Virus record (IMG/VR): IMGVR_UViG_3300028766_000004
Span: 1-64,000 of that record
Length of the DNA: 64,000 nucleotides
Strand: one strand, 5' to 3'
Source: a virus
In this document: positions 1 to 64,000 of the stretch, piece by piece
Numbering within the stretch: the first letter of the stretch is position 1
Layout of the letters: the number at the start of each line of letters is the position of its first letter
The notes under the pieces: generated by a model
Told to the model about the DNA's origin: nothing
Databases searched by the model: none
The model's input: only the letters and a program-made list of their open reading frames with translations
Made by a program: the position numbers and the translations under genes

Positions 1-47
1 GTTATGTTCATGCATTTGTGTGAGGTTAAATATACAGAGAAAATTAT

Positions 48-852
48 ATGCATCCAAGAAAATATAGCGAAGACGTAGTAGACCAAATAAAACAAATGTA
101 CAAAGACGGAAAATCATCAATCAAAATAGGAGATGAACTTGGGATATCGAAGGTAACTATAATTTACATCTTAAAAAGAGAAAATGTTGATCGAAGAACT
201 CATCAAGAACTTAATTTGAAATTCAAATGTAATGAGCATTTCTTCGACAGCATAGACTCTGAAAGTAAAGCTTATTGGCTTGGTTTCATCTCGGCAGATG
301 GGTATATCCGTCCAGCTCCAAAAAGAAACTCCAAAAGAATACTCGGAATAACATTGTCTGATAAAGACGAACACCATATTCAGCTGTTGAAGAATGCGTT
401 GGGGAGTGACCACACTATAACCAAATATGGAGGAACTGCTCGATTACACATCTATTCCGATTTCTTAACTTCAGCTCTTGCCGTACATGGGGTTATTCAA
501 AACAAAACATTTACAATGGAATTTCCATCCATTCCACAACATATAATCAGACATTTCATCCGCGGATATTTCGATGGAGATGGATGCTTCACAGCTAATA
601 AGTCAAATCACGACAATATTTCTTTTTCCATAACTTCAAATACAAAAATAATCACGAGCATACAAGAAATCTTGATGAAGGAGTGTCTTTTTAGATAAAA
701 CAAAATTCAGCATACGTCATAAAGATAGTCCAAACATAGGAGCTGTAACCTATGGCGGACACAAACAAATTGCTCGTATCGCTCACTATCTTTACGATGA
801 TGCCACGGTTTATTTAGAGCGTAAATACAACAAAGTTAAGCATTTACTATAG
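48..852 (+). pseudogene. LAGLIDADG homing endonuclease with N-terminal HTH, frameshifted near 690
   Basis: Motifs KAYWLGFISADG and FIRGYFDGDG. The ORF stops at 698, but the +1 frame 691-852 continues as LDKTKF...YGGHKQIARIAHYLYDDATVYLERKY, the typical family C-terminus. Confidence 0.8.
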
Positions 853-861
853 ATAAACAGC

Positions 862-902
862 GTGGTATGTCAGATAATTGCTACATTTATCTGACATACC
901 AC
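862..902. terminator. Perfect 16-bp inverted repeat between convergent genes
   Basis: GTGGTATGTCAGATAA (862-877) and TTATCTGACATACCAC (887-902). Confidence 0.65.
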
Positions 903-907
903 AACCA

Positions 908-2167
908 TTACGCTTTCTTTGTTTTTGGTTCTAGTGCAGGCATCGGTGTTCCATTAACCAAATAATCCAATAACCCCGGAGTATCTTCAATTTTGTATTG
1001 GATGTCCCTAGCGTAGAACTGCTTGAATCCTTCTATCTGGTGATAATAAGTACCCTCACAAGTAGGGCATGTCTTACCGTCCGGTCCTTTTCCAGAAGGA
1101 ATCATAGCTGGTTCAGCACCCTTTTCTACCAATTCAGTATTTTCGTTAGGTACAAGGCAATCAGAACATGGTTCAATAATTTGGTTCCACGACCCATTAA
1201 GTCTTGCACGAAGGTTACGCTTTCCAATTTCCAACGCTTCCCAATTTACATCACATCCAGATTTATACTTATCATCGCCGAACATGATATGAAGAATACG
1301 TTCTTCAAAAGGCTTCCAAAGGCGATTCTTGGTAATCTCTATGGTTGATGCGATGCCTATTTCAGTATCATCTTCTTCAACCTTCCCAGATTGATAAATA
1401 GTCATCATCAAGTGAGAATGGAAATCAAGAGCGTTCTTACCAATGTAAGTATCCTTGTCATACATTGCATTGATATTGACTTTTACTTGATTAATGATGA
1501 AGAACAAGATATTAGTCTTCCCCAAGCGTTTGGCAATCTTACGGAACCATTGAGATAGCAGTTTAGAGTGTTCACCATAATGACCACCCTCACCCTTATC
1601 ACCTTCCAGTTCCTTTTGAGTTGGTGATGCGGCTACAGAATCCCACACAACAACAGTGGGACGCTTCGTCTGTTCAGCAATCTCAATGATGCTTTCCAGC
1701 TTTTCAAATACCTGTTCAAGATAATCAGGTTGACCAATCATCATGCGATTGGGGTCTACGCCGATAGCTACAGCTCTATCTTGGTCAAATGCAATTTCAG
1801 CATCCAACCAAAACGTATCTGCATCGACTTTAGTCGACGTTTCAACATCTAGAACACCCTTTTGAGCCTCGGCTACAATCTGTTGAGCGATAGTAGTCTT
1901 GCCGCTGCTCTTCTTGCCTGTAATTGTAACGATTTTTCCGAAAGGAACACCCCATCCGGCTTTGGTTATGGCATTGTTTAGTTCGAAAGAACCAGTAGAA
2001 ACCCAATATCTAGGCTTAGAGTTGTCGTCTAGGTTAAGAACTTGCAGGGAATTAACGCCATAGGCTTTGTTGAATACCTTGACGATATCCCCTGCATCGG
2101 TCTTACCCTTTTCAAGAACCATCGCCGGAATCTTAGCGACTGGCTTTTTTGCTTTAGGGAGTGCCAT
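908..2167 (-). CDS. recA: RecA/UvsX-like recombinase
   Basis: VSTGS..LN, Walker A GKKSSGKTT, DAE, VVWDSVAA, FINQV. Confidence 0.93.
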   Translation of the reverse strand: MALPKAKKPVAKIPAMVLEKGKTDAGDIVKVFNKAYGVNSLQVLNLDDNSKPRYWVSTGSFELNNAITKAGWGVPFGKIVTITGKKSSGKTTIAQQIVAEAQKGVLDVETSTKVDADTFWLDAEIAFDQDRAVAIGVDPNRMMIGQPDYLEQVFEKLESIIEIAEQTKRPTVVVWDSVAASPTQKELEGDKGEGGHYGEHSKLLSQWFRKIAKRLGKTNILFFIINQVKVNINAMYDKDTYIGKNALDFHSHLMMTIYQSGKVEEDDTEIGIASTIEITKNRLWKPFEERILHIMFGDDKYKSGCDVNWEALEIGKRNLRARLNGSWNQIIEPCSDCLVPNENTELVEKGAEPAMIPSGKGPDGKTCPTCEGTYYHQIEGFKQFYARDIQYKIEDTPGLLDYLVNGTPMPALEPKTKKA

Positions 2168-2169
2168 AG

Positions 2170-3420
2170 TTATTTACTTCCAAGTGCTGCCATCATCTGC
2201 GCAGCTAGGTCGCCTTCGTCAGCCACTGGTGTGGCAGCCGGAGGATTGTTCTTTGCAGCACGAGCAGCTTTTAAAACAGCCACTTCACAATCATCAACCA
2301 ATGGACACTTCAGGCAAATCTTGGCATCGCCATCAAAAGCAATCCCAAAACAAGGCTTAGTTCCGTTAACTAAATCAGCCACTGGAACAACCTTAACTGG
2401 TGGCTGTGTTCCAACTATAGCTGATGTAGTTGCTACCGATGCGAAAGCTGGTTTAGGTGAGCCAACATTAACCGCTGCCTGAACTGGAGAACTAACCGAT
2501 GCATTTGTTGGAGCTGTATTTACAGTCGTGTGGGTGGTCGTAGGTGGAGCTGTATTTACAGTCGTGTGGGTGGTCGTAGGTGGAGCTGTCTGAGGTGGGG
2601 CCGAGCTATCATCCGTGTTTACACCTGGGAAGAATTCTGAATTCTCAGAACCATCCGTTAGTTGGCGATATCCAGTACCATGCACAAGCTCTTTTCCAGC
2701 TGTTTCATCTCCAGTAACCACCCTCTGTAAACAAGCCTGAGTGAACTCGAGCGTTGGAATTCCCATAATGGAATCCAAATCCCAAATCTTCTCCATGATT
2801 GCTTCATCGATAGGTGCAACTTGCAACGAAGCCGTGATTGTGAAGTCACGTTTGTTCTTGTTTGATGTACCTGGAACTTTCGCACCCTCCACAATAGTGC
2901 TCTTAATAGATACATTACGTCCCCTAAATGGATGCGTAAAATCAGAATATCCTGCAATCGAAAGCCAATCAAAAAGCTGCTTATAAACTGCATAAGGGAT
3001 GTTGAGTACACCAACAGTCTTCTCAGGGTCATCAACATTGAATGCATTGACGTAGTAGTTGCTAGTGGAGCGTAGGGTTTTTGCAAGAGCTGAATCAACC
3101 GGGTCTTTCGACTTATTGAGCTTGTAACTCTCGTCACACAATGCACACGGAAACTTCACGTCAGAGCCTTCCTCCTCGAAGAAAGACTTAGGGCATGTAA
3201 CAGCGCCTTTATATCCCGGAACATTCCAATGTTTCATAATCTTGCGGAAGAAAGTACGACGTTTAGTCCAAGGTAAAATGCGCCACGTAGAAGTTGTTTC
3301 GCCATCTGGAATGTTGTGATAAGTGACTTTTAGCCCACCCTTCTTTGCAGCGTCTTTCTGAATCTGATCTGTATCTAACGCATACGGATCATTCGGATCG
3401 AATTGATAAGTGTCAGTCAT
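2170..3420 (-). CDS. Single-stranded DNA-binding protein (gp32-like) with low-complexity linker and Cys-rich C-terminal domain
   Basis: WRILP, HW...CP...CALC Zn ligands, YYVN; lies next to recA. Confidence 0.7.
   Translation of the reverse strand: MTDTYQFDPNDPYALDTDQIQKDAAKKGGLKVTYHNIPDGETTSTWRILPWTKRRTFFRKIMKHWNVPGYKGAVTCPKSFFEEEGSDVKFPCALCDESYKLNKSKDPVDSALAKTLRSTSNYYVNAFNVDDPEKTVGVLNIPYAVYKQLFDWLSIAGYSDFTHPFRGRNVSIKSTIVEGAKVPGTSNKNKRDFTITASLQVAPIDEAIMEKIWDLDSIMGIPTLEFTQACLQRVVTGDETAGKELVHGTGYRQLTDGSENSEFFPGVNTDDSSAPPQTAPPTTTHTTVNTAPPTTTHTTVNTAPTNASVSSPVQAAVNVGSPKPAFASVATTSAIVGTQPPVKVVPVADLVNGTKPCFGIAFDGDAKICLKCPLVDDCEVAVLKAARAAKNNPPAATPVADEGDLAAQMMAALGSK
2509..2589. repeat. 36-bp perfect tandem repeat (2.25 copies) encoding TAPPTTTHTTVN
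   Basis: tggagctgtatttacagtcgtgtgggtggtcgtagg at 2509 and 2545, partial copy at 2581. Confidence 0.95.
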
Positions 3421-3426
3421 AGTAAT

Positions 3427-3906
3427 TTATTCCTCGTCGTGAGTATTTGGTGTCAGTCGCATCATTTCTTGACGTTTCGTAGCACCCAAATTAAATAACA
3501 TCTGGGAACGTTGCTTAAAAGCGTCTTTCCACACATCCAGTTTACCAACGATGGCTTGCATTTGTAGCACAGAGCTACTAATTTCCTGCCATTTAGGTTC
3601 ACGCTTTAGTGCAGCTTCAATCTTGGCTTCAGACATACGTTCACTTTGTCCAAGATTTTCAGAGACCTTCTGTCGAATGTCGAGTTCGATTTCAGCCTCG
3701 TAAGACGATAAAGCACGTTTGCGCGATTCAAGCTCTATGTAACAATCAGAATGAATTCCGCCATAAAACGCAAATTTCGATGCTTGTTCGCAAAACTCTG
3801 TGTTAAGTGCTCCCTCTTCAATATAGAGGTCAGTGGCAGGGTCAAGAAATTCTTCCTTGCCGTTTAGCATGATGGTTAAACTACCTAAATCACGGTCAAA
3901 AGCCAT
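3427..3906 (-). CDS. UvsY-like recombination mediator / helical replication protein
   Basis: DLYIEEGALNTEFCEQ...SEAKIEA...AFKQRSQML pattern; ATG at 3906; sits directly upstream of SSB and recA. Confidence 0.6.
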   Translation of the reverse strand: MAFDRDLGSLTIMLNGKEEFLDPATDLYIEEGALNTEFCEQASKFAFYGGIHSDCYIELESRKRALSSYEAEIELDIRQKVSENLGQSERMSEAKIEAALKREPKWQEISSSVLQMQAIVGKLDVWKDAFKQRSQMLFNLGATKRQEMMRLTPNTHDEE

Positions 3907-3910
3907 GTGA

Positions 3911-4519
3911 TTACTCCGTTGGTGAATTATACCCGGCTTGCAAAGAGTCTGTACTGAGAAGAACCCCACCACAATAAACACTACAAGCGTTCTCGATTTT
4001 ATTTACCCTTACAACTTCCATGCCCGGTTGAACATTTAATTTGTCAGATGATGACGTAATATATGCCCACTTCTCTTCCAACGCTGCATATACACTTTGT
4101 TGATTAAGTGGTTTAAAAATGAACAATTCTGCATTTTTAGCAGCGCTTAAACATTTTTCGCCGCATGTAGATATGATAGGTCTTGATGGAAGATAAAGTT
4201 TCTGACAAACAAGGCAGTGAATGAAATACGCCTTTACCAAATTGCCGTGCTTCAATTCTTCAGGGTGTCTCCAACCGTCCGGCGTTTTTAATAATGCATC
4301 GCTAGTTAAATATATCTTTATACTGCTGTTTCTAATCCTATCAGGAGTTGGAACAGCATCAACTCTGATCATCCATTGTTCACCCTTTAAAGCTTCGTCT
4401 CGTCTAATTTCCATTTTGTGGAATTCTAAACCCTCTGTCAAAACATCTCGACCTTGCAATGTAATAATCGTCCCAACACCATCTCTCGTAACGATTGGGC
4501 ATAGGCCATCAGTCACCAT
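3911..4519 (-). CDS. Free-standing degenerate Hint/intein-like protein with Zn-finger insert
   Basis: GGAGG then ATG at 4519. Intein-like blocks PIVTRDG, LTSDALLKTPDGWRHPEELKHGNLV and SVYCGGVLLST; CxxC...CxxxC insert. Confidence 0.55.
   Translation of the reverse strand: MVTDGLCPIVTRDGVGTIITLQGRDVLTEGLEFHKMEIRRDEALKGEQWMIRVDAVPTPDRIRNSSIKIYLTSDALLKTPDGWRHPEELKHGNLVKAYFIHCLVCQKLYLPSRPIISTCGEKCLSAAKNAELFIFKPLNQQSVYAALEEKWAYITSSSDKLNVQPGMEVVRVNKIENACSVYCGGVLLSTDSLQAGYNSPTE
3926..3936 (-). promoter_or_regulatory. Putative promoter element CCGGGTATAAT
   Basis: Perfect TATAAT 20 nt before the ATG at 3906; identical 11-mer at 11148-11158. Confidence 0.55.
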
Positions 4520-7311
4520 AACTTTCCCTCCAGTACTTGAGCCGGTGGCCCACCCTTCTTCGACAAACCTTGTCTCAGACTGATACAAATCGCTTTAGCT
4601 GCTTTCATATCATGCATCGAGGCAAATGCTCCACAGGATAATAAAATCTCTTGTGCCTTTATGTTCACCACTCGCCTATTTTCCAGTCTGTTGAAGAAGT
4701 CATCGAAACTAAGAAATTGAACTTCACCTCTGGTTTTCAATACAGCGTCTATAACAGCATCACCGATTCCTGAAATCTCATTAAATCCAGCTCTAAGAGC
4801 CTTTTTTCCATTCGGTAGAATTTCAACACTGCACAATTTATGAGACCGATTGATACACGTTGGAAGGTATTGGACATCCTCTCTCCCAACTTCCTTACGG
4901 AGGTCTGGTCTGTCTTCATCCTTGGAATGGGCTATCTGTGCCGATAGAAATTCACATGGAAAATGGGTTCTAAGCCACATGGCGTAGTAACTAACAAGAG
5001 TGTAAGTCGTAGCGTGCGATTTATTGAAACAATATCTTCCGAAATCAACAATTTCGCTGAACAGTTCGTTAGCAGCGGCATCTGAAAGTTTTCCAAAGCT
5101 TATGCATCCTTCCACAAATTTCAAACGATCTTTCTCGATTTCTTCCTTGCCCTTAGATTTAGAAATCTTTTTACGAAGTGTATCAGATTCAGGATATGTA
5201 TATCCTGCCACTTCTACAGCTATCTGCATCACCTGTTCCTGATAGATGAACACTCCGTATGTATCTCGAGTGATTTTATCCAAAGCAGCATTTCCAGTAG
5301 ACTTTATCAAATTTGGAGTTTTTTTGTTCTTTACGTAAGTATCCTTAAACTGCAATGGACCCGGGCGATACATTGCATTAGCTGTAATTAGCGTGTTGAT
5401 GTCGTGTGGTGCCATTTCACGAAGCATTTTTCTCATACCCGGTGACTCAAACTGAAACACTCCAGTAGTTTGACCCATATTGAACTGCATGAGTGTTGGC
5501 TTATCTTCCAAATCTATCTTCTGAAAATCTAGTTCTTTACCAGATGTTTCCTCAATCATTTTCTTAGTGTATTCGAGTACTGAAACGGTCTTAGAACCCA
5601 ACACATCTACTTTTAGAAGCCCTAAGAACCCGACATCATACATATCGTAGTTGATGGTGTATTCGCCTTTTCTATATTCAACAGCAACACGGTTCTCTAG
5701 AGGTTCAGAGCTAACAATCACACCACCAGGATGGATACCAGTTTGTCTAACTTGTCCTTCGAGAACTTTAGCAACTTCCAAAATAGAGAAGTTTTTTTCC
5801 TTAAAAGCAGCATATTGCGGGTATTTTTCAGGCTCATCTTCGACTTTTTGCAATGTTAGTTTAGCCTTGTCTTGTTTGGCTGTTTTTTCATCTATCTCTT
5901 TGCACACAACATCAACTACTTTTAAGTCTATCTCTTCATAACGGCAAACATCTTTCAAAACCTGTTTGGTGTTCATACCGTTGAACGTGGCTATGTGAGC
6001 TACATGCTTATAGGTCTGCAATAAATACTGATAAACTTCATCACGCCTATCGTGTTCGAAATCTAGGTCGAGGTCGGGAAGGTCGATACGCTCAGGGTTT
6101 ATGAAACGTTCAAAAATGAGTCCATAGGTAAGTGGATCGGCGTTTGTAATGCCCAGTAAATAACACACCAGTGAACCAGCACCAGAACCACGCCCCGGAC
6201 CATAGGCGATACCAACAGAATCACAATATCGATAAATGTCTTGCACTAATAGAAAATACTTTTCAAAATTCAGCTTTATAACTGTATCTAATTCCTTTGT
6301 CAACCTTTCCCAATATGGCTTCCCTTTTTCGCTGGTAAATGCCATATCAGGAAAGCGTTTCTTCCACCCCTGAACACACAAAATCTTCAATGCTTGTACT
6401 TGGTCGCTTGTTCCCAAAGAAGTCGTATTTACGTTCGGTAGTTCTACTTCAAAATTTGGCAAAGACCAATTACACTTCTCGGCAACCTCAACTGTGTTTA
6501 GAACAGCTGCATTTACCAACTGAGACGACAAAACACTCTTTTGCATTCCGAGAAACGAATCTATCATCTCTGGGTAAGTCTTCATCCACAAACCCGGCGT
6601 AAAATCCCACTTATTATCGCTTGATTTAGTTTGCTTCCGAGCCGTAGCTAACAAACACTCTTGAGCGTGACAATCTTCAGCGTTAGCGTAGTGAAAATCA
6701 TTCGTGGCAATAAGCTTCCTGCCGAATCTATTCGCCAGTTGCAGTGCTTTCATGTTCGTATTGTATTGGAGGTCGAATTGGTGAGGTTGAACTTCGAAGT
6801 AGAAATCTTCCTTGAATGTTTCATTAAACATCTCAGCTTTCTTCACATAATCATCATGTGAAAGCATCCCACCAACACAAGCCGTAGATATTACACAATC
6901 TTTCAGAGCGAGAGTGTCATTCCACCCAACACGAGGCTTGTAGTAGAAACCATCCTTTGAATAAGCCTTTGTAAGAAGCTTTTGGAGCGACACAAACCCG
7001 TCCCAGCTCTTAGCCAGAACGATAGTATGATATAAGTCTTCACGTTCTTTCTTGACATTTTCAGGCTTGCGATACAGCACATCATCCACTATATAAATTT
7101 CGCACCCTAAAATTGGTTTTATGCCATTCTTCTTACATTCTCTAGCGAACTTAAGCCCACCACTGACCGTACCATGATCAGTCTGCGCCAGCGCCTTAAA
7201 TCCCTTTTTCTTAGCTTGTGCAACAACGTGTTCCACGGTGCCAACAGCATCAAGCTGTGAATATTCAGAATGTGCATGGAGATGAACCAAGTTTTCATTA
7301 CTATCGCTCAT
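4513..7311 (-). CDS. dnaE: DNA polymerase III alpha subunit (family C), C-terminally short
   Basis: PHP motifs HLHAHSEYS and TDHG; GRGSGAGSL, PDLDLD, HPGG, GVFQFES, YQEQVM, FNKSH. Confidence 0.96.
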   Translation of the reverse strand: MSDSNENLVHLHAHSEYSQLDAVGTVEHVVAQAKKKGFKALAQTDHGTVSGGLKFARECKKNGIKPILGCEIYIVDDVLYRKPENVKKEREDLYHTIVLAKSWDGFVSLQKLLTKAYSKDGFYYKPRVGWNDTLALKDCVISTACVGGMLSHDDYVKKAEMFNETFKEDFYFEVQPHQFDLQYNTNMKALQLANRFGRKLIATNDFHYANAEDCHAQECLLATARKQTKSSDNKWDFTPGLWMKTYPEMIDSFLGMQKSVLSSQLVNAAVLNTVEVAEKCNWSLPNFEVELPNVNTTSLGTSDQVQALKILCVQGWKKRFPDMAFTSEKGKPYWERLTKELDTVIKLNFEKYFLLVQDIYRYCDSVGIAYGPGRGSGAGSLVCYLLGITNADPLTYGLIFERFINPERIDLPDLDLDFEHDRRDEVYQYLLQTYKHVAHIATFNGMNTKQVLKDVCRYEEIDLKVVDVVCKEIDEKTAKQDKAKLTLQKVEDEPEKYPQYAAFKEKNFSILEVAKVLEGQVRQTGIHPGGVIVSSEPLENRVAVEYRKGEYTINYDMYDVGFLGLLKVDVLGSKTVSVLEYTKKMIEETSGKELDFQKIDLEDKPTLMQFNMGQTTGVFQFESPGMRKMLREMAPHDINTLITANAMYRPGPLQFKDTYVKNKKTPNLIKSTGNAALDKITRDTYGVFIYQEQVMQIAVEVAGYTYPESDTLRKKISKSKGKEEIEKDRLKFVEGCISFGKLSDAAANELFSEIVDFGRYCFNKSHATTYTLVSYYAMWLRTHFPCEFLSAQIAHSKDEDRPDLRKEVGREDVQYLPTCINRSHKLCSVEILPNGKKALRAGFNEISGIGDAVIDAVLKTRGEVQFLSFDDFFNRLENRRVVNIKAQEILLSCGAFASMHDMKAAKAICISLRQGLSKKGGPPAQVLEGKLW

Positions 7312-7314
7312 TAC

Positions 7315-7551
7315 TCAACCTTTTTTCTTTATGTGCAAAAGCTCGTCTATCACGGCAAAATCTTTAACCTTCTTAATAGCCTTTGACTCTTTTTTGATTT
7401 CGTCCATCAGAGCTTTCGCTTGTAGTGATATTCTCCACAAAGCGTTAATAGATTCAATTTTATTGTATTTCTTTCCATACGTACGGAACAATTCGTAGTT
7501 ATGTCTGAACTTTCTGAATTCAGTCGTCAAATCGTCGCTCAATTTACTCAT
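7315..7551 (-). CDS. Small basic hypothetical protein
   Basis: ORF packed tightly between the methylase and dnaE; ATG at 7551. Confidence 0.55.
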   Translation of the reverse strand: MSKLSDDLTTEFRKFRHNYELFRTYGKKYNKIESINALWRISLQAKALMDEIKKESKAIKKVKDFAVIDELLHIKKKG

Positions 7552-8284
7552 TAGCGTCAACCCAATCCATAAGAGGTGCCCCCTCAACTCGAGTCACTAG
7601 TTTTCCTTTTTTATTGGTTTTTTCGATTATGCCACAACCATCAAGCCTTTGGGTGCCTGTTTCGTAATGAATAGGGTCTATTTCAACGCCAATATACCCC
7701 ATACCCAATGATTTCGCTCCCATACACGTACTAAACGAGCCTGCAAATGGGTCAAGGATTACGTCGCCTTCCTTGTTATATTGGCTCAGTGCCTTCCGTA
7801 CCAGTTCGATAGGCTTCTCGGTAGGGTGCAACGTGTTAATGTGTCTGGCGATGTTCCACACGTTGCTGGGGGCAGCTTCAAGAAGCAGATTTGGTTCACC
7901 TTTACTTACCACCCATATGTACTCGTGTTGGGGGCGAAATTGGTAACCTATGCCAAAATTTGTCTTAGCCCAGACTACCTGATTAACGATTTCGAACCCG
8001 ACATCTGTCAATACTTCATGAAACACATGAGAACATTGCCAATTGCAGCAAAACCATGCAACCTTGTTATGTTTTAGTACCCGATAGCAATGATGTATCA
8101 CTGAACTAAGCCATTGCTTGAATTCTTCCGGAGCAATATTGTCGTTAGCTATGATGTCATGCGTTTTTCGCTGAGGAACAAGGTTTATGTTAAATGGAGG
8201 GTCGGTCATAATCCCATCCACAGAACAATCTTGAATCGTTGGTAGCACGTTCACACAATCATCGTTATATGTTTCTTGAGTCAT
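7544..8284 (-). CDS. DNA amino-methyltransferase (N6A/N4C, beta class)
   Basis: TDPPF catalytic motif precedes HPTEKP and the SAM-binding motif DPFAGS. Confidence 0.92.
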   Translation of the reverse strand: MTQETYNDDCVNVLPTIQDCSVDGIMTDPPFNINLVPQRKTHDIIANDNIAPEEFKQWLSSVIHHCYRVLKHNKVAWFCCNWQCSHVFHEVLTDVGFEIVNQVVWAKTNFGIGYQFRPQHEYIWVVSKGEPNLLLEAAPSNVWNIARHINTLHPTEKPIELVRKALSQYNKEGDVILDPFAGSFSTCMGAKSLGMGYIGVEIDPIHYETGTQRLDGCGIIEKTNKKGKLVTRVEGAPLMDWVDANE

Positions 8285-8287
8285 TGG

Positions 8288-8698
8288 CTACTGTCTTTCC
8301 ATCCGATTCTTAACCCATTCGCTTAATCTCTTAGACACTTTAGCAAATGGTCCTTTGACGCGATCATCAATCAAATTACCGCTTTCCTGTGCGTCTAGAA
8401 GAATACCTAAGCAAGCTCTTGCGTGTCCGAGATGGTGAACACCAGAATCTTCAGCTACTTCGTCGCCTTCAAGCCATCCGTCTAAGTGACGCTTACAGGC
8501 ATCGATATAAACCCTAGCACGAACATCTTTCGCGCGCCAATTTCTAAACCCATATTTTATTTCTCCATCAAGCATCGCACAAGCTTCATGAGCGATAGCG
8601 GCTGGAGATACAGCTCCCATCGGAACCTTCTTAAAACCTAAAATGTCTTTAGGGTTGGTCGAATCTGCTTTCGAAACTGCTCCATTATCTTTATTCAT
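8288..8698 (-). CDS. dATP/dGTP diphosphohydrolase domain protein (DUF5664-like)
   Basis: NPKD..G..K, GEIKYGFRNWR, Y.DA..RHL, DSGVHHLGHA.AC, LIDDR. Confidence 0.85.
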   Translation of the reverse strand: MNKDNGAVSKADSTNPKDILGFKKVPMGAVSPAAIAHEACAMLDGEIKYGFRNWRAKDVRARVYIDACKRHLDGWLEGDEVAEDSGVHHLGHARACLGILLDAQESGNLIDDRVKGPFAKVSKRLSEWVKNRMERQ

Positions 8699-9227
8699 AT
8701 TGTTTTTCCTTATGCTTTTTAATGTATTCAAGACTTCTATGAACCAAATCAGACTCCAACTGCCCTAATCGCATATTACATCCATGGCAGAGCGCCTCTC
8801 TGACGCACTTTTCGCAACTTCTACCAGCAGGACAACAAGAATGATCATGATCTAAACACAAACCTATAGAGTCTTCCAAACCACAGATAGCACATTTTTC
8901 ATTCTGCTTGATGCGCATTTCATCTAGTTTCTTCTTTGCCCAGCTTCTAGCTACATATTCAGGACCGCTTCCAGTAGGAACACCTTTAGATATCCTAATA
9001 GTTCCAAACTTGTCTCCAATCTTCTTATTTCTTCTTAGATAATAGTATCTACTCATACAGCTGGAGCATCTTCCATATCTGTCTTTTATTCTGTCTGTAT
9101 GAGTACATGGAGCAGTTAGGTTCTGCGTCCATTCCCAACATTCTCTGCACATCCCAAAATAATGATTTAGTTCACTTGGATGACATCTTGCAAGTTTTAT
9201 TCTTCGTGTCACGTGTGGCATCTCCAA
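8691..9227 (-). CDS. Endonuclease VII-family His-Me endonuclease
   Basis: QNEKCAICG, LCLDHDH, VREALCHGCN..LG; N-terminal Cys/His repeats. Confidence 0.88.
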   Translation of the reverse strand: MEMPHVTRRIKLARCHPSELNHYFGMCRECWEWTQNLTAPCTHTDRIKDRYGRCSSCMSRYYYLRRNKKIGDKFGTIRISKGVPTGSGPEYVARSWAKKKLDEMRIKQNEKCAICGLEDSIGLCLDHDHSCCPAGRSCEKCVREALCHGCNMRLGQLESDLVHRSLEYIKKHKEKQYE

Positions 9228-9241
9228 TATATTCTACCCGG

Positions 9242-9580
9242 TTAGTATTTTGCCATCTTCTTGATATACATCTTGTAATTTCCACACAAATCTTCAATCT
9301 TCCCGAATATTCTTGCGTATTCATCTTCTGTAACCGGCTCATCCCAAAGATGATATAAATAGAACTTGCTTCCGTTTACCAACTCGACATAATCAACCAT
9401 TCCATTAAGTGGATAGCTGTATCTCCCATCTACACCATTGTCGATGAAATCTTCCAGTTGATAGGCTGATATGGAACCGCAAGCAGAACACAACCCAGTC
9501 CAGAATTGAGCAACCTTGCCTAGATACTGTTTAGATACACAACGGCATCTTTCATTGATCTGTATCACTTGTTTGGGCAT
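9242..9580 (-). CDS. Hypothetical protein (Cys pairs)
   Basis: ORF in operon context; CRC and CSAC motifs. Confidence 0.5.
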   Translation of the reverse strand: MPKQVIQINERCRCVSKQYLGKVAQFWTGLCSACGSISAYQLEDFIDNGVDGRYSYPLNGMVDYVELVNGSKFYLYHLWDEPVTEDEYARIFGKIEDLCGNYKMYIKKMAKY

Positions 9581-9752
9581 AGTTTTCCTCGATTACATCG
9601 CGTCCATTTGCGAATTCAAGCCCCATCAGGCAGGCTTCGCATTGAATATCGTTGATATTAGACAGAGCCGCGTACCAATTAGCACGCGGATGTCTAATGC
9701 AATGAACTTTGTTGAATTGTTCGGTTACTGGGATTACCTGTTCCATCATCAA
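9552..9752 (-). CDS. Small hypothetical protein
   Basis: Fills the gap in a co-oriented operon; CxxH...CxxC. Confidence 0.4.
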   Translation of the reverse strand: MMMEQVIPVTEQFNKVHCIRHPRANWYAALSNINDIQCEACLMGLEFANGRDVIEENYAQTSDTDQ

Positions 9753-9773
9753 ACTTTCTGCTAATCACGATTA

Positions 9774-11117
9774 TTAAATCGCTCCAGCTCTCTTAGACTT
9801 TTCCATTCCTGCAACCACAGCCGTTGATTCATCATCACGTACGAATCCTCTAAGCTCAGCGTTTTTGATAGAGTCTATAACGTCTTGAGAGTCTCTAATT
9901 TCGGTAGCTTCCATATCACGGAAGTAGAATCTCCCATTCACATTAACAAACGGTTCAGTGAACATAACGTGGTTGAGCTGTACCTTTTCGTTGATAGCGT
10001 CGACGTACGCAATGGCAAACGAATTTTGCCAGTTTGTTTTCGTAGATGTGTAGTCAGAATCCAACTTGCACATACACCCAGTAGTCAGCTTATTAATCGG
10101 TCCTTGCAGCAGATGAACTTCGGTTGCAAGGCCCGGACGGTGTAGGTGTCCACTCACGGTCGTCACGCCAAAATCTTCATATCCAGTGTGATTGCACACC
10201 AAGCAATTGAAATACAACTTGAAGTTCTTAGCCATTTCGTCTTTGATTTCCTTGGCTTTGAAAGCAGTTGTGTTCCCTTTGGATACAAGATTAATCTGGA
10301 ATTTATCTAACCCTAGCAACTCTGCCAGAGACAGATTCATTAGTTCCATCAGTGCAGCCATGTTTTCAGTCTTAGACGCCATATGCTTCAGAAGACGATG
10401 TTCGTGGTTACCAACTACGAAGTCAATTTGAGACTTCGGACAAGCTTCACGCAACGGACCCAAGATACAATCTCTAACGAACTCCATGCGTAGTCTCAAC
10501 TTTATTTTGCGAGGGTCTCTATCGAAGTGAGAAAATTCATACAGGTCGAATATATCACCGTTTAGTACGATTATATCTGGTTGCTCAACTCTGCACGTGT
10601 CGATAAAAACAGATAAGCAAAACAGATCAGTATCGATATCGTGGAAATCAGAAGCGATGATCATCTTCTTCATACCAGCAACATTCGTGATAGTTTTGTT
10701 GTATTTCTCCACCCACGGTTCTATCTCAAGCCTATAGAACTTTCGTGATTCATCCAGAGCGGCGTGTTTTGCAATATGTTTTTCAAGTTGTCTTTGACTG
10801 CGACTTAATTGAATCCCGGCTCCAGAGCGAAACTCTTCCATAGTACCGAAATATTGATCCCATGTTTTATCAGAATACTTACCGTTGGTGCGGTAAAAGT
10901 TTCGAGCCATGAAGGTATCGTTATTCTCCAACTGGAGCCTTCTAAGGTCGTTTACAACATCTTCTCTAGTCGCTGTTGGGTCGAACTTCTTTCCACGCTC
11001 AGCTAACATTGCTCTTTGTCCTTGAGTTAGCTTTGGTTCTTTATTTGTAGCTTTGATTGCAACCTTGGATGTTACTTTGTTGCTCTTTTTAATCGAGGAC
11101 TTCACTGGCTTACCCAC
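9774..11117 (-). CDS. Calcineurin-like metallophosphoesterase with N-terminal helical domain
   Basis: ASDFH, NGDIFD, GNHE, GHLH motifs; GGAGG then GTG start. Confidence 0.88.
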   Translation of the reverse strand: MGKPVKSSIKKSNKVTSKVAIKATNKEPKLTQGQRAMLAERGKKFDPTATREDVVNDLRRLQLENNDTFMARNFYRTNGKYSDKTWDQYFGTMEEFRSGAGIQLSRSQRQLEKHIAKHAALDESRKFYRLEIEPWVEKYNKTITNVAGMKKMIIASDFHDIDTDLFCLSVFIDTCRVEQPDIIVLNGDIFDLYEFSHFDRDPRKIKLRLRMEFVRDCILGPLREACPKSQIDFVVGNHEHRLLKHMASKTENMAALMELMNLSLAELLGLDKFQINLVSKGNTTAFKAKEIKDEMAKNFKLYFNCLVCNHTGYEDFGVTTVSGHLHRPGLATEVHLLQGPINKLTTGCMCKLDSDYTSTKTNWQNSFAIAYVDAINEKVQLNHVMFTEPFVNVNGRFYFRDMEATEIRDSQDVIDSIKNAELRGFVRDDESTAVVAGMEKSKRAGAI

Positions 11118-11147
11118 ACAGATTACCTCCGAAGTTGCTTATGTTTG

Positions 11148-11158
11148 ATTATACCCGG
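11148..11158 (-). promoter_or_regulatory. Putative promoter element CCGGGTATAAT at the start of the replication block
   Basis: Intergenic; identical to 3926-3936. Confidence 0.6.
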
Positions 11159-11170
11159 AGCAACTTGGCA

Positions 11171-11386
11171 CTACCAACTCACAAATATCTTTGTCAATCT
11201 GTTGCGCAAATGCTCTTTAATCGAGTTATTGTTTTCGTTGGATTGTAGGTCGTTGCACACTACATGAAATTTATCCAAGCTCTTCTCTAGCTCTTCTTTA
11301 CTTGTTTTTAAATGTGTAAAAACACACGAAGTTGTAGCACCAGTCTCGACTTTCACAATCACACTCCTATGATTCCTTGGTTGCAT
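11171..11386 (-). CDS. Small hypothetical protein
   Basis: Co-oriented ORF overlapping the upstream gene. Confidence 0.4.
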   Translation of the reverse strand: MQPRNHRSVIVKVETGATTSCVFTHLKTSKEELEKSLDKFHVVCNDLQSNENNNSIKEHLRNRLTKIFVSW

Positions 11387-11813
11387 CTTTGATGATGTCC
11401 AACATTCTGTTTATAACTTGTTGCAATCCGTTAGTAGCCGACAATTGGTTTTGAGCGACCAATTCCATTTGATGTCCTAGAGCAGCGAGCTTCTCTGCTA
11501 ACACATTTAAATCGTCGCCATTGTCTACTTCTATTTTTTTAACCTCTTCGATTTTTTTCCAAGATTCTTTCTGCCACACTTGAATATCTTTTGTCTTCTG
11601 AACAATGTCTACAACAGAAGCAAGGATGCTCACCAAATTAGCAGTCATCGCTTCATGGCTTTTATTACTTGCTTTAGTTTCCTTGCTGTTAAGGAAATTT
11701 GTAATTGACGACCATACAAACAACCCAACCGAAATGACTGCCAACGATACAGCTTTTCCATCTGTAACCAGTGGTAATACAGTCGGCATTTGCATAAGCA
11801 TGAGGTCGGGCAT
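11367..11813 (-). CDS. Membrane-anchored coiled-coil protein (possible holin-like)
   Basis: One hydrophobic segment AVSLAVISVGLFVWSSI followed by a helical region; lies at the end of the tail module. Confidence 0.45.
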   Translation of the reverse strand: MPDLMLMQMPTVLPLVTDGKAVSLAVISVGLFVWSSITNFLNSKETKASNKSHEAMTANLVSILASVVDIVQKTKDIQVWQKESWKKIEEVKKIEVDNGDDLNVLAEKLAALGHQMELVAQNQLSATNGLQQVINRMLDIIKDATKES

Positions 11814-11826
11814 GATATACACCTTC

Positions 11827-12495
11827 TTAGAAGAATATAGAAAAACTGTAAACTGGTATTATCGATTTCGTATCGTTAGATAGTTTGAAGACGAATCTGT
11901 TATGTGTATCAGACAATTCGATAGACGGACCACCATCTATAAACGTATCACCACCATCAAAACTATATTGTAGCGATAACCCTGAAAAATCGTAAGTATC
12001 ACCAGCTTCAATATTCACATTTAATTGCTTAACGTCACCTGTAAAGATTGGATGGAATGTTAAAAAACCGCCATCTGGGATTTGAACACACTTTACGTTG
12101 AATGCCGCTGCATGAATGTCATCCAATGATGATGAATCTAGAAATTCATCAAACCAATATTGCTTTCCGTTAGCCAATGTATTGTACTTTGCGTTGATTA
12201 CGTCTTGCACATTTATTGATGATGGGTCTGATAATAGATTCGCTTGCCGCGTCTTAACTACCGGCTCCATAGATGGAACATTTTCGCGATAATTGGTTGT
12301 TGCCGATATCACCTCAACCCCATCGCTTTTAAGAAACAGTAGACGTCCTAGCGAGTCTATTTTTTGTGTATATACAGTATGCGAAACTGACACAGATTTT
12401 ATAGAATCTGGGCAATGTATGAAAGCTCCATTGCCCTTCCCGTTTCCAACATCAACACTCGCGATCCGAAGATTACTGTCAAAAAATACGTTCAT
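11827..12495 (-). CDS. Putative tail-associated protein
   Basis: Beta-rich ORF directly after the tail fibre gene. Confidence 0.5.
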   Translation of the reverse strand: MNVFFDSNLRIASVDVGNGKGNGAFIHCPDSIKSVSVSHTVYTQKIDSLGRLLFLKSDGVEVISATTNYRENVPSMEPVVKTRQANLLSDPSSINVQDVINAKYNTLANGKQYWFDEFLDSSSLDDIHAAAFNVKCVQIPDGGFLTFHPIFTGDVKQLNVNIEAGDTYDFSGLSLQYSFDGGDTFIDGGPSIELSDTHNRFVFKLSNDTKSIIPVYSFSIFF

Positions 12496-12505
12496 TGTCT
12501 AATCC

Positions 12506-15500
12506 TTAATAACGAACAATAGGTCTGTTTTGAAGTCTGAAAATATCGATGGCAGTCGTTACATTGGTTTGCCCATTCAGCTGACTTGATGTTGATGTGT
12601 TGTAGGTATTTATTACAACCATAACGATTTCACCCTTAATCAAATCAGGTATAACTGGTGTTATTCCGTTATTTTGTAGGTCGCCAGAAGCAACCGCTAA
12701 GAACGCTCCAACAACACACTTATTAACAGCTTGAGTTTGAATGGAATTAGCAATTACGCTGTCATACCCATAATTATCAACATACCGTTGTAATGTGTTG
12801 ATACCCCTTATGCTGTACGCTGCAGCTGTCAACTGCGAGATAAGAATTTGAGAGCCAGATATGTTAATGGTTGATGAGTTACCCTCAGAGCCAACCAATC
12901 CAGCGGTTGATGTGGTTAAGAGAGGTGAATTGTCATATCCGCTGATCGTAAAGTTTGTTCCACTGCAGGCCCATTCACCAATGGTGTTTGTTCCGTCGTT
13001 AGATGGCATCGGAAGGTTAACCAAAGCGCCATTAAGTAGATCAGAAACAACTGTATTTCGTCCACCAGTTCCCAAGGTGTTGATGTATAGAGTAATCGGT
13101 GTCAAAGCCTTGAGATGATACGCAATCGGCGTACTGCCCTGACTAGCGATTATTCCTTGATAAGCCTTGAAATTGTACCACAATTTCAATGTATCGGTCG
13201 GGTTACCACCTACAACAATTTCAAACTGGCGAAGTGGGAAATCACATGCACCCATGAACTTATTTGTCTTAACCACACGGTAGTTATTGGTATCGGATAT
13301 GTAGATACCACCAATCGTGTCCAGAAAGAAACCAGTTGGATGGTTCAGATGTGATGTATCGGTTCCAACAATGCCTGTTACGCCATATTGTCCGACATAA
13401 ATAAGGTTGTTGTTGAGCCTTACGATTCGATGATTATTAGTGTCGGCTACATAGATGTAGCCATCAGCGCCATATTCTATATTGGATGGGCTGTTAAGTG
13501 CGTAGTTGCTCGCTCCGCTTGTCAAAACAGAACCAAACCTGGCAGAGAAAGAACCACCACTGGTATATCTGGCAACACTATGCCCTGTCGTGATCCAGTA
13601 ATTTCCAGAAGCATCCACTGTCACACAATTTATAGCATTAGCCAATCCAGTAACCGGAGTTGCGCTGTATGTGAACGAACTTAGATTAACTTCAACCACG
13701 CGATTATTCAAACTATCGGCGATAAAAAGGTTTGTGCTGTTTATATTCATCCCAAGCGGCGTGTTCAAATGTGAAGAATCAGAGCCAGCAACACCAGTGT
13801 TGAAAAGCGGTGTTCCAACAATAGCTAACGAGTTCGATAACTTAACAAGTCTGTGGTTCATAGTGTCAGATATGTAAACATTGTTACTGCTATCGATTGC
13901 AATTCCTTGAGGGCTATTGAGATGCGATGTATCGTTTCCAGATACGCCTGTTTGACCAAACTGTGCTTGGAATACAAATGCCGAGCTATACTTCAATATT
14001 CTGTGGTTTCCAGTATCGACTACAAAAATGTTTCCAGCTGTATCGGTTGCAACCCCGTTTGCCAAAGCAAAATTGTTATTGCCTGTTCCAACATTTCCAG
14101 TACCGATTACACCTACAGTGTAATCTGTGCCTGATATATTGGCATCCTGAGCCACAATGTTGTATGGGCGATGGTTTAACCCATTTCCAGCTGGATAGTA
14201 AATCCCGAACACAGAAACTACTCCATTAGCTAACGCAGCGGCAGACCATTGCGTTCCGGGAGTAATTCTAAACGTCGAGCTAACTGTTCCCAACCCGCTC
14301 CATACACCTGTCACTGCGATACCAGTACTGAACTCATAAACAATGATTGAATATCCGTTCGGAAAACCACCAGCATCAGATTGATTAGTGCTATTTGTCA
14401 TTGTTTTTATAGCAGCGCCAGTCGGATTCTTAAGACCACTGGTGCTGAGTGTAAACAATAAAGGTGATGATGCACTGTTTACTGTTTGTGTCGCTGTAAC
14501 AGTCAAAAGAGCAGAGTTTAGAACTTTATTCGTTCCGATAGATATCGGGCTGCTGTTTTGTTTAAATAGATTGGCAGCACCAGTTGTAGTTCCGGCGTAT
14601 ACATTGTAATATGAAGCCCCGGTTACTGCTGCAGGGCTTGAGATTGTCAGCGTTCCGTTAGTACCCATTGCCAAAGAAGCTTCATTAGCGCCATTGGTTT
14701 CATATAAGCCAGTTGCATCTGTACAGTAGGTCAAACGAACATATATTGTTATTCCGTTTAATGTTCCACCAGCCGAAGCAGCGAGTGCTGGAACAGCTGG
14801 AGGATTAACATTCCAAGGTAGTAAACTCGCCGTAGGAATAACAGTAGCAGCCGTGTAGTTCCATTCAGTTTGCTGTAAAACAGCAGCATCGGAATAGATT
14901 CTGCGTTGATAATTGTATTGAGAGAATCCCAAGTAGTACGGCACAGATGAAGAATTCAACTCTTGAGCAATTAATGGAGCCGTGCTTCTATAAGCAGCGT
15001 CGTTACCAGTACCGTCTCCAACACCAAAAAGACTGTTCGAATTACCTCTTAAAAGCTTGTCGAAATTGTCTTGTAACAAGGATGGAAAATCCCATTGCTG
15101 TTGTATTAGAGCTTGGTGTCTAAGACTTAAAAGGTCTCCAACCACAATTTGATCGGCATAAAGATGATCAGGTCGTCCCGAAATTCCAGAAGCAATCGTT
15201 CCACCACTAGGACCAGACGCCGCACATCCATCTCTGTTTGAATCAGCATAAATACCAGTATTTCTACGATATATAGCAGCGATAGGAATAGCGTATGAAT
15301 ATCCGTCGATTGTTCCCAATGTCGCCTTAGCTGTAGTTGAACCGTCACCAGCCACGTATAACCCCGGATCGGTAGCAGATACGGAGAAAGTATAAGGAGT
15401 AGCAGCTCCTGAAGCACCGAAAGCCTTCACAACAGATGTTTGACTAACGCCATCAGGATACGTATCTATGTTTACGCCTTGAGCAATCTGAATAGCGTAC

Positions 15501-16093
15501 TGAATTTGCCACCGGCGATTGATTTCCATATCAACTTCTGAAATGTCGTCAGTAGCATTTGTTCCAGCGTATTGAGTATTTCCATAAAGCCAAAGATGTG
15601 TTGCATCAGGTTTATTTGATGTATTCGAAATGGTCGCCGACGTTCCACCCAATTCGGCTATCCAAACTTCAAGATATGCGAGGTCTATTCTATTTCCGGT
15701 GGTCGGTGGCGCAGGCAAAGTTATGTTGCTACACGTTCCAGTTGTTCCAGCTGTATTGGTAATAGGAATTTTCCATCCATTCACCAATCCAAGCATATTT
15801 CCAAGCCGTATTTGATTAGATAATGGAATTCCGTTTGTGGTTAGAACCATCAGTTCGCCGTCGGCATCAGCGGTGGTAGTCGTCTCTATAAGCGAAACTG
15901 ATTTGATCTTGGTGATAAACCCACTAGGAGACATAGAACGATAAATCTCTTGATCTGCTTTTATGCGTAGCCAGTCTTTAATGTTGTATTCTTTGGTGGA
16001 CGCTGGACAGCCCAAACCCCAAGGGTTCATCACGACGTTCGTGTTGCTGATAGATTGTTCCGTAGTTATATCACGGCTTTTTGACCAGCTCAT
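12506..16093 (-). CDS. Tail fibre/baseplate protein with NHL-repeat beta-propeller
   Basis: N-terminal RIDLAYLEVW; repeated LNSPQGIAID..NVYISDT.NHR units. Confidence 0.8.
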   Translation of the reverse strand: MSWSKSRDITTEQSISNTNVVMNPWGLGCPASTKEYNIKDWLRIKADQEIYRSMSPSGFITKIKSVSLIETTTTADADGELMVLTTNGIPLSNQIRLGNMLGLVNGWKIPITNTAGTTGTCSNITLPAPPTTGNRIDLAYLEVWIAELGGTSATISNTSNKPDATHLWLYGNTQYAGTNATDDISEVDMEINRRWQIQYAIQIAQGVNIDTYPDGVSQTSVVKAFGASGAATPYTFSVSATDPGLYVAGDGSTTAKATLGTIDGYSYAIPIAAIYRRNTGIYADSNRDGCAASGPSGGTIASGISGRPDHLYADQIVVGDLLSLRHQALIQQQWDFPSLLQDNFDKLLRGNSNSLFGVGDGTGNDAAYRSTAPLIAQELNSSSVPYYLGFSQYNYQRRIYSDAAVLQQTEWNYTAATVIPTASLLPWNVNPPAVPALAASAGGTLNGITIYVRLTYCTDATGLYETNGANEASLAMGTNGTLTISSPAAVTGASYYNVYAGTTTGAANLFKQNSSPISIGTNKVLNSALLTVTATQTVNSASSPLLFTLSTSGLKNPTGAAIKTMTNSTNQSDAGGFPNGYSIIVYEFSTGIAVTGVWSGLGTVSSTFRITPGTQWSAAALANGVVSVFGIYYPAGNGLNHRPYNIVAQDANISGTDYTVGVIGTGNVGTGNNNFALANGVATDTAGNIFVVDTGNHRILKYSSAFVFQAQFGQTGVSGNDTSHLNSPQGIAIDSSNNVYISDTMNHRLVKLSNSLAIVGTPLFNTGVAGSDSSHLNTPLGMNINSTNLFIADSLNNRVVEVNLSSFTYSATPVTGLANAINCVTVDASGNYWITTGHSVARYTSGGSFSARFGSVLTSGASNYALNSPSNIEYGADGYIYVADTNNHRIVRLNNNLIYVGQYGVTGIVGTDTSHLNHPTGFFLDTIGGIYISDTNNYRVVKTNKFMGACDFPLRQFEIVVGGNPTDTLKLWYNFKAYQGIIASQGSTPIAYHLKALTPITLYINTLGTGGRNTVVSDLLNGALVNLPMPSNDGTNTIGEWACSGTNFTISGYDNSPLLTTSTAGLVGSEGNSSTINISGSQILISQLTAAAYSIRGINTLQRYVDNYGYDSVIANSIQTQAVNKCVVGAFLAVASGDLQNNGITPVIPDLIKGEIVMVVINTYNTSTSSQLNGQTNVTTAIDIFRLQNRPIVRY

Positions 16094-16167
16094 AGTAATT
16101 CCTCTTTAACTGATAATACGAAATTTTCGGTGCGTTTACCAACCTTAATATGTACTACCAGTTCTAT

Positions 16168-16713
16168 CTAAAATGTGAAATAAATCTTTCTGCTTAAAGA
16201 GAGCGTGTCATCAATTGAAAGTGGCGCGTGTGGCACGTAATCCATCATTAATCCGCTATTTGGTAGATTGGCTTGAAATCCGCTAAATATCCCAAATTCA
16301 GTGAGAATAACAGTCGAACCTTGGCTTAATTCACCCTTCACCCAACTAGCCGTCATCATAATGCGATTAGTAGGAGATGTTGTAATGGCGTTGTTTTGAT
16401 CTACAAAGCTGATAGTACACTGCTTTCTTGTATATTCATTGACAAGAGTGGCAAGATTAGGACTTTGTGTTTGGGAACCGATTCCAACGGCCCAAAAGCT
16501 ATTATTTCCAGCATAGAAACCCTGAATCAAGCCAGCCACTAGAGTGCTTATTCCAACCGTAATTATGTTGTGACGAATGGGAGTAACGATCTTCTCTACG
16601 ATACGACCAATTTCGTCATATCGTATGATTTCATCCTGATATTCGCCCTTAATAGTGGACTTAATATCAACATTTACTTCCAATCCATCATTAGTTTTTA
16701 TCATGTTCTTCAT
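16168..16713 (-). CDS. Baseplate/tail-fibre attachment protein
   Basis: HNII, AVGIG, LVNEYTRK, LTEFGIF pattern typical of myovirus baseplate proteins. Confidence 0.65.
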   Translation of the reverse strand: MKNMIKTNDGLEVNVDIKSTIKGEYQDEIIRYDEIGRIVEKIVTPIRHNIITVGISTLVAGLIQGFYAGNNSFWAVGIGSQTQSPNLATLVNEYTRKQCTISFVDQNNAITTSPTNRIMMTASWVKGELSQGSTVILTEFGIFSGFQANLPNSGLMMDYVPHAPLSIDDTLSLSRKIYFTF

Positions 16714-16715
16714 GT

Positions 16716-17267
16716 TTAATTCCCAAAATTACCAAATGGAGTTTGAAGCACGATACCTGTGTAGTTAGTTCTTTGATTATCCTGTGCAGTAACCCCTTCG
16801 TCTGTCACAACTGAAGGGTCTGAGGACTTAATAGCTGTTGCGTTTCCCAAATCGTCTACTGAAACCGAAGCAGGAGTCTCGTACTTCCTAATTTTAGAAC
16901 CTGTTGAAACACTAGCTGTTCCTATTCCTTGAATAACCGTCGATGGAATAACGATCGGTCTTCCCGCCGAACCCAAGGCTGGAATGTTCAATGAAGGATC
17001 GGGGTCCGTTATAGTCAATTGTTGTCTAAACACATAACTCGATTGATCACCATTTACCACAGTAATATCATATATCCCAGCGGGGATATATGGAAGAACG
17101 AATTTAGCCATAAAAGAGTTGGCATAGTGGCATGGTATTCTAACCATATTAATAATCACAGCTATAGGGGCTACAAAACCTGTTCCACCTATGGTTATCT
17201 CGGCAGATTTGCCAGTCATAAACGAAGCATGTGAAATAGAGTTTACAAGAATCGCCATTATTCCCAA
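16716..17267 (-). CDS. IPT/TIG-domain virion protein
   Basis: ITIGGTGF...PAGIYDITVVN.D. Confidence 0.6.
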   Translation of the reverse strand: MGIMAILVNSISHASFMTGKSAEITIGGTGFVAPIAVIINMVRIPCHYANSFMAKFVLPYIPAGIYDITVVNGDQSSYVFRQQLTITDPDPSLNIPALGSAGRPIVIPSTVIQGIGTASVSTGSKIRKYETPASVSVDDLGNATAIKSSDPSVVTDEGVTAQDNQRTNYTGIVLQTPFGNFGN

Positions 17268-20200
17268 CCCCCAGATTGTGCTGCAACATCAAAAACACCA
17301 ACATTTATTGGATCAGCGTTAACAGGGGAAACATCGACACCGTTGATAGATGTGGTTTGTATAGCTGTGTTTGGATTCTGTGGAACATATACTGTCGGCT
17401 GTAAAATAACAGCACCTACAATTTGGTCAGGGATCACTGTCGATATAACATTGTTATTTGGAGATATGTTCAAAGGACCATTCAAACTACCAATTGTTTG
17501 AGAGGATGGAACTTGAGTGGGTGTTGTGGATGCTGGAATAAATACCGTCAACCCCATCCAGCTAACCGAGCCATACGTACCAACCGAATCAACCACAGTA
17601 ACCACATATCCACCAGCTGTAACACTTGGGACTACGAAATTTAACTTTGTTGTGCTCACATAGGTTGTTGTACACGCCGTAGCTCCTACATATACAGTAG
17701 ACGTACTCGCAAAATTATTCCCAAATACTGAAGAAGTGCTCAACGTATCAACAAGCGCTGGCGAAACATAAGAAATAGACATCGCCGCTGGCGGTGTTGG
17801 AGGAGACGCCGGAGATGGGGTTGGAACAAATGTCTTTTGAAGCGCTCCGAATCCGTTTTGCGTCATTATGATGATTCCGGTAACTGTGGCAGAACTTAAA
17901 ACCACCAGTACTGGATATCCAATACCGTCGAAACCACTAATCGAAAGTATATTCGCTTCAACACCACCAACCAGAATGGAAAATCCAGCATCCCTAATCG
18001 GATTATACGAGTCTATTTCTAATGTATATTGGTCTCCGGAATGTCCAGCGACAGCTATAGTATCCAAGAAACTAGGCACATATGTATCAACAGTGAAACT
18101 AGTTAACGCTGTCTGTTGAAAGCTGACGCCAATATCATTCTGTACTATAACGAAATAACGATCAGCCAATGTGTATTCATAAACATGTATCTTGCAACGA
18201 ATATAAGTATCGGTTACCGTGTCGATTCCAACCACATCAATTAGCGGTACTTCACCATTCTGATTAGATAAAACAACACGTACAGCACCAACAATTGTAG
18301 ATGTTAGAGCGCGTCCACCAACAAATCCAGAACCGTAAATTTCAAGTACGTGAATAGCATCCATCTCGGTCGTACTTGGCGTATTTCCATTTCCATCCAA
18401 ATAAATACTCGTAACATTTGGAATATCCAAACCGCCACACGTCGGCGATAAGACTTGTGGATTAACCGATATATGTATAGTCGCTGTTGTTGTTAAACCA
18501 GTTGAACTGGTGGCAGTTATCTTAAAATCTTGCGTTCTATCTGGGTATATGACAAAGCTAGCCAAGCCTAGAGGAAGATTTTGTCCACCAACAAAATCTC
18601 CTGTCACATTAACAGCGCCAGTTGTCTGCCACGAAACCGTAACAGGGTCTCCCACATTGACGCTTGCCGAAGATATGCTGGTTGATATAAATTTTGCCCC
18701 TGCATCAACATTCACAAATCCAGCAGCAACAAAACTAGAATAATTATTTTTTCCATTAAACCTATACATCGTATTGGTAGTTGGAAACGCCGTGTATTGA
18801 GCGTTATTCGCGTTGGATAGCAAAGTAGTTTGATTCTGCGTTGGTCTGGCACCGTTTACAGAAACGACAGAGTCGCTAAAAGCATACAACGTCACCTGTT
18901 CAACCGAATAAGCGTTGTACGCAACGTTTGAACTTTGCCCAAGTTGGACTATGGCTGGTTTACAAAGTATGGTGATCTCGTTGGATACAGCTGTTGAAAC
19001 ATTGACAGTAATGTCGCTAATTACAACCGCTCCACCATACCCAACGACATACAAACGATAACTGGTACTGCATGTTGGCATCACCAACATGGTGCCTGCA
19101 TCAGCAACACTGGTCGATATCATGGTGGATAAATCTGTAATCGAAACGCTGAATGCATTAGAAGTATTCCAGCACAACCCTATTCCATCTGCATAACCGA
19201 CAGTGATAGATGTGGAAGACTCGGCAGACATCGAAATGTCTGCATCATACGCAGTGAATTTATTAATCACCGGAGCGTCAACCGAAAGCAAATTGCCAGA
19301 TGCTTTTAGTGTCAGTTGTGTACCGTGATTCGCTACGACAATATTGTATACGTGCGATGCTGACAATGTTTCCGGAGTTGTATAATCCCAATTCAATTGT
19401 AAATCTTCGTTAAGAACTGAAACTCCATCAATAGAAGCTGTTCTAACGTTATTCACATCTATGGTTAACACAGCTTTCGTTGTTTGAGATAGGTTTAAAG
19501 GAATGCTATCAATTGGTGCGATTGTCCCACCATTACTCGTGATTTGGAACGTGCGCCCATAATGATACCAGTAATCCCAATCGCCCTCTAATGGGTAGAT
19601 TCCGGCAGCGTTGAAGGTTACAGGAACTTGTGAATTTCCTTGTTGACCTCCCTCACCTCCAGATTGCGCAGCTGGAAGTAATGGATAACCACCAATCACA
19701 GTCTTTGTTTGACCTGATGTGCCAGTTATTGAACCACGCCCTGCCCACGTGCAATTCCCACCTATTCCCCAAATAATGCTGTCTTTATAAAATGCACCTA
19801 TATCATATGTTCCAGCAGCCGGGACGTACAAATAAGCCAATATACAGCAGTTAAAGTTGCTGTATCCTCCGCCACCAGTAAGCGACGGGTCGAATAGATT
19901 TTTCGTTCCTATTTGTATACCAGAGCTGTTCAATATAGTCCATTGTACCGGGCTTGATATAGAGCCGTATGGATTTTCGTCAAAGAGCAACGAATTTCCA
20001 ACCGTCATTCCATCTGCATCAGACAACACACGAGTGATTCCATTTGCGTACAAGTCGGAAACATTCTGCCATATATATGCACTTACCGATCCACTATGTG
20101 GCGAATCACCCCAATAGTATGTAAGAACAGAACCAAACAGATATATTTTACTTAATACTGATGTAGAACTTAGCGGTAAGAAGGCGAAAGGCGGGGTGAC

Positions 20201-23200
20201 ACCAATATCGTAAACCGACAAACAAGGGTCTGTCCCATTTACCTGAATGATGGTACTAAGAATACCTTGCGTATAGACATTATCAAAGAAACTAACCCGT
20301 ATCGTAGTAATTCCGAGAGTTATATAGGTTACAAGCCCATCATTCACTGTGATGGATGACGAGTAATTGCTATAGCTGCATACCGACGTTACATCAAGAG
20401 ATGAACCATCCGAATATATAGCCATAACTGTAATCTGCTGTTGCAGTCCTAATTGACTGTAATCTATAACCATCGGATTAACTTGCAATTCTACAGGGTA
20501 AGGCAATTGTATTGATACGACGGCTATATCTGTATAACCTTTCCAACTTGCCAATACAGAGACCACTCCATTTTGAACTGGGTTAAGCACAAATCCAGCC
20601 AATGTAGCAAGACCTGTAGTAACCGGATTTCCCCTAAAATCTACAAATGAAAAAGTAAGGTCACTGTCTGTAGTAATATCTACAAAAATTTGGTCTCCGG
20701 TAGAATCATCCACAAGAGTTTGTAGAACGCTAAGTTTATACGGCTGTTTTAAGTTCATATAAACTGGGTCTGGCGATATCGCAATACGTTCGGTGTGATA
20801 GCTCTGTGCTTGCGTAAAGGTAATAGTGTCTGGTAAGGTATTGCCACATATATTATGTGCATACATCGTAATTGTCACCCCCTCAGCGGGTATGACAACT
20901 GAAACTGAGCCCTCACTTCCCCAAATTCCAGATAAGGCCGCCTCAACATCTGCATCACTCGACATAAACGAAACGTCAGAGGTATTCTGACAAGACCAGT
21001 GTAAATTGAAAGATTGTCCGTATAGAGCAGTTGTTCCATCGATGGTTGGGAATGTGTATCCGAATTGTGTAACTATCGGGATTATAGAGCTATCTTGTAC
21101 TTGGAACATCTGTGTTGCTATTCCTTGTGACGTATCCGTATTTATGAGAACCAAATTATAAATACCTGCTACATCGACATCCATCAAAAACGAAATCGTA
21201 TTCTCGTTGATAAAGGTTGTTGTCTTGGCTACCAATCCAGTGTTCATCACCATATACACTACAATGCCTGACCTGAAATTAGAACCGTTCAGAACAATGG
21301 TTGTAGGTGTAAATCCAGTTCCAGAGCAAACATAATTGGGTTGGCAATTTGCTACGAATGGCGGAAATCTATACGTCGATTCGTCATAAACCAGCACGAA
21401 TGTTTCATTCATCGCTATCACGTCTTCCACACAATCCAACTTAACCAAACGAACAGGATATGAACCAAACGTAAATTGTGGAGCGATGAACGTAATACTC
21501 CCATTCACCCAATCAATATTGGTAACTGCCGCTTGCACCAGTTGCGTCAAGGTTGGATTACCAGGCGATACAGATTCAGCTGCTTGTCTAGTCGGCGTTC
21601 TCAACCACACTTCCATCTTCGAACTGAAACCAGTACCAGTTAAGGTTACAGGAACGGTCTCACTAATCGTAGGCCCAACTGCTTCAGGTATATTGGTAGG
21701 GCTAATATTATTTACAGCAAAATTTCCAGCGCCTTGTTGAACTGGTTGCACGTATACCGGAAGGATTATGGTACGTGTTCCAGCAGCATTAACAGCTGTA
21801 ATAGCGTAATTAACAATGTATTGCACAATTTCAGTACTTCCAACCATATAAGAGTCGTAACTTGAAATGGTTGGGCTACCTGGCTTCGGAAGTATCACTG
21901 TCATCGTTTGAGAATAGGTTTCAATATCGGGGTTTATTGCTATAGCATTGTTATTAAAAAATAATTGGTGATTACCGTACTCTACGGCGTATTCAAAAAA
22001 TAGCGATATACCATCTAACACTCCATTTTGGAATTCCAGCGTTGGTACGAAGGTCAACACACTTGTTCCATATCCTTCCCAAGAACCATATACAGGTGTG
22101 TCATCGTCTACTCTCGATACAATCGGAACTTCATTAGCGAATGCAGTTCCAACTGGGTCTGAAGATAATGGAGTTAAATTCAAAGAGCTTGATCCATATT
22201 CCCAAAGTACTGTTTGTTCTTCACTTACATGGTCGTTGAAATCAACTAGATAAGAAATCTGAGTTTGATCAGACTCGCACAATTCAACCACACTAGGAGT
22301 TGCAATAGCTGTAATTGTAGGAGCATCAGTCGTAATCGGAACTAAAACCACAGATACTACGATGGAAGCAGAAGCAATTTGTCCATTGTTTCCTGTTGCC
22401 TCGATTACATAACGAGTATTGACAGTTGGGTAATAGCTGATTGAACCACTGTATCCAACCGTTGTATCGTCTTCTAAAATAACGCCAGTATCGTTGTTAT
22501 ATCTGTATATCCCAACAGCATCAGAATTTGTAACCTCCCAGCATATGTTGACCATTCCACCTAGCACAACCTGTACTTTAGGTCTCGCATCGGGATAATC
22601 AGTAGTAGAAAGAGGGTCGGTTGGGTCTAGAGACCAGATGTAGGCAGTAGGATTAAGAATTCTCAATACAGTGGCTGGTGGAGGAGGTGAAGCCGGAACA
22701 TTAATTGTTTGGTAGTATATGTTTCCAGCGGCATCTTGATAGGCTATTACGATGCTTCTAGTATCTGAGTAATCGGTTCCCCAATTTTCACCAAGATATG
22801 GAGCGTCTATGTTCCTAATAACAACAGGAACATTATGAATATTTTGTAGCATCAAAGCTAACGTGTTAACCGACAATCCTTGCATACTCGTTGGAGCGGT
22901 AACACTAATCGGTGTTGTAATAATCACAGATGTGGAACTCAAAACATCTATCTTACTGCCGGTTCCAGCCCAAGACGAAACAGGGCCAGTGATAGATGAA
23001 AGCGTCTTTTCCATCACATCATCACTCAGCGTTTCGCCAACGCGTGGATTTAAATAATCATCAGATACACGTTGATAAGATAGGAATACTGGATCGTTTT
23101 CGTATGTTGGCGGCGGTGCTGGATTAGTAGTTGATGTTAATATATTGATAAACTTTACGTTGTCCCCTGTTCCGCTACTATCACCTACCAATAAATTAGT

Positions 23201-24496
23201 GTTGAATCCTCCTGATAATCCATCTCCTAGTGAACCGTCCAATACTACGGTATCAACTTCTGTCGTGAATGTTGGAGGCGCTATAACCTGTCGCGTCTCT
23301 ACAACTACCCCATCTCCAACACTTGGTATGTTTAGATTGTTCTGATACCAAGGCGTAGGAGCAACGTTGCTGGCAGCCCAATGATCTCCATAGAACTGTT
23401 CATCAGGTTGTGAAAAGAACTTAACACTAGCGCTAATTTCTTGGTCGATGATACCTTCAATCGAAGCCAAGGTATCGTTCACCATCAGTAACACTTCATT
23501 AGCAACTTGAGTAACGGTAAAGTATGGCGTAGTTCCAGCTGCACGATGACGTGCTACGATTTCCTCAAGATGTTGTGTAGTATATTGAAAATACGATGTA
23601 TTGATGGGTACGTCGACAAAAACACCAAAATTAGTAAAGCTATACTGACCACCCAATCCATACTTTGCCGTGTCTGTCGGAGAACCCATCGTTGGGTTGT
23701 TCAAGAATCCATCGCCAACCATCAAATCGTCAGTATATTCGTTAGATGGAGTAACATTTATCAACGATGGCATACCGTCGCCAAGAAGTATGTTGGGGCT
23801 GTATTCAAGAATGGTAGTTTCGTATCCAATGCCACGAGAGAGTATATTCTCGATAGCTAAATTGTTGATGCGTGGTTTTACGGTTTCCCACAGCAGACGG
23901 TTGGAGTATTCATAATCTGGTTCAACAGTGTAGCCAATAATATTGTTATGTTGCGGGTCGCTCGTAGCATACATTGGTATCGACAATCTAGGGATGTCGA
24001 ATATCGTTCCCCAATAATCTAAGAAACCGTTTTGAGCTGTGGCGAATCCTAGCTGCTGAATGGCGAGGTCTACATCATTTTTAGCTGTTTCTAATATATA
24101 TGCTAACGGTCTAAAAATAGCCCACAGCGTAGATGTAAAAATCTGTACGTTGTACCAGTCGTCTTCACTTAAAGCAAATGTACCTTCCAATAGAGCAATT
24201 GCACCCAAACCACTGAAAGGAGTAGAAATATTTTGAACAGATATTCCAGACGTATTATTTAATTGATTGCACAGGTCTGCAATAGTTATGCTCTTAGCTG
24301 CATCATATGGATTATTAAAATTTATTGTGACAACGGGGATAGTTTCTCCAACCGTGGTGATAGTTAACACGCGGTTGGAGATTACTAAGTTTGAATTTCC
24401 GCTCGCCTTCAACTGAAAAGCAGGAACACTCTTAGGGTCTCGCGAGAAAACTCGGTTCAATCTATTTAAAAGATTACTAAATATCCCATTTGCCAT
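17258..24496 (-). CDS. Giant baseplate wedge/arm protein (2412 aa) with multiple Ig-like and IPT/TIG domains
   Basis: N-terminal ATAQNGFLDYWGTIFDIPR..EPDYEY..R (P2 gpI-like); repeated TGTGF/NGSNF IPT motifs and Y.DGSSLDVT Ig-like motif. Confidence 0.75.
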   Translation of the reverse strand: MANGIFSNLLNRLNRVFSRDPKSVPAFQLKASGNSNLVISNRVLTITTVGETIPVVTINFNNPYDAAKSITIADLCNQLNNTSGISVQNISTPFSGLGAIALLEGTFALSEDDWYNVQIFTSTLWAIFRPLAYILETAKNDVDLAIQQLGFATAQNGFLDYWGTIFDIPRLSIPMYATSDPQHNNIIGYTVEPDYEYSNRLLWETVKPRINNLAIENILSRGIGYETTILEYSPNILLGDGMPSLINVTPSNEYTDDLMVGDGFLNNPTMGSPTDTAKYGLGGQYSFTNFGVFVDVPINTSYFQYTTQHLEEIVARHRAAGTTPYFTVTQVANEVLLMVNDTLASIEGIIDQEISASVKFFSQPDEQFYGDHWAASNVAPTPWYQNNLNIPSVGDGVVVETRQVIAPPTFTTEVDTVVLDGSLGDGLSGGFNTNLLVGDSSGTGDNVKFINILTSTTNPAPPPTYENDPVFLSYQRVSDDYLNPRVGETLSDDVMEKTLSSITGPVSSWAGTGSKIDVLSSTSVIITTPISVTAPTSMQGLSVNTLALMLQNIHNVPVVIRNIDAPYLGENWGTDYSDTRSIVIAYQDAAGNIYYQTINVPASPPPPATVLRILNPTAYIWSLDPTDPLSTTDYPDARPKVQVVLGGMVNICWEVTNSDAVGIYRYNNDTGVILEDDTTVGYSGSISYYPTVNTRYVIEATGNNGQIASASIVVSVVLVPITTDAPTITAIATPSVVELCESDQTQISYLVDFNDHVSEEQTVLWEYGSSSLNLTPLSSDPVGTAFANEVPIVSRVDDDTPVYGSWEGYGTSVLTFVPTLEFQNGVLDGISLFFEYAVEYGNHQLFFNNNAIAINPDIETYSQTMTVILPKPGSPTISSYDSYMVGSTEIVQYIVNYAITAVNAAGTRTIILPVYVQPVQQGAGNFAVNNISPTNIPEAVGPTISETVPVTLTGTGFSSKMEVWLRTPTRQAAESVSPGNPTLTQLVQAAVTNIDWVNGSITFIAPQFTFGSYPVRLVKLDCVEDVIAMNETFVLVYDESTYRFPPFVANCQPNYVCSGTGFTPTTIVLNGSNFRSGIVVYMVMNTGLVAKTTTFINENTISFLMDVDVAGIYNLVLINTDTSQGIATQMFQVQDSSIIPIVTQFGYTFPTIDGTTALYGQSFNLHWSCQNTSDVSFMSSDADVEAALSGIWGSEGSVSVVIPAEGVTITMYAHNICGNTLPDTITFTQAQSYHTERIAISPDPVYMNLKQPYKLSVLQTLVDDSTGDQIFVDITTDSDLTFSFVDFRGNPVTTGLATLAGFVLNPVQNGVVSVLASWKGYTDIAVVSIQLPYPVELQVNPMVIDYSQLGLQQQITVMAIYSDGSSLDVTSVCSYSNYSSSITVNDGLVTYITLGITTIRVSFFDNVYTQGILSTIIQVNGTDPCLSVYDIGVTPPFAFLPLSSTSVLSKIYLFGSVLTYYWGDSPHSGSVSAYIWQNVSDLYANGITRVLSDADGMTVGNSLLFDENPYGSISSPVQWTILNSSGIQIGTKNLFDPSLTGGGGYSNFNCCILAYLYVPAAGTYDIGAFYKDSIIWGIGGNCTWAGRGSITGTSGQTKTVIGGYPLLPAAQSGGEGGQQGNSQVPVTFNAAGIYPLEGDWDYWYHYGRTFQITSNGGTIAPIDSIPLNLSQTTKAVLTIDVNNVRTASIDGVSVLNEDLQLNWDYTTPETLSASHVYNIVVANHGTQLTLKASGNLLSVDAPVINKFTAYDADISMSAESSTSITVGYADGIGLCWNTSNAFSVSITDLSTMISTSVADAGTMLVMPTCSTSYRLYVVGYGGAVVISDITVNVSTAVSNEITILCKPAIVQLGQSSNVAYNAYSVEQVTLYAFSDSVVSVNGARPTQNQTTLLSNANNAQYTAFPTTNTMYRFNGKNNYSSFVAAGFVNVDAGAKFISTSISSASVNVGDPVTVSWQTTGAVNVTGDFVGGQNLPLGLASFVIYPDRTQDFKITATSSTGLTTTATIHISVNPQVLSPTCGGLDIPNVTSIYLDGNGNTPSTTEMDAIHVLEIYGSGFVGGRALTSTIVGAVRVVLSNQNGEVPLIDVVGIDTVTDTYIRCKIHVYEYTLADRYFVIVQNDIGVSFQQTALTSFTVDTYVPSFLDTIAVAGHSGDQYTLEIDSYNPIRDAGFSILVGGVEANILSISGFDGIGYPVLVVLSSATVTGIIIMTQNGFGALQKTFVPTPSPASPPTPPAAMSISYVSPALVDTLSTSSVFGNNFASTSTVYVGATACTTTYVSTTKLNFVVPSVTAGGYVVTVVDSVGTYGSVSWMGLTVFIPASTTPTQVPSSQTIGSLNGPLNISPNNNVISTVIPDQIVGAVILQPTVYVPQNPNTAIQTTSINGVDVSPVNADPINVGVFDVAAQSGGWE

Positions 24497-24499
24497 TTT

Positions 24500-25048
24500 T
24501 TACTCTGTTGTGGCGACTTCCAATCCAAGTGGTGCCAAAGGCAAATTCCACTCCGTTGCTACGACGAGCTTCTCTTCAACAGTCAAGCTACAATCCGGTG
24601 CAATCAACTCTGAGAACTTAACTGCACGTTGCTGTTCGTATGCTCGAGTTTCCTGAACATCTGATTCCTTAACAAGACCGAGACGATATAGAGTTTTGGC
24701 GAGAACGAAGATGTCGTTATCGCGCGATTGAATCATCTGCATGATATCGTTCAAATCTTCAATCTTAGCATTAGAAAAAGGCTGAGAACGCCGAAGGTCT
24801 CGAGCTTTCGCGTTCCTTTGTTCATGCTGTTGTAATTTCTTTTGCTCTTTGAGGCGCGCTATGAACTCGTCTTGAGTAATAATTTTCTTTGGCTGTTCAT
24901 AAGTCTCAATAGGCGCTGTATCATTTTGCTGAAGAGTATCTTCGATGGATGGTTCGTTTTCGTTTTCCGCTTCCAGAACTACATCGGCGGCTGCCGCAGC
25001 GACTGCTTCCTGTACTGTTTCTTGATCTACCACGTTTGGTTCCTCCAT
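24500..25048 (-). CDS. Hypothetical acidic/helical protein within the baseplate operon
   Basis: Tightly packed 182-aa ORF. Confidence 0.6.
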   Translation of the reverse strand: MEEPNVVDQETVQEAVAAAAADVVLEAENENEPSIEDTLQQNDTAPIETYEQPKKIITQDEFIARLKEQKKLQQHEQRNAKARDLRRSQPFSNAKIEDLNDIMQMIQSRDNDIFVLAKTLYRLGLVKESDVQETRAYEQQRAVKFSELIAPDCSLTVEEKLVVATEWNLPLAPLGLEVATTE

Positions 25049-25054
25049 TGTGGG

Positions 25055-26242
25055 TTACGATATTGTTATTGTTCCGGCCTTTATAACTGTTTGAGAGTTA
25101 CCTGGAATCACATCTCCTGAAGGCGTTGATAATACGCAATTATACATTCCGTTTTGTCCCATAACCAGCGAAATAAGTTCGTTATAAATTAACGAATCTC
25201 CCGGTTTAAGTGTTGACATATACTGCACAACACTTGCCGCTATCGCCGCTTCGGCATTGCTATCTAGAATATACCCGGATAACCATGTTGTTTGTAGAAC
25301 AAAGTTCTGAGGTTGTTCTGTGGCTGCAATGGTTGTGGCTACTATACCAGCGGCTTTATACCCCGGCAATCTGTTCCCATCCGAGTCTGTATACCCATAT
25401 ATGATGTTTTGACAGTTTGCGACCAGGGCAGCAGAAGTAGAACCTAACCCGTTGTAAATGTATATATTTACGTGTCCGATTGGATTAGAACCGTCTAGTA
25501 CGTATGGTTCTACAGCTGTACAACTTTTAACTTGTTCTATGATGTTGCCATTGGAGTCTGTCACTACAGCTAAAGAAGCGCCATATTCTATAGCCCCCAA
25601 AGTGCCTCTAGATAAACTTTGTAGATATGCCGCAAATCTTACTTTCTGACTAGCAGAACTTTCTTGATCAGCTCCATTCACAAACGGAAATTGGTTAGTA
25701 ACGACATAGACCGCATCTGCAACCACCGGAAGATTGTCAACTGGCACAGTGATTGTATTAGCAACAGCGTTTCCAACGATTCCAGCTGTATTAGAGATAA
25801 CCATAACCAATTGTGATGTTGCTCCAGCAGGCCATACCGTATCAGAAACTACACTATACGTAACACTAGCTATAGATGAAGCGGTTACAGTCGACCCTGT
25901 GGATGGAACCTGAAAGCGAGTTCCAGCTGGTATAACAATCGCCGATGTAGGAGCTATTGGGGTCGTTGTTCCTGCAACTACTAGTGATAATAGCAATTGA
26001 CCTGATGAGGCGATTGGAGGTAACGGTGGAAAATCAAAGCTATTATAGATTGCTGTATCGATGCCCTCGAGAATACCACGGAGCATCATATGATAGAACT
26101 GTTCAAGTTCTTCAGCAAAAGCTTCCAACATGGTACGAGTCTTCGAACCAATATTAAAATCGGTGAGCGTAGATGTGGATTGAGCTACCGATTGTATCAG
26201 GCTGGCTGTAATATTGGCGAAATTACGGATGTAGAAAGCGAT
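25055..26242 (-). CDS. Baseplate J-like wedge protein, probable ATC start
   Basis: TDFNIGSKTRTMLE, AGIVGN, NGADQES, LSRGT. The frame is open to ATC at 26242, 7 nt after GGAGG. Confidence 0.85.
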   Translation of the reverse strand: MAFYIRNFANITASLIQSVAQSTSTLTDFNIGSKTRTMLEAFAEELEQFYHMMLRGILEGIDTAIYNSFDFPPLPPIASSGQLLLSLVVAGTTTPIAPTSAIVIPAGTRFQVPSTGSTVTASSIASVTYSVVSDTVWPAGATSQLVMVISNTAGIVGNAVANTITVPVDNLPVVADAVYVVTNQFPFVNGADQESSASQKVRFAAYLQSLSRGTLGAIEYGASLAVVTDSNGNIIEQVKSCTAVEPYVLDGSNPIGHVNIYIYNGLGSTSAALVANCQNIIYGYTDSDGNRLPGYKAAGIVATTIAATEQPQNFVLQTTWLSGYILDSNAEAAIAASVVQYMSTLKPGDSLIYNELISLVMGQNGMYNCVLSTPSGDVIPGNSQTVIKAGTITIS

Positions 26243-26263
26243 ACGTCTACCTCCCAGCTATTT

Positions 26264-27577
26264 TTATACTGCTGGAATTACGAAATTGAAGTTCTGCGAT
26301 ATATTTAACAAATCTATATTAGCGCTAGCAGACACTCGCAATGTATCAGCATATAGATTAACATTAACATTAGTTACAGACGAAACTCTAGGGTCTTGTG
26401 ATAGAGTTCTATTTATTTCATATGCAGCAAAAACCAAAAGAGAATCGTTATCTATCGAACCGACATAATCCAGCAGTCTATCTCCATATTCAGGATGATA
26501 GTGAAGCGAGCTAGTTTCTGTGGTCAATCTGTGTGCAAGCGCTTGATTAAGATTCATCATGCCTGAAAACGACAATAAATCTCCGTTCGTATCTGCCCAT
26601 AGCTGACCATAAGCGTCTAATGCAATATCTTCCCCAAGAATGTCATAAAGACTATTCGCATTATAATTGTTGTTTTGGATATTCGATTGGCTCGAGCTGT
26701 TCGATGGTATGAGAATATAGCTACCTGGGCTGACGACTCTAGACGTAATATTTATCGCTGCAGATAACACGTTTACAACGAACCCAGATTCGTAAGTATT
26801 TTGAAGCGGCGATGATAAAACCACTATCGATTGAGTGTTGTCCCCAGTTACCGAGTCTACCGTCACCAAATCTGAAAGAACCTGTGATTGCCCATTCGTT
26901 AACGGACTTGTCAAATTGAAATATAGTGTAGACCCAATGGATAACAATTGGCTCAATCCATTGATATAGATTGTTGAAGTTCCAGCCTTAGCCTTTTGGG
27001 TCAGATAAACATTGAAATTTGTTTGTCCCATCAAAACGTTCTGGTCGCTGCTGATATATGGATATGTCAATTTGTTCATATCCGCTATGACTTCCCAATT
27101 TGAAGCATCTCCGGTCATTTGAGCTGCTATACCCTGCAAATTATCAAAAGGTTTAATTTGGTAAACTTGCATGTTGTTTATCGTCATCGAGTACGGGTCT
27201 GTGGTTGTAGCTGTGAATTGACTGGCGTTTGGAATCTGTATCGCATTAACCATACTTTGTATATCTGCCAAAGATATCAAGCCTTGTTGATCAATGGTAA
27301 ATATCACAGAATTAGATGGACCGTTATTCGGATCGTCTATATATATTGTCGCTCCTCCTAACGAGAAAGTAGCGAAATAAGATGGTAAAACATAAGCATA
27401 TAGGTAAGTATTGTCTACATAAACTGTGGCATGATTTCCGTTTCCGTCCAAAAGAACTTCACCGCCGAACACAATATCACTATCACCTGTAAAGTTGGTT
27501 CCTCGCACAGCGAACAAGAACTGTGAGCCTCCAGCAACCACGTAATCAGGTGTTATCGATGCTATGACGGGAACCAT
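26264..27577 (-). CDS. Baseplate wedge protein: IPT/TIG + LysM-like + gp25-like
   Basis: DNLQGIAAQMTGDASNW..IA..N (LysM-like); NLNQAL.HRL.T, HPEYG, DPRV (gp25-like). Confidence 0.8.
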   Translation of the reverse strand: MVPVIASITPDYVVAGGSQFLFAVRGTNFTGDSDIVFGGEVLLDGNGNHATVYVDNTYLYAYVLPSYFATFSLGGATIYIDDPNNGPSNSVIFTIDQQGLISLADIQSMVNAIQIPNASQFTATTTDPYSMTINNMQVYQIKPFDNLQGIAAQMTGDASNWEVIADMNKLTYPYISSDQNVLMGQTNFNVYLTQKAKAGTSTIYINGLSQLLSIGSTLYFNLTSPLTNGQSQVLSDLVTVDSVTGDNTQSIVVLSSPLQNTYESGFVVNVLSAAINITSRVVSPGSYILIPSNSSSQSNIQNNNYNANSLYDILGEDIALDAYGQLWADTNGDLLSFSGMMNLNQALAHRLTTETSSLHYHPEYGDRLLDYVGSIDNDSLLVFAAYEINRTLSQDPRVSSVTNVNVNLYADTLRVSASANIDLLNISQNFNFVIPAV

Positions 27578-27578
27578 A

Positions 27579-28931
27579 TTACCTACCTATAAGTTTCAAA
27601 ATCATATCAACCGAATTCATATCTTTAGCTGCTGTCGTATTAGCAACGCTAATCTGGTTAACTGCGGTTTGTATGCCGCTTGTATTGGCTGCAGCTGTTA
27701 CAGCTATAAATGTATTAGGCGTGTCTTCTGCTATTGAGTATATTGCTCCAACATATGGAGGAACAGGGCCAGAACTTACAAGATTTGTTGGTACAGTTAT
27801 CCCCATCGGAGTAACCTGTGTAGCGAGTGTAGACGCATCTTTCATAAATTGTGTTGTGTCTTTCCACGCCAATTGAGCTGTGACACTCATCGTATTGAAT
27901 GATGTTCCATTTTGAGCAATCATCATCGCTCCGCCAATAGAATTAAACGTTTCTTGAGCCATCATCGTTAAACCAGGCGTACTAGATGGATTGACAACCG
28001 ATAACAAACCGCCTATACCACCACCCGCGTATGCTACTTGATTAAGGACTTCCATAGCAACCATCACATCTGAAGCAACAGCTGCAATAGTAGATAGAAT
28101 GCTTCCCAATTTTGACCAGAACCCACTAGGAGACGATGAATTATTCTTATTGATCGTAACTGGAGGCCTCGAGTTGTTGGAGTTTACAACTTGAAAATCA
28201 GTGTTTTCTTGTGTAACTATAAACGACGCTTCATACATGTGAAGCAGCGGATTTGATTTGTTTCTGAGCAACTTGAACTGTTCTGGAACAACGTAATGAA
28301 CCATTCTGTGTAATTTGTCGATGATATGTACTGTTAATTTTTGCTCCAACTGAGATTGAGGAAAGTTGGCAGAGTTTGTGTCTCTCAAAAGGAAGTAATT
28401 ATCAAACAAATTTTTCAGAGCCATCACGTTCGCATATCCGTCTTGGGCTTGAGATGTGGACCCACTAAAATTGTGCGTTCTCCATCCAGTATTCCCACGT
28501 AACGTAAGCCTCACAATTGTTTTACCCCACACATCTACGAATGCACCGCTCATTGTTTGGGTGGCGTTTACACGATATGGAGTATCTAATACGAAATCAT
28601 CAGGATTGATATTCATCGTCACAGTTGTTGGAACCGTGGTTCCACTCAAGCTATTCGACAACATCACGGTGAAATGATTGACGTGGCCTAACCACGATAC
28701 AACATTGACAGGGGATGTACTATTCGTCCACCCATTTTCAGAAACGTTGGCATTGGCTAAAGCGGATGAATAAGGAGGCCCGAGAGTTGGAGTTGTTGCA
28801 GCTGATAACCCAGAATACGTTGAATCCGTGGTAAATGGCGCTGGTGTTGTGGTTACCGCTGCGGAGCTCAGCGGCGTTCCATACGTGGATGCCGTCAATG
28901 GTGTGCCACTACCAGCACCAGTAATAGACAT
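27579..28931 (-). CDS. Tail tube initiator/baseplate organiser
   Basis: INPDDF...RVNATQT..GAFVD.WG...LRGNTG and RNKSNPLL..Y motifs; position in the tail module. Confidence 0.65.
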   Translation of the reverse strand: MSITGAGSGTPLTASTYGTPLSSAAVTTTPAPFTTDSTYSGLSAATTPTLGPPYSSALANANVSENGWTNSTSPVNVVSWLGHVNHFTVMLSNSLSGTTVPTTVTMNINPDDFVLDTPYRVNATQTMSGAFVDVWGKTIVRLTLRGNTGWRTHNFSGSTSQAQDGYANVMALKNLFDNYFLLRDTNSANFPQSQLEQKLTVHIIDKLHRMVHYVVPEQFKLLRNKSNPLLHMYEASFIVTQENTDFQVVNSNNSRPPVTINKNNSSSPSGFWSKLGSILSTIAAVASDVMVAMEVLNQVAYAGGGIGGLLSVVNPSSTPGLTMMAQETFNSIGGAMMIAQNGTSFNTMSVTAQLAWKDTTQFMKDASTLATQVTPMGITVPTNLVSSGPVPPYVGAIYSIAEDTPNTFIAVTAAANTSGIQTAVNQISVANTTAAKDMNSVDMILKLIGR

Positions 28932-28933
28932 AT

Positions 28934-30058
28934 CTAACCAGCCTTCGTAATGCTCGTAGCATCCGTAGTAGTAATCTGTTGATCAGGTGTCGTTGTCGGA
29001 CTACCTGTGCCAGTACAAGTGTGCTTATGGCTATTAAACTTATCAGCAACCTTTTTATACAGCAGAAGATTATCCAATTGTGAAGCGTTCGGTCCCAAAA
29101 TTATGCTGTTTTGCTTTGCGGAATCGGTTTTAACCGTAATGGTCGTATTCGACTCAGCGGTTAATTGCCCTTTAACCGATTGCAGCGTGACATCACCAGC
29201 AACACTCTGCAGTATAACATTCCCTCCCGCAATAATCTTCACCTGATTATTAGCTGAACTCGCACTGCTGGTATCCATCGGAGTGTTGATTACAACGTTT
29301 CCTGTAGCTTTATCGATCTGTATCAGAACAGTTCCTTGTGCAGTGACAACCTCCAATTGGGCGTATAACTTACGGCTATTATTCAGGTTCCCATCAACAC
29401 CCTTCTTCAGTTGGGTGTTCCACGCCATATTTGTCGGTTTTCCGTTCATGACGGATTTCCTATTACCCTTGCTCAAATCGACATGCACAGCGCCATCAAC
29501 TGGTTGCGTCGGGGTCTCAGCTAATCTAAAGAAAGAACCATTAGGGTGTGCCCATTCATAATTTCCATCCACATCAGTAAAACTGTAAACATCGCTATTT
29601 GTTCTACTTATTGTAGCTCCAGCCAGTTTCTTAATTTGTGTTGTGGTTGGGGCTGGTAAACCGGGAGGAATATTCTGAGGGTCGAACAGCATTTGAGAGC
29701 GTTGTGGGAATAGGAACCCAAGACAAACCCACGAACTTTGTCCAAGATTGGCGTCTAATTTATCTATAACAGCGTATACATAATTAGAAGTTGGATCATC
29801 CAAATCTGGATTATTAGAAGATAAACTTTCATACTTATATACATTAGGAACCTGTTTAGTGGTTCCATCATAAGACAACACAGTTCCAGCCTTATTTCCA
29901 ACAGTTTTAAGCACTGGAAGCGAAATCATTCCACCATTCGTAGATGCACCAAGAGTGGGTACATGGACACCATAGATGATTCCGCAACCCTGCTCAAGAA
30001 GCACATCTATAGTGTGAGCGCTGTAATCAACGTTAATAACTTTTCCTTGACGGGCCAT
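28934..30058 (-). CDS. Baseplate central spike (gpV/gp5-like)
   Basis: N-terminal GKVINVD OB-fold start, HPNGS, beta-helix-like region, C-terminal FNSHKH..GSPTTTP metal-binding tip. Confidence 0.8.
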   Translation of the reverse strand: MARQGKVINVDYSAHTIDVLLEQGCGIIYGVHVPTLGASTNGGMISLPVLKTVGNKAGTVLSYDGTTKQVPNVYKYESLSSNNPDLDDPTSNYVYAVIDKLDANLGQSSWVCLGFLFPQRSQMLFDPQNIPPGLPAPTTTQIKKLAGATISRTNSDVYSFTDVDGNYEWAHPNGSFFRLAETPTQPVDGAVHVDLSKGNRKSVMNGKPTNMAWNTQLKKGVDGNLNNSRKLYAQLEVVTAQGTVLIQIDKATGNVVINTPMDTSSASSANNQVKIIAGGNVILQSVAGDVTLQSVKGQLTAESNTTITVKTDSAKQNSIILGPNASQLDNLLLYKKVADKFNSHKHTCTGTGSPTTTPDQQITTTDATSITKAG

Positions 30059-30061
30059 ATT

Positions 30062-31708
30062 TTAATATCCGTAATCAGCATAACGTGGATCGTCCTGCAT
30101 TCTGTCTAAATGAGCTTCCCCACGAGTCAATGTTAGCATCGTCAACCACGATTCCATAGGAGTGAAATTCTGATGCACTTCTTCCACATAAAAAACGTGA
30201 ACCATCGTGTCGAGTCGTTCATCCCAAAACGCTACAAACATTCCAGCTCGTATATCTTCTCGCCCACGAATAACCATCGAACCTTGTTCTAATTGCGAAT
30301 TGTGTTCAAAGGCATTAAACAAAGTCATTGCCAGTTGCTGCCCAACCTTAAACATGTCGGAAGTAGTTATATTCGAACCAAAATCGCTTCTGTAAAAAGC
30401 ATTAGTATCTTCCAAACTACCAATTGTTTTTGGGTCCACTGATAGCAACTTGCTAGTGATTAGCAATTTTCTAAAACCAAACAACTCCATCCTAGAATAT
30501 TCAAGCTTTGTCGATTGAGGAAGAGTCACGCCAGTATCAGTAAACGAACTAGTATCAACCGTAAAATGTGGATTAAGGTTAGTAAGCTGCCCCATCGCTT
30601 GAGATTCGAATGATTCTCCAATCCCACTATTCGTAGCATTAACCATGATATAGTTCCACACTTCTTGGTCGCTGCGACCTAAGTTATAGTTTACTATTTC
30701 ACTTTGATCTATGAATATTGGCAATCCCTTCGCACATGCATCTATACTCCGTGAACCCAGTGGGGTGTACGTAGGGCCAGTTCCACTAAAACTGGTGGTT
30801 CCTACCCATTCCCTGTCTCTATCTCGCCAAGGGGTTGGTCTGAACACTAAGTAAGTGCCATCTGGAGCATCATCTGTGAATATCTCGATAAACGGCTTTC
30901 CAGTGAATTCGTTAAACAAGTCCGACACAGACATTTCCGTCGAGGCTATTGATGGGTCAACTACTCTGAGGCTATAACTCGCTACGTCATCACCTATCCC
31001 TTGGGCAGCTCTATTTCCGTCTACACCATCCACATCAACATCTAATTCAAAAGGTGCTGCAATATTAACTGAGGATATTATGTCGTTGCTTTCGGAGCCG
31101 TTAGCTGAAGATGAATTACTCTGCGTCTGATTCCTGTTAGTGGTTGTTTTTAGAATGTTCTGAAAAGTTGGCGTGACAACTTCATTCCACACCATTGTTA
31201 CTATCTTGGATGGGGTGCAATTACCCTGCAAAATATCGATTCCATATCCAAAAAACAACGGCGATGTAGTCCCAGAAGCAGCGAACACTTGACTCGGGTC
31301 TAAAGCATAAACATAATGTATTACAGCATTTTTAATAGCTTTTCCATAATTCTCTCCAGAAATAACAATCGATCTAACAGGCTTTCCGCTAGACATATCT
31401 AGCGATTTAGATATGGTGGTTACGAAACCCCTCATGATGGTTGTATAATCTTTCGATTCACGCTTCATCCTTATTTCACAATAAACCATCGGTTCTATCA
31501 TATCGTATAGCGTTGCACCGTTAGTATCATCTCTTGGAACAAGGGTGATTCTAAAACTATTCGTCAAATCCTTACACGTAGCCTGCGTCTCTATTTTAGT
31601 CACGTAACCAAGCTGGTTGAATCCAGTGCTAAATGATTGTATTCCTGATGGAAGACCGAGAATTACATCGTATTTTGGATTGAACGTGTTGATATTGCTT
31701 GTGCTCAT
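30062..31708 (-). CDS. Baseplate hub protein
   Basis: IMRGFV, KPFIEIF, FRPTPW, GSMVIRG..DIRAG, FYVEEVHQNF, LTRG. Confidence 0.75.
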   Translation of the reverse strand: MSTSNINTFNPKYDVILGLPSGIQSFSTGFNQLGYVTKIETQATCKDLTNSFRITLVPRDDTNGATLYDMIEPMVYCEIRMKRESKDYTTIMRGFVTTISKSLDMSSGKPVRSIVISGENYGKAIKNAVIHYVYALDPSQVFAASGTTSPLFFGYGIDILQGNCTPSKIVTMVWNEVVTPTFQNILKTTTNRNQTQSNSSSANGSESNDIISSVNIAAPFELDVDVDGVDGNRAAQGIGDDVASYSLRVVDPSIASTEMSVSDLFNEFTGKPFIEIFTDDAPDGTYLVFRPTPWRDRDREWVGTTSFSGTGPTYTPLGSRSIDACAKGLPIFIDQSEIVNYNLGRSDQEVWNYIMVNATNSGIGESFESQAMGQLTNLNPHFTVDTSSFTDTGVTLPQSTKLEYSRMELFGFRKLLITSKLLSVDPKTIGSLEDTNAFYRSDFGSNITTSDMFKVGQQLAMTLFNAFEHNSQLEQGSMVIRGREDIRAGMFVAFWDERLDTMVHVFYVEEVHQNFTPMESWLTMLTLTRGEAHLDRMQDDPRYADYGY

Positions 31709-31710
31709 AA

Positions 31711-34700
31711 TTACTTAGTTCCAGATGGTGACAAGGTCTTAACAGAGGTACTCGCCTTGTTATGATTCAATTTAGAGAAATTCATAGTTCCAACAGTCGT
31801 TTGCTTAGACTGTCCTCCATCAGGCATCGTCAAATTCAATACTGAAAAGTGACTAAACTCAAGAGATTCTCTATTATCTTTAGCTATTTGTCTTAAAGCA
31901 TTATGTATTTCTGTCGCTGTCATTACAGGTTTTTTTTCTACAGGTTTTTTTTCTACAGAACTTTGAAATCCACCAACAGCGCCAGCTCTTGATACGGAAT
32001 TTGCGAACACTGTAACTTGCTCACCTTCTCTTCCTTGATCTGATTCATGACGATGTCCCCAATTTGCATATACCTGCCCAAATTCAGCACCGGCTGTTAA
32101 TGAGTCTAACCTTCCACCATGTGCGGAAACTATTTTACGCAATTCGTCTTCATCGTGGAACGCTCCACCGCTAGCTCTAAGCGCATACTCAACTTCAGAC
32201 CTTAATTTTACATTATTTGGGTCTAACCCAACCCTTTTCAAAATACCTTCAGCTTGGTCTATGTAGTCTTTCTTATATAACTTCATCTGAAAATCTTTAG
32301 TATTTTGAAGAATACGCCTCAGCGTACTACCAGTTTTATTCCCTTGTTCACCCCAATGTTCTTCATTACCCCAATCAGACTCGACGGAAGCAATGTCTTT
32401 AACCAATAACTTGTTTTCGAGGGGATTTAATCCAAGTGTATTATCATTTGCAGCAACTCTAGCACTATTAAGAAAATGTGCCAAAGAACTATCTTGATAA
32501 CCTTTACCACTCCAATTAGCGAATCCAGCATTAACTATAGTACGCCCTGTTTTTGGGTCGTTAAGTGGGTCGTTGTTGATATCAGTGAAGGATTTATCTA
32601 ATGTCATCATATGCTCAGCAGCTGCAGCTTTGGCATACTCTTCAAAATTAGCTCGCTCTGTCTCAGAGCCGTGAGCTGCTCCATTACTAGCTAATACACT
32701 CTCGAAAGACTTAGCCCATGCAGTATTTCCTGATGAAATAAATTTATTATTCTTAAAATCGTTAGCAGTCTCTTGTCCAGCAACACCCCATTGTTTAGCA
32801 TCGATAGATGCTTGAACTGCTTCTTGGACATCTTTCTTACTCCCACCAGAAAACCAACTAACAGCCGCAGCTGACATCCTTATAAGTGGATCAGTCATCG
32901 ACTGTACATATTGGCTAATGTCAACCACAGCCTTTCTAGCCTCATCTTCGTTATTCGTGGATTTAATATTCTGTGTTGCACTAGCTACCGCTTGAACTAT
33001 TTCTTCAGTCGTTTTTCCATCCTTTTTTGCGATGTCGTACACTGCTTGTATCGTTTTTGCGTCTCCCGTACTAAGTGTTTGAATAAGGTTTTCAATGGCT
33101 TTATTAGCTGAAGTTTCCTTATCTCCCTTCGTAACACGTAAATTATTCCCCAAATCCTCAACGAATCGAGTCAGACCAGGACTATTCATCAAGTTCATAT
33201 CTTTCAAACCGTATATGTTCATAGCACTCTTCGGGTTGAGTGGGTCTAAGTCTCCATGTTTTTTCATCTCAATCATACTGAATGCTTGAGACATATTAAT
33301 CCCAGTTTGATTACTTAACGTCTGCATCGCATAATCAACACTCCCGCCACTAGCACTTAAATATTTTGCAATTAGCTTATCCAGCATTTCAGCAGAGTGT
33401 TGTTGTCCGTCGGCAAACTTAGCCTCAAATCCTTGAGACCTAGTCAATTGAACATCACCTGTGTAATTTAATTTTCTAACACCATCAACGACACCACTGC
33501 CGCCACCATACTCTCGCATCATGTCTTGAACAACTGCCGAGCTGATCAAATAACCAAATGGAGATTTAGGATTAGATATACTTTGATCTATACTTCCAAT
33601 TACCTGTGCAGCATATTTACCTTTTAATCCAGGGCCGCTAAAATCACTTCCAGATACACTCCCCATCATACCAGCGAGCTGCAAAGCATTTGGACCGTTA
33701 ACACTCTGTGAACGTCCTATTCCAACCAGGTCTTGGATTCCTTTAAGCATCTCTTCTTCAAGGCCAGCCATTTTTCCAGTTCCGATGGCATCTGCTACTG
33801 ATAAGGCAAACTTATTTTGTTCTTGACCACTAGAGCTTACAGCACCTTCACGAACCATCTGAGCGTTAAATTGGGATGTAGAGTTCAAATCCATCCCATA
33901 CGCTCTGCCCATGATAGCCGAACTATTCAACACACTTCCAAAATCACCCCAAGCCCTCTTACCCATTCCTCGCATCGACTCGCCCATGCCGATACGTTCT
34001 TCCCTAGTTATTCCAAGACCATCCACAGCACTTGTCATTTCACTTCTAAAATCATTTGTGTTCTGACCTTGAGCAGCGGTCATCTTCCACAAATCACCTT
34101 CACGGACTTGCCATTCATACGTCTTTTTAAGTTGCTGACTGACATATTGAACAGCGGTAACTGCTCCCATCAACGCTAATCCAATCCCGGCAGTACTTGC
34201 AGCTGCGCCAAGACCGCCTGTGAGCGCTGCAGCAGATACTTCTTCCCCTGCTATAGCAGTACCTGCCTGAGTAGCTCTATACCCCTGAAATAATTTAACG
34301 GATTTATCAGCGCTCTCCATCATCATAGCTCTACCATAACGATGGGTTCCCGTCATAATACCACTACTAGCTAACGTTCTCGCAAACCCGTACTTCAAGA
34401 CACGGAAAGACTCTCTCTCCTCATCTTTTCCCTGATCATCTATGTCTTTTTTTAAATTTTGCCTAGCCCATGAAGAATACTTAACTGATAATCTTGAAGT
34501 GTTCTCCACTATCCGTATTCTTTCCCGAGCTTGTTGAGCTTCTCTAATCGATGCATTACGAGATGCAACAGCATCATCCTTCATCGCCTTTTTTTTGGCT
34601 GCGAATGCGTCACCTTCAGCTGTTTTTAATGATTTTTGCTGTTTTATTTGTAAATTTAACGATTCTATCGTCTTGGTGTAGCCTATTTGAGATTCTTTAG

Positions 34701-34974
34701 CATATCTTATAGTTTGGCGAGCTTGTTCTTTCTGAACATCAGCTAGCCTAATAGCACCTTTTGAAAAATCTTTTAGGCGTTTATCAGCTGCTTTATAATC
34801 ACCACCAGTAACGGCATCAGATGCATTCTGTAACATAGATTGAAGATATGCGTTGTTTGCACCAGCAGAAGAATCCTCATTTGGATTAGGTACTGCAGCA
34901 GCTTGCTTAGAGGCTTGCTGCTGCATGATATTGAAATTAGGATCGTTGAATGCTCCGCCGTTATTATTTGGCAT
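31711..34974 (-). CDS. Tape measure protein, possible C-terminal lysozyme-like region
   Basis: Long Ala/Gly/Met-rich helical protein after the chaperones; IASVES motif. Confidence 0.7.
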   Translation of the reverse strand: MPNNNGGAFNDPNFNIMQQQASKQAAAVPNPNEDSSAGANNAYLQSMLQNASDAVTGGDYKAADKRLKDFSKGAIRLADVQKEQARQTIRYAKESQIGYTKTIESLNLQIKQQKSLKTAEGDAFAAKKKAMKDDAVASRNASIREAQQARERIRIVENTSRLSVKYSSWARQNLKKDIDDQGKDEERESFRVLKYGFARTLASSGIMTGTHRYGRAMMMESADKSVKLFQGYRATQAGTAIAGEEVSAAALTGGLGAAASTAGIGLALMGAVTAVQYVSQQLKKTYEWQVREGDLWKMTAAQGQNTNDFRSEMTSAVDGLGITREERIGMGESMRGMGKRAWGDFGSVLNSSAIMGRAYGMDLNSTSQFNAQMVREGAVSSSGQEQNKFALSVADAIGTGKMAGLEEEMLKGIQDLVGIGRSQSVNGPNALQLAGMMGSVSGSDFSGPGLKGKYAAQVIGSIDQSISNPKSPFGYLISSAVVQDMMREYGGGSGVVDGVRKLNYTGDVQLTRSQGFEAKFADGQQHSAEMLDKLIAKYLSASGGSVDYAMQTLSNQTGINMSQAFSMIEMKKHGDLDPLNPKSAMNIYGLKDMNLMNSPGLTRFVEDLGNNLRVTKGDKETSANKAIENLIQTLSTGDAKTIQAVYDIAKKDGKTTEEIVQAVASATQNIKSTNNEDEARKAVVDISQYVQSMTDPLIRMSAAAVSWFSGGSKKDVQEAVQASIDAKQWGVAGQETANDFKNNKFISSGNTAWAKSFESVLASNGAAHGSETERANFEEYAKAAAAEHMMTLDKSFTDINNDPLNDPKTGRTIVNAGFANWSGKGYQDSSLAHFLNSARVAANDNTLGLNPLENKLLVKDIASVESDWGNEEHWGEQGNKTGSTLRRILQNTKDFQMKLYKKDYIDQAEGILKRVGLDPNNVKLRSEVEYALRASGGAFHDEDELRKIVSAHGGRLDSLTAGAEFGQVYANWGHRHESDQGREGEQVTVFANSVSRAGAVGGFQSSVEKKPVEKKPVMTATEIHNALRQIAKDNRESLEFSHFSVLNLTMPDGGQSKQTTVGTMNFSKLNHNKASTSVKTLSPSGTK

Positions 34975-35290
34975 CTTTTACCTCAACCCATTCATCAGAT
35001 GGGTTTTTACTTTGCGAAGCTTCAAGTTGAGCTTGTTTTAGGTACTCTTCCATTTCCTTATCGGATGCACCCTCGAATTCATCGTCTTGCGTAATTCCAC
35101 TCGCTCTACGAACCGCCTTCTCATACTCATCGTGGGTCAAGAATTCTAATTCCATCTTCCACGGTTCTATATCCAAATATCTGTCATCGTTCGGTGGAAG
35201 GTTGTATTTCTTGCGAAACCAGAAATCATAACCATCTAAAGCCTTACTTTTCGCCAACTTCCTCTTGTTTTCTTGAAACCACAGGGCGAA
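34964..35290 (-). CDS. Tail assembly chaperone, downstream (frameshift) part
   Basis: FWFRKKYNLPPNDDRYL motif; overlaps the upstream chaperone in the +1 frame. Confidence 0.7.
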   Translation of the reverse strand, partial: FALWFQENKRKLAKSKALDGYDFWFRKKYNLPPNDDRYLDIEPWKMELEFLTHDEYEKAVRRASGITQDDEFEGASDKEMEEYLKQAQLEASQSKNPSDEWVEVKDAK

Positions 35291-35621
35291 AGGAGTTCTC
35301 CCATTTCGTATACACGTCATACAAGTCGTATACAGGCTTCATATCGTACAAGTCCTCGAAATCTAATCCTTCTGGTTTCTCAGTCAACACCACTTCAAGT
35401 GTTGAAATAACCCACGCCATGTTTGAGAAACCAATCGGCAAATCAACACCTTCTGTTTTCTTAGCATTATTCACAGATATTGCAAGAACATCTCTATTAT
35501 TGGGGCGCTTGAATACGAACCTTCCTACTAAATCCTTGAAGCCTTCGATTTCAGCGCAGTTAACTACTAGCGGTATACTCGGGTCTATCGGTTTCTTATG
35601 TTCCAACTTTTGATCTGCCAT
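35244..35621 (-). CDS. Tail assembly chaperone
   Basis: GRFVFKRP...STLEVVL..KP; lies between tube and tape measure; GGAGG RBS. Confidence 0.75.
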   Translation of the reverse strand: MADQKLEHKKPIDPSIPLVVNCAEIEGFKDLVGRFVFKRPNNRDVLAISVNNAKKTEGVDLPIGFSNMAWVISTLEVVLTEKPEGLDFEDLYDMKPVYDLYDVYTKWENSFRPVVSRKQEEVGEK

Positions 35622-35631
35622 AGGTTCCTCC

Positions 35632-35787
35632 TTATGGTTTAACTAGGTCTTCGGGCTTAATACTTTGGTTTTTTGATATTTGGAATAATTTTCCATCGCG
35701 GAAACGGAATGTCACTTCTCCATAGAACTTCTCTGTTTCAGCAACTTCTAATAGTCTAGTATAAGCTGCTTTCTCTGTATCCTTCAT
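35632..35787 (-). CDS. Small 51-aa protein (YezD/DUF2292-like), not in the ORF track
   Basis: GGAG then ATG; MKDTEKAAYTRLLEVAETEKFYGEVTFRFRDGKLFQISKNQSIKPEDLVKP. Confidence 0.6.
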   Translation of the reverse strand: MKDTEKAAYTRLLEVAETEKFYGEVTFRFRDGKLFQISKNQSIKPEDLVKP

Positions 35788-35799
35788 ATTTACTCCAGC

Positions 35800-35847
35800 A
35801 AAAAAGCTGAGGATATGGGAGGGAAGACACCCACAACCTCAGCTTTT
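35800..35847 (-). terminator. Intrinsic terminator after the tail tube gene
   Basis: AAAAGCTGAGG...CCTCAGCTTTT stem with U-tract. Confidence 0.7.
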
Positions 35848-35895
35848 GTTAAACTTTAAGACTGGGGTTCTTCCCTATCCCTTAGTTACCTTTAA

Positions 35896-36321
35896 TTACA
35901 GCGTACCCGACACGTCCAGGGCATTGAAGTTCGCCGAGCTTACCAAAATTGCGTGTTTCTGGATTTCGATATCACCAGAGGCATACGAGCATCCGATAGC
36001 CTTTCTAAGCAGCGATCCGTCACCGTTATCATAAACTGCGATATCGAATACGAATCCTTGCATAACACCGTCGGCATCCTTTGGAACAACGACACCAGCT
36101 TTATACATGCTTCCGAGGTTAAGCACCATGAATCTTGCGGAAACTGTGTACTTCGCCATGGTCGGAACGTATTCCACCACACGAATGTTTCCAACTCCAC
36201 TCGCCTCAGCAGGCGCGTAGTCTTCGTTAAATCGAACATCCTGTAGCAGGCCAATCTGTACACCGTCGAACATTACAACAGCCCGGTTACCACTACGAGT
36301 TTGAAGATTAATAGTAGCCAT
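35896..36321 (-). CDS. Tail tube protein
   Basis: SGNR......IG..Q......Y......GVG.....E.V pattern; 141 aa directly after the sheath. Confidence 0.88.
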   Translation of the reverse strand: MATINLQTRSGNRAVVMFDGVQIGLLQDVRFNEDYAPAEASGVGNIRVVEYVPTMAKYTVSARFMVLNLGSMYKAGVVVPKDADGVMQGFVFDIAVYDNGDGSLLRKAIGCSYASGDIEIQKHAILVSSANFNALDVSGTL

Positions 36322-36338
36322 AAATCAAATCCTCCCTA

Positions 36339-38441
36339 TTAGGAACCAGCCACCGTAGAACTAACCGACGCTGAACCAACATACGGCACGGTAGAGATAT
36401 TTACTAGAACATAATTTGCTGGGATTGCAGGAGAAATCTGGAACGACACATTAATCGTATCTCCGCCGCCCGTTGATGCCGTAATATTTTGATAAGAAGG
36501 CGAATTAGCGTCACCAACAATCAAGTTATCGGTAGTTGCCTGCTTCAAAATCGTTTCAGCAACTGAAACAGCTAGTGCTAAAGTGATTGGTGAGACTACC
36601 TGCCCAACAACATCGTCGTCGAGAGCGTCTTGCACTCTACGAGACACAGTGTCGATAGCCATCTTAGTACTGATTTCAGTGTGTGCCCAGCTGGTTGTTT
36701 GTGTCCAAGTTGTGCGGCTCTGGCAGATTCTATACCCCTTGTTTTGTACGTACTGTAGCGGCGAAATTCCACCAAGCAATAACGTATTAAGGTCGGAAGG
36801 TGTATAAGTTGTCTCCAATGCAACAACATTTGAAGGGTACTTGTGTGTCAGCGGAACACCCGGAGCCACTGCAGCTAGCATTCCAGCGTATAGAGCAGCT
36901 GTGAAGCAAGATGAAGCAACTTGTAGATTCTGGTTAACATCGTAATACGAAATACCGGGAGATGCCAACAGAATTCTATCCGTATTTAATGCTGTAGCCC
37001 TAGCCACAATGGTTGCAACCGGGTTGGAACCGTTAGGCAGGTATTCGCCCAAAGCACCGCCGCAAATTCCAACACGAGGCATCCTTCCAGGTCCAGCCAT
37101 ATAGCTGCAATGTGTGCTTACGGCAGCGTGAATAGAGGCGTTAGTCGATGTCGGGATGATGATTTGACAATCAACATTCTGAAGTGAAGCTATGGAATTT
37201 GTCCAATCCGTTACAGTGCTTGTTCCTTCCGTGCCACCAACCAAAAACTGATTATTTGCGGAGAAATACGGAAGAACAGCTAGAGGATTAACAGCGCGTG
37301 CAGCACTAATAAACGGTGTGCTTGGAGCGTTCAACCAATCAATCAAGGCCTGAAGATTAGCATTGAATGACACCGCTGAAGCTTTGATATTCACAGCCGA
37401 AACGTTATCAAACTGTGAAGCAGTCGTGTAGGTTCCGTTGTTGTTCAAAACGGTTGCTTGGTATATTCCAGTTGCATTGAGATAATCGGCAAGATTCTGC
37501 ACGGTTGTGTATGTAGCAAACAATAGATTCAACGATTCACCTACTGTTGCTGATGTGGTCACAAATGCAGTATCGTTAACAGTCGCTGTGCATGTTCCAG
37601 CAGTACCTACGTATTGCACCTGAAGCAACGGGCGAGCTAGGTTGTCTTGTGTGACCGTTCCACCAACTATATTTCCAACCGTTGTCAAACCAACCGTTGC
37701 TTTTATTCCTGATACAGAACCAGCTGCAAACTTAAAATATATTTGGCTCGTATACAAGCCGTAATCATCAGATGTGATGGTTATCAGTGTGTTTCCCGTA
37801 CCAGTGGTTAGCGTTCCAGCTGAAGCAACAAGAGTTACACCTGTGCCAGTTGAAACCGTTGTGATGGCATTGCCGTCTACGCCAGCTGTACGAGCGGTTA
37901 GAGTAATCACAGCTGCAACAGCTGTAGCAGTAACACCAGTTAAGCTATTTCCAAGGGCAGCGTTCGTGTTTATCGCTAATGCCAGCGAAGTAGCAACACC
38001 ACTAATGTTTGTATCACCAGCTTGAGTTGTGTAGCTGACGAGAACTCCGCCGATTGTTGCAGTCAACACGACGCCAGCGGCGAATGTTCCGCCGACAGTC
38101 AGTGTTCCAGTAGCCTTTGTTCCAGCAACATCAAGCACACGAGCACTTGATGAAGTTGCGGAGTTGGCACGGACTACGTAAATGTTTGTAGCACCACCAG
38201 TTTCAGCGGATGGAGAAAACGCCAGAAGCGTTGCATTCAGCAAATCGCCACTGCGAAGTAGGCTACGAGCGGTTGTCGGGTCTGACACTAACACAGGCCG
38301 TTGTGGAACGCCAGCAGTGCATGTGCCAACAATCGCCAAAACGTTCTGCGCGCCTGGATTTAGATTCAAAAGCTGTGAATCATCAACCGCCACGCTTGCT
38401 TGTGGTTGCACAATAAATTGACCATTAAATACAGTTGGCAT
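36339..38441 (-). CDS. Tail sheath protein with inserted Ig-like domain
   Basis: LLRSGDLL, SDDYG, GGTEG...W, PLTHK, EIS, SPAIPANYV. Confidence 0.92.
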   Translation of the reverse strand: MPTVFNGQFIVQPQASVAVDDSQLLNLNPGAQNVLAIVGTCTAGVPQRPVLVSDPTTARSLLRSGDLLNATLLAFSPSAETGGATNIYVVRANSATSSSARVLDVAGTKATGTLTVGGTFAAGVVLTATIGGVLVSYTTQAGDTNISGVATSLALAINTNAALGNSLTGVTATAVAAVITLTARTAGVDGNAITTVSTGTGVTLVASAGTLTTGTGNTLITITSDDYGLYTSQIYFKFAAGSVSGIKATVGLTTVGNIVGGTVTQDNLARPLLQVQYVGTAGTCTATVNDTAFVTTSATVGESLNLLFATYTTVQNLADYLNATGIYQATVLNNNGTYTTASQFDNVSAVNIKASAVSFNANLQALIDWLNAPSTPFISAARAVNPLAVLPYFSANNQFLVGGTEGTSTVTDWTNSIASLQNVDCQIIIPTSTNASIHAAVSTHCSYMAGPGRMPRVGICGGALGEYLPNGSNPVATIVARATALNTDRILLASPGISYYDVNQNLQVASSCFTAALYAGMLAAVAPGVPLTHKYPSNVVALETTYTPSDLNTLLLGGISPLQYVQNKGYRICQSRTTWTQTTSWAHTEISTKMAIDTVSRRVQDALDDDVVGQVVSPITLALAVSVAETILKQATTDNLIVGDANSPSYQNITASTGGGDTINVSFQISPAIPANYVLVNISTVPYVGSASVSSTVAGS
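38007..38114. repeat. 108-bp exact repeat, copy 1 (in the sheath gene)
   Basis: Identical to 50481-50588. Confidence 0.95.
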
Positions 38442-38466
38442 ATATCACCCTCTCACAACCTTCAGG

Positions 38467-38661
38467 TTAAACCGGAAGGTTTTTGAATTCTGCCAAGCGT
38501 AACTCAAATTCATTTTCAGTAGCTTGGGTAACGTGTTTAACATTTTCCATCCAATGTGCAAAGCCGCCAAGTATCTCGACTCTCTTAGATTTATAAAGTG
38601 GATGCTGATTGAGAAATTCAATCAAACTTATCCGGGGTGCTTTGATTTTTTCGTTTGCCAT
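38467..38661 (-). CDS. Small hypothetical protein upstream of the sheath
   Basis: RBS plus a 64-aa ORF, ISLIEFL...GGF..WM. Confidence 0.6.
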   Translation of the reverse strand: MANEKIKAPRISLIEFLNQHPLYKSKRVEILGGFAHWMENVKHVTQATENEFELRLAEFKNLPV

Positions 38662-38683
38662 TCCCCTATTCCTCTTTCGCTAC

Positions 38684-39355
38684 TTAAACATTTGTTTGAA
38701 CCGAAGTCCCGTAAACTTGGGGTACTACGATTGGAGTAGATGTAGCAGCAACAACAACATCATTTCTCTTGATACAATAATCCAAACAGCCATTTGTGTT
38801 TATATTCAAATACCTAATATAAACCATACTCGGCGCAAAACTTTTAGAGTCTAATTGCATTGGCATTCCAGATGTATTTGCAATGCTGACAGCCTGAAAA
38901 GAGTCTCTCAGTAATAGTACACAGTATTTTACGAAAGAATACAAGTAAAGAGTTGTAGCTGGATTGGTGCTGAACACTCCAATCGAAAAAGATTTGGCGT
39001 AAACTGAGCCAGATTGAATTTCTAGTTTCCCGGTGTCAGTATTTATATCACTATTAATGAACTCACCTACCACCGGGTCTTCTTGCTCGTTACCAACTTC
39101 GACATCGATGCAAGGAATACTTGCATTCCCTACAGGAAATTGGAGAACAAACCTTAAATCGTCATCTGTATTACCTGTAGCCATTGCAGTAAAAATATCA
39201 GCTATCGAAGCTTGATTTCCATTCCATTGTCCGGTAGTAGGCAAAGCACCAAAAATATCAGGGATCATATCGGTGTCGCTGCCAATAGCAGCTATCATCG
39301 TTGTCCATTGAGCCTTAATTGCGGATAGTAGTTCCAACTCAAAGATTTTTATCAC
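38684..39355 (-). CDS. Tail terminator/completion protein
   Basis: Position between neck and sheath genes; FP....IPCI.V....E pattern. Confidence 0.6.
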   Translation of the reverse strand: MIKIFELELLSAIKAQWTTMIAAIGSDTDMIPDIFGALPTTGQWNGNQASIADIFTAMATGNTDDDLRFVLQFPVGNASIPCIDVEVGNEQEDPVVGEFINSDINTDTGKLEIQSGSVYAKSFSIGVFSTNPATTLYLYSFVKYCVLLLRDSFQAVSIANTSGMPMQLDSKSFAPSMVYIRYLNINTNGCLDYCIKRNDVVVAATSTPIVVPQVYGTSVQTNV

Positions 39356-40062
39356 AGCGATGCTCCAGCATTTGCCCCATTTCCACCCAAGAATTCCAAC
39401 TTAATCATGAATCTGACTGGCATCATTTGGAACTCGTCGGTCGGGTTATTGAATTTTACGAACGTGTCTCGTATGTAGTTAGGCGTATCCATCACTATCC
39501 AAGTAGGGCGGGTCATATAACGGAATGAAACAGCTTGCCCTTCTGTCGAAACAGTTTCGGTTACCCATGTGATTTTACCATCTGTACCCAAGGTATAATC
39601 CGTTCCTTGTACAAGCGGCGTAACCGTGTTCTTTGCAGTAGATGTAACAGCGTACAGCACATTTCCAACTGGAGTGTAAGACAACCAATCACCACTATTA
39701 ACGTTGTTGGTGTGTAACACCATGTCATTAAAAATAACTTGGCTATCTATATTTGTAATCCTGTCGAACAAAGACATGAAATTCACATGCTCAACAGTAA
39801 GATATGCTTCACCGAGATTCAAAATACCAAGGTTGTGCTGAGCGTCTGGTTGTTTCTGTTCCCTATTAATCAAACCCCTTATGGTAGATGAAGTGTAGTA
39901 GTATCTACCAGTTCCGTCGCACACATTGCAATCAGCTACAGCCTGCCTCGTAGTCGGGTCTACACAAGGGCAAGGGATTTGCTTTTCCCAAAGAAGATTC
40001 AGTCCTTTGGTGTTTATCAAATCTATGAATTGTTGAGGATCAAAATCTACTCGCTGTAGCAC
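39352..40062 (-). CDS. Head closure/neck protein
   Basis: WEK..PCPC.....CNVCDGTG..Y, DRI, SFRY..RP. Confidence 0.75.
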   Translation of the reverse strand: MLQRVDFDPQQFIDLINTKGLNLLWEKQIPCPCVDPTTRQAVADCNVCDGTGRYYYTSSTIRGLINREQKQPDAQHNLGILNLGEAYLTVEHVNFMSLFDRITNIDSQVIFNDMVLHTNNVNSGDWLSYTPVGNVLYAVTSTAKNTVTPLVQGTDYTLGTDGKITWVTETVSTEGQAVSFRYMTRPTWIVMDTPNYIRDTFVKFNNPTDEFQMMPVRFMIKLEFLGGNGANAGASL

Positions 40063-40063
40063 G

Positions 40064-40795
40064 TTAAATCACCGTGAACGGAATACCTCTGTACTCAGCC
40101 ATCAAGGTATTAACCAATTCCTGAATCTGTTCGTTATATGAGTTTATTCTTCCACTATAAGGACCATATTTACCACCCATGACACTCATGGTCTGCGACA
40201 AACCGTCTTCACCAATACTTTGGCTCTGTATTCCGGGATTCAATACAGTGGAATTATTCATTACATGAATTGCAGCTTTCATACCAATAATGGCATTAAC
40301 AATGTCTGGAACCTTGCCGGTGTCGAATCCAGCGGTATACGATACGTGGAACAACGATGGCAAACTATTCAAACGTCCCATTAATGGTAGCCAGTTTCCA
40401 CCTTGACCGATGAGCACTTGAGATAGTGTTCCAGCAGTTGGTATTAGCTGAATCTGACCAGCTTTCTTTCTCAATTTAACCCACGGCTGAGGAAATATCA
40501 TTATTGATTGGCCTGTTGGGTAGATAGCTTGTACTGATTGAACGGATAGTACGGGGTAATGATATAAGGCAATATAGCAATAATCTTGATATTGCTCTAC
40601 ATAGTAATCATGCTGTTCGTCTTCAATAATCTCAGGTGCTATAAACACCTTATGAGTCATACTGAACCAAGCGACGGCATTAATTATAGCGGTATCGAAC
40701 AGGGAATCAGGGAGAGCGACACCGTTTTGGTCGGTGAGCTTAACACCGCTCAAATAATTCGCTATTAAGTCTGCTTCAACTATTAAGTTTGCCAT
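40064..40795 (-). CDS. Head-tail adaptor/neck protein
   Basis: EQHDYY, YPVLSV, GQIQLIP, VSYTAG, GIQSQSIGEDGLSQT. Confidence 0.75.
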   Translation of the reverse strand: MANLIVEADLIANYLSGVKLTDQNGVALPDSLFDTAIINAVAWFSMTHKVFIAPEIIEDEQHDYYVEQYQDYCYIALYHYPVLSVQSVQAIYPTGQSIMIFPQPWVKLRKKAGQIQLIPTAGTLSQVLIGQGGNWLPLMGRLNSLPSLFHVSYTAGFDTGKVPDIVNAIIGMKAAIHVMNNSTVLNPGIQSQSIGEDGLSQTMSVMGGKYGPYSGRINSYNEQIQELVNTLMAEYRGIPFTVI

Positions 40796-40806
40796 GTTTT
40801 AATCAT

Positions 40807-40845
40807 ACAACTCACATCGCTATGTTGTATAGCGAAGTGAGTTGT
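40807..40845. terminator. Long intergenic hairpin
   Basis: ACAACTCAC-A-TCGCTAT pairs with ATAGCGA-A-GTGAGTTGT. Confidence 0.55.
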
Positions 40846-40848
40846 GAA

Positions 40849-41043
40849 TTACTTCTTTGTCGTTACGGGAGTTGCCTTAACTGTGCTCTGTTGACCAGCT
40901 ATGATAGACGTATTCAGTGCGGTATGTGTATGAGCATTGAATTGGGATGTTAGGAGAGCGATATCAGTCGTCAACTGATTCACTTGTTTAATCAGCTCTG
41001 CCACCACTCCAGACCCACCCGAGTCGTCTAAAACTAATGCCAT
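40849..41043 (-). CDS. 64-aa coiled-coil protein with HxH motif (paralog 2)
   Basis: GGAGG RBS; QVNQL...FNAHTH. Confidence 0.75.
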   Translation of the reverse strand: MALVLDDSGGSGVVAELIKQVNQLTTDIALLTSQFNAHTHTALNTSIIAGQQSTVKATPVTTKK

Positions 41044-41089
41044 AATAATCCTCCAATATAGACCTTGTGCGTATTAAGAACCATCGTGT

Positions 41090-41284
41090 TTAATACTTCG
41101 TATTAATGGTCTGCGCTGCGGGTGTAGTTTGGAAACCTGCGATTACAGCTGTACCGTTCGCTGTGTGTGTATGGGTATTGTGTGCGATTGCTAGTGCATT
41201 AATGTCTGCCTGCAACTGATTCACCTGTATTAAGAGCTGTGTAAGAATGGCGATTCCGCCATCATTATTTACTGTTACTGTCAT
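41090..41284 (-). CDS. 64-aa coiled-coil protein with HxH motif (paralog 1)
   Basis: GGAGG RBS; QVNQL...HNTHTH. Confidence 0.75.
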   Translation of the reverse strand: MTVTVNNDGGIAILTQLLIQVNQLQADINALAIAHNTHTHTANGTAVIAGFQTTPAAQTINTKY

Positions 41285-41305
41285 GATAATCCTCCAATCT
41301 TACTT

Positions 41306-41665
41306 TTATGTTGTCGTAGCGTCTGCAGCGGAAACTTTTTCAAGCTCAATAGCTGCTTGAACCTCGTCGTCAACTGCTTTGGCAGCTTCTGCGGCTTTCG
41401 TAGCTTCTACGGCTTTTGCGGCTTCAACGGCTTTTGCGGCTTTAGCAACCTCTGCTGCTTTTGCGGAAGCTACAACTGCTGTAACTACAACTGGCGCTAC
41501 AACTGACGCTTCTGGAACTAAAAAGAATACACCTGGAAATGAGCTTAAGAACAAATCGGCTACTTCCTGATCTACAGTTGCTATTCCTGATGCATCAGTT
41601 GTTACATTACCAGAAGATGTAATAAGGGTTTCGTTACGTTTTGTATAGCATTGAATCTTTGGCAT
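41306..41665 (-). CDS. Small head-associated protein with Ala/Lys/Glu repeats
   Basis: GGAG RBS; AKAAEV/AKAVEA repeats. Confidence 0.7.
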   Translation of the reverse strand: MPKIQCYTKRNETLITSSGNVTTDASGIATVDQEVADLFLSSFPGVFFLVPEASVVAPVVVTAVVASAKAAEVAKAAKAVEAAKAVEATKAAEAAKAVDDEVQAAIELEKVSAADATTT

Positions 41666-41679
41666 ATTGGCTCCAAATC

Positions 41680-42007
41680 CTAAGCTGCTTGCGCTTCAAC
41701 ACAGTTATCTTGCTGAAACTCCACAAACTTATTATATTTTCTTTTTATATGGATGTCATCATCTTCTTTGTACTTTCGCCATTTCTTGTACTTTCTTTCC
41801 ATAGGAACAACCTTGCTGCTATATAGCCAATCGCCCAACGTTTCAAATTGCTTACGACCACCAACACTCCACTTCCAACATTGCTTGCCTTTAACATTCT
41901 CTAAACTTCCACCAACATTAAGCGTACTACTAACAACATCTTTCAACCATTTACAGGTTTCTTCTGTGTTTGTGATAGAAAATGTGAATGCACGAACTTT
42001 ATTGTTG
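41680..42007 (-). pseudogene. C-terminal fragment of a LAGLIDADG homing endonuclease
   Basis: FTFSIT...GGRKQ...DWLY....MERKY parallels the C-terminus of the gene at 48-852. Confidence 0.7.
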
Positions 42008-42200
42008 TTGATACTCCCCACGAATAAATTCGGGGGATTCTAGCGTTCTTTCGAACGCCTTAACTGTTTCAACCAGCGTAGCTGAATTTCTCTAGACTTA
42101 CACACTGTCCGCAGTCGTTTAACGACTCCATGTATCCCAAGGCGTCGAGTATCCTGATTCCTTCCGCTTTCAGATTTAGAGATGCGTTTCCATCCCGGCT
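41988..42200 (-). ncRNA. Putative TnpB omega/reRNA with flanking guide (boundaries approximate)
   Basis: Expected from IS200/IS605 architecture; the guide would begin CAACAATAAAGTTCGTGC after TCAA. Confidence 0.5.
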
Positions 42201-43244
42201 GTGATGACTTCCACAAGAAGGACAGTTCCACTCTCTATCTGAAAGAGTTAGGTTATTGTTTTTGTATCCGCATTCGCTGCACAGTTTCGTGCTTGGAAAG
42301 AACCTATCAACCTGGACTGCGTGCCTGTTATTCCAAAGTGATTTATACTTCCATTGTCGAACTGTTTCTCCGAATGCGGCATCGAGCATCGACTTAGCCA
42401 GCTTGGTTTTCGCAAGACCTTTGATGCTTAAATCTTCAAGACACAGCGCTGGATACTTTTCAACCAGACCATGCGTTAGTTGATGAGCAAAATTACTCCG
42501 TAGATTTGAAATCCGTTCATAGACCTTTGCAACAGCGGCAACTGCTTTGGCACGGTTACGACTACCTTTAACGCGACGGCACACCTTTTGTTGAGCTTTC
42601 TTTAGCTTTTGAGCATGACGACGGTAGAACTTTGGAACTGAGACCTCGTCCCCGTCAGACAGCGTTAGATATGTATTCAATCCAAGATCGCCACCTTGCA
42701 CCTGCTCAGGTTTTACCTTTGGCAAACATTCTGTTAATTCAAACTCAGAAACTAATATAACAAACCAACGACCCGTTGCTGTGCGCTTAAATGTCGCTGA
42801 TTTTGTTTCACCGTCAATGATTCGTGATTGACGTATCTTTATCCAGCCGATCTTAGGAACATACACTTTACCATCTTTTACCACTACTCTCTGTGGTATA
42901 CGGAAGGTTTGTTTTGTACTCTTCTTGGTTTTGAATACAGGAAATCCGGCATTCATCTTTGGGTTGAAATGGTTATCGTATGCACGCTTCAAATTCTTTA
43001 GAACCTGCTGCAACGACTGTGAATCAAAATCGTACATCCACGGCCTAGACTCTTTGAATTTAGTGAGTTCCACGGATAATCGTGACTGAGATATGCTTTT
43101 CTTGTTTTCTTTGTAGAATGTCCGGCAGCAATCCAAAGCAAGGTTCCACACAAGCCTAGATGCCCCCGCTTGGCACAAAAGTTTCTGTGCTTCGTCAGAC
43201 GTTGGCTCCATGCGGAATTTGAACACCTTGCGTTGTTTAGACAT
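42069..43244 (-). CDS. tnpB: RNA-guided endonuclease TnpB
   Basis: RuvC D-E-D residues in GDLG, LEDL and RDGNA; Zn finger CSECG...CPSCG. Confidence 0.95.
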   Translation of the reverse strand: MSKQRKVFKFRMEPTSDEAQKLLCQAGASRLVWNLALDCCRTFYKENKKSISQSRLSVELTKFKESRPWMYDFDSQSLQQVLKNLKRAYDNHFNPKMNAGFPVFKTKKSTKQTFRIPQRVVVKDGKVYVPKIGWIKIRQSRIIDGETKSATFKRTATGRWFVILVSEFELTECLPKVKPEQVQGGDLGLNTYLTLSDGDEVSVPKFYRRHAQKLKKAQQKVCRRVKGSRNRAKAVAAVAKVYERISNLRSNFAHQLTHGLVEKYPALCLEDLSIKGLAKTKLAKSMLDAAFGETVRQWKYKSLWNNRHAVQVDRFFPSTKLCSECGYKNNNLTLSDREWNCPSCGSHHSRDGNASLNLKAEGIRILDALGYMESLNDCGQCVSLEKFSYAG

Positions 43245-43638
43245 TTTTCTGATTTTCAACGTACTGTTTTATTACTTCCAGTGGAGACCCGCCAACTGTT
43301 GAAACAAAATAGCTATTTGTCCACAACGTCGGCAACTTTGATTTCAGCGTTCTAAACTCATTTCTCAGCGTGTGAGATGAAACACCCTTCATGTTCTTGA
43401 CAAGGCGGTGAATGCCAAACTGAGGATCAATTTCCACGAGTACGTGAACATGGTCTGGCATGATTTCTAGCGCAATTACTTCTGCCTTATACTTCTCTGC
43501 CACTTGCCTAATGACAGATTCGCACCGTGCTGCAATATCACCAATCAAAACACTGCGCCTATACTTCGGCGTCCATACCACATGGTACTTGCTCGAATAC
43601 ACCACATTTAAGTTCGATTTGTAGCCTTCTAGTGCCAT
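43237..43638 (-). CDS. tnpA: Y1 HUH transposase
   Basis: YHVVWTPKYRR, MPDHVH, LWTNSYF, YVENQ. Confidence 0.96.
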   Translation of the reverse strand: MALEGYKSNLNVVYSSKYHVVWTPKYRRSVLIGDIAARCESVIRQVAEKYKAEVIALEIMPDHVHVLVEIDPQFGIHRLVKNMKGVSSHTLRNEFRTLKSKLPTLWTNSYFVSTVGGSPLEVIKQYVENQKNV

Positions 43639-43746
43639 AACAAAACTATACAGTACATCGGTATATATGGTAAAGAACTATTTTTCTACGCAAAACACGC
43701 CTTATATCCCCATGCCTAAAGGCAGGGGCTTTACGGCGCTTTCTCG

Positions 43747-44026
43747 GTAACCCTTGATAACGAGCCAATGTCCCAACGGCATTTTCTGTTCTACCAAGCA
43801 TTTTGGCAAGTTCTTTTGTAGACATCGAGGAATAATTGTCAGAAAGCAATTTCCGTTCTTCTTCAGTATATGCGTCATGATTTCTGCTATATCCCAAACG
43901 TTGAATCTTCAATTTTACAGATGCTTCCGTTCTGTCAAGATAACTCGCTATTTCCATCAACGATTTATCTTTGTAGTTGGCGGATATATATTCGATTTCT
44001 TGCGTGTTCCAGCTCTTCTTTATCAT
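43747..44026 (-). pseudogene. N-terminal HTH-repeat fragment of the interrupted homing endonuclease
   Basis: Two WNTQE/YTEEE...LxRT..AV repeats; the reading frame runs into the IS left end. Confidence 0.65.
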
Positions 44027-44083
44027 GATTTTAGTATGACAGAAAACAGAATTTTGCGTACCACCCAAATAAAATAACAGCGC

Positions 44084-44116
44084 AAAAAGAAAACGGGCGC
44101 TGTAAAAGCGCCCGTT
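44084..44116 (-). terminator. Intrinsic terminator after the major capsid gene
   Basis: AACGGGCGC/GCGCCCGTT stem followed by TTCTTTTT. Confidence 0.85.
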
Positions 44117-44140
44117 GTTAAGTTGTTTATTATCAATGTT

Positions 44141-45571
44141 TTACGAAATATCGCCAACATTGATGATACGAACCCATTTCCGAGGAGCATACATTACCAA
44201 AGTTCCATACAGCAATATCATCCAACGAATAGCCGGGCCGATAACAGCGAGGTCCATCTTCATAAGCGGTGCAAGCTGCTTGAAAGCGAGGACTTCGTTA
44301 TCCATTTGACCAAGGTAGCAAGTGCTAACCACAGTCATATAGAGGCCTGTATCGGTGTATGTCGTTGTTGCGGAGGCAGTAACAGAAGCAGCTGCAACCG
44401 AGAACAGGTAGTAGAACGAACCTGTAGACGACACATCACAAGCATAAACGTTGAAGTAATCGGGCACCAAACCGCTCATCGAAGCAGGGTTGGTAATGGT
44501 CAACAGTGAAGAGTTTCCAGCGGAAACGTCACCAGATGAAACCACCAAACCAGATGAAGCAGCAGTAGCTGCAGACTCACCAAAGCGGTTAACAGCGGTC
44601 GCCTTGTAGTAACGAGTCCCAGGATTCTTCCATGCGCCAATCTGTGCAGAGTTGTAAGCGGTGGAAGCAGGAGAGATAGAAGCAGGTGTTTGAGGAGCGT
44701 TAGCCGAAGTTGCTGCACTCGGTGCCAAACCAGTAGCCTTACGGTTCTTGGTAAGGAATACATCAGACAGAATGTCGATGTTACCGAACTGTGAAGCGAA
44801 CGTGTTGATCACGCTACCAGCAGCATATCCACCGGACGCTGTTGGGAGCAATGCACGCTCTTTCGGGAAGAAGGTCTTGGAGAAGTCGCTAGCCACCTTG
44901 TAGGGGGTGTAGAGACATGATGCACGACCAAACTGCTCGGCAATCAGCTCGCAAGCGTCTTCCAGAATACCTTCAGTTAACGACCCACCCTTGGCGTCGA
45001 TAATCATCGTAGGATCGATCTGTGCTTCCAGACCAGCCCACTCGATGCCTTCCTTTCCGCCCGACACATTGCTGTATCCAGCAGTCAGAGTGTTGTTGCC
45101 CCAGAACAGCGAACGCTCAATTTGCTGTAGAAGCCAAAGAATGCCGTTCTTGTTCTCCAGTGCAACCACATCACCGTGAGCGCTGCGAACCATCGTCATA
45201 ACATGGGAAACCACACGTGTGGTGCCCAAGAACTTGACAAGTGCAACCTTACGGCTGTAGTTGCTATCCTGTGTTTCAGGCATCACTGCCTCAGGAATGA
45301 AGGCGTTGCTGTTATCGCCATAGGCGGTAAGCTGGTTATATTCCTCAACGGTGTTGAATGCTGGCATCTTGGGGAGATTCTTCCACAGACGAATATTCTG
45401 TTCTGTGAACGATAGAACCTTTAATGAGCTTTCGAGCGATTCCACACGGAACGCTCCACCGCCTGCTTGGTCGGTAACCCCGTAGTTGTACCCAGCTGAC
45501 AAAGCCTTCTGCAAGTCGGGAACATCTCTTGATTCACCGTAACCGTTAATACCACGAAAGTCTAAAGCCAT
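44141..45571 (-). CDS. Major capsid protein
   Basis: LQKALSAG, GGAFRVESLE, VEEYNQ, FWGN, LAPLMKMDLA, LYGTL..YAPRKW; GGAGG RBS. Confidence 0.93.
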   Translation of the reverse strand: MALDFRGINGYGESRDVPDLQKALSAGYNYGVTDQAGGGAFRVESLESSLKVLSFTEQNIRLWKNLPKMPAFNTVEEYNQLTAYGDNSNAFIPEAVMPETQDSNYSRKVALVKFLGTTRVVSHVMTMVRSAHGDVVALENKNGILWLLQQIERSLFWGNNTLTAGYSNVSGGKEGIEWAGLEAQIDPTMIIDAKGGSLTEGILEDACELIAEQFGRASCLYTPYKVASDFSKTFFPKERALLPTASGGYAAGSVINTFASQFGNIDILSDVFLTKNRKATGLAPSAATSANAPQTPASISPASTAYNSAQIGAWKNPGTRYYKATAVNRFGESAATAASSGLVVSSGDVSAGNSSLLTITNPASMSGLVPDYFNVYACDVSSTGSFYYLFSVAAASVTASATTTYTDTGLYMTVVSTCYLGQMDNEVLAFKQLAPLMKMDLAVIGPAIRWMILLYGTLVMYAPRKWVRIINVGDIS

Positions 45572-45597
45572 GTTATCCTCCAAAAAATCAGCAGTGA

Positions 45598-46500
45598 TTA
45601 AGCTACTGGCAATCCAACCAACTCACGAAGCTCGGGGCGAACAAAACCGGAAGCATCAGCTGAAAGTACATCAGCCACTGTTACGCTCTTGTTACCACTT
45701 TCCATGAGAGTTGTAAGCTTTGCAGCAATATCGCTCTTCTTAAGTTCTGTTCCCTCTTTACCACCGAAGCTCTTCTCAACAACGCTGACATCGGATTTAC
45801 GCTGCCCAGCAGGTGTCGTACCGAAAGATTCAACCTTTTCAGTCAAGCCCTTTAGCAAAATACCAACTTGCTGCATAGCCTTTGCAAGCGCCACATTGAA
45901 TTCGCCTTGACCAGCCTGACGTGCCAACGACTTCTCAACACGAGCTGACAAACCATCTGTTGATTCCGAAACTGCATACACAAAATCACGAAGATAGTCG
46001 GAAATGTCGATGGCCTTCGAAACAGCTTCTGAATTCTCGGCTAGCGTATCGGCAAATGATTTCTTTGTCTTCTTTTTCTTGCTAGCTGATTTGAACTCAG
46101 GCTCTCGGGCCTCTTCCTCTTCCTCTTCCTCTTCTGGACGTGACCTCCGACGAGGAGCAAACTCCTGCTCTTCCTCTTCTTCCTGTTCTGGAAGGGGGAA
46201 TCCCTTCTTGGCAACTTCCTCAACGCCCTTCTTGGTCTTGGGCTGCTCTTCTGTTTCGCCCTCGCCATGTTGGCCGTATTTCTTCTGCAGTTCCTTGGCG
46301 TCTTCAGCAACTTCTTTAGCCGTACGCTTGTCGGTATCGTTTTCCTTTGCAGGAGCTGGACGAACACCCTTAGAAACATTCTCGAGAACAGCTAAGCTCT
46401 TATCGAGACTCTCGAAGCTAAGACCAGCAGCCGACTTTGATGTGCAAGCTGAGCAAGCAGCGCCATTTGTTTGAGTACCGCATTCGCCACAAAATTTCAT
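45598..46500 (-). CDS. Scaffold-like head protein
   Basis: Acidic/charged protein between protease and capsid; many hxK[SAG] sites; N-terminal CxxC...CxxC. Confidence 0.7.
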   Translation of the reverse strand: MKFCGECGTQTNGAACSACTSKSAAGLSFESLDKSLAVLENVSKGVRPAPAKENDTDKRTAKEVAEDAKELQKKYGQHGEGETEEQPKTKKGVEEVAKKGFPLPEQEEEEEQEFAPRRRSRPEEEEEEEEAREPEFKSASKKKKTKKSFADTLAENSEAVSKAIDISDYLRDFVYAVSESTDGLSARVEKSLARQAGQGEFNVALAKAMQQVGILLKGLTEKVESFGTTPAGQRKSDVSVVEKSFGGKEGTELKKSDIAAKLTTLMESGNKSVTVADVLSADASGFVRPELRELVGLPVA

Positions 46501-46548
46501 ATTAGTTCTCCCACAGCTAAGGCTGTATTAGATTTTTTTTACTACGCT

Positions 46549-48762
46549 TTACTTCTTAACCTTTTGAGCTAAACCTGATATATCTCCGTCATTCTTCACC
46601 ATCAATAAGAGTATCCGGTCGGCTTGAGCCTCAGGGATACCACGATTAACGAGAAAGTCTAGTGCATCACGAAGCGTAACGTATGTTTGACCACCGTTAG
46701 CACGTGCTGTATCAAACTCAACCTTAGTAGTCTTCAGGTCGGGAGCAATCACCTTCCCATAAGACAAATCTTTTTGCTGACCTTCTAATGATTCCACCCT
46801 TAATGCTGAACCACCTGTTTGGTCAGTTACACCGAAAGCATATCCAGTAACCAAAGCCTTTTCGATACAGCTATCATCACAATATGAATGGCCGTCTTCT
46901 ACCATATACATATTTCCTTTGATGATGATTTCCTTACACACATCACAAGCTTCAGTACTATCAGCAGCACATATGAGCGCTTTCTTAATCAGCTTGTTTT
47001 TATCCAAAAACTTGTGATTGATACCGAATCCATCAAGATACTTCTTACATTTGTCTTTACCCTTTGCACCAGTCTTTGGATCATCAGCAAATATTCTTGA
47101 ACCAATCGTTTCCAACGTCCCCTTAGCATTAGGAAGTGCATGAAGAACAGCAAATGCGCCTGTGTCTCCATCGCCAGAAACAGATACTTGATGCTTCTTA
47201 TCCTTGTCTTCGTAGGTAACACTATGAAGTGGCATCTTCTTATCCCCAAGCTTTATTTCTCCACCGTGAGAATGAATTGTTGTCCACTTCGTACTTTTTT
47301 CAAACCATCCATTATCAATCGATGAAATAGACTTTGTTATGGGAGAAATTGGCATTTTTGGAGCTTTCAAAGAACTGTCTAGTGCTCCGACATGTGTTCC
47401 AGTCGTAACATCACCACTAGGATGAATATGAGTAAATCCAGTATGTGATATGTGTAACATGCCTTTCTCTGGAGATGCAAAACTGGTCACAGTTTTGTGA
47501 GTATTCATCCCTAAAGGTTTCATTCCATGTCCGTTCTTTATACCATTATGGATACCAGAATCTATTCCTTGGTTTACATGGCTGTAATTTTGTTTATTTT
47601 CACCATAATGACCAATCTTGAAATCGTTGACTCTGGGATCGTATGAAGATATCTTCGGTTCAATCTCAATACCCTTTTCTAAATCCGTATCAATCGATTT
47701 CTTAGCAGTAGTTGGTCTATGTACACCATTCACTATTGGTCCAATTTCTTTGTGGTTCTTGTCGGAGTCTGCCTCGGCGTGTGAGTGCATTGTCTTATTC
47801 TCTTCATGCCCTTGCTCATCGCCTTTCAGCGCTTTACCTTCTTCTATATCCGGAACGATTGCTTGGTCTTCTTTAGGAAGTTTGAATGTGCTTTTTTTAC
47901 CTTTAATCACAACATCGCCGTTTTGATTAACTTCGATTGTGAATAGTGGTTCTGATTCGACGCCTTTCTTAGCCAGCGGAACATCATCTAATTGCTTTTC
48001 CATATCCTGCTTCGGCTTCTTATCACTCAACGCTCTCTTGGTTTCGTCTAATGCATCCTTCTCTTCCACATCGATTTGATTAACCACAGGAGACTTTGTC
48101 GCCTCTTCTGTTCTTTCTAAAACATTGTCGGCTTTCTTCTCTTCACCTTCCGGCTTAGTATCTGTATCTGGTTTCTGCGTAGTCTTGGTTTGAGTTACGT
48201 CAGCAGCAACTCCTTTGTTAATAGCTTCTTCGTTTTCGCCAAACACAAGAACCTCATCATACTTCTGTGAAGCAAACGATTTTGCAATATCCAAGAACGT
48301 GTTCGGATTGATGGGTGATGCTGTGATGGCGATATCTTTAATCCAAGCCTTGGTGATGATTGTGTGGTCGCTGGCATCACGAGATAACACCTTACCCTCT
48401 ACAGAGAATCCCAATTTACGGGCATCTCCAGCTTTCTTTAATCCCTCAGCCAAATCCCAAATTCCATTCGCTCTCGGTGTATCAAGCAGGAATCCCTTCG
48501 TCCACAACCCTTTAGATGTGATACGTGCTTCTGTTGGGATACCGACTTTACCTGACGTTTCTTTTGCATGATCATCATTGAAGTATCCGCGCTTCAAGAA
48601 ATAGCTTAATTCCAAACCATCCTGTTTAATCTTCTCGCCTTGTAAGTCTTTGTGGTCTGTACTAGCAATACCTTCGATCCAGCGCTTGCCATCTTCGCCT
48701 TTAGCTAGATTAGCTTCGTACCAGAATTCGAATGTACCGTCTTGTTTGATCGCGTTCGCCAT
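46549..48762 (-). CDS. Prohead protease with long C-terminal extension
   Basis: IEGIAST..KDLQGE, GYFNDDH, LGFSVEG, IAITASPINP.T. Confidence 0.9.
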   Translation of the reverse strand: MANAIKQDGTFEFWYEANLAKGEDGKRWIEGIASTDHKDLQGEKIKQDGLELSYFLKRGYFNDDHAKETSGKVGIPTEARITSKGLWTKGFLLDTPRANGIWDLAEGLKKAGDARKLGFSVEGKVLSRDASDHTIITKAWIKDIAITASPINPNTFLDIAKSFASQKYDEVLVFGENEEAINKGVAADVTQTKTTQKPDTDTKPEGEEKKADNVLERTEEATKSPVVNQIDVEEKDALDETKRALSDKKPKQDMEKQLDDVPLAKKGVESEPLFTIEVNQNGDVVIKGKKSTFKLPKEDQAIVPDIEEGKALKGDEQGHEENKTMHSHAEADSDKNHKEIGPIVNGVHRPTTAKKSIDTDLEKGIEIEPKISSYDPRVNDFKIGHYGENKQNYSHVNQGIDSGIHNGIKNGHGMKPLGMNTHKTVTSFASPEKGMLHISHTGFTHIHPSGDVTTGTHVGALDSSLKAPKMPISPITKSISSIDNGWFEKSTKWTTIHSHGGEIKLGDKKMPLHSVTYEDKDKKHQVSVSGDGDTGAFAVLHALPNAKGTLETIGSRIFADDPKTGAKGKDKCKKYLDGFGINHKFLDKNKLIKKALICAADSTEACDVCKEIIIKGNMYMVEDGHSYCDDSCIEKALVTGYAFGVTDQTGGSALRVESLEGQQKDLSYGKVIAPDLKTTKVEFDTARANGGQTYVTLRDALDFLVNRGIPEAQADRILLLMVKNDGDISGLAQKVKK

Positions 48763-48776
48763 TATATCCTCACAAA

Positions 48777-48826
48777 CAAAAAAGGGAGAAAACATATACG
48801 GGCAGTTGTGCCGTACGTTTTCTCCC
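48777..48826 (-). terminator. Stem-loop with U-tract just upstream of the protease RBS
   Basis: GGGAGAAAAC...GTTTTCTCCC followed by TTTTTT on the minus strand. Confidence 0.6.
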
Positions 48827-48991
48827 TATAGCCACAAACTTAAGCAGCAGAGTCTCAATTGTCTTGAATTAAGAATATCAATCGAATGCGTCTAGCTGCA
48901 AGCTGCAAAAAATGATGATTTTGGTATTCTGGCGCTATTTTACGCTACTAAAGTGTATCGTTATTGCTATTTATCGCACTGTGTTGCATGT

Positions 48992-49249
48992 TTAATGTTT
49001 TTTATTAGACATTTCTACAATGAATCTTGGGCGTTCTGTAGATGATTTACGAACTTCGTTGCCAAGTTCGATGACAAATCCAGCACCTTTAGCACGAAAT
49101 TCAAGAGGTAGACTGTTGAATCCTCGACACATATTACACTGAACGATAGCCGTATCACTACCTTCCCATCGAATACTCTTACTGCGCAGTTTCACCGTCT
49201 GACCATAAGATTTTAATAACGGAGCACCACAAGTACAGTTGATTACCAT
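48992..49249 (-). CDS. Zn-ribbon small protein
   Basis: CTCG...CNMC. Confidence 0.65.
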   Translation of the reverse strand: MVINCTCGAPLLKSYGQTVKLRSKSIRWEGSDTAIVQCNMCRGFNSLPLEFRAKGAGFVIELGNEVRKSSTERPRFIVEMSNKKH

Positions 49250-49255
49250 AATTTC

Positions 49256-49840
49256 CTATAATGCATCCTCGAAGTGATTAGCTAATCGTTCTAGCTTGTG
49301 CTTCAAAGCAGAGCTCAATGGTCTCTTCGAAAGCTCGTCAACTGTCTTAAACATCCCAGACGTCTTTCGTTCTGCCGTTCCACTCAAACGAGTGGGTTTT
49401 ACATCCGGCGATGTAAACACTGATTCCAATCCTTCATCCATATAACCAAGTTCTTTGATAATCACCTTGCATGTGAACAAAACCTGTCTAAGTCTGGCAA
49501 TCTCACCATCTTCAAAAGAATTAATAGTATCGACTATCTTAATTATCACTGGAAGAATGAAGTTAAATGGTTCTTCGTTGGTTCCGTGATTAACGTATAA
49601 CGGTGTTATTTTTTGTTTCTTCGACGTCTTATATTCCTTCGGTAGTCTACGTCTAGCTGTAGGTGTTTTAACACGCACATCAGTACTCCTTCCGGGAGAA
49701 ACACGTTTATGACGCTGTTTTTCATTGGAGTATGGATTAATCCAAACTAGCTTACCACCCCTATGTTCGAAATATCCCTTCACGTTCCCCTTTTCGAACG
49801 TAATGATGGGGATAATGTCTTTATTCTGTTCCATCGACAC
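49256..49840 (-). CDS. Basic putative head-packaged protein
   Basis: N-terminal FEKG-NVKGY...GKLV..PY motif shared with 51762-55799. Confidence 0.6.
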   Translation of the reverse strand: MSMEQNKDIIPIITFEKGNVKGYFEHRGGKLVWINPYSNEKQRHKRVSPGRSTDVRVKTPTARRRLPKEYKTSKKQKITPLYVNHGTNEEPFNFILPVIIKIVDTINSFEDGEIARLRQVLFTCKVIIKELGYMDEGLESVFTSPDVKPTRLSGTAERKTSGMFKTVDELSKRPLSSALKHKLERLANHFEDAL

Positions 49841-50129
49841 TGACTCTCAAGCTATCTAAAAAGCTCTTATCGTCTGATGTTAGCAGCTCTTTAAACTCTT
49901 TCTGTTTTCTCGACGTCTTAATAACGTGAGAAAATTTAGGTCTCTTGTTGGTGTATCGTCTGTTAGACGTTGCAACGTTTTCAACTTTCAAATCTTGTGG
50001 GTCGAACATCAAATTAAATTCTACGTTGTTGCATGTGATAGCTATGCAATTTGTTTCTTCTGGTAAACCATCTGGAAAGACAGCCTTAATGAACGAAGTT
50101 ACATTCTTTTTATATTGTTGGCTTTCCAT
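49821..50129 (-). CDS. Hypothetical protein
   Basis: GGAG RBS; 102-aa ORF. Confidence 0.6.
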   Translation of the reverse strand: MESQQYKKNVTSFIKAVFPDGLPEETNCIAITCNNVEFNLMFDPQDLKVENVATSNRRYTNKRPKFSHVIKTSRKQKEFKELLTSDDKSFLDSLRVSVDGTE

Positions 50130-50149
50130 ATTTTAGCTCCGTAAACACA

Positions 50150-50182
50150 CTAAAAGCAGCGATGATTAGTCGCTGCTTTTAG
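50150..50182. terminator. Intrinsic terminator
   Basis: CTAAAAGCAGCGA/TCGCTGCTTTTAG perfect stem. Confidence 0.85.
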
Positions 50183-50189
50183 TTTTGGA

Positions 50190-51194
50190 TTAGTAAATTC
50201 CAAGTGGTTGTCCAGTTCCGCCAAGTGGGTTATTCCAGCACTGAATTTCATCTTGGTCGGTGATGCCAAAATTGCTTAGTGGTGCAGCATAATCGTTTCT
50301 TACACCGCCAGTCAGAGTTCCACCAGAAGCTGTTACTGTAACGCCGGTTCCAGTAGCAGTCAATGTCAGGTTGAATCCACCTGTTGACGTAAGAGTGATT
50401 ACAGCGGAAGCGGCAACAGCCTTAACACCAACATTGGCAGTATTAATTGCAGCGGCTAACGATGCTGCAATACCGTTCAAGTTTGTATCACCAGCTTGAG
50501 TTGTGTAGCTGACGAGAACTCCGCCGATTGTTGCAGTCAACACGACGCCAGCGGCGAATGTTCCGCCGACAGTCAGTGTTCCAGTAGCATTAGTAGCACC
50601 AGAGAAAGTTACAATCGAGTTAGTTACAGAAGTGATAAGGAACGTTGCACCTGTTCCGTGTCCACCAGTTGCAGGTACACCAGTAATACCCGGAAGTTGG
50701 GTAACTCCGTTAACGATGGATTGTCCAGTATATCCACCAGCATCAGTCGTCTTGTAGTTTGTACCGTTAGTGGTCTGTGTGAATGTTGCAATTGTGCCAG
50801 CCACACCATTAACAGTGGCGATAGAAGCCACAGTGACGGTTGCATTGTCGGTATTTGTATAGGCTGCACCGTCGTAGTTCTTATCAAGTGCCGTTGGAGA
50901 CTGATTCAGCGTCAGAACATCACCTATCTGATATCCACTTCCAGCGAAACCGAGAGCGACACCACCAGCAGATATCGGGCCGGTAGGACTGACCACGGTT
51001 AGATTGGAAATTGCTGATTCAACTGGAAGAACTGGGTTGGGCTGAGCACCAACTTTATTAGTAAGTCCAAATCCTTGAAACAGTCTTGCACCAGTCTTGT
51101 CAAATGCCTCACGAGCGAAATCCGTAAGCGTAGCGGTATCAGAGATGATAATCGACTGTCTCTTGATACCCGGAATTGTTAAATAAAGCTGCAT
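50190..51194 (-). CDS. Putative split ubiquitin-like (beta-grasp) protein carrying inserted Ig-like virion domains
   Basis: GGAGG then ATG at 51194; termini align with ubiquitin halves; Gly/Thr-rich insert shared with the sheath. Confidence 0.6.
   Translation of the reverse strand: MQLYLTIPGIKRQSIIISDTATLTDFAREAFDKTGARLFQGFGLTNKVGAQPNPVLPVESAISNLTVVSPTGPISAGGVALGFAGSGYQIGDVLTLNQSPTALDKNYDGAAYTNTDNATVTVASIATVNGVAGTIATFTQTTNGTNYKTTDAGGYTGQSIVNGVTQLPGITGVPATGGHGTGATFLITSVTNSIVTFSGATNATGTLTVGGTFAAGVVLTATIGGVLVSYTTQAGDTNLNGIAASLAAAINTANVGVKAVAASAVITLTSTGGFNLTLTATGTGVTVTASGGTLTGGVRNDYAAPLSNFGITDQDEIQCWNNPLGGTGQPLGIY
50481..50588. repeat. 108-bp exact repeat, copy 2
   Basis: Identical to 38007-38114. 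Confidence 0.95.
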
Positions 51195-51300
51195 ATTGAA
51201 ATCCTCCAAATCTTGTGAGGGTGCATCTCAAAGGACGGTCGTGTATTACACGAACAATACCCCTCACTCGCATTATCACTTGTGATAGGTAGAAAGGCAA

Positions 51301-51747
51301 CTAAATTGACTCGTCAGATGCTTCTAGAGCCTCTTTACCTGTTTTATGTTCATCATTAACATGTAGTTCAGCCCATGTTGGTTGTGGTGTCAAACTGTCT
51401 TTAATTTCCTTATAAAGTTGCTCATCTAGGCTATGAAAGGTAAACATATTTCTTGCTTCATCAGATTGAATAGGGCGAACTACATATATTGTTCCAGAAT
51501 CAGACCGCAAAATTACACGTTTCTTGGCTTTTTCGATCATGAAATCATATAGGGTGAATGATCTGATTGGCTCATACGGGAGTTCTGAAGACGGCTTTAG
51601 AAGAACGTAATGCACATCTGACAGTTCCGGAACAACCACCATTACAGCGATTGCTCCGACTTCTTCTTGCGCATTGAAGAGTAGCTCAGCGCCAACTTCT
51701 GATTCAATCAATTGATCTAATGCTGTCTGCAATTTTTCTAAATTCAT
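51301..51747 (-). CDS. Acidic hypothetical protein, possible partner of the upstream enzyme
   Basis: 148-aa ORF starting 14 nt after the kinase/ART gene. Confidence 0.6.
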   Translation of the reverse strand: MNLEKLQTALDQLIESEVGAELLFNAQEEVGAIAVMVVVPELSDVHYVLLKPSSELPYEPIRSFTLYDFMIEKAKKRVILRSDSGTIYVVRPIQSDEARNMFTFHSLDEQLYKEIKDSLTPQPTWAELHVNDEHKTGKEALEASDESI

Positions 51748-51761
51748 CTACATAACCAGCC

Positions 51762-54700
51762 TTACACGCCTAAAAAGGTAGTGTGATTAAGCATGTGGGG
51801 TTTGTGTTTCTTTATTACTGCCTTAAGCTTCTTCTTGAAGGTTGATGTTCCCTTTGGTCCCAACAGCCATTTGTAAAGACTAATACGGTTTTTAAAGTTC
51901 AACTCATGAACATGTGAACCATTCTTAACATAATCCATAGCACCTATACGGTTCTCAGTTTTAGTGTATCCGCTATATCCACTGCCTGCTTCAAACGTCG
52001 CACCGTAATTGTCATTGGAATAGGCTAGGGTGTCGGTACGAGCTAGCAGCTCGGGGCGGAATATAAACCCATTAGAACCTTTGCTGCTATCGTTTTCTAA
52101 TTCTTGTCCTTTTGGAACACATTTACTACCGTTCTGCAGATTATTAAATACGTATGCTGCACCACCGCTAGATTGATCTGTGGTGGAACTCATACCATCA
52201 ACCTTGAATCCCATCTGGTGCCTAGCCTCAGTGGATAGCATACCCAAATTAACCATGTTTGTTACAGCATCAATATCAGAATCATTACTACCAGTAATAC
52301 CGTGCGACGTTATTGGAACTGTATCCGACTCTTGGAGATGGTCAAGAACCCAAGGATTCAAGAAATAATGATATCCAGTGTTATCATCCCACTGCGGCAT
52401 TGGGTTGTAATTCTTCAATTCATCTGGAGACTTTCCGTATACCTCTGTAGCTAGTTCTTTTAGCGCCTTTATTTTGTCGGGGCCATTCTCCATAGCTGTT
52501 ACTTTTTTCCATTTTTTTGCATTAGAGACGTCTCCCTTATTATGAAAAATGGAGCGAGTGAGGTACAAACACTCAATATCATCATGATTGGATAAGCGGT
52601 GATCTAATCCCATATCCTTAAGGGTATGACGGAGTTGATGCATAGATTCGAGATTACCATCCCACTTGTGCATGTCAATCATCAAAGAACCCTGTTGGCT
52701 TCTATAGTTGTTCTGCCCGTGCAGCTGTGTTGAATAATGTGGGTAGTAACGAACCTCAATGTTCCCCGGCAAACTCTTGCTAAACATTGTTCCGTAGTTT
52801 GCTTGTTCTTTGTATGTGGCCTTCTTCTCGCCTTTCGTCCTAATTAAACCACCCGTAGCAGGGTCGTATTCAAACTTCGGGAACGAAGCCCAAGGCTTAT
52901 TGGTTTTGGATACACTGGTAGACTTAACATCATATCCGTCTTTTCCTGCCCACTTGCCGTACATCTTAGAAGCAGTTTTACCGCCGGTCTTTACTGCTTG
53001 CATTACATGTGTTGCAATCTGGTGATAATGGTTGGCAACGTCTAGAGAAAGAGCGATAGGGTTATTGAAGTTGTCTTTATTGATGTTGGTCGACTGAAAC
53101 TTCATAGCCAAATCACCAATATCAAGCAACGGTTCATTCGGGTCGAACTTATCGAGCCCTTGGAACATTTTGGCGAATTCGTTCATCTTGGTTTCGTTTG
53201 GATTCCCATCTGGGTTCTTTCCACCGTTCTTACAGTGATTATTAACTGTTTTGGCTGCAGAAATTACAATATCGCCAGCTGTGTCTTTAGGCAACGGTCC
53301 AAGCTGGTGTATGTATTCAACTTGTTGGTCTACGACCGTGTCGAACCAACCCAATATTTTCGCTTCCGAACCTGCGAGAACCTTACCAGATGCTGTTAAT
53401 CCCTTATTACCGTCTTTCCAATCATAGGTAGTGAACAACATGTTCATATCTTCAATGTCGCCGCCGCCGAGCATGATCGCCTTACCACTTGCCTTTGCAT
53501 CTACAACATGGGCATGGAATGTAGCATCGATATTCTGGAATGCATCCGGTTGGTGTGTTTCGGATGCCGGAAGTTCTTCTTGTTCTGCTTGGCTATAAGA
53601 ACCGTGTTTGGCATCGTATTCAGTGGCAATACCAGCCGATGCATATAGCTTTTTGAAATCCTTGAGCAGGTCTTCTTTACGCTGAACACCGAGGTTAACA
53701 AAATCATGCTGTTTGTTACCCCAAGCTGCAGAATGAGCTGCGTACGGGAATAACATCTTAGTCCATGCCAACGGAGTAAGATTCTTCATGTTATGTTCGA
53801 TGAAGTTCTGGACAGGTGCCCAATCCAGCTTGATATCACCAGCTTTAGCAGCTTCTAACATCAGGTTGTAAATCTGAGCTAACTTTTTATGATTAACGTT
53901 TGGGTCGTACGTTAAATCAAGCTTATCTTGTTTGTAAAACTTGAAAGCTTGTCCCTTATCAACACCAATAATTTTGCCATCGTTCAAAACAACAAACTGC
54001 TCTTGGTGAGCATCGTTGTTTCCGAGGAGCCAATCCACTACATGTTCTTGTTGAAAGCGTTCAATAATTTCTTTCGGTACACTTGCCCAACCCTTCTTGA
54101 TAAGGTGTCCAATATCTTTATGCTTAACATTTGGCATAACGCGCTGTACAGAACCTACAGCGTTACTACCAGCATAATGACCACCTGAGCCGGATGGAAT
54201 TTTAACAGTAATCGGTTTCGAACCAAATTCGGCTGTGGGGAGGCCTGTAGCTTGAGCAACTTTACAAGCGATGATATCAGCCCATGCACGTTGAGGTTCT
54301 TCAGCCAGATACGGCTTGAACAGGTATTGATGACCATCGCCCGGGTCGAGAATGTATTTTGTATGAATACCGCCAAACCCAAAATTATCGGCAGTTCCCA
54401 TAACCTTGAATTTTTTGGGGTCGGAGAACAGGTTGGCAATGTCGTCTTCATCGATAGATTCAGGCGCTGGCGTCGGTGTTTTCTTTGCTTCAGGATTAAT
54501 CTTGTCTTCAGGGATTGTAAATGATGGTCCAGTTTTCTTTGGCGCAGCTGGCTTATCCTTCGGTGGTGGAGGAACCATTTGCGCTGCTGGCGCTGGAACG
54601 GCAGGTTGCGGGTACTTAAAAATCTGGTCGGTTGTATCGTGAATAACAGAACCGTGAACATTGGCAACTTCTGTATAGTTAAGATCAGCTCCCCATACAT

Positions 54701-55799
54701 TCTTCTGTGGTTTAGGTACAGAAGGTGTAGAACCAGTTTCCTTCTTAATCTCAGCCATCAAGCTGTCTAATTCATCTTCATCGATTTTTTCATCAGTGGT
54801 TTGAAGTGGGAAGCTATTTTTATACCATGCTTCCGGCATGATGAATGGTTCTTTCTTCGACTTCTTTTTGTGGTACTTGGGGAACGGAACATCCGGTGCT
54901 CCCTGTTCCTTCAATGTTTTCAAATCATTAAGAAGGTTTTGCATCGCCTTATAATGAGTTCCATCACTATATCCACTAGCGCTAACCTGTTCCACAAGCA
55001 ACTTGAACGGTACGACAGCTATGGGGTTTAGGCTTTCTAATAGCGCTTTCTGTTCCTTAGTCATATCCGACTTATTCTTCGGATAAGTACCATCTGCATT
55101 AACGAACTGATCTTTATTGTTCTGAAATGCAAATATTTCACTCGTACGCTGCAATTTGAACCACAAGTGTTGAAGATCGTAAAACTGTCCCAGCTGCACG
55201 TCGTTCAAATGCTTGTAGTGTACTGGCTGGCCTTTTTCGTCTGTGTTGTGATCTTCTTTCTCGTCTTGACGATTCTCTGCATCACCCTTGCGAATGTGCA
55301 TCAAACTCTTGGGTTTGTAAGACTCTACTTTTCCGTTCTGTAGCTGCACGTTAATGAGTAGTCCGGCGTGACTAACGTCGTCTCGAATACCAACAACAAC
55401 TCCAACTAGGAATTGTTGATCGTGCATATGGGAATAACGAACAAAAACTTGGTCGCCGTATTGATACGATGTGTAGTGTTCGTTAACACTAGATAATGGC
55501 TGGCCGGGTTTCATAACCTTCGGATGGATGCCAAGATGTCCAGTCGAAGCCGGTGTTAATCCGTTTTCTTTGTAATACTGTTCCGTCAATTCTTCAGGCT
55601 TCTTGGTCACCTTGTTGTGGTACGAATCAACGTGAACCATTTTGCCATTCACAATTTTGTAATACGAATGAACGAAAGCCTTTTTCATCGGAAGGACGAC
55701 GAAAGCCGCCTGCCCCAGAGGTGTATCGTGCAGGGTCGCTTTATCCATTTCCTTAATCTCGTTTGGACTGTAAATGTCGAATTGGTTGGATTTTATCAT
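51762..55799 (-). CDS. Multidomain protein: SH3/KOW-like + PI3/4K-HipA-like kinase + C-terminal ART-like domain
   Basis: GGIHTKY, YLFKP, GSVQ, DWLLGNNDAH, VDKGQAF; C-terminal SHG, GMLST..R, SGGAAYVF, AY..D.YG, HELNFK. Confidence 0.7.
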   Translation of the reverse strand: MIKSNQFDIYSPNEIKEMDKATLHDTPLGQAAFVVLPMKKAFVHSYYKIVNGKMVHVDSYHNKVTKKPEELTEQYYKENGLTPASTGHLGIHPKVMKPGQPLSSVNEHYTSYQYGDQVFVRYSHMHDQQFLVGVVVGIRDDVSHAGLLINVQLQNGKVESYKPKSLMHIRKGDAENRQDEKEDHNTDEKGQPVHYKHLNDVQLGQFYDLQHLWFKLQRTSEIFAFQNNKDQFVNADGTYPKNKSDMTKEQKALLESLNPIAVVPFKLLVEQVSASGYSDGTHYKAMQNLLNDLKTLKEQGAPDVPFPKYHKKKSKKEPFIMPEAWYKNSFPLQTTDEKIDEDELDSLMAEIKKETGSTPSVPKPQKNVWGADLNYTEVANVHGSVIHDTTDQIFKYPQPAVPAPAAQMVPPPPKDKPAAPKKTGPSFTIPEDKINPEAKKTPTPAPESIDEDDIANLFSDPKKFKVMGTADNFGFGGIHTKYILDPGDGHQYLFKPYLAEEPQRAWADIIACKVAQATGLPTAEFGSKPITVKIPSGSGGHYAGSNAVGSVQRVMPNVKHKDIGHLIKKGWASVPKEIIERFQQEHVVDWLLGNNDAHQEQFVVLNDGKIIGVDKGQAFKFYKQDKLDLTYDPNVNHKKLAQIYNLMLEAAKAGDIKLDWAPVQNFIEHNMKNLTPLAWTKMLFPYAAHSAAWGNKQHDFVNLGVQRKEDLLKDFKKLYASAGIATEYDAKHGSYSQAEQEELPASETHQPDAFQNIDATFHAHVVDAKASGKAIMLGGGDIEDMNMLFTTYDWKDGNKGLTASGKVLAGSEAKILGWFDTVVDQQVEYIHQLGPLPKDTAGDIVISAAKTVNNHCKNGGKNPDGNPNETKMNEFAKMFQGLDKFDPNEPLLDIGDLAMKFQSTNINKDNFNNPIALSLDVANHYHQIATHVMQAVKTGGKTASKMYGKWAGKDGYDVKSTSVSKTNKPWASFPKFEYDPATGGLIRTKGEKKATYKEQANYGTMFSKSLPGNIEVRYYPHYSTQLHGQNNYRSQQGSLMIDMHKWDGNLESMHQLRHTLKDMGLDHRLSNHDDIECLYLTRSIFHNKGDVSNAKKWKKVTAMENGPDKIKALKELATEVYGKSPDELKNYNPMPQWDDNTGYHYFLNPWVLDHLQESDTVPITSHGITGSNDSDIDAVTNMVNLGMLSTEARHQMGFKVDGMSSTTDQSSGGAAYVFNNLQNGSKCVPKGQELENDSSKGSNGFIFRPELLARTDTLAYSNDNYGATFEAGSGYSGYTKTENRIGAMDYVKNGSHVHELNFKNRISLYKWLLGPKGTSTFKKKLKAVIKKHKPHMLNHTTFLGV

Positions 55800-55805
55800 T
55801 AGACA

Positions 55806-56222
55806 TTACGAGGTGCGTGGAACTGCACCCACCCTCTCGTTGGCTTTAAGCCATAATTGTTCGTATAGTGTGTTTACAAGGTGTGGTTGGCAATCATCCT
55901 TGTATTCTATTTTTCCATCCTTCACATCCAAATGATGGTCGTTCTTTGCCAGTTTCTCGAATTCCCGTTTAAAGGCTTCAGGATTGTTTTTTTCTCCGTC
56001 TTCGCCATGGCTTACATCCAGTTTGTTCAAGAGCATATGATGATTAACGGCGTTAACGGCAGACCGCAAAAACGACATGTATTTATCGCCTTTCTTGCCT
56101 TTATAATTATCTTGGATGTGTTGGGTTAGCAAGGTGTGAAATTTTAACGGATGCTCGTGTTGATAATCGGGGGTAAACCCTTTTATACCAACTAACCCTG
56201 CAATATGTATACCATGTATCAT
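55806..56222 (-). CDS. His-rich hypothetical protein
   Basis: Tightly packed ORF. Confidence 0.6.
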   Translation of the reverse strand: MIHGIHIAGLVGIKGFTPDYQHEHPLKFHTLLTQHIQDNYKGKKGDKYMSFLRSAVNAVNHHMLLNKLDVSHGEDGEKNNPEAFKREFEKLAKNDHHLDVKDGKIEYKDDCQPHLVNTLYEQLWLKANERVGAVPRTS

Positions 56223-56226
56223 ATAT

Positions 56227-59200
56227 TTACCCCTTAAATATAAACTTCACACCTTCATTTTTTTTGTCTATAAACACAAACGATTTATATCCCATATCAT
56301 CTTCTTGCTCTTTTTCAAGTTTAGCAATTTGTTCAGCTGGAGTTAATTCTTTAGGATCGGTTTCCTCAGGATTCGATTCTTCGTCGAATATGAGCGGCTC
56401 TGGTTCTTCAACTCCAACTGCTTTTTGTTTTTCATGATACCATTGTTTAACTTTTTTCCGCCATGCTTGTTTGGCCGCTTCTTCTGTCTCTATATCACCG
56501 CCAATATGGCTATTCCAATCAATAGAATCTGGAGGTGTGTGATAAAAAAGACCGTGCATAAAATCAATCTTTCTTTCACCCTTACGTCTTAATGTACCCG
56601 GCCCGGCCAAACTTCCACCTCCACCGTAATGTCTATTCGAGTCGGCAATGAAGTCGAACATTTTTCTATCTTCATGAGATACATATGGATTGTCGTCAAC
56701 AAGTGCATCTCCAAGTGCTTTCAGCGGATCGAAACCATCTGCTTCTCCAAGAACCTTCTTTGCGTTTTGGTCAAGCGTCTCTTCATCTACGTCGTTTTTT
56801 TTGTTAATTTTTGGCTTCTTTCTACGGATCAAAGAATTAAGTTCTTCAAATTCCTCTTCTCTAGATAGCACATCTTCACGAGTCTGAGGATTTACGTGAT
56901 ATTTGCTGAATTGAAGAGCGGTTATAACAACTTTATTCGCATTCATTCGTGCAACATTTTTGCTCGCCTCTTCCTCTGTTGCGCCGTTTTTCATTTCTTC
57001 TTTAATCTGTTCTTGCGACGGTTCAACCAAACCTACAATAAATTTCCATTTACGCTGTGCAGTATCTCCTTTAGCTCCAGTTTTTGCAGCGTGTAACCAC
57101 TTAGGTATATCATCGTGATTGGCTCCGTTTTTCTTCGAAAATTGTTTTATAAGTTCTTCTAAACGGTTTGTAAAATCGCCATCTTCTACGTATTTAATCA
57201 TCCTATCGTTGGCTACATGGACTAATCCATTGGGATTCCCGTCTGAACCAAACAACGTAGAGAACGATCCTTTTTGAACAAGCTTTTGCATTGCTGCGGC
57301 GTTAGGTGGTTGGTAGTCTTGATGATTCTTATTATATATTCCATCCAACACCTGGTCTTCTTTCCAATGATCCCCAATGTCTTGATCTTTTTCTTGTAGA
57401 CCATCATCGAAACTTAACGCTTCTTCACCAGATTCTGGTGTTTCATCCTCAAGACTATTTTGTGTTTCATCACTATTTTCATATTCATCATCTTTATTGT
57501 AATCTTTAGACTGCTGTAAATCTGATACATCTAAATTTTCACCGTCATCTGTCTTGTGATCGGTGCTAACCGTTTTGATTCCTTTTTGTTGAGCAGCTAA
57601 TTCTGCGAGTTTTTCTTCTTTTTTTGATATTTCGTCTTTTAATTCCTTATATTTGCCAATCCCAGGAAGTCCACTCTCAAGCTTTTTCAATTTGTCTTGA
57701 ATCTGCTTAACATTATCCAAAGATGGGTTAAGTTCTGCCTCTATTGCATCTTTTTGGTCGAAAAGGTCATCCAACTTCAAGTCGAGCTTTGGGTCTGCCA
57801 GTTCTTGCATGGATTTTATATCTTTAGACATCTTGTATGTTTTAATTTTCAATTCTGTCAGAACATCGTTATACTTCTCCGGAAGCACTAACGATGTAAT
57901 GCGCTTTTCAGCAAGATTTAAATTATGTTCCGTTTCGTCTTGGTCTTGGTCTTCGATTCCATCTACAGCTACCGTTAGTCTTTGGAGGATGTATCTAATT
58001 ACATCTTTCTGACTTTTTGTAAGGTCTGTTGCTTTATCTAGCGTTTCAACTATATCGTAAACATCGCTTCCATTTTGCTGAGCGTTAGCCTTATGTTTCT
58101 GAATTTCTCCATCAATGTCTTCAGGTGTGAGACGAGAGATGTCGTGTTTCAACGCTTCAAACTTCGACCCAAGTTCATCCGCCTTCTTCGTATGTCCTAA
58201 TAATTCTCCATGCGCAACATCGTATTGATCGTACGGATTCTGAGAAATCTCCTTTAATTTACCCATATTTACTAGTTGTTCTCTAAGTCCAATCATGGTT
58301 GGAGCTTCAGCTATCTTATTACCACTGTGATCAGAAATAGAATAAGTATAGCCACCATTCTGGTTTTGAACAAGCTGGTTAAAGACTGCTCCAATTCCAG
58401 TAGCAACGTCCTTCATATTCTGCATCGTTGTTACGTTATTTAGGTCTGGAACCTCATAAACACCTTCCTTCTGTACACCGGCTTGTTTCAGACCACCCAC
58501 GCTCTCAATTTTATCCCTGAGGTCTTTCATTGTTGGAGCTTCAGCTATTTTATTACCACTGTGATCGGAAATAGAATAAGTGTAGCTACCGTCCTGGTTT
58601 TTAATCGGATCGTCGAGCACACCTCCAATTCCAACAGCCAATTTGTGAACATCAAGCTCCTCTTTTGCACTCTTGACTGATCTTGCTTTCACAGATTGCT
58701 TTTCATATTCTTTATGGCCTGTTAGCTCACCAAACTTCCTTTTTTCCAGCAAAACACGATTAGCCCAAGTATCAATCATCTGAAAGTCTGGTATCACACT
58801 TTCACGAGTATTCCAATCATATCCCTTGTGATATTCATGCGTATATGGAGTACTTTCTAGTTTCCCTTCTTCTTTGGCTTTTTCACCCTTCTCATTGAGT
58901 TGCAGACTTGGACCCATCTCTTGAATAATTTTTTCGACAACTTCCGGAATTTCGTGCTCTAATGTAAATCCAGAACCTTCTGTATTCATGAGTTTTTTTA
59001 TTGCGGGGAGTTGTTTCACTCTTGCAAATACAATTTTGTTCAAATCTCTTCTAAGGACTTTATTTTCCTTTTCGTTGAAGTGTTTGAATGGGTTGGCTGA
59101 TTCAGACACATGCTCTTCTTTTTCGTGATCAGGAAGTTTATGAAAATGGTGATGTTCTAAATATCTTTGCTTATGTACTCTTGGAAGCAGGTCTTTGAGT

Positions 59201-59601
59201 CCCATGTGTGCCTCATCCTTTTCAGAAGGCTCAGGAACAGGAGCTGATTCAATCTTCGGTGGTACTGAATGGTCCCAATCCGCAGGGACTTTTTGCCTGT
59301 TAGGTGCGTACTTCGAAAATAATTTAGGAGCCTTTACTTTCTTTTTAGCCGGTGTATTGACTGTGAATTTTTCCGGTGTGAATCCGTACTGTTCTTGTGG
59401 CCCACCATCTGGTGGCGATGATTGAGCTAAAGTATGTGGAACTGTAAGAATCTCTTTAGGAGCTACGGGAATCTCTTTAGGAGTTGTGGATGACGAATTA
59501 TAAGGATGAGATGATTCCAAATCTGATTTTTTGACACTTTTAGTGTTTCTAAGAAAGTTATAATGGATTTCGTCCAACGTCATCACTTCAAATTTTGACA
59601 T
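56227..59601 (-). CDS. Large charged putative internal head protein
   Basis: About 1120 aa; K[S] sites near both termini; internal 78-aa repeat. Confidence 0.65.
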   Translation of the reverse strand: MSKFEVMTLDEIHYNFLRNTKSVKKSDLESSHPYNSSSTTPKEIPVAPKEILTVPHTLAQSSPPDGGPQEQYGFTPEKFTVNTPAKKKVKAPKLFSKYAPNRQKVPADWDHSVPPKIESAPVPEPSEKDEAHMGLKDLLPRVHKQRYLEHHHFHKLPDHEKEEHVSESANPFKHFNEKENKVLRRDLNKIVFARVKQLPAIKKLMNTEGSGFTLEHEIPEVVEKIIQEMGPSLQLNEKGEKAKEEGKLESTPYTHEYHKGYDWNTRESVIPDFQMIDTWANRVLLEKRKFGELTGHKEYEKQSVKARSVKSAKEELDVHKLAVGIGGVLDDPIKNQDGSYTYSISDHSGNKIAEAPTMKDLRDKIESVGGLKQAGVQKEGVYEVPDLNNVTTMQNMKDVATGIGAVFNQLVQNQNGGYTYSISDHSGNKIAEAPTMIGLREQLVNMGKLKEISQNPYDQYDVAHGELLGHTKKADELGSKFEALKHDISRLTPEDIDGEIQKHKANAQQNGSDVYDIVETLDKATDLTKSQKDVIRYILQRLTVAVDGIEDQDQDETEHNLNLAEKRITSLVLPEKYNDVLTELKIKTYKMSKDIKSMQELADPKLDLKLDDLFDQKDAIEAELNPSLDNVKQIQDKLKKLESGLPGIGKYKELKDEISKKEEKLAELAAQQKGIKTVSTDHKTDDGENLDVSDLQQSKDYNKDDEYENSDETQNSLEDETPESGEEALSFDDGLQEKDQDIGDHWKEDQVLDGIYNKNHQDYQPPNAAAMQKLVQKGSFSTLFGSDGNPNGLVHVANDRMIKYVEDGDFTNRLEELIKQFSKKNGANHDDIPKWLHAAKTGAKGDTAQRKWKFIVGLVEPSQEQIKEEMKNGATEEEASKNVARMNANKVVITALQFSKYHVNPQTREDVLSREEEFEELNSLIRRKKPKINKKNDVDEETLDQNAKKVLGEADGFDPLKALGDALVDDNPYVSHEDRKMFDFIADSNRHYGGGGSLAGPGTLRRKGERKIDFMHGLFYHTPPDSIDWNSHIGGDIETEEAAKQAWRKKVKQWYHEKQKAVGVEEPEPLIFDEESNPEETDPKELTPAEQIAKLEKEQEDDMGYKSFVFIDKKNEGVKFIFKG
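58294..58640. repeat. Internal duplication with a 234-nt period
   Basis: YTYSISDHSGNKIAEAPTM occurs twice. Confidence 0.9.
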
Positions 59602-59693
59602 TTTCTTCCCCACAATCCGTCAATCGAACAGAACACAGCCCAACCTATATTTAAATCTATTTTTAGCTATATGTCTAGGAATATACAGACGGA

Positions 59694-59870
59694 TTACTTT
59701 CTAATAGACACACGATATTCATGTCCAAATTTGGACATATCAGTCGCCTGTTGTCTACATATCGGAGAACAAAACCTCTCATCCTTATTCATCTCTCTTT
59801 TTTTACCACATATATTGCATGTCCTAACTACTAATTTCTTTTCATACAAGTTCTTTATCTTCACACTCAT
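59694..59870 (-). CDS. 58-aa Zn-finger protein, not in the ORF track
   Basis: ATGA overlap with the portal stop; CNICG...RFCSPIC. Confidence 0.6.
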   Translation of the reverse strand: MSVKIKNLYEKKLVVRTCNICGKKREMNKDERFCSPICRQQATDMSKFGHEYRVSIRK

Positions 59871-62566
59871 TTTGCTTTTCCTTGCCTAGCTGGTGGTTGC
59901 CCTTCTGGAGCCTTACCAACTTGGAGGCTTGGATGAGACGAAGCTCCACCTTGTACAAACTCGTTCGGGTCTCCGGGGTTATTGGGGTCTGGCTGTCCTT
60001 GTTCCCCACCTTGTCCAGCTTGAGCTTCCATTTGTTGGGCTTGTTGTTGCTGCGCTTGTTGCTGTAGTTTGTAGTTAACCACAACAGGGTTAAGTATTAG
60101 GTTCCCAATTTCTTCGTCATCGTACGGTTCTAATCCAGCCTCCTCACGAGTCTCATCTAAAGTCTTATAAGCTTGTACTTCAGACGCTCTGATATTAACC
60201 ATCTCCTGCTCATCTTTCATATCAATGCCAGTGAATTCAAAATACAAATTTCTGTCAATTTGATGGAGGATGTGGTAATTCATCTGTTCTTCTATGAAGT
60301 TGAGAAGGTTTCGTAATCCTTTATCCCTAGAATGTTTTAATTTCGCCTCAGGAGATGTTTCAAACAATGGAGCAGACTCAGATGCACCGCGATAATCAAA
60401 GTTGATTTCGGCTGGATCAATCAAATAAACAGCTGTAACCATCTTTACGAGGTATTCAATCCAAGAATTGTACTCCATATCCCTATTATTGGAATGTAGG
60501 TTGATAAACTCGATGCCATCCTTGCTTGTCAAAACAGGGATTTTATGTGCGTTCGTAACATTTGAAGCGAGAGCGTGCCACTGTCTACGAAAAGATTCAA
60601 GCATCTCTTGTGGAACATTGGCACCTTTTATGTTTAAGAGTCCGTTAATCATACTTCCATTCGAGAAGAACCTGCGATTATATTCTTGGGCAAATAGGAT
60701 GCTCGTAACCATATTGATAAGCATCTCTAGTTCACTATATCCATAACCATTCAACTTGATGGAGTTGCGAACATTTCTAATGCAGAACGCCAATTCGCGG
60801 TACGTATAGGTATGACGAACAACATTGTTGTAAATCTGCACGTATTTGATGAGGTCTCTACCATCATCCAAACCTTCCACGCTCTGCATACGAGGTTGAG
60901 CTACGCGAATTGTAGATGCGTCTACAGCCCAGAACTCACACGGTTTTCCATTCTTGGCAGGGACGATTTCAAAACAGTTATGGCTGATACATCCATTAGC
61001 TAAATAACTATGAGTTTTCTCAACTTCAAAGTTGTAAACGTCCAAATCTTCAACTTGCGAACATTTAACTTCATTTACTCGAATATAGAAATATTCGTCG
61101 TCTACCAAATAGGCCGAGCGTTCTTTGGTTGGTTCGGCAACTTCTAATCCGTTTTCTCTAGCCAATTCTCTATATTCTTTACCACTAATATTTCCTCTGT
61201 ACTGGTCTAAACACGGAACACCATATCTATTAACCTTCAGTTCAGATTCTGCTAAATATATTCCCTCGGCGCTAAGTAGATGACGTAAGCCAACAAACAA
61301 TTGTCTGGATGTTGTGTTTATCTTAGCTTTTGTTTTATATATCGTACCATCCCCGCTTAAATAGCCGCCAATAAAAGCCCTTCTAACTTTTCTAGAAGAC
61401 AGCAGTATGGATAAAGGAACCATCTTGTTTTCTGAACCTTTTCCGCATAAGTCTTCTAACCAATCTCCAAAACCGCTACCGTTAGAATTAATAAATACGG
61501 TTATGGCGTTTCTTCCTTCAACTGGATCGACGTGAGATTTTAATCCTATTTTTTCAGCAAATTTTAGAGTAAAATCAGCCAATTCTGTTTCATCAGAATG
61601 AAAAGTCAACCTCACACTTCCATTTTGTTGATTCCCTTCCGCCACGTAGAGACCTAAGAATCTCCCAAATTCACTATCAATATGATGAGTTTTATCTCCA
61701 AATACAGCTTCAACATCTGATTCAGGCAGTTTTATGCGGGGGTAGGTTAAATACATTCCTGAAGAAATATTCTTAGCCTCTAACCATTCTGAGACGAATG
61801 GCTTACGACGAGTTCCAAGATAAGCCCACTTATCTTTAAGAACAAGAAGAGGGTGACCTTCTGTAGCCGTAATCTTCTGACCTCTAGATTTTATAGAGTA
61901 AAGATTCCCAGAATATTTGCGAGAATAAATTTGTTCTACCTTAGCTAATTCTCCATTATGGGAAAAAACTTGATGGCCGACCTTAACGTCTTGGATGTTT
62001 ATAAACGCTCCAAACATTTCAATCCTAGTATTAGCCGGATGACATGCTTGGTCGTAAATAAGTGAATCACGAACAAAACGCTTCAAAAACTCAGCGAAAT
62101 TGGGACGTCTTTCGCCAGAACGATATCTATCTGTATAACCAGTTTGGTAAAAAATATCTTCTAGCAGATCGAGACGTCCTCTTTCTTCCTTGGTTGGTTT
62201 CCTGTTAGCATCTTTAAAACGAATTTGGAATCCGAGTGAATTCTTTTTCCATCTCGCAGGTTGAGCGAAGCTACAAATTTGCGCTATACGAGTATTTATT
62301 ATGGCGTTAACCTGCTCTGTCTTTTCCGACATAGCAGCCAAAACATCATACGTTAAGCTGGAATATCTTTCTTTATACTGGGTTTGACCAATCAAAGACA
62401 AAGGATCGAACAACATAGAACGAGGAGATATTGCACTCGGCGCGAGACCACCCAATTCGCTAGAACGCTGAGTTAGCTCGGCATTCACTTTTTCAGTAAC
62501 CTGTTGGTCGAGAGACTTCCCATTCAGTCCTTGTCTCCAACCGGCGATAGCTTCACGAAATCCCAT
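59867..62566 (-). CDS. Portal protein containing an intein
   Basis: VRDSLIYDQA, AVDASTIR, GYGYSELE, RFFSNG, RDMEY, IDPAEINF, SRDKGL. Confidence 0.92.
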   Translation of the reverse strand: MGFREAIAGWRQGLNGKSLDQQVTEKVNAELTQRSSELGGLAPSAISPRSMLFDPLSLIGQTQYKERYSSLTYDVLAAMSEKTEQVNAIINTRIAQICSFAQPARWKKNSLGFQIRFKDANRKPTKEERGRLDLLEDIFYQTGYTDRYRSGERRPNFAEFLKRFVRDSLIYDQACHPANTRIEMFGAFINIQDVKVGHQVFSHNGELAKVEQIYSRKYSGNLYSIKSRGQKITATEGHPLLVLKDKWAYLGTRRKPFVSEWLEAKNISSGMYLTYPRIKLPESDVEAVFGDKTHHIDSEFGRFLGLYVAEGNQQNGSVRLTFHSDETELADFTLKFAEKIGLKSHVDPVEGRNAITVFINSNGSGFGDWLEDLCGKGSENKMVPLSILLSSRKVRRAFIGGYLSGDGTIYKTKAKINTTSRQLFVGLRHLLSAEGIYLAESELKVNRYGVPCLDQYRGNISGKEYRELARENGLEVAEPTKERSAYLVDDEYFYIRVNEVKCSQVEDLDVYNFEVEKTHSYLANGCISHNCFEIVPAKNGKPCEFWAVDASTIRVAQPRMQSVEGLDDGRDLIKYVQIYNNVVRHTYTYRELAFCIRNVRNSIKLNGYGYSELEMLINMVTSILFAQEYNRRFFSNGSMINGLLNIKGANVPQEMLESFRRQWHALASNVTNAHKIPVLTSKDGIEFINLHSNNRDMEYNSWIEYLVKMVTAVYLIDPAEINFDYRGASESAPLFETSPEAKLKHSRDKGLRNLLNFIEEQMNYHILHQIDRNLYFEFTGIDMKDEQEMVNIRASEVQAYKTLDETREEAGLEPYDDEEIGNLILNPVVVNYKLQQQAQQQQAQQMEAQAGQGGEQGQPDPNNPGDPNEFVQGGASSHPSLQVGKAPEGQPPARQGKAK
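60977..62044 (-). mobile_element. 356-aa intein with LAGLIDADG endonuclease
   Basis: DQA|CHPANT start, ATEGHP block B, LGLYVAEG and GGYLSGDG, VYNFEV..HSYLANG.ISHN|C end. Confidence 0.95.
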
Positions 62567-63999
62567 TATAACCCCTCGTCAACTACACTTTTATTAAGTT
62601 GCTCTACGCATTCGTTGTAGAACGATTTAAGAGCAACTTCATCATTATCTTTTACAAACTTCTTAAACCTATTGGCGTTAGTTCTGTATGGGAACAATCC
62701 AGCCTTATACATAATGTTTTCAATATATACCAAACGCTCTACCCATTGTTCTGCGCTGCTTACTTTGTCAGACTTGATCAAACTTAGATTATGAATTACA
62801 GGTTCTCTATGTATGGATTTAGAACTAGTGTCAGACTTGTTCAGATCGAAAACAAACATCGGTTTTGTTTCCATTCTGAAGTCGGTTGCAATAGTTGCAA
62901 TTTTTTGGCCCATAGATTTGATTACGTCGTCAGTCAACGGCGCTGTGAAATCTTCCTGCATCGTAGATGCTGAAAATTCGTTGTTCTTGATTACGTCTTT
63001 GATGAGGCCTTTAAGTAATGCACGATTTCCAGTTTTACGAACATCTACAGGGATAGCCTTGTAGGTGGTCATAAAGGAATCTATGAATTCATCAAAGTAC
63101 GCACCAAGAAGTTCTGTACACCGTGTCAAATCATTAGAGTTCACATCGTTATAGAACGATTTGCGTAAGGCGATACTAATATCTCTACGGGCTAGAATCT
63201 TCTCGGCTTCAATGAGTTTAACTAACGATTTCTCCGACCAGTTATCGTAATATTCATCGGCTTCTTGTTTTTCGGCCAAAAAGGCGTGATATGCGTTTAT
63301 CAGCTTCAACCCGAAATTCGTTTTAGCCATACCCATATCCAGATATTTGCCCGACTTGCCAGATTGTTGGATGGCATGGTTGATATTCGCTATGTCGCTT
63401 TGAATATCCGGCGAATAAAACTGCGAATTCTCAAGAATATTATTACGTTTTTGTTGGAATCTTTTTACGGCTACATCAGCCATGTGATTAACACCATCTT
63501 GAACCGTTTTGTTATGCTCTTCTTTGGCTTTTACTTGTTGCTCATCTACTGGGTGTTCTATCTTAGAGACATATGGTTCAAACTCTTTTCCATCTACATC
63601 TGCCAACTTTTTTCCCTGTAGATTATAATCATCAATCGCCGATTTTAAGGCGTGTTTCATAGCCTTAATAGCCGGGTCTTGGATGTATTCTGAGGATGTA
63701 CCACCACCAGCGTAAAATTTTTGTAAGTTCTTTTCAGCACCTACAATAGTATTGCGAAGGTCTCTAACTTTAAAATACAGCGCCTTATCTTTAGTAGCTG
63801 GTCCAGACGCTGCAGGAGACGTTGGTACTTGTAGCCCTTTTGTCCCTTCTTCTGACGGAACAGAAGCTTTTTCTTCTTGGTATTTATCAACCTCTTTGCC
63901 AAGTTGATCTATGTTGTTTTGTAGCACTTTGGTTTGCTTATGCATAGCTACACCATTCTTAACACTTTGTAGCTTTGCATAAGCCGTCTTCGATGGCAT
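62566..63999 (-). CDS. Putative head-packaged protein, probably 5'-truncated by the window edge
   Basis: Long ORF whose C-terminal half is dense in hxKS sites. Confidence 0.6.
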   Translation of the reverse strand: MPSKTAYAKLQSVKNGVAMHKQTKVLQNNIDQLGKEVDKYQEEKASVPSEEGTKGLQVPTSPAASGPATKDKALYFKVRDLRNTIVGAEKNLQKFYAGGGTSSEYIQDPAIKAMKHALKSAIDDYNLQGKKLADVDGKEFEPYVSKIEHPVDEQQVKAKEEHNKTVQDGVNHMADVAVKRFQQKRNNILENSQFYSPDIQSDIANINHAIQQSGKSGKYLDMGMAKTNFGLKLINAYHAFLAEKQEADEYYDNWSEKSLVKLIEAEKILARRDISIALRKSFYNDVNSNDLTRCTELLGAYFDEFIDSFMTTYKAIPVDVRKTGNRALLKGLIKDVIKNNEFSASTMQEDFTAPLTDDVIKSMGQKIATIATDFRMETKPMFVFDLNKSDTSSKSIHREPVIHNLSLIKSDKVSSAEQWVERLVYIENIMYKAGLFPYRTNANRFKKFVKDNDEVALKSFYNECVEQLNKSVVDEGL

Positions 64000-64000
64000 T

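Follow-up and report, generated by a model that had tools for sequence, protein, structure and literature searches.

Two forms of ubiquitin-like protein (Ubl) have so far been recognized in the phage world, namely gpI of phage lambda, whose role is still unclear, and the tags of host defence operons. The gpI protein (TAPI) is reported to consist of a Ubl domain, a glycine-rich linker and another small domain, and to have a conserved C-terminal glycine (PMC1779556). The neighbours of its gene, in the tail module of a siphovirus, are gpK (JAB/NlpC) on one side and gpJ on the other. The Bil and Bub systems are host operons that combine E1, E2 and deubiquitinase with a Ubl bearing a C-terminal glycine, and they are reported to act in phage-host conflict involving tail proteins (10.1101/2023.09.04.556158, PMC10557695), with Bil systems conjugating their Ubl to the central tail fibre of the phage (10.1101/2023.09.04.556158). 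Small beta-grasp proteins ending in Gly-Gly also occur in the prokaryote world as ThiS and MoaD. Capsid decoration proteins, for example pb10 of phage T5, join an anchor to a displayed domain; none whose anchor is ubiquitin-like is known to us, and a literature search found none.

The gene described here, P0001, lies in a window of 64,000 nucleotides, by which we mean the whole stretch of DNA analysed, taken from a record (88,968 bp, ∼54% complete) of an uncultured Herelleviridae-like peat phage, a myovirus. Like ubiquitin, Ubl and UBX proteins, P0001 has, in its predicted fold, the beta-grasp topology and a flexible tail with Gly-Gly at the matching position, but it differs from ubiquitin in showing 6–22% identity in fold alignments, in carrying an insertion of ∼255 residues and 8 residues past the Gly-Gly, and in having no conjugation enzymes found nearby. 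It shares with gpI a Ubl-like domain, Gly-rich sequence and a further domain, but the extra domain of gpI comes after the Ubl whereas that of P0001 sits inside it, and P0001 is located between portal and protease genes of a myovirus, with no JAB found. In contrast to the Bil and Bub operons, it is a lone phage gene without a PADLOC match. We estimate a probability of about one half that P0001 is a virion-surface display protein on a ubiquitin-like base. The features of the gene and its beta-grasp are as follows.

50190..51194, minus strand: P0001 gene, encoding a predicted split ubiquitin-fold protein (ORF and translation)
51203..51207, minus strand: ribosome-binding site GGAGG, with the P0001 ATG 8 nt downstream (read from the sequence)
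51069..51194, minus strand: predicted N-terminal beta-grasp half, residues 1–42, strand, strand, helix, strand (pLDDT 82–95)
50217..50303, minus strand: predicted C-terminal beta-grasp half, residues 298–326, with the end P-L-G-G (pLDDT 80–91 for 300–322)
50217..50222, minus strand: Gly325-Gly326 codons (translation)
50193..50216, minus strand: 8-residue tail after Gly-Gly, absent from all relatives (translation, comparison)
50149..50183, no strand assigned: 15-bp palindromic hairpin, terminator-like, just past the P0001 stop (hairpin scan)

The first-pass annotation had described P0001 as a gene with a strong ribosome-binding site and its own terminator. The ORF is real, running on the minus strand from an ATG at 51194 to a TAA at 50190–50192 (334 aa), and the exact protein is present on 28 contigs of the protein collection. 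The ribosome-binding site also stood; an alternative TTG start at 51209 was rejected, given that it overlaps this site and that all relatives begin at the ATG position. The terminator was borne out only in part: there is a hairpin 7 nt beyond the stop (15 pairs, 6 of them G-C, loop of 5), scored on the plus strand, but on the strand of P0001 itself the T run past the stem is interrupted. In four metatranscriptome libraries, each from a different study, there are contigs that match most of the gene with no differences (e.g., 50210–51071 in X16), and the capsid gene is covered too. Given that DNA may be present in such libraries and that the runs were chosen using this stretch, RNA support for P0001 is weak. 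These libraries have no contig over 51132–51979 and cover a 1345-aa gene thinly, which, for contigs from selected runs, says nothing on transcript ends or levels. A contig in X15 leading from P0001, at 50588, into sequence that matches the flank of the sheath copy was rejected as a transcript, being an assembly jump across a 108-nt repeat.

P0001 lies in the head-morphogenesis region, within an eight-ORF block that has the portal gene (59867–62566) on one side and the prohead protease gene (46549–48795) on the other. In Bacillus phage YungSlug, the one annotated relative inspected, the block is absent and portal and protease are adjacent. Given that the other members of the block are orphans, synteny assigns no structural role to P0001. 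The 148-aa ORF upstream of P0001 contains no cysteine; the 102-aa ORF downstream contains two, but lies past the hairpin. The location is relevant to the proposal that P0001, as in the case of lambda gpI, is an assembly factor that does not stay in the particle, acting transiently in head or tail assembly and maybe cut by a phage protease. Like gpI (PMC1779556), P0001 combines a Ubl fold with Gly-rich sequence, and its gene is near that of the prohead protease. However, hhalign against gpI returned a single column (probability 0.2%), Lambda_tail_I was not found in a Pfam scan of 17 family members, the gene is in the head region, away from any gpK/gpJ-type pair, and no JAB was found in the record. 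Moreover, a surface-type domain held identical to the copy in the tail sheath would be hard to explain in a transient factor, and we regard this role as distinctly improbable.

That the two termini form one ubiquitin-like domain was the central claim of the first-pass annotation, and the modelling agrees with it. An AlphaFold2 model, built on a 25-row alignment in which ∼15 rows were informative for the beta-grasp, co-folds residues 1–42 and 298–322 with high confidence (pLDDT 82–95 for residues 1–40, ∼88–96 for 201–270, and 80–91 for 300–322). Its secondary structure comprises strands at 2–6 and 13–16, a helix at 23–34 and single strand residues at 38–45, followed in the C-terminal half by a short helix at 306–309 and a strand at 316–318. 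When the model was compared with 48,161 chains using VIA-align, 33 of the 50 matches listed spanned model residues 1 to 320–334 and had titles naming ubiquitin, Ubl or UBX (Z 5.9–7.1, rmsd 2.3–4.6, 59–73 residues aligned). Ubiquitin-type alignments stop at model residues 320–328 against ubiquitin residues 72–75; with 8q7r_U, model residues 1–326 align to ubiquitin 1–75, and G325-G326 fall at about ubiquitin's G75-G76 in the fold alignment. By its predicted fold, P0001 is a member of the ubiquitin-like beta-grasp superfamily, in which a mixed sheet of four or five strands clasps one helix. Weaker hints came from Pfam, where the OTU1 UBX-like domain (OTU1_UBXL) was found below the cut-off in 12 of 17 family members (best E 0.0047), with RA_2 in three and TGS in two, all sub-threshold, and from ESM features, which placed the relative P0063 near Rad60-SLD and ubiquitin clusters (0.88). 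Ubiquitin itself (PF00240) had no match in the 17 members in the Pfam search at E ≤ 10, and a profile search of PDB sequences with family alignment A2 gave no match at E ≤ 10.

We weighed this result against the explanation that the ubiquitin likeness is due to chance or to a modelling artefact, the termini being mere flanks of a sheath-like protein. A beta-grasp Z of ∼7 is within the range that the tool calls common for the best matches of models without clear matches, so the support for the beta-grasp comes from the uniformity of the VIA-align matches rather than from the height of Z. Foldseek against PDB and BFVD gave the middle domain of P0001 only, and no beta-grasp, among the matches listed; AlphaFold2 on the single sequence was useless (pLDDT 36); and P0012 and P0022, small proteins with the sheath-type domain, lack the N-terminal half yet contain a segment that resembles the beginning of the C-terminal one. 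On the other hand, relatives of 104–130 aa consist of little beyond the two halves, both of them conserved, the 33 listed matches bearing ubiquitin-family names span both halves, and Pfam and ESM point independently to the same superfamily. An artefact is, in our judgement, extremely unlikely.

We found 21 relatives of P0001 (104–340 aa), none in a described family; several of the contigs encoding them are 35–234 kb long. The N-terminal half, which by itself matches 11 small proteins, is common to all 21, and the 19 full-length relatives have the C-terminal half too. The inserts of the relatives differ in length and kind, from none to one or two Fn3-like modules, and, given these varied or missing inserts on the same base, the family behaves as a display scaffold. 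The Gly-Gly noted earlier at 50217–50222, followed by 8 residues and the stop, was confirmed, and it is conserved while the insert varies: 13 of the 19 full-length relatives end exactly in GG, three end in Gly and one more residue (GE, GA, GGQ), and three have no terminal Gly. The 8-residue tail of P0001 is unchanged in its sole variant, P0002, and the model is disordered from residue 323 on. This tail is possibly that of a Ubl precursor, a reading that depends on a single phage, GG being the very end of most relatives. Locus searches with alignment A2 (viral contigs), with alignment A4 (metagenome and genome contigs) and with the single proteins P0063 (viral and metagenome contigs), P0062 and P0016 (both viral contigs) recovered no relative. 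Likewise, none of 16 IMG/VR loci matching a degenerate DNA pattern of the post-helix motif encoded a relative by tblastn, five distant phage records reached via the capsid protein contained none, and tblastn of P0001 and P0053 against 50,697 GenBank phage records gave no match.

Plain non-covalent decoration leaves the 13 relatives that stop exactly at Gly-Gly unexplained. They would fit a true ubiquitin-like modifier: in this phage the 8-residue tail would be removed first, and the C-terminal glycine would then be activated and joined to a lysine on a protein of the virion or the host. The enzymes would come from other parts of the phage genome or from the host, and the inserted domains would be cargo, which could yield a covalently attached decoration. 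Consistent with this, the Ubl-like fold brings G325-G326 near the position of ubiquitin's last residues, the disordered segment from residue 323 resembles a Ubl tail, and the ends GE, GA and GGQ could be one-residue caps. Lambda gpI is a known example of a phage-borne Ubl whose C-terminal Gly is conserved (PMC1779556). Given that the record is ∼54% complete, enzymes could lie in the missing part. However, neither ThiF (PF00899) nor Prok-JAB (PF14464) had a match at E ≤ 1 across the whole 88,968-bp record of that completeness, extending to it the earlier remark that no E1 or JAB gene is recognizable in the window, and 29 further ORFs scanned with Pfam had no ThiF-type or JAB domain. In three of the 19 relatives the terminal glycine is missing, and no family member matched a ThiS/MoaD, ubiquitin or defence profile at reporting thresholds. 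The insert, moreover, leaves the beta-grasp right after strand 3, and in ubiquitin the region after strand 3 is beside the surface used by E1 and E2. We therefore consider a modifier role unlikely. Applied to the family as a whole, it would make these proteins virus-borne ubiquitin-like tags with built-in cargo, their Gly-Gly activated by a host E1-like or an unrecognized phage enzyme and ligated to lysines of capsid, sheath or host protein. This seems to us rather doubtful; if true, particles would be decorated covalently, or host Bil-type tagging pre-empted, via exchangeable surface domains.

A cofactor role of the ThiS/MoaD type was also considered. In hhalign, the last strand and tail of the family fall in register with the C-terminal end of MoaD from E. 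coli (19 columns, 47% identity), a match that is not significant (probability 1.8%, E 0.028). ThiS/MoaD profiles of Pfam and NCBIfam had no match in the 17 members, there was no ThiF match in a check for ThiF/MoeB and cofactor-operon context, and the neighbours of P0001 are phage head genes and orphans. ThiS/MoaD and gpI structures are absent from the 50 VIA-align matches listed, which excludes nothing. Given the virion-type inserts, a cofactor role is unlikely for P0001.

The ∼255-residue insert opens into the connection after the third strand of the beta-grasp. Its parts, and the tail sheath gene with which it shares sequence, are as follows.

50601..51068, minus strand: first part of the insert, residues 43–198, Gly/Thr-rich (pLDDT under 50)
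50304..50600, minus strand: predicted sheath-type or flagellin D2-D3-like domain, residues 199–297 (pLDDT, VIA-align, phrog_165)
50481..50588, minus strand: 108-nt tract identical to the sheath gene, P0001 copy (DNA comparison)
36339..38441, minus strand: tail sheath gene, 700 aa, with the same outer domain (phrog_279 at 8.5e-53; Phage_sheath_1 below cut-off)
38007..38114, minus strand: 108-nt tract identical to P0001, sheath-gene copy (DNA comparison)

The remaining 17 of the 50 VIA-align matches listed cover model residues 191–298. With Z of 8–11.7, this middle domain matches phage sheath, T7-like nozzle, flagellin and FliD, and also a crAss001 capsid chain; the top scores (Z 11.7, 11.2, 10.7, and 10.2) extend over 87–96 residues, and residues 199–297 align with cyanophage A-1(L) sheath 92–184 (Z 11.2), Mu sheath 99–209 (Z 10.2) and P. 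aeruginosa FliC 170–281 (Z 10.7). The best Foldseek match of the domain was Milano sheath (E 1e-3), and the tail sheath family phrog_165 matched P0001 at E 0.0035, the PHROG sheath match being confined to residues 199–290. Model and profile matches together identify residues 199–297 as a predicted sheath outer domain, or flagellin D2-D3-like fold. Here this domain is inserted in a ubiquitin-like base and not in a sheath subunit, and the core sheath domains are absent. P0001 as a whole was rejected as a tail sheath protein, since it has no Phage_sheath_1 or Phage_sheath_1C core domain and Pfam gave only DUF7266 (E 0.061). Residues 43–198 are weakly similar to residues 204–292 (30% over 92 aa, E 9e-6 with composition correction off) and possibly represent a second sheath-type domain that has degenerated.

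The link to the sheath of this phage is close. P0001 residues 201–270 are 74% identical, over 76 aa, to residues 108–183 of the sheath protein encoded in the window, and the two genes share a base-for-base identical tract of 108 nt at a distance of 12.5 kb. The aligned flanks of the tract are 58% identical (73/125), and at this identity an identical run of that length has a chance probability of ∼6e-26. Both the sheath-identical segment and the sheath-type domain that the first-pass annotation had placed in the insert were thus upheld.

Matches to virion proteins recur among the inserts of the family. The sheath-type domain of P0001 matches 36 other proteins. A Pfam scan of nine insert-matching proteins found P0011 sheath-like and P0004 distal-tail-like, both below cut-off, and P0021 a Phage-tail_3/Rcc01698-type tail protein; phrog_165 positions 92–215 were matched by the sheath-type domain in five of nine small carriers tested, and ten small carriers scanned with Pfam yielded no informative match. 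The Fn3-like insert of the relatives recurs in P0057, a protein with a podophage fibre domain, and matches a head-closure family weakly. By these sequence matches, the inserts are virion-type modules, consistent with surface display.

In the display reading, residues 1–42 and 298–326 are predicted to form one ubiquitin-like beta-grasp base, and the insert includes a second version of the outer domain found on the sheath of this phage, with a core held identical to the sheath copy by gene conversion. Together with the conserved end P-[VL]-G-G, the beta-grasp may dock P0001 on the particle or on a partner, so that the inserted domain would face outward and act as it does on the sheath, probably binding a cell-surface or environmental ligand weakly. 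A complex prediction for the capsid protein (A7) and P0001 (A5) returned 'no answer' with a score of 0.00, which is evidence neither way.

The same union of a Gly-Gly-bearing Ubl fold with a tail-protein domain kept identical to the real sheath could also suggest a counter-defence decoy, which would mimic the Ubl of a host, either alone or in fusion with a tail-type target domain, and so occupy or misdirect Bil-type machinery. The reported tagging of the central tail fibre by Bil (10.1101/2023.09.04.556158), and the location of the gene in a lineage-specific block, apart from the core structural genes, would fit such a function. Yet the known Bil target is that fibre and not the sheath, no Bil system could be tied to the host of this phage, and a PADLOC scan of the 17 members gave no meaningful match to any defence model, those of Bil, Bub and CBASS-Cap2 type included, with only chance-level, single-member hits to Cas5 and PDC-M17A. 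No phage-encoded Ubl decoy turned up in literature searches, and the Fn3-type or missing inserts of the relatives suit display better than mimicry of a single target. A decoy is, in our view, very unlikely.

If virion-surface display is the function of P0001, and the beta-grasp only an anchor, these proteins would provide a new anchor fold for phage display and decoration proteins, and would illustrate cleanly how gene conversion can keep one surface domain the same in two virion-related genes. The small family members (104–130 aa), P0063 and P0065 among those of 104–113 aa, lend themselves readily to structural and biochemical work. Beside lambda gpI and the host defence tags, the P0001 family represents a third form of phage-world Ubl, consisting of lone phage genes in which a predicted ubiquitin fold with a Gly-Gly end is opened for exchangeable virion-surface domains. 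If the Gly-Gly is used chemically, the family would represent virus-encoded protein ligation without a recognizable E1, and would bear on the origin of ubiquitin-type conjugation and on phage answers to Bil-type defences.

The two ends of P0001, the 334-aa protein under study, are predicted to fold together as a ubiquitin-like beta-grasp split by a long insert. AlphaFold2 failed without an alignment (pLDDT 36), and the best model, built with a 25-row alignment, had pLDDT values of 82–95 for residues 1–40, about 88–96 for residues 201–270 and 80–91 for residues 300–322, with values under 50 for residues 43–198 and 323–334. When this model was compared by VIA-align with 48,161 PDB representatives, 33 of the best 50 matches listed spanned model residues 1 to 320–334, that is, both termini together, and all 33 were titled as ubiquitin, Ubl or UBX proteins (ubiquitin, Dsk2, Rad60 SLD2, NP95, Hub1, ISG15, FAT10, FAF1 UBX, OTU1 and others). 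Their Z scores were 5.9–7.1, and values under 8 can reflect a common arrangement; rmsd was 2.3–4.6 over 59–73 aligned residues, and model residue 326 paired with approximately residue 75 of ubiquitin (8q7r_U, 7r70_A). Foldseek returned the middle domain only among the matches listed. We give weight to the beta-grasp because the 33 rows are uniform and because independent hints exist: the Pfam OTU1 UBX-like domain matched below cut-off in 12 of 17 members, RA_2 and TGS matched in a few, and ESM features placed P0063, a relative of P0001, beside Rad60-SLD and ubiquitin clusters at 0.88. That the likeness to ubiquitin is an artefact seems very improbable, and the co-folding of the termini proposed in the first-pass annotation is upheld by the predicted model.

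Searching all 1.84 billion representatives with HMMER at E ≤ 1e-3 retrieved 48 proteins, comprising a near-identical copy differing at one residue (P0002), 36 proteins matching only region 146–312 and 11 matching only residues 1 to about 95, the latter being small proteins that also had a conserved C-terminal motif. Two profile searches added ten members, giving 21 relatives of 104–340 aa, 19 of them full-length (P0010 and P0039 were cut by contig ends). All 21 have in common the first ~45 residues (strand, strand, helix, strand, then an F-N-G-F-G turn), and the 19 full-length relatives also the last ~25 (short helix, G-D-E, strand, P-[VL]-G-G). Between these halves lie 35–60 unstructured-looking residues in small members, a single Fn3-like module in members of ~220 aa, a pair of these modules in P0050 and P0051, and a Gly/Thr-rich stretch plus a sheath-type domain in P0001. 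The C-terminus is exactly Gly-Gly in 13 of the 19, glycine plus one residue (GE, GA, GGQ) in three, and lacks a terminal glycine in three, so that the glycine end is conserved and the expected Gly-Gly conservation was found in 13–16 of 19 relatives. Only P0001 has a longer tail after Gly-Gly: G325-G326 is coded at 50217–50222 and followed by eight residues and the stop. P0062 has a longer C-terminal extension and ends in Gly-Gly-Gln rather than Gly-Gly. No member was named in any source examined or found in GenBank phages.

A true conjugated ubiquitin-like protein would account for the Gly-Gly end; however, no conjugation enzymes were found in the record, and the three members without glycine weaken this reading further, which we consider unlikely. 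ThiF (E1) and Prok-JAB had no match at E ≤ 1 across the whole record, in searches that did match control genomes. Among nine ORFs close to the P0001 gene and 20 in the final 25 kb of the record, Pfam scans identified terminase, NUDIX, dual-specificity phosphatase, HNH, primase and helicase domains and no E1, E2 or deubiquitinase, in agreement with the earlier statement that no E1, E2 or JAB gene is recognizable in the window. ThiS/MoaD models and PADLOC defence models alike had no match in the family. An alignment to E. coli MoaD covered just the final strand and the tail (19 columns, probability 1.8%), and lambda gpI did not align. By sequence P0001 stands outside ubiquitin, ThiS/MoaD, gpI and every defence Ubl family tested, while at the level of the predicted fold it is a ubiquitin-like beta-grasp. 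A phage Ubl-like protein with a C-terminal glycine has been described for lambda/T1 gpI (PMC1779556), and our limited literature search yielded no other. P0001 could be a transient, gpI-like assembly factor, which we consider doubtful. Bil and Bub systems are operons of bacterial hosts (10.1101/2023.09.04.556158; PMC10557695), whereas P0001 is encoded by a phage; a decoy for Bil-type defence, as first suggested, seems improbable. Full-text searching, limited in extent and no proof of absence, turned up no phage protein in which a virion domain interrupts a ubiquitin fold.

The remaining 17 of the best 50 VIA matches covered P0001 residues 191–298, led by a T7-like cyanophage nozzle (Z 11.7), the cyanophage A-1(L) sheath (11.2), P. 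aeruginosa FliC (10.7) and the Mu sheath (10.2), with FliD, T4 gp11, surface-binding domains of two LPMOs and a crAss001 capsid chain among the others. Domain 199–297 is the protruding domain carried by many contractile sheaths. The tail-sheath profile phrog_165 (positions 92–215) matched it in five of nine small carriers tested, and also matched P0001 itself. Pfam scans of nine proteins (seven HMMER matches of P0001, two from a profile search) placed the domain in a sheath-like protein (P0011), a distal-tail-like protein (P0004) and a host-specificity-type tail protein (P0021), and it also occurs in giant repeat proteins (14 matched stretches in P0003). Given these varied settings, the domain is a surface module that moves among virion proteins. 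Likewise, the Fn3-like insert of the relatives recurs outside the family, for instance in P0057, which has a podophage fibre domain. Residues 43–198 of P0001 resemble the sheath-type domain at 30% over 92 aa and may, tentatively, hold a degenerate second copy. The giant proteins P0003, P0009 and P0013 (2641–3762 aa) have 11–14 matched stretches each, so long repeat proteins are built from the module as well. Two small proteins, P0012 and P0022, carry the domain without the N-terminal beta-grasp half, and MAFFT aligned the segment after it with the start of the C-terminal half of P0001.

The P0001 gene lies among the following features:
59867–62566, minus strand: portal with intein (Pfam Intein_splicing, residues 203–530; LAGLIDADG_3, 394–437; Phage_portal from 528)
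50190–51194, minus strand: P0001, 334 aa (ATG at 51194, stop at 50190–50192)
46549–48795, minus strand: prohead protease
45598–46500, minus strand: scaffold
44141–45583, minus strand: capsid
43237–43638, minus strand: phrog_2577, IS200/IS605-type pair
42069–43259, minus strand: phrog_506, IS200/IS605-type pair
36339–38441, minus strand: tail sheath, 700 aa

All structural genes of the window are on the minus strand. The window covers the first 64 kb of an IMG/VR virus record of 88,968 bp (completeness ~54%, CheckV), whose capsid protein is 42–45% identical to capsids of Bacillus SPO1-like Herelleviridae. In Bacillus phage YungSlug portal and protease adjoin each other, whereas here eight ORFs separate them (48992–59613); therefore, the P0001 gene belongs to a lineage-specific block within the head region. 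This block includes minus-strand orphans of 1345 and 1128 aa without Pfam or PHROG match, the former with what we take, by eye, to be a HipA/PI3-4-kinase-like catalytic-loop motif. Nearby, the portal intein carries a LAGLIDADG homing-endonuclease domain, and the transposase pair (42069–43638) directly follows the capsid gene. Capsid residues 24–59 and protease residues 644–679 have a 36-residue motif in common (61% identity, E 6e-10), which may be a capsid-targeting or interaction segment.

Residues 201–270 of P0001 are 74% identical over 76 aa to residues 108–183 of the phage's own sheath. The two genes are identical over 108 nt, at 50481–50588 (P0001) and 38007–38114 (sheath), 12.5 kb apart, with aligned flanks of 58% identity (73/125); given the identity of the flanks, the probability of such a run is ~6e-26. 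This pattern marks a tract of recent gene conversion between the two genes. A run X15 RNA-library contig jumps from P0001 into the sheath flank at 50588, the exact edge of the tract; this switch is an assembly jump, evidence that the 108-nt repeat is able to mislead assemblers.

GGAGG stands 8 nt upstream of the P0001 ATG, and a 15-pair hairpin 7 nt past the stop. Since the scan scored this hairpin on the strand opposite to the gene, we describe it as a terminator-like palindrome and not as a proven terminator of this gene. The DNA was found in 14 metagenome runs from peat, from which the record may originate, and six metatranscriptome runs of peat or permafrost, drawn from five studies, contained 31–57% of the sampled words. 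Four of these RNA libraries have contigs that span most of P0001 and match it exactly, one variant (P0002) excepted; contigs also cover the capsid gene. Because these contigs may contain DNA and cannot rank genes, they only hint at P0001 expression.

We favor, at a probability of roughly 0.5, a reading of P0001 as a docking base with a displayed insert, as this accounts for the kinds of insert, for the gene conversion involving the sheath, and for the position and signals of the gene. The exact Gly-Gly stop of most relatives is left unexplained by it, and a function outside all those considered here has a small share of the probability. Under the docking and display reading, the beta-grasp would be the base that docks, and the insert would be exposed at the surface of the particle and repeat there the function of the sheath's outer domain, whatever that may be.
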